A stretch of 33,723 nucleotides of DNA, from positions 1-33,723 of the IMG/VR virus record IMGVR_UViG_3300012208_000070. One strand, written 5' to 3'. The position numbers and the translations under genes are program-made. Under the pieces are notes generated by a model. The model made no database searches. It was not told where the DNA came from and saw only the letters and a program-made list of their open reading frames with translations. How positions within the stretch are numbered: position 1 is the first letter of the stretch; every line of letters begins with the position of its first letter. This document shows, in pieces, positions 1 through 33,723 of the stretch. The stretch comes from a virus. Taxonomy: Duplodnaviria; Caudoviricetes.

Positions 1-303
1 ATGAGTTTTACTTCTGCATATAATAAAAGTGCTTCAAGAGATATAGAACTTGAAGTAAAGGAAGATAACTTAACTGAGCAGCTTAAAAAAGAAGAGTTTG
101 AGAAATGGCTTAGGCTTCCGTTTACACAAGAACTTATTTTATTTTTAGGTAAAAGAGAATTAACTTTATTAAATAATGCAAGAAATTCTGCTAAAGCTAA
201 TTTACAAAGTGAAAATATTGCAAAAAATCTTCTGAAGGCAGTGGGATATAGAGAGGTAATAGAATTTTTAACGACAAATAAACATCCAATTGATATAGAG
301 TAA
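1..303 (+). CDS. small head-module protein preceding the scaffold gene
   Basis: 100 aa helical protein with FEKWLRLPFT; sits just upstream of scaffold and MCP, as in podoviral portal-X-scaffold-MCP order. Confidence 0.5.
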   Translation: MSFTSAYNKSASRDIELEVKEDNLTEQLKKEEFEKWLRLPFTQELILFLGKRELTLLNNARNSAKANLQSENIAKNLLKAVGYREVIEFLTTNKHPIDIE

Positions 304-307
304 TATT

Positions 308-1372
308 ATGCCAGAAGAAAATGAAAATAAAGTAGAAAATCAAGAAACGGCCAAAGAAACTACTGAACAAAATGAAGAAGTTGAGGTAGTGTTGCCAGAA
401 ACTAAAGAAGAAAAAGAAGAAGTAGTTGAAAAATCTGAGGCCGCTGATCTAGATAAAGAAAAAACAGAAGAAAAAGAAATAGGGTTCTCTGATTTTCTAA
501 AGAATCGTGGGGTAACTATTGATGAAAGTTTAGTAGAACCTAAAAAAGAAGTAAAAGTTAAGAAAGAGACTCTCCCAAGAACTTTAGATGATATTCCTGA
601 AGAAGATAGACCATTTTTTAAGACAATGTCTAATGAAAGTTTTAATAAACTTAAACCTCTTTATTTAGAACATAAACAGCTTAAACAAGAAAATGAGGCT
701 TTAAAAGAATCTAGAAAAAAAGAAGCTGCTACTATTCATGGGCATCCAAAAGCTTTCATGTTAACAAAAGAGTATGAAACACATTTAAATGATTATAATC
801 TGTCAGAGAGAATTAAATCTCATTGGTCACTTCAAGCAGCTAAAGTTTCTAGAGGAGAAAAATGGCAAGATATAGACATGGATCCTAAAACAGGAAAATT
901 AATGCTTTCTGAACCAAAAGAATCTAATGCAGAATCTGAAGCTTTTATAGGAGATCAATTACAATTTGCAAGAGAGCAAAATTTTGAAGCATCAAAAGGT
1001 TTAAAATCTTATATAGATACTTATGGTAAAACATATGAAAATGATTTAACTGTGGTGAATGCTGCAAAAGAAAAATATTTTCCAGGATATGATAAGAAAG
1101 ATCATCCAACAAGAAAAATTCAAGATGCAGTGATTGAGGCACTTCCACCTTCTTTTAGAAATAATCCTGTTGCAGAACTTTTAGCTATGACAGCGGCTAA
1201 CAATGCTATACTTATGGGTAGATTAAAGAAAGCATTAGATGAGTTAGATAAGATAAAAGGTGTTAAAAAAGACGCGGCTGGAGCACAACCACTTAAAGGT
1301 GATTTTGTTAATAATAAGGGTGCTGATAGTGGTATTAAATTTTCTGATTATAGTAAAAGAAGGCAGGGATAG
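308..1372 (+). CDS. capsid scaffolding protein
   Basis: Acidic low-complexity N-terminus, coiled-coil body, basic C-terminal tip; directly upstream of MCP. Confidence 0.7.
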   Translation: MPEENENKVENQETAKETTEQNEEVEVVLPETKEEKEEVVEKSEAADLDKEKTEEKEIGFSDFLKNRGVTIDESLVEPKKEVKVKKETLPRTLDDIPEEDRPFFKTMSNESFNKLKPLYLEHKQLKQENEALKESRKKEAATIHGHPKAFMLTKEYETHLNDYNLSERIKSHWSLQAAKVSRGEKWQDIDMDPKTGKLMLSEPKESNAESEAFIGDQLQFAREQNFEASKGLKSYIDTYGKTYENDLTVVNAAKEKYFPGYDKKDHPTRKIQDAVIEALPPSFRNNPVAELLAMTAANNAILMGRLKKALDELDKIKGVKKDAAGAQPLKGDFVNNKGADSGIKFSDYSKRRQG

Positions 1373-1402
1373 TTTATTAGTAGGTTGTTTTCTTAATAGT
1401 AA

Positions 1403-1535
1403 ATATAAGTGGCACAAGACCTGCTTATATGGTTTTGTTAAATGCTTCTGCGAGAATCCTGAGCCTCGCAAATTAAGCTTCTATCTTCGTGTTTTGAGCT
1501 AACACAAATGTTCTAAGTTACATTTTTAACTTAGA
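1403..1535 (+). promoter_or_regulatory. structured MCP upstream region, four tandem hairpins
   Basis: Inverted repeats 1403-1410/1423-1430, 1449-1454/1465-1470, 1489-1493/1501-1505, 1512-1520/1527-1535. Confidence 0.55.
1410..1425 (+). promoter_or_regulatory. sigma54 (RpoN)-type -24/-12 promoter motif upstream of MCP
   Basis: TGGCAC-AAGAC-CTGCT vs consensus TGGCAC-N5-TTGCW; GG at 1411-1412 and GC at 1423-1424 have canonical spacing. Confidence 0.55.
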
Positions 1536-1562
1536 TTTAACTTTCAAGATTAGAATAAATAC

Positions 1563-2840
1563 ATGAATATGCCAAATTTGCTGGATGTTCCAGCATGTTC
1601 TGGTTGGACAGAAGTAGATCGAGCAATGTATAATTCTATGCCATTCTATCTTGCTAAAATGATGGTAGAAAGGCGTAAAACTTTTACACATTGGGCTAAG
1701 TTTGTAAAGAAACGAAAATGGGTTCCAAATGAAGGTGATACTCTTAAAGGAGTTATTACAGAACCATCACCACATAGGAGACAGTTTGCATATCCAAACT
1801 TGCTTAAGAATGTTCCAAAGAAAGATGTAATGGGAGTTAAAGAAAGAACTGTTCAAGCTAATGTTTATAGACAGAGGTTTGAAAGTCATGGACTTAATTT
1901 CTATCCATCTTTTAATGACTTTCTTGATCATGTTGATGATAATGCAACTGATATTATGGAGAAGATAGAAAGATATGAAGATATTTTTATTCGTACTAAT
2001 ATCTGGCATATGTCTCCATTTATGTTTCTTGCACAACCTAATAAAATGGTTGTAGTAAATACTCCACCTTGGCTTGGTGTTGGAACATTTGACACAGCAA
2101 ATGATGGAAAGACAACTGCTCTTCTATTAGCACAACTAGGAAATGTAACTTCTCATTTAACACTTCCAGCACTTCATGATGCTTTTAGTAAAATGGATAC
2201 TGATTTTCGGATTCCATTTTTTAAAGGTTCTGATATGCCAACAGAGGATAAGATACTTGATGGTAAATATTGCTTATCGACAAGTAATGAAACTTATTCT
2301 CAGTTTACATTTGATCCTTATTTGCAACAACACAAGAATTGTGATCTTGATGTTGTGAATGATAGTTTCAAAGGTTCTATCTTTGGAATGATTACATCAA
2401 AACTTGAAGATCTTCCTATGCGCTTCAAAAATGATGCTACATTTCCAGAGCCGGAAATAGTTCAGGATAATGGAGAAAATGAAGGTGAATGTCTTCCTAA
2501 TCCTGTTTATGCAACTATTGATGAAAATGGATCACCATATGAAGTTAGTTACTTAATTGGTGCTCCAGGACATGAAAGTATTCAAGTTGGACCTCCACCA
2601 TCAGCATTTACTGGTGATTCTCCACCACATAACTTTCCTAAAATGGAATGGAATGGTAGAGTAATTGCTACTAAACAAAAACTTGTTCCTTGTATTGATG
2701 CCAGTACTGGATTAACAGTTTATGAAACTAATGTTTATGGTGAGTGGCTGTGGTTTATTGCTCAAGTAGCATTAGGAATAGTTGCAAAACAACGTAGGAA
2801 TATATTTCCTATTGTTCATAAACGAAAGCGCGGAGTGTAA
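1563..2840 (+). CDS. major capsid protein (HK97 fold, N4 gp56-like)
   Basis: 425 aa, follows scaffold; E-loop-like PNEGDT motif; long dedicated upstream regulatory region. Confidence 0.75.
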   Translation: MNMPNLLDVPACSGWTEVDRAMYNSMPFYLAKMMVERRKTFTHWAKFVKKRKWVPNEGDTLKGVITEPSPHRRQFAYPNLLKNVPKKDVMGVKERTVQANVYRQRFESHGLNFYPSFNDFLDHVDDNATDIMEKIERYEDIFIRTNIWHMSPFMFLAQPNKMVVVNTPPWLGVGTFDTANDGKTTALLLAQLGNVTSHLTLPALHDAFSKMDTDFRIPFFKGSDMPTEDKILDGKYCLSTSNETYSQFTFDPYLQQHKNCDLDVVNDSFKGSIFGMITSKLEDLPMRFKNDATFPEPEIVQDNGENEGECLPNPVYATIDENGSPYEVSYLIGAPGHESIQVGPPPSAFTGDSPPHNFPKMEWNGRVIATKQKLVPCIDASTGLTVYETNVYGEWLWFIAQVALGIVAKQRRNIFPIVHKRKRGV

Positions 2841-2863
2841 TTAACATTTAAAATCTAAAATCT

Positions 2864-3337
2864 ATGAAAAAATTACTTACTCTTATCTTTACAATGGCAC
2901 TCTTTACTGAGTGTTTAGTGGCTGAGATATATGTAACTAATAATATGGCAACAGGTCTTAGGACTGTAGTTAATGAAGCTATTGTATTATCTAGTTTACA
3001 AATCACTGGAACAACAAATGTTCTTCTTCGTTTTTATGACGGGGCAATAACAAATGTTACTGGAGCATATTCAAATGTAACAATATATGCTACAAATCGT
3101 ATTACTACTTTTGTTGGTGTAAATGGTATTACCAATAATTTTACTAATACTGTATTATATTCAGTTATAGCTGCTGTAGCTGCTGCAACTAATAATACAA
3201 CACCAATATTGGTATTAAATATTGGGGCTAATGTGGCACCATTTACATTTGATACTCCGCTTATATTTACAAAATATGTAAATGTTTCAAATGACCAAGG
3301 TGGAGTTACAATGGTATTAAATTATCATCAACCTTAA
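2864..3337 (+). CDS. signal-peptide-bearing TN-rich beta protein, putative capsid decoration
   Basis: MKKLLTLIFTMALFTECLVA Sec-type leader; beta-rich; immediately after MCP. Confidence 0.5.
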   Translation: MKKLLTLIFTMALFTECLVAEIYVTNNMATGLRTVVNEAIVLSSLQITGTTNVLLRFYDGAITNVTGAYSNVTIYATNRITTFVGVNGITNNFTNTVLYSVIAAVAAATNNTTPILVLNIGANVAPFTFDTPLIFTKYVNVSNDQGGVTMVLNYHQP

Positions 3338-5148
3338 TGACCCCAGGTTGTAATAGGAGAATAGCTAGTATAGTGTGTACTATACTAGCTATCTCTTCTT
3401 TATTTGGTGCTGTAACTGATGTAAATATTAGTTCACCAAGAGGAACAACTAATATTATTCGTAATATTATAACTAATAGTGTTGGGAGTGGAAAATTACT
3501 TTTAGTTCAAGGGACAAATATTTTAGGAATTTCTACTAATAATTTTGGACCTAGTAATGCAATAACTAGTGTAATTATAAATTTTTCCGGTCCAGGTGTT
3601 GGCGGAACAGTTATTAATCCAATTTTTGCTGATTCAACTAATGCACTATGGGCATTAGATGGATCATTTACAGATGTTCATTTACATTTTACAAATATTT
3701 CAGAAAAACAATTGTTATTTTCAGATACTATAACTAATAATGCTTCAACTACAAAACATGGATTTTTGCAAAAATTAAGTGGAAATACTAATAGTGTTTT
3801 TAAAGGAGATGGGAATGAATCAACTAATTTATATGGTATAGGAACAATAAATGCTAACAATGGAGGATTTACTAATAGTCTCCTTTTTAATGGTGTTCAA
3901 GTTCTTACTAATATTCCAGCTGTAGGTTCAACTAACACATTAACTAAATGGTTAACAAGTAATTCTTTATCATATATTGTTAATCTTTCTGGGATACTTA
4001 CTAATGATGGTGCTGGAAATTTTGGATATACTACTAATATAGGAGGACTTGGAACTTTAAATGCTAATAATGGTAGTTTTACTAATAGTCTTAAGTTAAA
4101 TGGGGTTGATGTTGTTACAAATGCTACTGGTTATAGAACTTTGCTTTCTGAAACTAATACATGGCTAGGAACAAATAATTTTACTGGATTTCTTAGAAAA
4201 GATGGAATAAATGTATTAACTAATATTCCTGCTTCTGGCTCTGCTAATACTCTTGTAATCTGGCTTACAACTAATAGCCAAAGCTACATAATAAATGGTG
4301 TAGGAATGCTAACTAATGATGGAAATGGAAATTTTGGTTATACAACTAATTTAAGTCAGGATATTACTTTTAATAATATTACTATAAATAGTAATTTAAC
4401 AGTTAATACTCTTACAGTTAATAGTAATCTTACTATTGCATATACATTAACTACAAGTAATGCTTTCTTTATTTCTGGAAAAGGGAATACTGTTATAATT
4501 ACAAATAGTTTGCAACTATTATCTTTATCTAACTCTGTTCTTATGGTTACTTCTACTGGAGTTGCAACTAATGTTACTTTAGGAACTGGATTAACTTTAA
4601 CCGGACAAACTTTATTTCCTACAAATATTGTAGAAAATCAACTTAATTTAACTGATTTAACTACAGGAGATGCTTCTACTTCTAAACATGGATTCCTTCC
4701 TAAACTTACTAATGATGTAACTAAATTTCTTAATGGAATTGGAACATATACTGTTCCATCTGGAGGTGGAAGTTCTTCTGGCTCAACCAATTATAGGAGT
4801 TCAATAATTACATTAACAATGACTACAACAAATGTAGATGCGAACCAAATTGATTGGGCAAAAACTAATGTAGCTTATAAATTAATATTAACGACTAATG
4901 CTTTCTTTAGTGATATTGTGTGTTCCAATGTTCCAGATACTAATAGTTTTCAATGGCTTCAGTTACATATTATACAAGATGGAACTGGTAGTAGGACAGT
5001 AACCTTTACTAATTCTATTTTTGCTGGTGTAAATGGAACATTTGCTCTTACAGCAACAGCTAATGCTTGGGATACTTTTACACTTATAAATAGTCCACAA
5101 ACAAATGGTAATGTAGCAGTTTTACCTGTAAATTACTTGCGAAGATGA
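3337..5148 (+). CDS. fibre-like protein with signal peptide and internal repeats
   Basis: Leader RRIASIVCTILAISSLFGA; two AST(T/S)KHGFLxKL fibre motifs; C-terminal IIQDGTGSRTVTF beta-sandwich typical of phage fibres. Confidence 0.65.
   Translation: MTPGCNRRIASIVCTILAISSLFGAVTDVNISSPRGTTNIIRNIITNSVGSGKLLLVQGTNILGISTNNFGPSNAITSVIINFSGPGVGGTVINPIFADSTNALWALDGSFTDVHLHFTNISEKQLLFSDTITNNASTTKHGFLQKLSGNTNSVFKGDGNESTNLYGIGTINANNGGFTNSLLFNGVQVLTNIPAVGSTNTLTKWLTSNSLSYIVNLSGILTNDGAGNFGYTTNIGGLGTLNANNGSFTNSLKLNGVDVVTNATGYRTLLSETNTWLGTNNFTGFLRKDGINVLTNIPASGSANTLVIWLTTNSQSYIINGVGMLTNDGNGNFGYTTNLSQDITFNNITINSNLTVNTLTVNSNLTIAYTLTTSNAFFISGKGNTVIITNSLQLLSLSNSVLMVTSTGVATNVTLGTGLTLTGQTLFPTNIVENQLNLTDLTTGDASTSKHGFLPKLTNDVTKFLNGIGTYTVPSGGGSSSGSTNYRSSIITLTMTTTNVDANQIDWAKTNVAYKLILTTNAFFSDIVCSNVPDTNSFQWLQLHIIQDGTGSRTVTFTNSIFAGVNGTFALTATANAWDTFTLINSPQTNGNVAVLPVNYLRR
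3688..4743 (+). repeat. second internal duplication in fibre gene (~3688-3813 and ~4618-4743)
   Basis: TNISEKQLLFSDTITNNASTTKHGFLQKL vs TNIVENQLNLTDLTTGDASTSKHGFLPKL. Confidence 0.8.
3892..4350 (+). repeat. internal ~49 aa duplication in fibre gene (~3892-4038 and ~4204-4350)
   Basis: GVQVLTNIPAVGSTNTLTKWLTSNSLSYI...LTNDGAGNFGYTTN vs GINVLTNIPASGSANTLVIWLTTNSQSYI...LTNDGNGNFGYTTN. Confidence 0.85.
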
Positions 5149-6143
5149 AATACTTAATATCTTTATTTTTAGTTTTAAGTTTAAGCGCCGCTGGCCCAGT
5201 TCAGGTAGCATTTGATTCTCAAGTAGTAAACTGGAATTATCGTTGTAGTACAAATAATATTGTTTTTACAACTACTGGATTAAGGTGCAGTTCGACATTT
5301 AATAAAACTATTTCTTTAATTGCTTCTTCTGTTTGGATGGGAGGAATTAGAACTTCTGGTCTTTATCCTGGAAATATCCTTCGTGCTAATTTAATGTGTG
5401 GCGGTAGTTATGAAAGTGGTGGTGGATGTGGAACTGGAACAACAGCTCCAAATCAGTATAATATAGGTTCTCCACAAATACCACTTATTAATGATACTGG
5501 AAATGGACTAGATATATGTGTAAATTCTGGTCTTGTAGATGCTTACCAAGCAAGATGGAAATATACTGAAACAGGATCAAGTGGTGGTCTTGGTTGTCTT
5601 ACATCTAATGTTTGGGTTGCTTTTGATACAGGAGTAATTCCAAATAATGTAAGTTCTTGGCAAAGTGATGTTCATGCTTGTGTTTATATGATGGGAGGTG
5701 CTTCTGAGTCTGCTGATGAGTTAGGTGTATATAATCCTTCTACTCTAGATAAATTAATAATTTATGCTGTTCATAGTGCAGCAGGACAACTTACTAGGAT
5801 TTGGAGTGATGGAAGTGCAGCTATAAGTGCTGACACAAATGGAACAGGATTTTATCTTGGAACAAAAACTTCTGCCTCATCAAATGGTGTTAAACAATAT
5901 CATAATAATTCACTTACTGCTACTTCAGCCGCAGTAGCAGGAAATTCTGCTAACTTAACAACATCTATTTATGTTTTTTGTCAGAATAATCTTCCAAATA
6001 TGTCTCCATTTCAACCGGAAGGAATGACTACTCATTTAATGGGTGGTTATGCTTTAGGGCGAGCTATTACTGCTACTCAAAATACAAATTATTATACTTT
6101 AGCTTGGCAGCCATTTGAGACATTATTAAATAGACAAAAATGA
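5145..6143 (+). CDS. signal-peptide-bearing protein with ConA/LamG-like beta-sandwich, putative receptor-binding tip
   Basis: Leader MKYLISLFLVLSLSAA; several Cys; LamG-like C-terminal pattern (FDTGV...YALGRAITATQ). Confidence 0.5.
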   Translation: MKYLISLFLVLSLSAAGPVQVAFDSQVVNWNYRCSTNNIVFTTTGLRCSSTFNKTISLIASSVWMGGIRTSGLYPGNILRANLMCGGSYESGGGCGTGTTAPNQYNIGSPQIPLINDTGNGLDICVNSGLVDAYQARWKYTETGSSGGLGCLTSNVWVAFDTGVIPNNVSSWQSDVHACVYMMGGASESADELGVYNPSTLDKLIIYAVHSAAGQLTRIWSDGSAAISADTNGTGFYLGTKTSASSNGVKQYHNNSLTATSAAVAGNSANLTTSIYVFCQNNLPNMSPFQPEGMTTHLMGGYALGRAITATQNTNYYTLAWQPFETLLNRQK

Positions 6144-6214
6144 GTTGGTTTAAAAAATGTTTAATTATTCTTTTTATAATTTTTTGGGTATGGTTTTGGA
6201 TGGCTATTTTATGA
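6140..6214 (+). CDS. 24-aa hydrophobic peptide, in frame with the following ORF
   Basis: MSWFKKCLIILFIIFWVWFWMAIL*; ATGA overlap with upstream stop; below the ORF track cutoff. Confidence 0.5.
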   Translation: MSWFKKCLIILFIIFWVWFWMAIL

Positions 6215-6217
6215 AAT

Positions 6218-6418
6218 GTGAAAGCAGACGAAATTATACATTTAATTAGAACTACTGATGATGAACATTGTAAAATATTACTTGAAGGGTTATTTAAATT
6301 TGGATTTGTTCATGGAATGAAAAAAGGTTATCAAAATATAGCAATGACAATGAAAAAAGAACTTCCAATTTCGGATGCTAATGAAGCTAATTTAATTTGG
6401 TCTAAAAATTTTTTATGA
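6218..6418 (+). CDS. hypothetical protein (possibly the C-terminal part of a 6140-6418 gene)
   Basis: GTG start; TGA overlaps the holin ATG. Confidence 0.5.
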   Translation: MKADEIIHLIRTTDDEHCKILLEGLFKFGFVHGMKKGYQNIAMTMKKELPISDANEANLIWSKNFL

Positions 6419-6735
6419 GTGATTTAGTAAAACCAAAAACATCTCCTGTTATTATAATTGGTAGTTGTTTTGTTTTTGGAAATCTTGCTATTTTTATTGT
6501 GGAATCCTTAAAAGGCTTACAAATTAAAGCACATTCACCTTCAGGAATAGATTCTTTTGATTTTTCTATTTTACTTGCTGGCGTTATTGGTTGCATTGCT
6601 ATAAATATTGCAGCCTTCATGAATCAGTCTTATTCTAGATTAAAAGATGCTTTAGAAAAGCATGAAACAGAGGTTAATAAAAGAACAGAAACGGAGTGGA
6701 TACGTCAGGAATTAGAAAAGTCTCAAAAGAAATGA
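6415..6735 (+). CDS. putative holin
   Basis: 106 aa, two TM segments, charged C-terminal tail, near the spanin pair. Confidence 0.55.
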   Translation: MSDLVKPKTSPVIIIGSCFVFGNLAIFIVESLKGLQIKAHSPSGIDSFDFSILLAGVIGCIAINIAAFMNQSYSRLKDALEKHETEVNKRTETEWIRQELEKSQKK

Positions 6736-6956
6736 CAGAAAAGCAAAAAAAGATTTTAGTTTATGCTTATAATGAACTATCAGAAGTTTTTCCACACCTT
6801 GTTATTATTGTATCAGAAAAAGAAATTCCTAACTCAATTCATCATCCAGATCCAAATTTGTTTTGGTTCGGTGGCTATATTGCAGCAAAACATTTAATTC
6901 AAGATGCTGGTGAAAAAATCCTAAGAAGAAAATTAACTAAAGTAGCTCCAAAATGA
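6732..6956 (+). CDS. hypothetical protein
   Basis: Track ORF 6696-6956; probable start is ATG 6732 (ATGA overlap). Confidence 0.55.
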   Translation: MTEKQKKILVYAYNELSEVFPHLVIIVSEKEIPNSIHHPDPNLFWFGGYIAAKHLIQDAGEKILRRKLTKVAPK

Positions 6957-7378
6957 AAAATAAAATAACTCTATTAGCGGCGGCTGTTTTATTAACTAAT
7001 TGTGCAATTTTAAATAAAGATTCTACAGAAGTTCAAAAAGCAAATGATGTATATAAACTTTCTTATATGGCATCAAGTATAGGAATTTCTGCCGCCTTAA
7101 AACAAAAACCAGAATGGAAAGATGATTTTAATTTGGCCTATTCATCTCTAGATGTTCTTGTAAATAATAAAAAAGTTACTGGTATTTTACTTAGAGAGAT
7201 AATATCTAAATTACCTATTCGTGAGCTTAAAAGTGAGAATGCTAAGATAGTAATAGATAATGCTACTATGTTATTTGATTTATCTATTGGTGATAAAATA
7301 AATATTGAGGATAATATTTATGTAATGGCAGCTTCTAAAGGTATTCGAGATGGGATGAAAATTGCATTAGGATACTAA
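6953..7378 (+). CDS. lipoprotein
   Basis: MKNKITLLAAAVLLTN-C lipobox-like leader, helical body. Confidence 0.7.
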   Translation: MKNKITLLAAAVLLTNCAILNKDSTEVQKANDVYKLSYMASSIGISAALKQKPEWKDDFNLAYSSLDVLVNNKKVTGILLREIISKLPIRELKSENAKIVIDNATMLFDLSIGDKINIEDNIYVMAASKGIRDGMKIALGY

Positions 7379-7624
7379 ATGATAAAAGCGATTTTTCAGT
7401 TTCTTAATAGCATATTTTTCTTTCTAAAAAGAAAAGCTAGAAAATTAGATGATCCTCTTGAACAGCATAAAAAAAGAATAGAACAAATTGATAAAGATAT
7501 TAAAAGTGAAAATTCAATTCAAGCAACTCTTAATGCTACTTCTGATCTTGATGAACTTGATAGGTTGCAGAAGCTTAAAGATAATACCAATAGATCAAAT
7601 GGAAATAAGAGTGAAAAAGGGTGA
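7379..7624 (+). CDS. putative i-spanin (Rz-like)
   Basis: Short N-terminal hydrophobic segment then charged coiled coil; overlapped by a lipoprotein gene in another frame. Confidence 0.5.
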   Translation: MIKAIFQFLNSIFFFLKRKARKLDDPLEQHKKRIEQIDKDIKSENSIQATLNATSDLDELDRLQKLKDNTNRSNGNKSEKG

Positions 7625-7715
7625 TATTATAAAAGAAGATGGATGGTTTATGAATGATGCACGCTATCAAAGATATAGAAAATCAGTTGCAGATAAAATA
7701 TTAGAAAATCAGTGA
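7488..7715 (+). CDS. putative o-spanin lipoprotein (Rz1-like); likely start ATG 7533
   Basis: MLLLILMNLIG-C lipobox; overlapped Rz/Rz1 architecture. Confidence 0.55.
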   Translation: MIKILKVKIQFKQLLMLLLILMNLIGCRSLKIIPIDQMEIRVKKGDIIKEDGWFMNDARYQRYRKSVADKILENQ

Positions 7716-9097
7716 GTATTATTTTACCACCATTTCGAGAAGAAAGATTACTTTATACTAGGCAAGCTTCTAGTAAGGTAAAAAGTGCAGCTAGATATGT
7801 AACAAAACTTCCATATTATTTTACAATTCCAGTTTTTTCTATTGAAAATACCTGGCGCGGATCTTCTGAGATCATACGTAAGTATTATTATTCTTTTGAA
7901 AAATCTTTTTCTATTTTAGAATACATTGATCTTTCTTCCGATGGAAATTATATACCATGTATTTCCTGGAAAGATGAAAATAATAATGTGCTTCGATATA
8001 AATTGTGGTATAAAAATGACGGATTACTTTATATTCCTCCTTATAATGGAAAAGTAATAAATAAGAATTTTTATTTAGAAATTTGGTCAACTAATAATGC
8101 TTTAATTGAGGGAGGTGGAAAACAACTTAAAATTTCGCAGTTTAAATTTCCTATTATACTTTGTGAAACTGGTGAGATAGATTTAGCTCCAGTGTATAAC
8201 ACTTGTAATGATATGTCTTTTGATATAACTAACTTTGATCCTCTTTCTGGAGATTATTATACTGTGATAAATACTTGTCTTGATACACAACAAACATTTG
8301 GAGTTGATGCGATTAGTATTTCTATAGATGAATTTTCTACTATAGATAATATCATACTTAATATAGATGATCCTGATAGTATTCCAGATTTATATGAAAT
8401 TTATAGAAGTATTGATGGTATAAATTATAATTTAATTTATACTCAGTTGACTTCTATAACTTTTAATGATGAATCCTTAATGCCACCTGATACTACTTGG
8501 TATTATAAAGTTAGATCAAAGAAGAATGGGGTTTATAGTCAATTTTCTAATATTCAGATTGTAACTAGAAATGTAACATTCCCTGGCGTAGGAATTGTAA
8601 ACTTTAGTAATTTAGTTTTAGCTTTTTCTGATTTAGGTTCTGACGATGGAACTTTAGTTAGTAGTTTAAGTTTATCTGATCTTAAACGTGTTGTTGGGAC
8701 ATTGTGGTTAGATGGAAGTTTTATATTAGAGAGTATAAATTTATCTAGTCTTCATATTATAAATGGAGATTTTCATATAGAAGCTTCTCCATTGCTGACA
8801 GAATTGAATTTATTAGATCTAACTATTGTAAATGGAAACTTTTACGCTGATAATTGTGAAAATCTTACTAATATCAATTTTCCAAACTTTATTTTTTCTA
8901 ATAATACTACATTAGCTTTTGATGCTTGTGATCTTTCTGTTGCATCTGTTAACCATATTCTTGCTAGAGCAATAGTAAGTGGTGTAATTAATTGTCAAAT
9001 TTTCTTAGATGGTGGCACTAATGCTGCGCCAACGGGACAAGGTATTATAGATAGAGATGCTTTAATAGCTGCTGGAAATACTGTAAGTAGTAATTAA
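7712..9097 (+). CDS. virion-associated protein with Fn3 domain and LRR/receptor-L-like repeats
   Basis: YEIYRSIDG...TWYYKVRS...YSQFSN (Fn3); LxLxxLxxVxGxxxI-type repeats; GTG start. Confidence 0.65.
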   Translation: MSIILPPFREERLLYTRQASSKVKSAARYVTKLPYYFTIPVFSIENTWRGSSEIIRKYYYSFEKSFSILEYIDLSSDGNYIPCISWKDENNNVLRYKLWYKNDGLLYIPPYNGKVINKNFYLEIWSTNNALIEGGGKQLKISQFKFPIILCETGEIDLAPVYNTCNDMSFDITNFDPLSGDYYTVINTCLDTQQTFGVDAISISIDEFSTIDNIILNIDDPDSIPDLYEIYRSIDGINYNLIYTQLTSITFNDESLMPPDTTWYYKVRSKKNGVYSQFSNIQIVTRNVTFPGVGIVNFSNLVLAFSDLGSDDGTLVSSLSLSDLKRVVGTLWLDGSFILESINLSSLHIINGDFHIEASPLLTELNLLDLTIVNGNFYADNCENLTNINFPNFIFSNNTTLAFDACDLSVASVNHILARAIVSGVINCQIFLDGGTNAAPTGQGIIDRDALIAAGNTVSSN

Positions 9098-9100
9098 ATC

Positions 9101-10099
9101 ATGACAACACAAGATTTAGATAAAGGTATTGATTTGACAGGTCTTACTAATGTAAGTGCAAGTGAGCTTATGCAATTAGTAGACTCTGGTAGGTTAGGTT
9201 CAGATAAAGGGATGATTATAGAGACAGAAGATACAGCTTTAGATACACCTTTAGTGCCAAATCCTAATAATTCTTATACTGGAATTACTCCTTTATGGTG
9301 GAAACGATATATTTGGAAAAGAATTTTATTTGATAGTAGTGTAAAATGCTATATTTGGAATGAGAATGAGGCAGAAGATGATACTTTATTTTTTTGGACA
9401 TTAATTGATAAAGCTGGAGTAGAAGCTTTAATTTTAGCAAATACAGCTATTACTAATAGTGCTGCTGCTCAAGCAACTGCGAATACAGCTTTAGCTAATG
9501 CAGCAATAGCAGATACTAAAGCAGATGATGCACAGACTGATGCTGATACAGCTAATGTTTCTGCTACTGCAACAGCAGCAGGTTTAGTTGCTACTAATAG
9601 TTCAATTGCTTCTATGTGGTCTGCTGGAGATTTAAAATATACTTGTAAAACTACTGCTTATTCAATAATAGAAAATCAAGGTTGGTTAGATTGTGATGGT
9701 TCATTAGTAAATAGACTTATTTTTTCTAGTTTGTTTGCTGCAATTGGAACTACTTGGGGTGCTGGTGATGGTGTTTTAACTTTTCAACTTCCAGATTTTA
9801 GGGGTAGATGTTTAGTTGGTAGGGGAACTGGAGCTGGATTAACAGCTAGAAATTTAGGACTTACTAATTTTGGAGAAGAGACTCATTTACTTACTGCTGA
9901 TGAATCTGGATTACCTGCTCATACACACGCATATAGAAAACGTGATGAAGTTAATTCAACTGGATATTCTAGTGGAGGTAGTTTATTATACAATATTACT
10001 ATAGATGGTGTAACAGTAGCAAATGCTACTGCGCCGGCAAATGCAGCACATAATAATTGTCAGCCATCTGCTGTAGGTAGAATTCTTATTAAAACATGA
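9101..10099 (+). CDS. tail fibre protein with phage tail collar domain
   Basis: GDLKY...GWLDCDGS...LFAAIGTTWGAGDG..TFQLPDFRGR; GEETHLLT..E...PAHTH; HNNCQP. Confidence 0.9.
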   Translation: MTTQDLDKGIDLTGLTNVSASELMQLVDSGRLGSDKGMIIETEDTALDTPLVPNPNNSYTGITPLWWKRYIWKRILFDSSVKCYIWNENEAEDDTLFFWTLIDKAGVEALILANTAITNSAAAQATANTALANAAIADTKADDAQTDADTANVSATATAAGLVATNSSIASMWSAGDLKYTCKTTAYSIIENQGWLDCDGSLVNRLIFSSLFAAIGTTWGAGDGVLTFQLPDFRGRCLVGRGTGAGLTARNLGLTNFGEETHLLTADESGLPAHTHAYRKRDEVNSTGYSSGGSLLYNITIDGVTVANATAPANAAHNNCQPSAVGRILIKT

Positions 10100-11052
10100 G
10101 CTTAGGGTATATAATTAGAAGAGTTTGTTCTGAGACTGGAATTACATCTCCAGGAGAAAATCCAGAACAGAAAGCTCGTGTTCTTGATATTATAAACCAG
10201 GCAGCTATTGAAGTCTATGAAAATAAAGATCTTCCAATAAGTTTAAAAGAGCTTTACCTACGTGCGAATAGCAATAAAGAGATTTCACTTCCTTCTTCTA
10301 TTGGTGAGCTTAGGGCTATTAGACAATCAGAAGATTATAGAAGAGATTGGAAATTATTTGATATTAGACCTCGTTATCAAAATGAAGCTTGGAATAATTT
10401 ATGGAGAAACTGGAGAATAAAAGGATATTCAGCGTTTCAAACTGAAATTACAAATGCGGCTCCAGGTTTAATAACATATCCTGTGGCTGATATATCATTA
10501 ACAGTGACTCTAACAGGAGAAACAAGTAATTCAAATAGATGGACTGAAAATGTTATAATTAATTCTACTTCAAATTCTTGGTTAGCTTCTTTCATTGATT
10601 TTACTTCAATAAAGAAAAATAAAGTAACAGATTATAATGTTACTTTGCTTGATGCCGATTCTAATGAATTGGCAACTATTTATGCAGATCAAAAAGAATC
10701 TCGTTATATTATTGTCGATGTTAGTCTTTATCCTAATCTTAGTTCTTGTTCTGATGGCACTTATGTAATGGAAGTTCTATATAAACCTAGACTTCCTAGA
10801 TTAGAAAGAGATGATGATGAATTTCCTGTAGATGGATTTGATGATGTAATTGTTCTTAAAGCTAAACAATTAATAGCTGAGGATCAACCTGGAAATGAGC
10901 AACGTGCTATTTTAGCTTATAATAAAGTTAATGAACAAATAAAACGTAAGACTGAGGACAAATTATCTACTACTCAAAAAAGAATGAAAGTAGGTAGAAG
11001 TGGTTTATTGAATCTTGTAGTTAAATATGGTAAATATAGAAAATATCAATGA
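10096..11052 (+). CDS. head-tail adaptor (T7 gp11/P22 gp4-like)
   Basis: Helical ends (VLDIINQA; EFPVDGFDDVIVLKA) around a beta insertion; upstream of nozzle. Confidence 0.6.
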   Translation: MSLGYIIRRVCSETGITSPGENPEQKARVLDIINQAAIEVYENKDLPISLKELYLRANSNKEISLPSSIGELRAIRQSEDYRRDWKLFDIRPRYQNEAWNNLWRNWRIKGYSAFQTEITNAAPGLITYPVADISLTVTLTGETSNSNRWTENVIINSTSNSWLASFIDFTSIKKNKVTDYNVTLLDADSNELATIYADQKESRYIIVDVSLYPNLSSCSDGTYVMEVLYKPRLPRLERDDDEFPVDGFDDVIVLKAKQLIAEDQPGNEQRAILAYNKVNEQIKRKTEDKLSTTQKRMKVGRSGLLNLVVKYGKYRKYQ

Positions 11053-11558
11053 AAATACAGTGTTCAAATTGTAATCTATTTTTCGAAATAGATGATGAAG
11101 ATACTCAAAAAGTATTAGAACATAATACTAACTGGAATGCTAGGCTTAAATTTTCATTTAGAAAGCAAAAATATATAGTAGCTAATATTCAATGTCATAG
11201 TAGAATATTAAATAAGAATGTATCATTAACTCATATTCTTATTGAATGTCCAATTGGAATGGAGAGAGATCATATAGATAGAAATCCTTTGAATAATAAA
11301 AAATCTAACTTAAGAATCGTAACGCGAGGCCAAAATCAGATGAATAGACTTGGTTGTAGAGGTTCTAATAAATATAAGAATGTTTTTAGAAATACAAAAA
11401 ATCATTGTTTTGATATTTCAGTTAGGTTTAATGGAAAACGCTATAGGGAGTATGGATTTCCTGATGAAGAAATGGCTGCTGAAGCTGCTAATGAGCTACT
11501 TAAAAAATTACATGGTGAGTATGCTGTTTTAAATAATATAATATTATCTAAAGGATAA
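11049..11558 (+). CDS. HNH endonuclease with C-terminal AP2 domain (free-standing homing endonuclease)
   Basis: DHIDRNPLNNKKSNLRIVTRGQNQMN; KYKNV...EEMAAEAANELLKKLHGEYAVLN. Confidence 0.9.
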   Translation: MKIQCSNCNLFFEIDDEDTQKVLEHNTNWNARLKFSFRKQKYIVANIQCHSRILNKNVSLTHILIECPIGMERDHIDRNPLNNKKSNLRIVTRGQNQMNRLGCRGSNKYKNVFRNTKNHCFDISVRFNGKRYREYGFPDEEMAAEAANELLKKLHGEYAVLNNIILSKG

Positions 11559-13202
11559 ATGATTACTGGATTACAAAATGATTTCTCTGGCGGTATGGAT
11601 TTATTTAATAATGATACTAAATTAAATGAAAATTCTTATGGATTAGCTTTTAATGTGGTAAATAGAGATTCATCATTGATCCCATTGAATAAAAATTTAG
11701 AAGATATCAAAGCTCCTGCTGGTTTTAAGCAAGGAATATATGCTTTTGATAAATATTTAGTTCTTTTTAATGCTGGTTTATGTTATTATCGTAATGTTGA
11801 TGCTACAGAATGGACACAAATTGAGGATATTTTTGTAAATCCATTAGTAGATTATATATTTACTCAAGCTGTTCCTGCTTCAACTTTTAATTATAAAAAA
11901 GTTTTAGAGATTCCTAATAAAATTGACGGAAGTTCAGTAAATACTAATGTTACAGTTCAGCCATTTAAAATAAATACTCTTAATGCAGGACTTGTAGTTC
12001 AGGATGGAGTTTCTATAGGATGGTTTATTTCTCCAGATGCGGTAGCTACTAGATTAAATAGATATTCTCAATGGACATTAGAAAATCGTTCTTATTGTCC
12101 TATAATGAGAAATATGTGTTTTATTAATGGGATTCTTTTTGGGATTTCTCCTGATAAAAAAAGAATCTATAGAAGTGTTTCTGGCCGCCCAATAGATTTC
12201 GTTGTTAATGTAGATATTAATGGAAATAAAGGAGGAGATGCAGAAACTACTGCTTATGCTACTGGATATGATGATATTACGTGTATTAAATCTCTTAATT
12301 CTGGTGAGCTTTTAATAGCAACTGAAAGAAATTGCTTTCCTGTAGAATTTAATTATGAAAAAACTATTTTTGCAGAGCCTACATTTTTAAATAGAAAACC
12401 TATATTTGCTGGTGTAACTAATCAAGAATCTTTTATTGATATCCTCGGGGATTATGCTTTTATTGATTTTGATGGTCTTCGTTCTTTTAATGCAGTTCAA
12501 TTTATTATGAATGAAGGAAGAAATTCAATTTTCTCTCTTTTAATTTCTAAAGTATTTAATAAAATAAAACAATCTTTTCTTACAGCAGCTACAGTTTTTG
12601 ATAATTATGCTATTTTTTCGGTTAATACTATTTATGGAAATGTTCTTGCTATTTATGATACTTTAAGACAAAAATGGAATTCTTTTATTACACTAGAAGC
12701 TCCAATAAAGCAATTTGCAATAGCTGATCAATCAGAAAATCCAACTCTTTATGGTATAACTTCTTCTAAAGTTATAAAATTATTCCAATCAGTCTCTTAT
12801 ATGGAAGCGCGAGTTCGATTTAAAGCATTAAATTCCGGTAAATCAATCCCAGAAATTAAACTTAAAAATGTTCGCGCAGTATTTGATGAAAGTAATTCTA
12901 CCTCTCAGGTAATAGCTACAGAAATAGTAAATAATAGAGTAAGAAAATCAGTGAGTGCTACTCTTGCTAAGACTCCACCAGGAATTACTTTTCCAGTAAT
13001 GTATCCTATTGCCTATTTCTCTTCTGGTGTAACAGATAATATTCATTTTAATTTTGAACGTTTATCTAAAATAGGATGGAAAGTTGCGATTGAGTTAAGA
13101 TGGCAAAATTCTGCCAAATTACTTTTATTAGAAACAAATGCTGATGAAATAACTAATGAAACTAGTTTAGGTCAGCAAGCAACTTTGTATACTCAAGGTT
13201 AA
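11559..13202 (+). CDS. tail nozzle (T7 gp12/P22 gp10-like)
   Basis: N-terminal QNDFSGGM motif, beta-propeller-like 547 aa, after adaptor. Confidence 0.7.
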   Translation: MITGLQNDFSGGMDLFNNDTKLNENSYGLAFNVVNRDSSLIPLNKNLEDIKAPAGFKQGIYAFDKYLVLFNAGLCYYRNVDATEWTQIEDIFVNPLVDYIFTQAVPASTFNYKKVLEIPNKIDGSSVNTNVTVQPFKINTLNAGLVVQDGVSIGWFISPDAVATRLNRYSQWTLENRSYCPIMRNMCFINGILFGISPDKKRIYRSVSGRPIDFVVNVDINGNKGGDAETTAYATGYDDITCIKSLNSGELLIATERNCFPVEFNYEKTIFAEPTFLNRKPIFAGVTNQESFIDILGDYAFIDFDGLRSFNAVQFIMNEGRNSIFSLLISKVFNKIKQSFLTAATVFDNYAIFSVNTIYGNVLAIYDTLRQKWNSFITLEAPIKQFAIADQSENPTLYGITSSKVIKLFQSVSYMEARVRFKALNSGKSIPEIKLKNVRAVFDESNSTSQVIATEIVNNRVRKSVSATLAKTPPGITFPVMYPIAYFSSGVTDNIHFNFERLSKIGWKVAIELRWQNSAKLLLLETNADEITNETSLGQQATLYTQG

Positions 13203-13205
13203 TTT

Positions 13206-13541
13206 ATGATTCCAGGAGCTTCTTTATCTTTTACTTCATTTTCTGATGAGTTTGTAGCTTGGGCAACAAGAAATGATCTTCAAGAATTCTTTGAGAATAT
13301 AAGAATTCCTGTTGGAACAACTGATGATTATGGTTCATTTAAACAGGTAGAAGCTACAGAATTTGAAGTTGTAGAATTAGTAAATTCTGATACTTTTAAT
13401 ATAATTGTAGATTCTGTATCCCTAGGGGAAGTTCCTACTAAAAATTCTTTTCTAGAATTAAAGAATGCTTTTATAGCATTACAAGCATCATATAACGAGT
13501 TATTAATCAAATTAAGAACCGCTAAAATTCTTGATATATGA
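13206..13541 (+). CDS. small tail needle/fibre-like protein
   Basis: C-terminal coiled-coil ALQASYNELLIKLRTAKIL; follows nozzle. Confidence 0.45.
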   Translation: MIPGASLSFTSFSDEFVAWATRNDLQEFFENIRIPVGTTDDYGSFKQVEATEFEVVELVNSDTFNIIVDSVSLGEVPTKNSFLELKNAFIALQASYNELLIKLRTAKILDI

Positions 13542-13849
13542 TTTCCATTACGCAAGCAGTAGAATTTATAAGAAAGCATGAAATCCTGAAAGATTGGACA
13601 GATGACCAAATCAAATGGGCTATAATTAAGGCTATAAATGAAAAAACTCTAGTGTATACAACTAATAAAGATGGGGGGTTGAATGGAATTTGTTTTGGTG
13701 AAGATCATAAAGAAGAAAAAAGACTCCACGTAAAATGTCTTGTAGGTTACAAAAGAATAAAAGATTTCATAAAATACTATAAACAAAAATACCCAGGTTA
13801 TTTTATATCAGCATATAGATATAATAAACTTGTGAATTATAACTTTTAA
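13538..13849 (+). CDS. GNAT-fold-like virion assembly protein
   Basis: Alpha-alpha-beta pattern (LVYTT..GGLNGICFG...LHVKCL); lies between tail and ejection genes like T7 gp13. Confidence 0.4.
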   Translation: MISITQAVEFIRKHEILKDWTDDQIKWAIIKAINEKTLVYTTNKDGGLNGICFGEDHKEEKRLHVKCLVGYKRIKDFIKYYKQKYPGYFISAYRYNKLVNYNF

Positions 13850-13857
13850 AAACTAAC

Positions 13858-14676
13858 ATGGGCGATCCAGCAGCCAAATCAGGAACAGGACTAAGTTCTG
13901 ATGTAATAAATACTGTGATGCAGAATTTACCACAGTATATGAACTTAGTCAATTCACAATTAAAACCTCAAGCCGAATCTGAACTAGCAGCGTCACAAGC
14001 TACATCTCCAGGTTATCAAGAATTACTTACAAAATTATACGAACAGTATGCTCCTAGATTAGCAGAAGCAGGATCTAAAGCTGAAGCTGTATCTAGAAAA
14101 GGAACTGCTGCTACAGATGTAGAACTTTTACAAGGTGCTGGTGGACAAGCAGCTAGAGAATCTCAAGTTTTAGATAAGACTTTAAATCCAGAATATTATA
14201 AAACGAGAGCGGCTGAAGCTAGTAAACTTGGAGATTTACTTGGTAGTATTAATTTGAATAATGCTAATCCAGAAGCAGAGAGACTTATTTCACAGGAAAA
14301 TGCTAGAAGTGGAAATGCTTCTGTTCCTTCTGCAACTGGAACAGTATCCAATGCTCTTTCATTTGGAAATGAATTACAAAAAAGAAGAGATGCACTTGGT
14401 AGTGCTATAAATATTGCATCTAATTTTCTTCAACCTTCAAGTGGATCTTTTAATAGTACTAATATAGCTTTGGGTAAAGGTCCAACAGGAACAGGATTAT
14501 CTGAATTTGGTGGTATAAATAGAACACAAAATCAAGCTATTGGCGTTGGAAATTCTTTAACAGGGACAACTGCTGGACTTGTAGGACAACAACAAGATAT
14601 AAATGCACAAAGAAGAGACTTACTCGATAGATTAAATGAAACAACTACTGGAATAGGTTCCCTTGTTTCTGTATGA
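13858..14676 (+). CDS. internal virion (ejection) protein
   Basis: MG start, A/G/S/Q/N-rich helical sequence, typical position. Confidence 0.6.
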   Translation: MGDPAAKSGTGLSSDVINTVMQNLPQYMNLVNSQLKPQAESELAASQATSPGYQELLTKLYEQYAPRLAEAGSKAEAVSRKGTAATDVELLQGAGGQAARESQVLDKTLNPEYYKTRAAEASKLGDLLGSINLNNANPEAERLISQENARSGNASVPSATGTVSNALSFGNELQKRRDALGSAINIASNFLQPSSGSFNSTNIALGKGPTGTGLSEFGGINRTQNQAIGVGNSLTGTTAGLVGQQQDINAQRRDLLDRLNETTTGIGSLVSV

Positions 14677-15113
14677 GAAATAAATTTGTAGATTTTTTAA
14701 CAAAATATTTACAGAGTAATCCAGATGCTCTTCTTTGGATTATGTCTTATATTGTTTATTGTCATATGTTAGATGATTGGATTGATGGAGAAAAAACAGA
14801 TTTTGAGTTTTTTATTAAAGGTCATGATTATGCAGAGGCTATCTATGCTAATCATTTTTATATTCAAAATTATACTATTTTACATTCTTTAGTTAAAATG
14901 GCTTTTAATTCTTATTTGGATTCTATTCATTTTGAAAGATCAGAAATAAAATGGAAAAAACAATTTGCAGATGTTCTTAGACAAAATGCAAATGAAGTTA
15001 TTTTAGCTTGTATAGAGATTGTTAATGGCCAATCTGTAAGAAGACATGCTAGTTTAGAGCTTAGAGAAATATCTTATGAAAGTCATCATAATGAACTTGG
15101 TCAACCAATATAA
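14673..15113 (+). CDS. DDxxD all-alpha protein, isoprenoid-synthase-fold-like
   Basis: HMLDDWIDGE at the end of a helix; all-helical 146 aa. Confidence 0.5.
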   Translation: MRNKFVDFLTKYLQSNPDALLWIMSYIVYCHMLDDWIDGEKTDFEFFIKGHDYAEAIYANHFYIQNYTILHSLVKMAFNSYLDSIHFERSEIKWKKQFADVLRQNANEVILACIEIVNGQSVRRHASLELREISYESHHNELGQPI

Positions 15114-15118
15114 AATTT

Positions 15119-16150
15119 ATGGCCGCTAAACGATCTAGAGCAAGAAATTTTGGTGGTGGAAAAGGTGGATTAGATTTAGGTTCTCTTTTAGGTGGTAATC
15201 AAGTAGAACAGGTTCCAGAAGTTCCACCTGAATCTTCTGTTACAGAAACTCCTTATGATTGGTCAAATAAAAGTATACCAACAGAAAATAGGATACAAAC
15301 TAAATTAGAGCCTAAAGATATTGGAACACAAGGAAAATTTAGACCTACAAATCCATTTTTAGATGCTATTACTGGAGGAAAAGGGACTAATCTTGCTAAT
15401 CAAGCAAATATAGAAAATATTCTTGCAGAAGAGGCTGCTAAGAGAGGTATTAGAACAAAACAAGCTGAGATACCTATTGATGTAGCTAAAAGACAGGCTC
15501 TTGATCCTTTAGATTTAGCTAAAGAAACTCAACAACATATAATAGCTCTTCTTACCTCTCAAGGTATACAACCAACACCAGAAAATATAAAAAGTCATCT
15601 TGATCTTACTTCTAATATTGCTTTATCAAAAACTGCACAACAGGGGTATGAAGGAATAGCTAAATCTAGATTAGGAACTGCTGAAGCAGAAAGAGGAATA
15701 GAATCAGAAGCAAAAACTAGACCTATAGATGTAGATACTGCAATACAACAATCAAAATTAGGAAATATAACTGCAAAAGGTAATTTAGAGGCTCAGCCAG
15801 AACTTCAGAAACAGAGAATGAAAGTAATTCCGGGTATGGCTGAAGCTGAGTATTATAAAAATTTAAAAGAAAGATTGTTTCCTCTTAGACCTGAAGAATC
15901 TGTTGCGGATATTGGAACTGGTAAAATTGCTTTTAAAGCTCCTTTAACAACTGGAGAACAATTATTAAAGAATACATTACCAGAACAATCAACTGGTATT
16001 AAAGCGAAGCTGGGTGGACCTTTTACTGGTGGTAATTTTACACAACCACAACAACCAGAAGGTTCAATTTCTTCTGATCCAACTAATCCTAATTATGATA
16101 TTATAATTGTTGGTGGTCAAAAAATAAGAGTTCCAAAACAAAAGAAATAA
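15119..16150 (+). CDS. internal virion (ejection) protein
   Basis: G/Q/A-rich helical low-complexity protein before the giant gene. Confidence 0.55.
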   Translation: MAAKRSRARNFGGGKGGLDLGSLLGGNQVEQVPEVPPESSVTETPYDWSNKSIPTENRIQTKLEPKDIGTQGKFRPTNPFLDAITGGKGTNLANQANIENILAEEAAKRGIRTKQAEIPIDVAKRQALDPLDLAKETQQHIIALLTSQGIQPTPENIKSHLDLTSNIALSKTAQQGYEGIAKSRLGTAEAERGIESEAKTRPIDVDTAIQQSKLGNITAKGNLEAQPELQKQRMKVIPGMAEAEYYKNLKERLFPLRPEESVADIGTGKIAFKAPLTTGEQLLKNTLPEQSTGIKAKLGGPFTGGNFTQPQQPEGSISSDPTNPNYDIIIVGGQKIRVPKQKK

Positions 16151-19100
16151 TGCCAGTATTTGAATATAAATTAAGAGAAGAATTAAAAAAAAGAGGTATT
16201 GATCCTGATAGTGCAGAACTTGTTGATGATGCAGAAGAACAATCTGCAAATATTAGTTCTCCAACTATTAAACCAAAATCTTCTACTTTTGGTGCTACTG
16301 CTAGATCATTTGCTACTGGAGTTTTACCAACAACTGCTGGATTAGTAGGAGGTAGTTTAGCGGCTGCTCCTTTTACTGGTGGAGCTTCAATTCCAGTTGG
16401 TTTAATTGCAGGTATAGCTACTTCTATTCTTGCTGGTAAAGGACAACAAAAAGCTATAGAAGCTATATCTCCAGAATTTGCACAGCAATTACAAACAGAT
16501 GTAGAACAACATCCAATTGCTACAACTATAGGTTCTTTAGCTTCTGCTTTGCCAACACTTAGACCAGGTATTAAATCTTTACCTAGTGCTGGTAGAGCTA
16601 TTAGAGATATTATAACTCCAGGTATTAGACCACATGCTACTGATATAGGTAATTTACTTAATGTAGGTTTAGGTTCTACAATTCAACCATCTATTAGATT
16701 AGCTACTGATCCTGAACTTAGAAAGAAAGCTCTTGCTGGTGATCCAGAATCTTTAGCTATATTAGGAATGGAAACTGTTGGTGGTGGTTTATTAAATGAT
16801 CCTAGAAAATGGACAAAATCTATAGGATTACATCCAAATGTTTATAGAGAAGATATTTTCAAAGGAGCTAGAGAAGCACAAAAACCTGATTTTATAGATG
16901 TAGAATCAGAAAAAATTCCAGAAGAAATTAAACTAAAGTCTCCATTAGAAACTGAACCTGTTATTCCTGGATATGAAAAAGCAGAAGTAGTTCCTACTAC
17001 AGAGAGTGGTGCAATTGGTGAATTAAAACAACGAGAAATAAAAGCTAAGAATGAGGCTATACAATTAAAAAAGGTTGCCGCAGCCGAAAGTAAATCTCAG
17101 AATGAAGCTAAAAGATTAGCAAAAATATATCAAACTGGAGATAAGAATGTTGCAGAATATTTTGGAATAGATTATTTAAAAGATTTTCAACCTTTATCTA
17201 ATGAAGCAAAAGGTAGATTAAGAGAAGGATATAAATATGAATTACAACAGGCTAAATTAGAAAAAGAAGCTACTGCAGAACCTGTTGTAAGCAAGAAAGA
17301 AGAACTGAAACCAGAGGAAACTAAAATTCCATTTGCTGAGGAAAAATTGATAGAACAACAAAAAGAAGATGATAGACTTAAATATTTAATTGAGGCTACT
17401 GGAGAAAAACAAGTAGAAGGTCCAAGTAAGTTAAAAGAGAGAGAAGGAATATATAGTGAGGAAGAACAATCTAAACTTTCTGAGTTAGCACAGAAAAGAA
17501 CAGAACCTTTAGTAAAAGGTGCAGAAAAAGAAGGTTTAATTCTAAAACCTACTAATGCTCTATTTGGAATGTTCCAAAAATTAGGTGTTCTTAGGAACAT
17601 GAAGTTAATTAAAGATAGAGTTTTCAAGTCTGATGGAACTGAAGTGAAAGGACAAGCAATCCTAAGAAATGGTTTAGAAGAAGCTATTGCTAAAGTAAAT
17701 CCTGAGACTGGAACAATAGAAACTGCGCCACATGAATTAGGTCATATATTTAGAGATGATCTATTAAAGCATGGAAATGATTCTGAGAAAAAGATAGTTA
17801 CTAAAGGTGATAGAATTATAGAAGCTTCGCCTGAATATCAGGAATGGAAATCTGCAAGAAAAGCTGAAAATAAGGAATCTTCTATAGAAGAATATTATAA
17901 TACTCATGTAGGAGAAGATTCTATTAGACGTGTATTAAAAACTGATGGAGATGGAAAATTTAAATCATTTTTAAAGGACTTCTGGTCTGCTGTTAAGGTT
18001 AAATATGGAAATCCAGAATCTAAAGATTTTGTTAGACTTATGAGTAATAAGCTAATAAATGATGCTCCTTTTAAAGAAACATTTGGAAAAGATGTTCAAT
18101 CTAAAGTTCCTTTAAGTTCTATAGAAGAAACTAGAACTCCAGAAGCTAGGTTATCTGAAGAAGAAACTCAACCTAGTAAAGAACAGTTAATATTTGATAG
18201 AATACCAGATAAGACTGGAATTCCTGGAATTACACAGGAAGGCTTACAAGAACCTATAATGGATTTTAAAAATAGTAGTTTAGATGAACAGTCCTATTGG
18301 AAATTCTTAACTAAAGTTAAAGGATATACAAAAGCTGAAGCAAATGAACAATTAAATAAATTTAGAACTCTTCAAAATGAAAGACCTGGTAACTTTATTC
18401 CAAAATATTCCGAAGAAGAATATAATAAGTTACCTACTGCTCCTGTTAAATATTCTGGTAAATTTGAGGGTGATGAAATGTTACCAAGCTTTCATAACTA
18501 TAATCTAACAGAAGATATTTCAGGTCATCCTAAAGATTCTACACTTGCTCAGGCTACTTTAGCAAATAAAGGTTATAGAATACCCAATGAATTGGAACAA
18601 CATAGTTATAAAGAGATGGTAGAAAATAGTGATAAATTAAATAAGTTGAAAGAGAATTTAGGAAAATTTTCTGAAGAAGAAGGTAGTAAATTACCTAAAA
18701 AAGAATATAAAACTCCAGTCGAACAGTTAGAAGAAAGTAAACATCCTATAGATAAAGAAATATTAGATCAGTTACATATTGTTAAAAATATAAATACAGA
18801 AGGAAGAAAAGTTGTAATAACTAGAGATAGTTTTGATAAAAATAGTTCAGAATATCAATCAGCAAAATTTAAAGTTGAGAAATTAAAACAAGATTATAAA
18901 AAAGCGATTGAAAAGTTAAAACAACTCTGGGGTCCAGAAGATGTAACTAAACAAAGTGAAGAAGAAGGTTCTAAATTACCTAAATATTCAGAGAAAGAAA
19001 TACCTAAATTAAGAATGCTTCCCCAAACAAAAGAAGCTGTAGAATCTTCGTCTAATCCAAAACAAGAAGAGACTAAATTAAAGAATTTCTCTACACCCTG

Positions 19101-21465
19101 GGGACTTAAATTTCTAACTCCTAGAATTGATAAAATAGCAGAACAATTTAAAAATAATACTGGAAACTATGTATCTAATCAATTACATAAATGGTGGGGA
19201 TGGACAGATCAATTAGCCGGACAAATTGGAAATAAACAAATAGCAAATTTTAAGGATGCTAATTTTACAGAAGCAGAACATAGCTCTCTTGTAAAATATC
19301 TTTACGACATGGATAGTAAAGGAAATTCTGATGTAAAGTTAAATACTAAACAAGAAGATTTTGTTTCTAAATATTTAGAGAATATTCGAGAACCTAAACT
19401 TTTACAGAGAGAATTAGGTCTTAAGGTTGCTGGCCGTTTAGCAGGTATAAAAGAAGATGGTTACTTTCCTAATATGCTGGATAATGATGTAGCCTATAAC
19501 TGGAGTGAGAAAAGTGATTCAGAACAATCTAAAACTTATGATAAATTATATACTGATTTTCTAGAGAAAAATGGTCTTTCTAAAGAAGATGCTTTAGCAC
19601 AATTAAAAGATTATAAAGATGCTATAGGACATCATGTATCTCCTGATGTAGAATTTGGTGCTATTAGAAAAGCAGAAGGGCTAGGACTTCCTTTTGAATT
19701 AATTGAGAAGAATCTTCCTCATTTAATGTCACGTTATGCTAGTAGAGCAGCTAGAGATTTAGGATATTTTAAATTTTTACAAAATGATCCTAAAATGAGG
19801 AAAGCTTTTAATCTACAAGATCAATTTGGAAATAGAGATAAAACTGATTTAGCTCCAGATATAGAACATATTGGTGGTGCTAAAGTTTCTAAAGATGCTT
19901 TAGCTTCTGTTTTGGGCGCGGATAGATCAACTAGAAATCCTAAGATATTAGCTATATCTCGTATTGTAAATAATGTTTTAATGGGTGTTGGGACACCTAT
20001 TAGGAATCTAGTTAATATTCCAGGTTTTATTTCTACTTATGTTCGCCCAGGTCAGATTCCACTTATATTTAAAGCTTTTGGTAATATGAATGATAGTGCA
20101 GCTAGAGCTTTTGAAAATAATTCTATTAGAGCTTCATTTGCTGATTATGATACAGCCGGAGATTTTGTATCTAGTCCTGATCCTTTTATAAGAAGACTTT
20201 CTGAGGGTTCTTATATATTGAGGAAATACCAAGGAAGAAATCTTTCTGATAAATTAGAAGGTTGGTATATACATACATTAGGAGAATTACTTGCAAAAGA
20301 TAATTTAGCAGCAGCAAAGAATGGAGATAAAGAAGCTGTAAGACTAAGTAGAAGATTTGGAGATACACTAGAAGGTGGAGTAGATAAACTATTTGAAAAG
20401 AATGCTATTGTAAAGGATGAACATATACAAGCAATAGCAAAAAGATTTACTGATGCTGTAAGAGGAACATATGGTCCTGAAGGAGTTCCTACTTGGACAT
20501 CAGAGGGTGGATTAAGTTTTTTTACTCAGCTTTCTAGATTTAATATAGAGAAAGCAAATACAATTTGGAAAGATGCAATTTTACCAATTAAAGAGGGCTC
20601 TTATGGTCCATTACTTAGGACTGCTCTTGGTGGTATTTTAACTGGTGCAGCAATAGAACAAATAAATGAATTACTTTCTGGTAAAAGAAGTGTTGATCCT
20701 ACAATAACTGAAGTAGAAAAATTTGGAAGTCCAGTAGATGTAGGAGCTAAAGTAATTGGTCTGTGGCAATTAGCTTCTATTGCTGGAATAATTTCTGACT
20801 TTTCTAAAGTTGGCTCTAATCTAGCTCAAGGAAAAGGGATTAAATATAATAATCCACTTAGCTTTCCACTTTATTCTTTTGCTACAGATGTTCTTGCTAA
20901 GAATACAAGTGATTTAGTAAATTCTATCCAAGACGGTGATGATCCTATAGAAAGTCTAGCTTCTTATATTCAAGCTCTTGCGCAACAAAGTTCTCAGACT
21001 TATAGATATGTTGATGCAAATTTTGTTAATCCAGAATTAGCTAAAAGAAAAGAAGCTTTTCGCGATCTTAGAATATTTAAAGAACTAGATTCTGGAGATA
21101 TTCCACAGGGAACTGGAGAATTACCTAATGTAATTGGAGGAAAAAAATTAAAAGAGTTTAAACAAAGTTCTGATCTAGAAATTGTAGCAAAACTATTACC
21201 AGAATTAATTGATAAAGCATTAGAAAAATCTAAAGATAATTCTGGTAATGTTGATCCTTTTGTTCTTAAAAAAGAACTACAGAAAATAAAGGAGAATAAC
21301 TACCAAACTATGCCATCTCCTACAGATATGCCTATTAAATTTGTGAAGTTTATTTCTTTTCTTGAAAAATCACAAGGAAAAGAGGCTGCCGCAAGTAGAT
21401 TACAAGATTATCTTTTACAAAACTTAGTAAATAAAGAGAAATCTAAATTAGTTCCATCACTCTAA
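16150..21465 (+). CDS. large ejection/polyvalent protein with zincin-like HExxH motif
   Basis: 1771 aa; hydrophobic Gly/Ala N-terminal helices; APHELGHIF; repeated SEEE linkers; last gene of structural module. Confidence 0.75.
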   Translation: MPVFEYKLREELKKRGIDPDSAELVDDAEEQSANISSPTIKPKSSTFGATARSFATGVLPTTAGLVGGSLAAAPFTGGASIPVGLIAGIATSILAGKGQQKAIEAISPEFAQQLQTDVEQHPIATTIGSLASALPTLRPGIKSLPSAGRAIRDIITPGIRPHATDIGNLLNVGLGSTIQPSIRLATDPELRKKALAGDPESLAILGMETVGGGLLNDPRKWTKSIGLHPNVYREDIFKGAREAQKPDFIDVESEKIPEEIKLKSPLETEPVIPGYEKAEVVPTTESGAIGELKQREIKAKNEAIQLKKVAAAESKSQNEAKRLAKIYQTGDKNVAEYFGIDYLKDFQPLSNEAKGRLREGYKYELQQAKLEKEATAEPVVSKKEELKPEETKIPFAEEKLIEQQKEDDRLKYLIEATGEKQVEGPSKLKEREGIYSEEEQSKLSELAQKRTEPLVKGAEKEGLILKPTNALFGMFQKLGVLRNMKLIKDRVFKSDGTEVKGQAILRNGLEEAIAKVNPETGTIETAPHELGHIFRDDLLKHGNDSEKKIVTKGDRIIEASPEYQEWKSARKAENKESSIEEYYNTHVGEDSIRRVLKTDGDGKFKSFLKDFWSAVKVKYGNPESKDFVRLMSNKLINDAPFKETFGKDVQSKVPLSSIEETRTPEARLSEEETQPSKEQLIFDRIPDKTGIPGITQEGLQEPIMDFKNSSLDEQSYWKFLTKVKGYTKAEANEQLNKFRTLQNERPGNFIPKYSEEEYNKLPTAPVKYSGKFEGDEMLPSFHNYNLTEDISGHPKDSTLAQATLANKGYRIPNELEQHSYKEMVENSDKLNKLKENLGKFSEEEGSKLPKKEYKTPVEQLEESKHPIDKEILDQLHIVKNINTEGRKVVITRDSFDKNSSEYQSAKFKVEKLKQDYKKAIEKLKQLWGPEDVTKQSEEEGSKLPKYSEKEIPKLRMLPQTKEAVESSSNPKQEETKLKNFSTPWGLKFLTPRIDKIAEQFKNNTGNYVSNQLHKWWGWTDQLAGQIGNKQIANFKDANFTEAEHSSLVKYLYDMDSKGNSDVKLNTKQEDFVSKYLENIREPKLLQRELGLKVAGRLAGIKEDGYFPNMLDNDVAYNWSEKSDSEQSKTYDKLYTDFLEKNGLSKEDALAQLKDYKDAIGHHVSPDVEFGAIRKAEGLGLPFELIEKNLPHLMSRYASRAARDLGYFKFLQNDPKMRKAFNLQDQFGNRDKTDLAPDIEHIGGAKVSKDALASVLGADRSTRNPKILAISRIVNNVLMGVGTPIRNLVNIPGFISTYVRPGQIPLIFKAFGNMNDSAARAFENNSIRASFADYDTAGDFVSSPDPFIRRLSEGSYILRKYQGRNLSDKLEGWYIHTLGELLAKDNLAAAKNGDKEAVRLSRRFGDTLEGGVDKLFEKNAIVKDEHIQAIAKRFTDAVRGTYGPEGVPTWTSEGGLSFFTQLSRFNIEKANTIWKDAILPIKEGSYGPLLRTALGGILTGAAIEQINELLSGKRSVDPTITEVEKFGSPVDVGAKVIGLWQLASIAGIISDFSKVGSNLAQGKGIKYNNPLSFPLYSFATDVLAKNTSDLVNSIQDGDDPIESLASYIQALAQQSSQTYRYVDANFVNPELAKRKEAFRDLRIFKELDSGDIPQGTGELPNVIGGKKLKEFKQSSDLEIVAKLLPELIDKALEKSKDNSGNVDPFVLKKELQKIKENNYQTMPSPTDMPIKFVKFISFLEKSQGKEAAASRLQDYLLQNLVNKEKSKLVPSL
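17449..19011 (+). repeat. dispersed x[YFLQ]SE[EK]ExxK-like peptide repeats
   Basis: IYSEEEQSKL ~17449, RLSEEETQPSK ~18148, KYSEEEYNKL ~18403, KFSEEEGSKL ~18664, KQSEEEGSKLP-KYSEKEIPKL ~18949-19011. Confidence 0.8.
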
Positions 21466-21666
21466 AGTAGCAGCTTTAATTCCATTAATAAGGCAGCTTC
21501 TACATATATCAATATTTGTTGTATCAAAACGACAATTTAATTTTATTTCTACAATTCCAATAGATAGTATTTCTCCATTTTTTCTATGTAAATTAATTTG
21601 TCCTGTAATTTCTTCTAATACTTCTTTATATTCATTTCCGCAAATATCACATATTATTTTTCTCAT
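21457..21666 (-). CDS. small zinc-finger protein
   Basis: CDIC...CRSC. Confidence 0.6.
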   Translation of the reverse strand: MRKIICDICGNEYKEVLEEITGQINLHRKNGEILSIGIVEIKLNCRFDTTNIDICRSCLINGIKAATLE

Positions 21667-22163
21667 AATTTTCCTATCATAATAGAACTTGCATTATAGA
21701 ATCCTTCTGGTCTCTCTTCTTTTGGAACTTTACAATAACAGATAGATAATACTTTACTTAAGTTTATTGTCAATCTTTCTGAATTATATCTAGAACTTCT
21801 TTGTGTTTTTCCAGAATTATATTTATAGAATATATCCTGCTGTGCTCTAGATAAATTTAAAAGTAAATTTTCATTTAAAATTGCTCCAAAAGCTGGAAGA
21901 CTTAAACTTATTTTATCTTCTATTGGTAAGTTTAATTTCTCTGCTACAGTTAAAAAATGAATGAAAGCAGCACACCAAGATTCATTTTTATTTAAAGTAT
22001 CTTTCCATTCCATTCCATCTTTAATTTGATATATTCCTATTGCAAATCTTTCAAGAATATTTGCTGGATATTTTCCATTAATATCATAGAATCTAACCCA
22101 CTCTTGTAATTCTAGAATATTATCAGATCTAATTGGTGCTAATATTTGTATACTCATAATCAT
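21663..22163 (-). CDS. hypothetical protein, weakly MazG-like all-alpha
   Basis: NESWCAAFIHFLTVAEKLNLPIE echoes the MazG C-terminal helix without ExxD; next to thyX. Confidence 0.3.
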   Translation of the reverse strand: MIMSIQILAPIRSDNILELQEWVRFYDINGKYPANILERFAIGIYQIKDGMEWKDTLNKNESWCAAFIHFLTVAEKLNLPIEDKISLSLPAFGAILNENLLLNLSRAQQDIFYKYNSGKTQRSSRYNSERLTINLSKVLSICYCKVPKEERPEGFYNASSIMIGKL

Positions 22164-22864
22164 ATTTTATTAGGATTTAAAAATAATTCATAAGCTTCTA
22201 ATGTCCAAGGAAATATTTCTTTAACTATTTCTTTCATAGCTTTAGCAAATTGTTGATGTTCCCATTGAGCATGTAAATCATCTCTTAGAATAAAATACTT
22301 TAAAAGATTATTCAAGTCCCATGTAGAATATATTTCTGTATAAATACCAACAGGTAATATTATTCTAGCCATTTCTTTTGCTATTCCTTCCTTAATTAAA
22401 CATTTATAAAATTCATATATTTTTATATATATTCTATTTAAACATATTTCAGCATAATCTCTAAACTCTTCAAAAGTTATTTCAGGTCTAAATTCTTTTT
22501 CTTCAATACTTCCTTGTTTATTTTTAGTATCTTGTCTTCTCCATTTTTCTGGTATATAAAATTCATCAGGTAGTTCTGTATACCTAGCTGATATTTCATT
22601 TATGTTTTGCATTCTATGGCGCACAAATTGTCTCATTACAAAAATTGGCATCTTTATGTTAAATGTAATTTTACACATTTCAAGGGGAGATGTATGTTTA
22701 TTTTTAATAAGATAATGTAATAATTTTTTATCAGCTTCTTCACCTTTAGAGGGACTTTTATATGATATGCGCGCGGCTTCTACTATTCTTTCATCGGAAC
22801 CCATATGATCTATGTAGCGAACATAACCTTTATCTAATACTTTTATTTCGTAACCTTTATTCAT
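22160..22864 (-). CDS. thyX: flavin-dependent thymidylate synthase
   Basis: IVEAARISY, HTSPLE, RQFVRHRMQNINEISARY, EMARIILP, HAQWE. Confidence 0.95.
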   Translation of the reverse strand: MNKGYEIKVLDKGYVRYIDHMGSDERIVEAARISYKSPSKGEEADKKLLHYLIKNKHTSPLEMCKITFNIKMPIFVMRQFVRHRMQNINEISARYTELPDEFYIPEKWRRQDTKNKQGSIEEKEFRPEITFEEFRDYAEICLNRIYIKIYEFYKCLIKEGIAKEMARIILPVGIYTEIYSTWDLNNLLKYFILRDDLHAQWEHQQFAKAMKEIVKEIFPWTLEAYELFLNPNKI

Positions 22865-24108
22865 ATAATATGGAATTTACTATTTTCTAACTTTAGTTTT
22901 CTTATCATCAACAAATATTCAAGGGTTTCATCTAAGCTCTGCTTACCATTTGGTAAGCTTCCCCAAAAAATAACAAGTAATTCTTTTTTGGTTTGTGGTC
23001 CAGTTTTTTGAATAAAACTAATTATTTCATCAGTTAGATCAGAGAGAGGATTTTTTACATCACTTGATAGTGCCATGTGCATCCTTCTTTCAGTATGGTC
23101 TAATAGAGCTATTGCTTTTTTGCATTCCTCTATATTTACTTTCATATCTAGATTATCTAAGAAATGTATTGCCATTGCTAGTTTTTGTATAGTTACTGGT
23201 TTTCTTGCATAATAGTAGTTTAGTTTTGGACTTGTATTGGGTCTTTTATACTTTTCTACTTTATTCCATAATTCAAGATATTCTGCAGCTTCTGGTTCAA
23301 ATACAACTTCTCCATAAAGAAGCGAGAGTTTTTTTATATGCTCTAAAATTATACTATATTCCTCCATTTGTTCTTTAGAAAACTCTGGCGGCTTCAATCT
23401 ATCAAATCTATTAGATAATTCAAAGACAAATATACATCTACTTGCAAAACCTTCATTTAATAATTCATCAGAAAATACTCTTTTTAGAAATTTTGGAGTA
23501 GTTCCTCCTATTAAAGAAAGGCAACAATTTTTTATAAAATCTCTTCCTCTAGATATAGTATCATATCTATAATCACCACAATCATAAGCTACAAGAAGAA
23601 AGCGAACAAGATCTTCTGTATGTTTTCTAAAAAGAGAACTTATTTCTTCTAGACAAAAAGCAAGACTAGAATGTATATAAGCTTTTTTAGTTTCATTTTC
23701 TTTATAAAAATAGGCTCTTACAGAACGTGATATTTCTCTAACAAGTGCTTCATAAGTAGAAGCATCAGCGCCAACTTGAAATAAAAGTGGTTTTTCCATC
23801 CCATGTTTAGGCTGTTCATTAAAATTTATTGTTTTAGTTTCTCCTATTTGATCTTTTTCTTTTTCTAGTTTAAAATATCTTAAAAGTTTATTAACTTCTG
23901 TAATTACAAGCCCTTTTCCAACACCTGGATCAGCAGTAAAAATTATATAAGGATTGGGAAATAATGGTTTACCATCAATTTGTCCACGCCAAATTCTTCT
24001 CTGAAGAGCTGCTGCTATAGTATAATACAAACCCCAATCTATATAACTATCTGGTGAAATGATAGTCTCGCAATAATATCTCCATCTATCCATGTTTGAT
24101 GTAAACAT
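22861..24108 (-). CDS. DUF3987/YfjI-like AAA+ replicative helicase
   Basis: PNPYIIFTADPGVGKG Walker A, CLEE Walker B, LIGGTTP, GFASR, C-terminal winged-helix-like region. Confidence 0.75.
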   Translation of the reverse strand: MFTSNMDRWRYYCETIISPDSYIDWGLYYTIAAALQRRIWRGQIDGKPLFPNPYIIFTADPGVGKGLVITEVNKLLRYFKLEKEKDQIGETKTINFNEQPKHGMEKPLLFQVGADASTYEALVREISRSVRAYFYKENETKKAYIHSSLAFCLEEISSLFRKHTEDLVRFLLVAYDCGDYRYDTISRGRDFIKNCCLSLIGGTTPKFLKRVFSDELLNEGFASRCIFVFELSNRFDRLKPPEFSKEQMEEYSIILEHIKKLSLLYGEVVFEPEAAEYLELWNKVEKYKRPNTSPKLNYYYARKPVTIQKLAMAIHFLDNLDMKVNIEECKKAIALLDHTERRMHMALSSDVKNPLSDLTDEIISFIQKTGPQTKKELLVIFWGSLPNGKQSLDETLEYLLMIRKLKLENSKFHII

Positions 24109-24126
24109 TGATTAGATAATATTAAA

Positions 24127-25179
24127 CTATTCTATTTCTTTAAGACCATTTGGATTATTTATTTCGTGATAATCACTCCAGTTATAACCTAATTTTAAAG
24201 AACTTTTCATTCTAAATTTAGTTCCATCGGTAGGTGATATATATTCTCTTTCTAGACCGTTTTTTAATAATAAACTACAATACTCTATATCTTTATCATT
24301 ATCAGGACATTCAGCTAAAATACTATCATGTCCATTATTCAGAATATGGTAATCTAGTTTTTCTTTTTCTATAATTTCTTGTATTTCTGTTATTGCTATA
24401 TTAGTTGCTGTCCCAACACTTGATTGTGGAATGAAAGCATATGCTTCCCTAATCATATTATCATCTATGAATCCAGTAAATTTAAAAGGAAATCCAAAAA
24501 GATTTCTTAGTTCTTTATACTTTCTAATATGCTCATATATTTTAGAATGCCATAAATGTATTTCTGGAAAGAGCTTATGAAACATCATAAGATATTGTTC
24601 GCCTTCTTTTTTAGAGAGTGCAATTAAACCTCCAGATTCCTCTAGTAAGGATAGGCAGAACTTAAATGCTTGCATACCATAGGAACTTGCGTGAACAATT
24701 TTCTTACCAATAAAATAATATCTTTCTTTTGAAGGCCAGTGATCAGAACTTCTAATAAGATTATCTAATTCTTTCCAAAAAGGTAGACTTCTTAAATATT
24801 TTATTTCTGTATTAATAGCTAAATCTATTTTTTCAGCATCAAAGTGTTTTTTAAATTGTTCAGCAAAAACATAAAGTGCTATAAAAGTATGAGGTTTTAT
24901 GTTATTTTTAAAAAGTGATCTATAATTTCCATCTCTGCATAAATAAGCTACTATTAAAGCTTCAGCACCAGACTGATCTTTTGATACTAATTTATACCCT
25001 TTATCAGCTTCCCAAATTATTCTCATACCTCCTTCTATATTTTGCCTATTGCCACCGAAATTGATCCATTTTGTATCATGTAAAGAGGAAAGTATCTTTC
25101 TACTTCCTAATCTAAATGTATTAGTCGCACTTACAATCCAATGACTTGTATCCCTAGGTTTATCTAGTTTATTGTGCAT
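24127..25179 (-). CDS. polA: DNA polymerase family A, C-terminal subunit (palm and fingers)
   Basis: TNTFRLGS..GGNRQNI, motif A DQSGAE, motif B KKIVHASSYG, PQS, motif C HDS. Confidence 0.9.
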   Translation of the reverse strand: MHNKLDKPRDTSHWIVSATNTFRLGSRKILSSLHDTKWINFGGNRQNIEGGMRIIWEADKGYKLVSKDQSGAEALIVAYLCRDGNYRSLFKNNIKPHTFIALYVFAEQFKKHFDAEKIDLAINTEIKYLRSLPFWKELDNLIRSSDHWPSKERYYFIGKKIVHASSYGMQAFKFCLSLLEESGGLIALSKKEGEQYLMMFHKLFPEIHLWHSKIYEHIRKYKELRNLFGFPFKFTGFIDDNMIREAYAFIPQSSVGTATNIAITEIQEIIEKEKLDYHILNNGHDSILAECPDNDKDIEYCSLLLKNGLEREYISPTDGTKFRMKSSLKLGYNWSDYHEINNPNGLKEIE

Positions 25180-25330
25180 TTTTTATTCTTGTATCGCTAA
25201 TAGAAAATTCCTTAGCTTTTATTATAGAAAATACACATCTACCCTCTATGCTTATTTTAATACCACCTTCTGTAATTATGATATTAACTTTATCTGGTTC
25301 TATATATTCAATACCTATTAATTGTTTCAT
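25169..25330 (-). CDS. hypothetical 53-aa protein
   Basis: MKQLIGIEYIEPDKVNII...KNAQ*; ATGA coupled upstream, overlaps the polA-C start. Confidence 0.55.
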   Translation of the reverse strand: MKQLIGIEYIEPDKVNIIITEGGIKISIEGRCVFSIIKAKEFSISDTRIKNAQ

Positions 25331-25506
25331 TTTTCAAATTCTATTTCTTTTAATATTTTATGTGCTTCATTTATTTTATCTAGAAGTTCTTTGTTTTTAC
25401 CTGTAAAATATTTTAGATTTGATAAAGCTTGTGTTATAGATTCTACGCCTAATTTACACTCATAAAAAAGATATAAAGACTCAAATTGTTTTTTTACTAT
25501 TTTCAT
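25327..25506 (-). CDS. hypothetical 59-aa protein
   Basis: MKIVKKQFESLYLF...EIEFEK*; fills the gap, overlaps both neighbours. Confidence 0.5.
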   Translation of the reverse strand: MKIVKKQFESLYLFYECKLGVESITQALSNLKYFTGKNKELLDKINEAHKILKEIEFEK

Positions 25507-25693
25507 TTATAAGATTCCATACTTTATTAAAAATTCTTCGATCTATTAATAATTTTGTAAAATAGTATTTAACACAATCATCACATAGATAAATTATTTT
25601 TTCTTCTTTTATAGTTTTATCTATAAATTTAAATAAATTACTAAGTTCACTTTTACATCTATTACATTTTATTGGTTTTAAGTATTCGCTCAT
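25481..25693 (-). CDS. small zinc-finger protein
   Basis: CNRC...CDDC. Confidence 0.6.
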   Translation of the reverse strand: MSEYLKPIKCNRCKSELSNLFKFIDKTIKEEKIIYLCDDCVKYYFTKLLIDRRIFNKVWNLINENSKKTI

Positions 25694-25883
25694 TGTATGT
25701 ATCTTCTGCTAATCTAATGGAATTAACCATTCCCCAGAGAATATATTCTTCTGTTATTGGATTCCATAATTTATCTTTACCTTGGTCTTCTACCATAAAA
25801 GTGCTTTTACAGCAAGCAGTATGTATACGAACTTGTATATACTTTTTCTCATTTTTAAAAGTAATATTTTCAACTATTATCAT
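25662..25883 (-). CDS. hypothetical protein
   Basis: 73 aa, ATGA coupling. Confidence 0.55.
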   Translation of the reverse strand: MIIVENITFKNEKKYIQVRIHTACCKSTFMVEDQGKDKLWNPITEEYILWGMVNSIRLAEDTYNERILKTNKM

Positions 25884-26104
25884 TTTATTTGTAAAGTGTC
25901 GTATGGTCTTCTGTCAAAAGCTTTTACATGAGTTTCTTCTATATGTTTTTTTATTACTATATGATCCCCACATTCATAGGTTCCATATTCTTTTATACTA
26001 TTAAGAAGTTCCTCACGTTTTGGTTTAAGCTCAGAATCTATAATTTCTTTCTGGCGCTCTAAATTATAAATATCTGCTGCTAGTTTTATTTGTTTATCAG
26101 TCAT
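25880..26104 (-). CDS. hypothetical coiled-coil plus beta protein
   Basis: 74 aa, ATGA coupling on both sides. Confidence 0.6.
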   Translation of the reverse strand: MTDKQIKLAADIYNLERQKEIIDSELKPKREELLNSIKEYGTYECGDHIVIKKHIEETHVKAFDRRPYDTLQIK

Positions 26105-26313
26105 ACTTGTTGTTCTATTGATGTTATGTAACTTATATCTATAAATTTAATTAGTTGTAATTCTTGATTTAAGATTATAACTCTATTTATAGGCGGAATA
26201 AAATAAATAAAATCTGGATGAAAAATTTGAGTTGATTTTCCGTCTACTGTATTTATTTTAAATGGTTTAAATGGGGCAAGATTTTTAAATGTTTCTAATT
26301 CTGTAATTGTCAT
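26101..26313 (-). CDS. Sm/Hfq-like small protein, paralog 1
   Basis: PFKPFKINTVDGKS..IFHPDFIYF...IDISYITSIE; similar to 29287 and 32331 ORFs. Confidence 0.55.
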   Translation of the reverse strand: MTITELETFKNLAPFKPFKINTVDGKSTQIFHPDFIYFIPPINRVIILNQELQLIKFIDISYITSIEQQV

Positions 26314-26316
26314 AAT

Positions 26317-27786
26317 TTATTGTATCCATGTTTTCCAATTAAGCGTTCCTGTCTCTTTTTGTTTTTCTCTATATTTAATAAGGAAGTCTATTACTGGATT
26401 CTCATGTCTAAGTTTTAATTTCAATAGCGCATCTGCACTTAAACTACTTGCTCCTGTTTTTGTTCTTTTAACAATTGGATAACCAAGAAGATCATGAAAA
26501 TATTTAGTGCATTTTTTATTGCTTATTAACATTTCTACCTTTGGTCCTGTTAAAATACTTATAATCCTCATATATTGCATCATAAGTCTATCAGACTCAT
26601 TTATCCATTGCTGGCGCTTTTCTTCATTAAATTTCATTCCAAGTAAGGACATTATAAGATATGGTCTAATAGACTTCATAGCTTGATCTATACTAGATAG
26701 AAGACCAGGATCATTACTTGCGTATTTAAGCTGGGCTTCTTTGACTAGTCTCATTGTGTAAACATCTTTACTACAATATTTCCATAGTTGCTCTGCTTGA
26801 CTTAAATTATTATAACCATGAGCAGCTTCTGATTTATGATATGGAAGATATAACCAATAACTTATACAATGTCCTAGCGATTTTTCAACAGTAGGGAAGA
26901 TACGGTGATTAGAAATAAGAGTATCAAAGCAATTTTTGCCAATAGATATTTTATATTTATAGGCAAAAATAAAGAAATCGAACACAGCACCGTTATGAGC
27001 AATAACAGTGTTACCATAGAAGGCCATATATAAAGCTCTAAAAATTTGAGGAATTTCTTCATAAGCTGGTTTATATTCTATATCTAGAACTGGAACAACG
27101 TATATATTATTTGAATTCCCAAAGTTAAAAGCAAAACATCTAATGTCTAGACTTTCAATATCTGTTTCTATGTCGATATATAAATCTTGCCCTTTTTCTT
27201 TTTCCAAGGTTTCAATAATTGTTTTACTTGGAGGGTAAATGTGATACTCTGGACTGAAAGAAGGTAATGGAATATTCCCGTTATTTTCGAGGATACGCAA
27301 TACTTTTTTTGTGTCTGCTTTAAGCCAGAAACGATAATTTTCACGGGAAGTTTTATTTCTTGATTTTTCTCCAATATAGGAATCTCGTTCTTCTTCATAT
27401 TCATCTTCAATTTCTTCTTTATTAAATTTTGCTTCAAAATTTTGTGGATCGATTGCATCTTGATAGGAAAAACTTGAAATACATGGTATTCCATTTATAA
27501 TATATGGACTTCCGCGCGCCTCATCTAATGTTTCAACTCTACCTGTATATATATGAAAAGCTCTTTGTCCTAATAAAAAAACAATTTTAGTCTTAGGTAA
27601 AAGTTTTCTTTTATCATCAATTAATCTTACATCGCAACAATAAATGTTTGTTTCTGGCATCAAACATTCAGTATTAAAAAAGTATGCGCCGGAGCCTTGT
27701 AAAAGTTGTCTTTTCTCAAATCTATTCGAGCCTGATAGAATAATAGTTAGCCCGTTATAATCAAATTTTGGTGGTTGACTTAACAC
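26317..27786 (-). CDS. polA: DNA polymerase family A, N-terminal subunit (UDG-like domain, 3'-5' exonuclease, thumb)
   Basis: PKTKIVFLLG...RG...GIPCI (UDG-like); ExoI DIET, ExoII HNGAVFD, ExoIII YCSKD; thumb NPVIDFLIKYRE; GTG start. Confidence 0.85.
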   Translation of the reverse strand: MLSQPPKFDYNGLTIILSGSNRFEKRQLLQGSGAYFFNTECLMPETNIYCCDVRLIDDKRKLLPKTKIVFLLGQRAFHIYTGRVETLDEARGSPYIINGIPCISSFSYQDAIDPQNFEAKFNKEEIEDEYEEERDSYIGEKSRNKTSRENYRFWLKADTKKVLRILENNGNIPLPSFSPEYHIYPPSKTIIETLEKEKGQDLYIDIETDIESLDIRCFAFNFGNSNNIYVVPVLDIEYKPAYEEIPQIFRALYMAFYGNTVIAHNGAVFDFFIFAYKYKISIGKNCFDTLISNHRIFPTVEKSLGHCISYWLYLPYHKSEAAHGYNNLSQAEQLWKYCSKDVYTMRLVKEAQLKYASNDPGLLSSIDQAMKSIRPYLIMSLLGMKFNEEKRQQWINESDRLMMQYMRIISILTGPKVEMLISNKKCTKYFHDLLGYPIVKRTKTGASSLSADALLKLKLRHENPVIDFLIKYREKQKETGTLNWKTWIQ

Positions 27787-27946
27787 GTTGATGTTGTAGA
27801 AAGCTTTTAATTACTGAATATGAACTATTGGGAACTGGAATACTAACATTATTTAATTTAACATCATGAATATCAATATCATCGTGTGACATAGGATCAT
27901 TTTTATCTGCTTCTATATATTCAAAATCTATAGTTAGAGTATTCAT
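27761..27946 (-). CDS. hypothetical protein
   Basis: 61 aa, ATGA coupling. Confidence 0.55.
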   Translation of the reverse strand: MNTLTIDFEYIEADKNDPMSHDDIDIHDVKLNNVSIPVPNSSYSVIKSFLQHQRVKSTTKI

Positions 27947-28212
27947 ACTATATCATTTCCTAGTTCCATTTGAAGTGCATCTTGACTATTCCATATGTAA
28001 TTGTATAGTTTCACTTTATCTTGTTCAAAAGATTTCATACTATTATACAATTTTTCTGGAGGATTATAATTATAACCTTCTTTCTCTAAAATATCTTTAA
28101 GCCATCTAAAATAACTTGCTGGAATATCTTGTAATAGTTGATTTTTATATTTTCCAAATACCATTAAAGATGTATCTTCAAAGCATGGATTTCTTTTGTC
28201 TTGTTTTGTCAT
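27943..28212 (-). CDS. DUF3820/ExoX C-terminal-like small protein
   Basis: MVFGKYKNQLLQDIPASYFRWL motif. Confidence 0.75.
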   Translation of the reverse strand: MTKQDKRNPCFEDTSLMVFGKYKNQLLQDIPASYFRWLKDILEKEGYNYNPPEKLYNSMKSFEQDKVKLYNYIWNSQDALQMELGNDIV

Positions 28213-28214
28213 AT

Positions 28215-28397
28215 TTATCCTTGAGAACCTTCTAATGCTTCATTGTGTATTTGTTCTTCTTTTATTGCATCTTCTTTTTCTAAAACAATTATTGCTTTAC
28301 GAAATATTTTAAATGCGTGAGCAAATTGAGGTAAATTAATATTTTTATAGTGTAATTCCGTTATTTCACAGGCACGTATAATTATCTCAGATTTCAT
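28215..28397 (-). CDS. hypothetical protein
   Basis: 60 aa, in operon. Confidence 0.5.
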   Translation of the reverse strand: MKSEIIIRACEITELHYKNINLPQFAHAFKIFRKAIIVLEKEDAIKEEQIHNEALEGSQG

Positions 28398-28669
28398 AAA
28401 ATTAAGAAAGTGGCCAGTAACTTTAAAGTGCTTGTCGTACTTATAAAGAAGGAAGAATTGCCACCATTATAGTTGTTGTAAAGTTTATAATGCACAAGTT
28501 ACAACTTGAATGTGGATTACTTATATGTTTCATCATGGCTATCTTCCAAAATGTCTGGTTGCATTATTTCAGCAACCAGGATTTTTGGACCTATTATTAG
28601 GTCTTGTGGATATTAAATCCACCATTTAGCATGTTGCTAGCCTATTTAACCGGACTAGTGCGGAATTAT
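28398..28669 (-). ncRNA. candidate structured RNA (multi-hairpin) downstream of the SSB gene
   Basis: Stems 28555-28579, 28588-28603, 28606-28622, 28637-28658 (G.U pair only on - strand), 28475-28505. Confidence 0.45.
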
Positions 28670-29224
28670 TTAGAATGGATGCGGAACTTCACCAGTATAT
28701 CTCTTTAGCCACATAGTTTGAGTTAACATAGTCCTAGTTATTTCTTCACCATCACTATCAGTGATTGGATCACCAATAGGTTGTTCACCCTTAGCAATCT
28801 TTTCTTCTTTTTCTTCTTCTGTTAATTGTTTTCTCTCTACTATAGTTAAACCTTGAACTATAGCTTCCATACATAAAGAATCAAAGAACTTAATATCTGG
28901 ATTTGTTTCATCTACTCCTTTGAATTCCTCTCCATTTGCTTTAGTCCAAAACTCAGCATAAAAGCCATCTACTGCTTTTTGTGTTAGGGTGAAATAAGTA
29001 GTTTTAAGTCTCAATCCAGCAAGTTGATATTCCTGGCCGTTTCTTTCCATTTTAGTATCAATACTCCCAGTGCTATTTGGGATACCTAAAAGTTCCCAAT
29101 TTGCTGTTATCATTGGAGCATCATTAGAATTAGGCCCAAATTTAACATCTGTGCAGCGAATTACACAACGATTCTTGAACGCAGGTGGGACAGCTAATTT
29201 AGGTTTATTTGATTTAGTTAACAT
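28670..29224 (-). CDS. single-stranded DNA-binding protein (DUF669-like OB fold)
   Basis: NDAPMITANWEL beta pattern, acidic tail ending PF, near Sak4-like ATPase. Confidence 0.6.
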   Translation of the reverse strand: MLTKSNKPKLAVPPAFKNRCVIRCTDVKFGPNSNDAPMITANWELLGIPNSTGSIDTKMERNGQEYQLAGLRLKTTYFTLTQKAVDGFYAEFWTKANGEEFKGVDETNPDIKFFDSLCMEAIVQGLTIVERKQLTEEEKEEKIAKGEQPIGDPITDSDGEEITRTMLTQTMWLKRYTGEVPHPF

Positions 29225-29282
29225 ATGTTTTTGGTTTTAGTTTTTTTGTTTTGTTTTCCTCTCTATTTTTATAAGAGAGAAA
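29225..29282 (-). promoter_or_regulatory. hairpin followed by unstructured A/C-rich SD-less leader of SSB
   Basis: - strand ctctct..agagag stem, then aaaacaaaacaaaaaaactaaaaccaaaaacatATG. Confidence 0.55.
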
Positions 29283-29286
29283 TTGT

Positions 29287-29496
29287 TTATTCTATATTTC
29301 CATGATCTGTTCTTGTTACATGTTCAGAAGCTAGAACATGAACCCCACCATTAGGGCCAATAACAACAAAACTTCTTCCTATTGGTGGAAAATAAATGTA
29401 ATCTATATGGGGAATATGAATCTGAAATCCGTCTGTCATATAAATTGTGAATGGTTTAAAATCTTTTATTTGATCTTTTAACTCTCCTATTTTCAT
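29287..29496 (-). CDS. Sm/Hfq-like small protein, paralog 2
   Basis: FKPFTIYMTDGFQIHIPHIDYIYFPP...LASEHVT. Confidence 0.55.
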   Translation of the reverse strand: MKIGELKDQIKDFKPFTIYMTDGFQIHIPHIDYIYFPPIGRSFVVIGPNGGVHVLASEHVTRTDHGNIE

Positions 29497-29891
29497 AAAT
29501 TATTTTCTTTTAAATAGAATGTCATATTTTTCATATCTATTTTAAATTGTATAGGATTTATATGATAAGGTGTTACATATAAAGAAGATTTTAAATTATT
29601 AAGTGGTATTCCCATTTCTAGAAATCCACTTTCTATAGCACCTACTCTAAACATATTAAGAGCACGAAGTAAATGCTGCTGCTCTGGAAAATATCCTGTA
29701 TTTAATGTTTTATTTTTATCTGCATGTAATGTAATTGCCATAACAGCACCAGCTAAGCAAATAAAACATTTTTTATTATGATTTTCATGAAACACATTCA
29801 TAGAAATTTCATAAATTTCTGGCATACTTTCTACAGTTTCTAAATCTTTTAAAGCTAATTCTATTAGTTTTGAGGGTTTTATATTTTTCAT
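29493..29891 (-). CDS. hypothetical phage protein
   Basis: 132 aa with CFICLAGAVMA; ATGA coupling. Confidence 0.6.
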   Translation of the reverse strand: MKNIKPSKLIELALKDLETVESMPEIYEISMNVFHENHNKKCFICLAGAVMAITLHADKNKTLNTGYFPEQQHLLRALNMFRVGAIESGFLEMGIPLNNLKSSLYVTPYHINPIQFKIDMKNMTFYLKENNL

Positions 29892-30670
29892 ATTTTATTT
29901 TTGTATTGTTCAAATATCTTAAAATGTGGCTCTATTTTAAATGTTCCTTCTGGAAATTTTAATCTTGTTTTAATATCTACTCTATTATTACTGGCTACTT
30001 GCCACCAATAAGAACATTTTGTTACTATTCCATCTTTATTTTTTTCTTCTTCACAAATCATATGGAAAAAATCAGTAAAATGAGACTTAAGTTGAGCTAC
30101 GAACTTCCCTTGCATAAGTGGTGCTATCTTATCTAAAAGTTGTCCTGTGTTTTTATCTCTTACTTTATCCTCATGGAATGTTACTACAACATGACATTTA
30201 CATGCTTTAAGACGAACAACTATTTTTTCGCAGTATTCTATTTTTTTCTGCCAAAAATAATAGTCGTCTGTTTTACCTTCCTTTGTTACTTTAGGTGGAT
30301 CAGTATCTTGCTGTAAATCAAAAGCATTTTGCAGTGCTGTCCAACTATCAAGAAGTAGTGTTTGTTCATTACTCATTTTAAGAACATCTTCTTCTAGAAA
30401 TTTAAGAAAAGCATCTCTTCTATTAGCTGTAGCTCTAGGTTTAGTTGGTTTAAATCCAAAATTACATACCCATTCTTCGTCATAAAATGGAATAAAAATA
30501 ATATTTTCTCCCGAAAATCTAGTAAGACCACCATCAAAGTCTGCAACTATAACATTTGGAAAAGTTAGAGCAGATGTTGTTTTTCCAGTAGCAGGCTCGC
30601 CACAAAGTCCAAGTCTAATTTGACCCATTAGAGTATCTTTTAAATTAAGTGATTTCTCAGGAATGTGCAT
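29888..30670 (-). CDS. Sak4-like AAA ATPase (single-strand annealing recombinase)
   Basis: GEPATGKTT, DFDGG, LLLDSWT, VVVTFHE; between nuclease and SSB. Confidence 0.8.
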   Translation of the reverse strand: MHIPEKSLNLKDTLMGQIRLGLCGEPATGKTTSALTFPNVIVADFDGGLTRFSGENIIFIPFYDEEWVCNFGFKPTKPRATANRRDAFLKFLEEDVLKMSNEQTLLLDSWTALQNAFDLQQDTDPPKVTKEGKTDDYYFWQKKIEYCEKIVVRLKACKCHVVVTFHEDKVRDKNTGQLLDKIAPLMQGKFVAQLKSHFTDFFHMICEEEKNKDGIVTKCSYWWQVASNNRVDIKTRLKFPEGTFKIEPHFKIFEQYKNKI

Positions 30671-30671
30671 A

Positions 30672-30836
30672 TTATTTTAGAGTTTTCTTTATTATTAAAA
30701 TAAATCCAAAAATTATTAAATGTATAGACCAATATATTTTAAGGTAATCATATCTACCAAAATAACTTATTCCAAAACTAAATAAATCAAAATCAGTTAT
30801 TGGGAATTTCCATTGATTTGATACAACTATTATCAT
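30672..30836 (-). CDS. hypothetical 54-aa aromatic-rich protein
   Basis: MIIVVSNQWKFPITDFDLFSFGISYF...KKTLK*; ATGA coupled, fills the gap exactly. Confidence 0.55.
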   Translation of the reverse strand: MIIVVSNQWKFPITDFDLFSFGISYFGRYDYLKIYWSIHLIIFGFILIIKKTLK

Positions 30837-31072
30837 ATAACTATATTTTGTTCTATTACTTCCATTGTTTCCTTAAAAGAACCAATTATATAGAATCCAT
30901 CACCTTGTCTTAATTTTATTCCAGTAACATTTTTTATAAGACAATCATATCTATCCATTACTGGATGAATAATAACAATATCTTCTATGTTAATTGCAAT
31001 CTCAGCAACAGAAATTACTTTAGGCTCACTCTCATTCTCAATCCTTGCTTGTGTTAGAGTTAAAAGCTTCAT
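30833..31072 (-). CDS. FlbD-like small protein
   Basis: MKLLTLT...IAINIEDIVII...TGIKL..GDGFYIIGSFKETMEVI resembles the FlbD pattern. Confidence 0.4.
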   Translation of the reverse strand: MKLLTLTQARIENESEPKVISVAEIAINIEDIVIIHPVMDRYDCLIKNVTGIKLRQGDGFYIIGSFKETMEVIEQNIVI

Positions 31073-31299
31073 TTTTTATTTTCCCATTCTAGTTTACTTC
31101 TATGAATTGTTATATTACCACCTTTCGTTAAATCTAAACAATAGATGAAAATATTATCTAAAATTCCAAAAAGTGGAAAAACTTTTATTTTAATTCCTTC
31201 TCTATTTATATAAAAATATTCCAGTTTTTCTGGATTATTTTTTATCTCTGACATAATTATTCTTTTAATCTTACCTCTTCTGTCAAGAATTGAATTCAA
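31069..31299 (-). CDS. hypothetical protein
   Basis: 76 aa, overlaps neighbours. Confidence 0.5.
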   Translation of the reverse strand: MNSILDRRGKIKRIIMSEIKNNPEKLEYFYINREGIKIKVFPLFGILDNIFIYCLDLTKGGNITIHRSKLEWENKK

Positions 31300-32338
31300 G
31301 TGGATTATAGTGTTTTTTAATAAAATTATAGTCTAATATTACATTCCTTGTAGTTTCATCTACTGCTGCGCATGATTGAGAAAAATCACATTTTCCATAC
31401 TTAGTTTCGCATGAGCCATTTAAAATTCCTTCGCGCAATGGAAGTCTATTACTAGATCTCCATAATTTAATTGAATCTATTAATTTAAATACTTTTCTTT
31501 CTACTAATTTATCAAATTCTTCCATTTTAGGATCATCAGAAAATAACATAACTTCAGATCGTTTATATTCTACTTCTTTATCTGCTCCTTTATAGAATAT
31601 TCCATCTATTTGACAACCTATTATATCTTCACATAGTTTTCCAATAAAAGATTCTGGATAAGCTTCTGCATATTTAAATAAGCTCCATTTATAAAATCGT
31701 AATTGTGGAGATAATTCAAAAGATTGAAAATAAGATTTTATATCCCACATAGATGTAGTTTTTGCATCCATTATAGATACTATTCCGTTTTCTTGTTTTC
31801 CTATTTCATCCATAGTAAATGCCATTAAGATTTCCATATCATCATCTACATAATATGGAAAAGCGCCTTTGATTTCTAATAGAGATTCTTCTATTTCAAC
31901 TTCATGTTCTGAATTATCGGAACAAAGTAAGTATGTTTTAGTAGCTTCATTAAGACTTTCTAATTGTTCTTTGGTTAAATTTTTTATTTTTTTCTTAATT
32001 TTTATTCTAATAGGCTTAAAAGAATCTTTTGCATATTTTTCTGCATACTCTATACATATTCTCATTAAGAAAACTGGGGTAAGATATTTTTTATTATACT
32101 TCTCTATCATCGGAGTATTTATAAAATATTCTTTTGCTTTATTTATTCCTTCTGCAACTCCTTGTTCTCCCTTTTCTCTAAATATTTTTCTGAAGATATG
32201 GAATGCAGTACCGAAACAGATATCATTATTTTCTAATTTTTGTTTATAGCCTTCTACAACAGTATTAAATAATCTAAGAATACAAGAAGAATTAGAAAAA
32301 GCAGAAGCATCTAACATTAGAAGTAATTTATCAGACAT
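31283..32338 (-). CDS. PD-(D/E)XK Cas4/RecB-like exonuclease
   Basis: N-terminal Cys, FGTAFH, MD...IMDAKTT, QLRFY, C-terminal C..YGKC.F...C. Confidence 0.85.
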   Translation of the reverse strand: MSDKLLLMLDASAFSNSSCILRLFNTVVEGYKQKLENNDICFGTAFHIFRKIFREKGEQGVAEGINKAKEYFINTPMIEKYNKKYLTPVFLMRICIEYAEKYAKDSFKPIRIKIKKKIKNLTKEQLESLNEATKTYLLCSDNSEHEVEIEESLLEIKGAFPYYVDDDMEILMAFTMDEIGKQENGIVSIMDAKTTSMWDIKSYFQSFELSPQLRFYKWSLFKYAEAYPESFIGKLCEDIIGCQIDGIFYKGADKEVEYKRSEVMLFSDDPKMEEFDKLVERKVFKLIDSIKLWRSSNRLPLREGILNGSCETKYGKCDFSQSCAAVDETTRNVILDYNFIKKHYNPLEFNS

Positions 32339-32540
32339 AAGATTTTTCTAAAGAAGTTATATGATTTTTATTTAAGACTATATAATATCCAGTTGATTGA
32401 AAGAGAAATATACCATCACCCACTGGATGAAATATTAAAAAATCTTGATGTGCTACGATAAATTTTCTTCCATCTGAAAGACAAATTAATATAGGACACT
32501 TTGTATCTACTAGATAAGCTTTTATTGTTTCTGTTGTCAT
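32331..32540 (-). CDS. Sm/Hfq-like small protein, paralog 3
   Basis: PILICLSDGRKFIVAHQDFLIFHP...LNKNHITSLE. Confidence 0.55.
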   Translation of the reverse strand: MTTETIKAYLVDTKCPILICLSDGRKFIVAHQDFLIFHPVGDGIFLFQSTGYYIVLNKNHITSLEKSYV

Positions 32541-32761
32541 GGTAACTCAATCCCAAAGCTCTTAGCAATTGCGCGAGCTTGATTTAATTTTATATTTAAT
32601 TCCATATTAGCTTGCTTTGATCCTTTAATAGTATGCTCAGTTTTAACTTGTAGTTCAGGACGAGTTATATTAAAATATGGTGATAAATAAGAATTTAATT
32701 CTGAATCAGACATAGCTTCTAATTTTTCTGCTGAGCACTCTAATAATTGTTCTATGGTCAT
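32537..32761 (-). CDS. hypothetical protein
   Basis: 74 aa, ATGA coupling. Confidence 0.6.
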   Translation of the reverse strand: MTIEQLLECSAEKLEAMSDSELNSYLSPYFNITRPELQVKTEHTIKGSKQANMELNIKLNQARAIAKSFGIELP

Positions 32762-33048
32762 ATTTCAAAAGGAAATCTTAGATAGAATTTTTCTTCATTT
32801 TCCATATAAGTGTATAAGGAAACTCCAACAATATTAATTCTATATTCTATAAATTTAATAGGTGAGTTTAATTTTATTACAAGACAGATTAGACTTGCTT
32901 TATCTATTTTTTCAATTCCTTCTATATAAGATATTTTCTTATCATCTAAAACTTTTTTTATAATTTCTAGTCCTACTTTAGATGGAAGAAGAATTAATGA
33001 TTTTTTATCTTCACCAACTCTCCAATACTTAAGGATTTGTATTTTCAT
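32758..33048 (-). CDS. hypothetical protein
   Basis: 96 aa, in operon. Confidence 0.55.
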   Translation of the reverse strand: MKIQILKYWRVGEDKKSLILLPSKVGLEIIKKVLDDKKISYIEGIEKIDKASLICLVIKLNSPIKFIEYRINIVGVSLYTYMENEEKFYLRFPFEI

Positions 33049-33349
33049 TTTGTTTTATAGCATTCAATAATCTAGGTTTTGTAATTATATTAGAAAATAA
33101 AAAATTATTATTCTCATCTTTTACTTTAGATAAATACAGAATGTTAAGTATTTGCTGATCTACTGGAATTCTTTCATGGGAATCTAATGGTGTTCTATAA
33201 TAAGAACGTCCAGCACTAATTTCTGTTATTCCTGTAGTATCTTTCATAAACTGACAAATAACACAATTAAAATTATCTGAATAATTTATTTTTATATCTT
33301 CTGGTAAACCTTCTACCCATTTAATGAATTTTTCTTTTGATGTTTTCAT
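33029..33349 (-). CDS. hypothetical protein
   Basis: 106 aa with CVICQF. Confidence 0.55.
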   Translation of the reverse strand: MKTSKEKFIKWVEGLPEDIKINYSDNFNCVICQFMKDTTGITEISAGRSYYRTPLDSHERIPVDQQILNILYLSKVKDENNNFLFSNIITKPRLLNAIKQNENTNP

Positions 33350-33464
33350 TTATTTCTTGTTCTTCTAGTCGTTTTATTTCTTCTACTATTTCTGAAGCTA
33401 CGTAAAAATCTCCATAATCCATTGCAATAGCAAAATCTTCTTTTAATTCATCTAATGTTTTCAT
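33321..33464 (-). CDS. 47-aa stand-alone UVR (UvrB/UvrC motif)-like protein
   Basis: MKTLDELKEDFAIAMDYGDFYVASEIVEEIKRLEE; ATGA coupled; below ORF track cutoff. Confidence 0.55.
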   Translation of the reverse strand: MKTLDELKEDFAIAMDYGDFYVASEIVEEIKRLEEQEINENIKRKIH

Positions 33465-33721
33465 TCTATTTGATCTTTAGCTAAATGAACTACTTTAATT
33501 CTATTTTGTGAAACAAAAGCTGCGAAAATTGGACTTGGATCTAATAGAGTTTTCATTTTACTCACTTCTTCTTCATCTATATTTAAATCCTTTATATCTA
33601 GTTCTTCTCCCTCAGAACTTGTTTCCATAAAATGAAATACTTGATCTTTGTAAGTTTCTAATACTTTTGAATTTTCTAGATTAGAAACCTTATGCGCGAT
33701 CCAACCATTTATAGTAGGAGA
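33461..33721 (-). CDS. 5'-truncated hypothetical protein running off the window edge
   Basis: Open frame SPTINGWIAHK...VVHLAKDQIE*. Confidence 0.6.
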   Translation of the reverse strand, partial: SPTINGWIAHKVSNLENSKVLETYKDQVFHFMETSSEGEELDIKDLNIDEEEVSKMKTLLDPSPIFAAFVSQNRIKVVHLAKDQIE

Positions 33722-33723
33722 AT

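Follow-up and report, generated by a model that had tools for sequence, protein, structure and literature searches.

Predicted export signals and a Thr-Asn excess in putative virion accessory proteins of a family of tailed phages

To our knowledge, tailed-phage particles are held to be assembled entirely in the cytoplasm, and the jelly-roll cement and decoration proteins that we know of are cytoplasmic and leaderless. Decoration proteins can attach to finished capsids, as with the late-added parts Hoc and Soc of T4. In a literature search we found no description of an export route for particle parts in any tailed phage. The archaeal tailed virus HFTV1 was considered as a precedent with exported, glycosylated turret proteins and was set aside, the term "signal peptide" being absent from the main text (PMC12494034). 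Here we analysed a window of 33,723 nucleotides (the whole stretch, positions 1 to 33,723 of IMG/VR record IMGVR_UViG_3300012208_000070), in which genes with export-type leaders lie directly behind the capsid gene (Table 1).

Table 1. Positions of the capsid gene, the leader-bearing genes and other features of the window.
Feature	Position	Strand	Remarks
Major capsid protein, 425 aa	1563..2840	+	HK97 fold; leaderless and without TN excess; serves as context and control
157-aa leader-bearing protein	2864..3337	+	Jelly-roll with TN-rich hairpin; family core gene
603-aa leader-bearing modular fibre-like protein	3337..5148	+	33 TN; differs between phages
332-aa leader-bearing protein	5145..6143	+	Predicted ConA/LamG-like lectin fold; no TN excess
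24-codon hydrophobic frame	6140..6214	+	Ends in in-frame TGA; does not serve the following ORF as a leader
66-aa ORF	6218..6418	+	No leader, no TN; outside the exported set
Likely lysis genes	6415..7715	+	Assigned from sequence anatomy
Holin-like membrane protein	6415-6735	+	Anatomy
Lipoprotein-like protein	6953-7378	+	Anatomy; weak Cor PHROG match, E 0.01
Spanin-like pair, overlapping	7379-7624, 7488-7715	+	Anatomy; lipobox in 7488-7715
Collar-domain tail fibre	9101..10099	+	No leader; N-terminal domain behind a leader in L015 and L017
Small protein, one of five paralogues	26101..26313	-	Motif points to a PVC host; not in the module

The gene upstream of the cluster had been read as the major capsid gene, and the structural comparison agrees: the model of its product (pLDDT 83) has an HK97 capsid fold, with the capsids of N4, Moo19 and DEV as the best Foldseek matches (E 2e-11 to N4; 236 matches at E<=0.001). 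The 614-aa and 572-aa ORFs at the expected portal and terminase places had no Pfam or PHROG match. No cultured phage searched matched the capsid or the 157-aa protein, and a capsid scan of genome contigs gave 0/83 candidates. The three leader genes matched nothing in Pfam, PHROG or NCBIfam; sequence searches of the PDB returned nothing significant and Foldseek against the PDB zero matches at E<=0.001.

Leaders were called by a heuristic that looks for basic residues in the N-region, for a hydrophobic core and for a lipobox, with a loose -3/-1 check. By this heuristic, all three consecutive genes begin with n-h-c leaders of the Sec/SPase I type, as the sequence-only reading had proposed. None of the three proteins has a lipobox Cys or a membrane anchor, the marks of phage envelope lipoproteins of the Cor and Bor type. 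The fourth candidate of that reading, at position 6140, had to be dropped: it is just 24 codons long and ends in TGA, and the 66-aa ORF behind it is leaderless, as is its homologue with the same start place in a related locus (L034). Leaders are well kept among relatives. The first gene downstream of the capsid gene carries one in 42/42 loci read (some of them duplicates), and homologues of the 157-aa protein pass the heuristic in 77/80 and 127/134 cases in two sets, against 0/116 for capsid homologues used as a control. By eye, the failing homologues are N-truncated calls or borderline leaders. A lipobox was seen in 2/80 members of the 157-aa family and an extra membrane helix in 1/80. With leaders at these frequencies, the family departs from the description of cement and decoration proteins as cytoplasmic and leaderless. 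The conservation supports the earlier claim of export, and the leader-bearing proteins are thus predicted to be exported.

The same reading had drawn attention to Thr-Asn (TN) dipeptides and N-x-S/T sequons, and its approximate hand counts for the 603-aa protein (33 TN, 6 NT and 16 sequons) and its counts for the 157-aa protein (7 TN and 6 sequons) were reproduced by our recount. For the 603-aa protein 12.3 TN are expected, and the observed number was reached in 0/5000 shuffles; for the 157-aa protein, which has 2 NT, the expectation is 2.9 (p 0.012, shuffles). The 332-aa protein, on the other hand, has 3 TN against 2.7 expected, so the description of the cluster as TN-rich holds for two of the proteins and fails for the third. 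Two further proteins, P0227 and P0229, likewise have a leader and no TN excess. The collar fibre (4 observed, 2.5 expected), adaptor (1, 1.4) and nozzle (4, 3.3) are without TN bias, as had been stated. Across relatives, 81 leader-bearing ORFs contain 572 TN against 219 expected (z 23.8), and TN is their sole outlying dipeptide, the next having z 4.9; the remaining 265 ORFs contain 347 against 332 expected. Removing the 157-aa family from the leader-bearing set still leaves 415 against 169. The excess is mild in the leaderless portal and adaptor families (43 vs 28 and 28 vs 19), and the capsid homologues have 140 TN against 190 expected. TN bias is absent from one genome (G034) and from the leader set of another (G227; 60 vs 55.7), whose TN-rich ORFs were placed in the no-leader set. 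Composition as the cause of the excess was ruled out by the shuffles, the NT counts and the leaderless controls.

A host in the Limisphaerales (Verrucomicrobiota) appears likely. The motif of the small paralogues leads to loci with PVC titles in 116 of the 120 scanned, and a contig of the phage family was binned in 1 of 401 Limisphaerales genomes. LamG proteins of this order contain 190 TN against 98 expected; those of Chthoniobacterales (68 vs 76) and Pirellulales (53 vs 63.5) show no excess, which rules out the fold as its cause. Within the likely host order the excess spans unrelated folds, and the TN-rich proteins are of the surface type. The excess in the phage proteins therefore matches secreted proteins of this order. 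In the proposed check against the host secretome, BamA gave a negative result: across 30 Limisphaerales it contains 35 TN where 59.5 are expected. TN thus does not mark every protein that the host exports, and its use as a general secretome motif was rejected. On the opposing side, the phage has a G+C content of 30% versus about 60% in most sampled hosts, and the G227 contig is not integrated. An endosymbiont-like bin of 335 kb (G000), in which contigs C1 and C5 carry the phage, was rejected as the host; its large contigs have no TN bias.

Leaders, combined with the same TN excess as in secreted proteins of the likely host, suggest that particle parts are likely exported. A role in the virion is supported indirectly by gene position, by the jelly-roll fold, by the missing anchor and by leader-bearing tail fibres. 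In the predicted 157-aa structure, a single jelly-roll bears a long hairpin with several TN sites kept across homologues. The fold matches small uncharacterised Caudovirales proteins; its core is closest to Ena1, a subunit of spore appendages (Z 8.3), followed by the PBSX exported protein XepA (Z 7.4) and by the cement of Helicobacter phage KHP40 (PDB 7dou; Z 7.1, rmsd 2.9, 89 aligned), the last tied with unrelated folds. As modelled, the jelly-roll match is generic and not specific for cement. A trimer prediction of the mature protein scored 0.00 in a run without controls, and the family has weak, scattered PHROG matches. We still regard capsid decoration or cement as its likely function. As for the fibres, the C-terminal part of the 603-aa protein shares 42% identity over 225 columns with P0226, which matches tail fibre phrog_9017. 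The domain at the N terminus of the collar fibre recurs in 14 other sequences (L048 among them is a truncated duplicate of L006) and stands behind a leader in two, L015 and L017. These two match tail-fibre PHROGs (E 1e-23 and 2e-10), contain 16 TN and 1 NT, and are not sisters in the capsid tree. In both phages, the tail fibre itself has acquired a leader and TN together. The mature part of the 332-aa protein contains 8 Cys, and in L002 a weak homologue starts with a leader of the twin-arginine type.

On balance, we lean towards a model of exported virion accessories whose TN sites a host enzyme likely modifies and which would bind to particles at lysis. The small jelly-roll capsid decoration, the fibre and the lectin, with their predicted Sec signals, would first pass the inner membrane of the likely Limisphaerales host and presumably lose their leaders. 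They would then probably be modified at Thr-Asn by a host enzyme, the chemistry being the weakest step, and attach to finished particles, perhaps at lysis. Capsid, portal, adaptor and nozzle would remain cytoplasmic. The likely gain would be a host-type glycan coat or folding in an oxidising compartment. More tentatively, core decoration, fibres and sometimes the tail fibre may be glycosylated through an as yet undescribed Limisphaerales Thr-Asn pathway after export and snap on at lysis.

Alternatively, the proteins may be exported and never enter the virion, acting in the periplasm, on the infected-cell surface or in the medium through receptor masking, superinfection exclusion, adhesion or fibrils of the jelly-roll protein. 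Signal sequences usually imply an envelope role, and such a role would suit the resemblance to Ena1 and then XepA, the position directly upstream of the likely lysis genes and the surface-type character of TN-rich host proteins. We nevertheless judge it unlikely: lipobox, membrane anchor and sorting signal are all absent, the place right after the capsid gene is constant in the loci read, and tail fibres with the family N-terminal domain gain a leader in L015 and L017.

The nature of the modification was also considered. Glycosylation at N-x-S/T, as the sequence-only reading had envisaged, found no support: sequons are not above composition in the 603-aa (16 vs 19.4), 157-aa (6 vs 3.3, p 0.08) and 332-aa (7 vs 5.6) proteins or in the 81 leader-bearing ORFs (358 vs 371), and STT3 was found in 0/5 Verrucomicrobiota MAGs, which are possibly incomplete. 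N-glycosylation by STT3, PglB or AglB was therefore rejected. At the level of a guess, a GT-C enzyme could O-glycosylate Thr or N-glycosylate Asn of TN, and TMEM260-like proteins could equally speculatively be one candidate enzyme. An enzyme of this type (PF11028) is present in 41/41 genomes of the likely host order, and also in 9/26 Chthoniobacterales; B. thetaiotaomicron has a TMEM260-like gene too. According to the accessible parts of two preprints, the IPT-domain sequon of human TMEM260 ends in G-G-x-x-(x)-T/S, not TN.

A literature search found no enzyme with a TN sequon. This would fit exported virion parts whose TN reflects a preference, either structural or set by chaperones or secretion, among the host order's beta-rich extracellular proteins, for instance for folding, protease resistance, or ion or ice binding. 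TN sites do lie in beta-strand surroundings, where the second residue beyond Asn is hydrophobic; the 157-aa hairpin keeps several of them across homologues, and BamA has no excess. However, the excess crosses unrelated folds yet is missing from LamG proteins of two other orders, Ser does not substitute for Thr (SN 7 and NS 13 in the 603-aa protein), and Pro after Asn is avoided in the phage proteins (2/556 TN sites), which makes a preference of this kind distinctly improbable. Finally, cytoplasmic pro-sequences or membrane tethers for assembly are a very poor explanation of the leaders, given that their n-h-c anatomy stays constant in more than 200 homologues although the sequences are unrelated, that two proteins of related phages have leaders of the twin-arginine type, and that TN content tracks both the leader and the host secretome.

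If exported accessories do join the particle at lysis, export of a core particle protein would be an extra stage in phage assembly, coupled to lysis, by which phages gain host glycans and disulfide chemistry and the particle comes to wear a host-type glycan coat. The data would then predict a new bacterial protein-modification sequon. The TN signature suggests that an abundant order of Verrucomicrobiota has a hitherto unrecognised modification system, and it could help to assign hosts to phages without cultured members. The family, made up of uncultured phages, is large, with 926 clusters at 50% identity matching the 157-aa profile; the query contained the leader and 150 of the 926 matches were listed, so this search is uninformative on leaderless homologues.

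Among known systems, the general O-glycosylation of Bacteroidota uses the motif D-(S/T)-(A/I/L/V/M/T). Like the putative TN site, this is a short motif particular to one lineage and over-represented in proteins outside the cytoplasm, but the motif and the phylum are different. Mycobacteriophage virions are glycosylated by phage-encoded glycosyltransferases, whereas none was found among the scanned ORFs of the present phage. Glycans on such tailed-phage particles are described in the accessible part of PMC11256854. The KHP40 cement is likewise a small jelly-roll encoded next to the capsid gene; the 157-aa protein differs from it by the leader and the TN-rich hairpin insert. The jelly-roll is also shared by Bacillus Ena1, by SPbeta YomS and by PBSX XepA, the last a phage protein whose title calls it "exported", but at only 12-16% identity and with Z scores in the generic range. 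According to the available text of PMC10384203, the spikes of pleolipoviruses carry glycans that the host probably adds. These spikes and the coat proteins of filamentous phages resemble the present proteins as virion proteins that use the host export system. Those viruses, however, assemble at the membrane and keep their anchors, whereas here anchorless proteins would be exported by a tailed phage with an HK97-fold capsid.

The first gene downstream of the capsid gene encodes a protein with a predicted Sec-type export signal (leader) across this phage family; leaders were called with a custom heuristic, not SignalP. We fetched 50 loci around capsid homologues and left out eight, four because they stop within the capsid gene and four as duplicate records. 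In 42/42 remaining loci, which still include some duplicates, this gene was a leader-bearing homologue of 156-187 aa, three copies being cut by a contig end. Database homologues of the 157-aa window protein passed the heuristic in 77/80 cases in one set and 127/134 in another, and capsid homologues in 0/116; the family profile covers 926 clusters at 50% identity. Behind this fixed gene stand none to ~7 variable leader-bearing genes, phage by phage, with beta-helix, LamG, Hoc-like or tail-fibre domains. The distant L018-L032 group of loci showed the first gene only, within the loci covered.

We counted Thr-Asn dipeptides (TN) in 346 non-redundant capsid-strand ORFs, each 100 aa or longer. In the 81 leader-bearing ORFs there were 572 TN (expected 219; z 23.8, the next-ranking dipeptide having z 4.9, both values overstated because homologues are not independent), and in the 265 leaderless ones 347 (expected 332). 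Without the 157-aa family, the leader-bearing excess was still 415 versus 169, and N-x-S/T sequons were neutral in both sets. The leader/TN pattern is a real, conserved and unexplained feature. Two genes of the same cluster, in L002 and L006, have twin-arginine-type leaders and few TN (Table). The fibre-like proteins P0227 and P0229 carry a leader and no TN excess, which suggests that phages with other hosts export fibres as well.

In the window itself, the dipeptide counts of the sequence-only reading were right: the 603-aa protein has 33 TN and 6 Asn-Thr (NT), with 12.3 TN expected and 0/5000 shuffles reaching 33, and the 157-aa protein has 7 TN and 2 NT (p 0.012). The 332-aa protein lacks a TN excess. 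By the heuristic, each of the three leaders combines a basic, a hydrophobic and a small-residue region and lacks a lipobox. The proposed export stands; modification at sequons does not, these being no more frequent than expected, and the suggested fourth gene at 6140 is a 24-codon frame only.

The 53.7-kb phage consists of two contigs, the window and L052, binned in an unrelated endosymbiont-like assembly; that assembly (G000) is a reduced endosymbiont-like genome mixed with this phage (contigs C1 and C5). The phage's capsid protein has a predicted HK97 fold with N4-type capsids as best structural matches. Many of its 116 homologues come from contigs of 52-55 kb; a search of 50,697 phage records gave no match. 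Scaffold, adaptor and nozzle are named from gene position only. No endolysin was recognised with Pfam or PHROGs among the scanned ORFs of the whole phage, yet it has holin-like and spanin-like genes.

Table. Positions of features in the window and in fetched loci (L)
Sequence	Position	Strand	Feature
Window	1563-2840		capsid gene, 425 aa
Window	16150-21465		1771-aa protein without family hit, at the position of an ejection protein
Window	24127-27786	-	DNA polymerase A in two ORFs (489 and 350 aa), several small ORFs between
Window	26101-26313	-	67-70 aa paralogue
Window	29287-29496	-	67-70 aa paralogue
Window	32331-32540	-	67-70 aa paralogue
L001	3034-3240	+	67-70 aa paralogue
L001	6389-6592	+	67-70 aa paralogue
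L002	13099-13992		twin-arginine-type leader
L006	9968-10708		twin-arginine-type leader
L052	18505-19347		sigma-54 interaction (enhancer-binding) protein on phage DNA, E 6e-60
L037	13195-14721		hybrid histidine kinase or response regulator, late gene region of related phage
L006	11424-11858		as L037
L017	14762-15193		as L037

A virion role is best supported by the tail-fibre slot, together with the failure to find any anchor that would hold the exported proteins on the cell. The collar fibre of the window lacks a leader, and 12 other sequences have its N-terminal domain starting at residue 1-5. In L015 and L017 this domain directly follows a 22-residue leader; these fibres occupy the same slot 5' of the adaptor gene, match tail-fibre PHROGs, and hold 16 TN and 1 NT. 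The two phages are not sisters on the capsid tree (20 sequences), which module exchange could also explain. An internal Met could yield a leaderless form of the L017 fibre; the L015 fibre has none.

Beyond the sequence-only reading, we link the phage TN excess to a TN signature of a likely host order. Five paralogous phage genes of 67-70 aa, without Pfam or NCBIfam hit, form a family which we take to be typical of the PVC group; a motif from one of them matched 120 loci (by motif, not by alignment, in 6/64 parts of genome_contigs), 116 titled Planctomycetota or Verrucomicrobiota. This field narrows because the TN excess differs between orders. After seven overlapping loci had been dropped, the 29 LamG proteins from the order to which a Limisphaerales MAG belongs contained 190 TN where 98 were expected, and 22 of them exceeded expectation. 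The 27 from Chthoniobacterales gave 68 TN (76 expected) and the 27 from Pirellulales 53 (63.5 expected); each order is named from one titled record. In six sampled genomes, TN was raised in leader-bearing ORFs (296 versus 177.5 expected) and also in the no-leader set (428 versus 275), largely owing to long ORFs that have extracellular domains and misassigned starts. An 8-kb contig of the phage family, not integrated, occurred in 1/401 genomes of the Limisphaerales order. Against the host link speak the absence of TN bias in genome G034, the widely differing G+C of phage and sampled hosts, and the TN-poor Limisphaerales BamA (L253-L282; 35 versus 59.5 expected, NT 103), whose depletion may reflect avoidance of a modification site.

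On balance, we lean slightly towards a joint reading in which the leader-bearing proteins would be exported, a host enzyme would modify them at TN, and the modified proteins would attach at lysis. Pro right after the TN Asn is avoided (2/556 phage sites; less strongly in hosts) and few acidic residues lie near TN sites, which would be consistent with an enzyme that reads an extended chain. STT3 was not found in five Verrucomicrobiota genomes, which may be incomplete; TMEM260-like GT-C genes occurred in 41/41 genomes of the Limisphaerales order and 9/26 of Chthoniobacterales. The sequon of human TMEM260 differs from TN (10.64898/2026.03.17.711096, 10.64898/2026.09.21.753134); TMEM260 is also covered in PMC10214176.

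In literature with most subscription journals outside its scope, we found neither a tailed phage with exported virion parts nor a TN motif in Verrucomicrobiota. The literature covered includes 10.64898/2026.09.15.751708, 10.64898/2026.09.13.751334, PMC13437554, PMC10384203 and PMC12494034; the negatives refer to main texts, and predicted signal peptides of virion proteins may be listed in supplements. For the cell surface, 10.64898/2026.10.24.761521 describes signal peptides on phage sortase substrates and on outer-membrane proteins.

As for folds, the 603-aa protein is modular; among 15 proteins homologous to its C-terminal part, 13 are TN-rich and 12 leader-bearing, and one matches a tail-fibre PHROG. 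For the 332-aa protein, a ConA/LamG fold is predicted, which it shares with viral clusters. The model of the mature 157-aa protein (pLDDT 93) shows a beta-sandwich with one long hairpin (residues 49-85); the most conserved TN sites fall within this hairpin or next to it. This model resembles uncharacterised phage proteins of 90-125 aa (probability 1.0, E 1e-3 to 2e-2), and its likeness to the jelly-rolls Ena1 (Z 8.3), XepA, YomS and KHP40 cement (Z 7.1) is generic.
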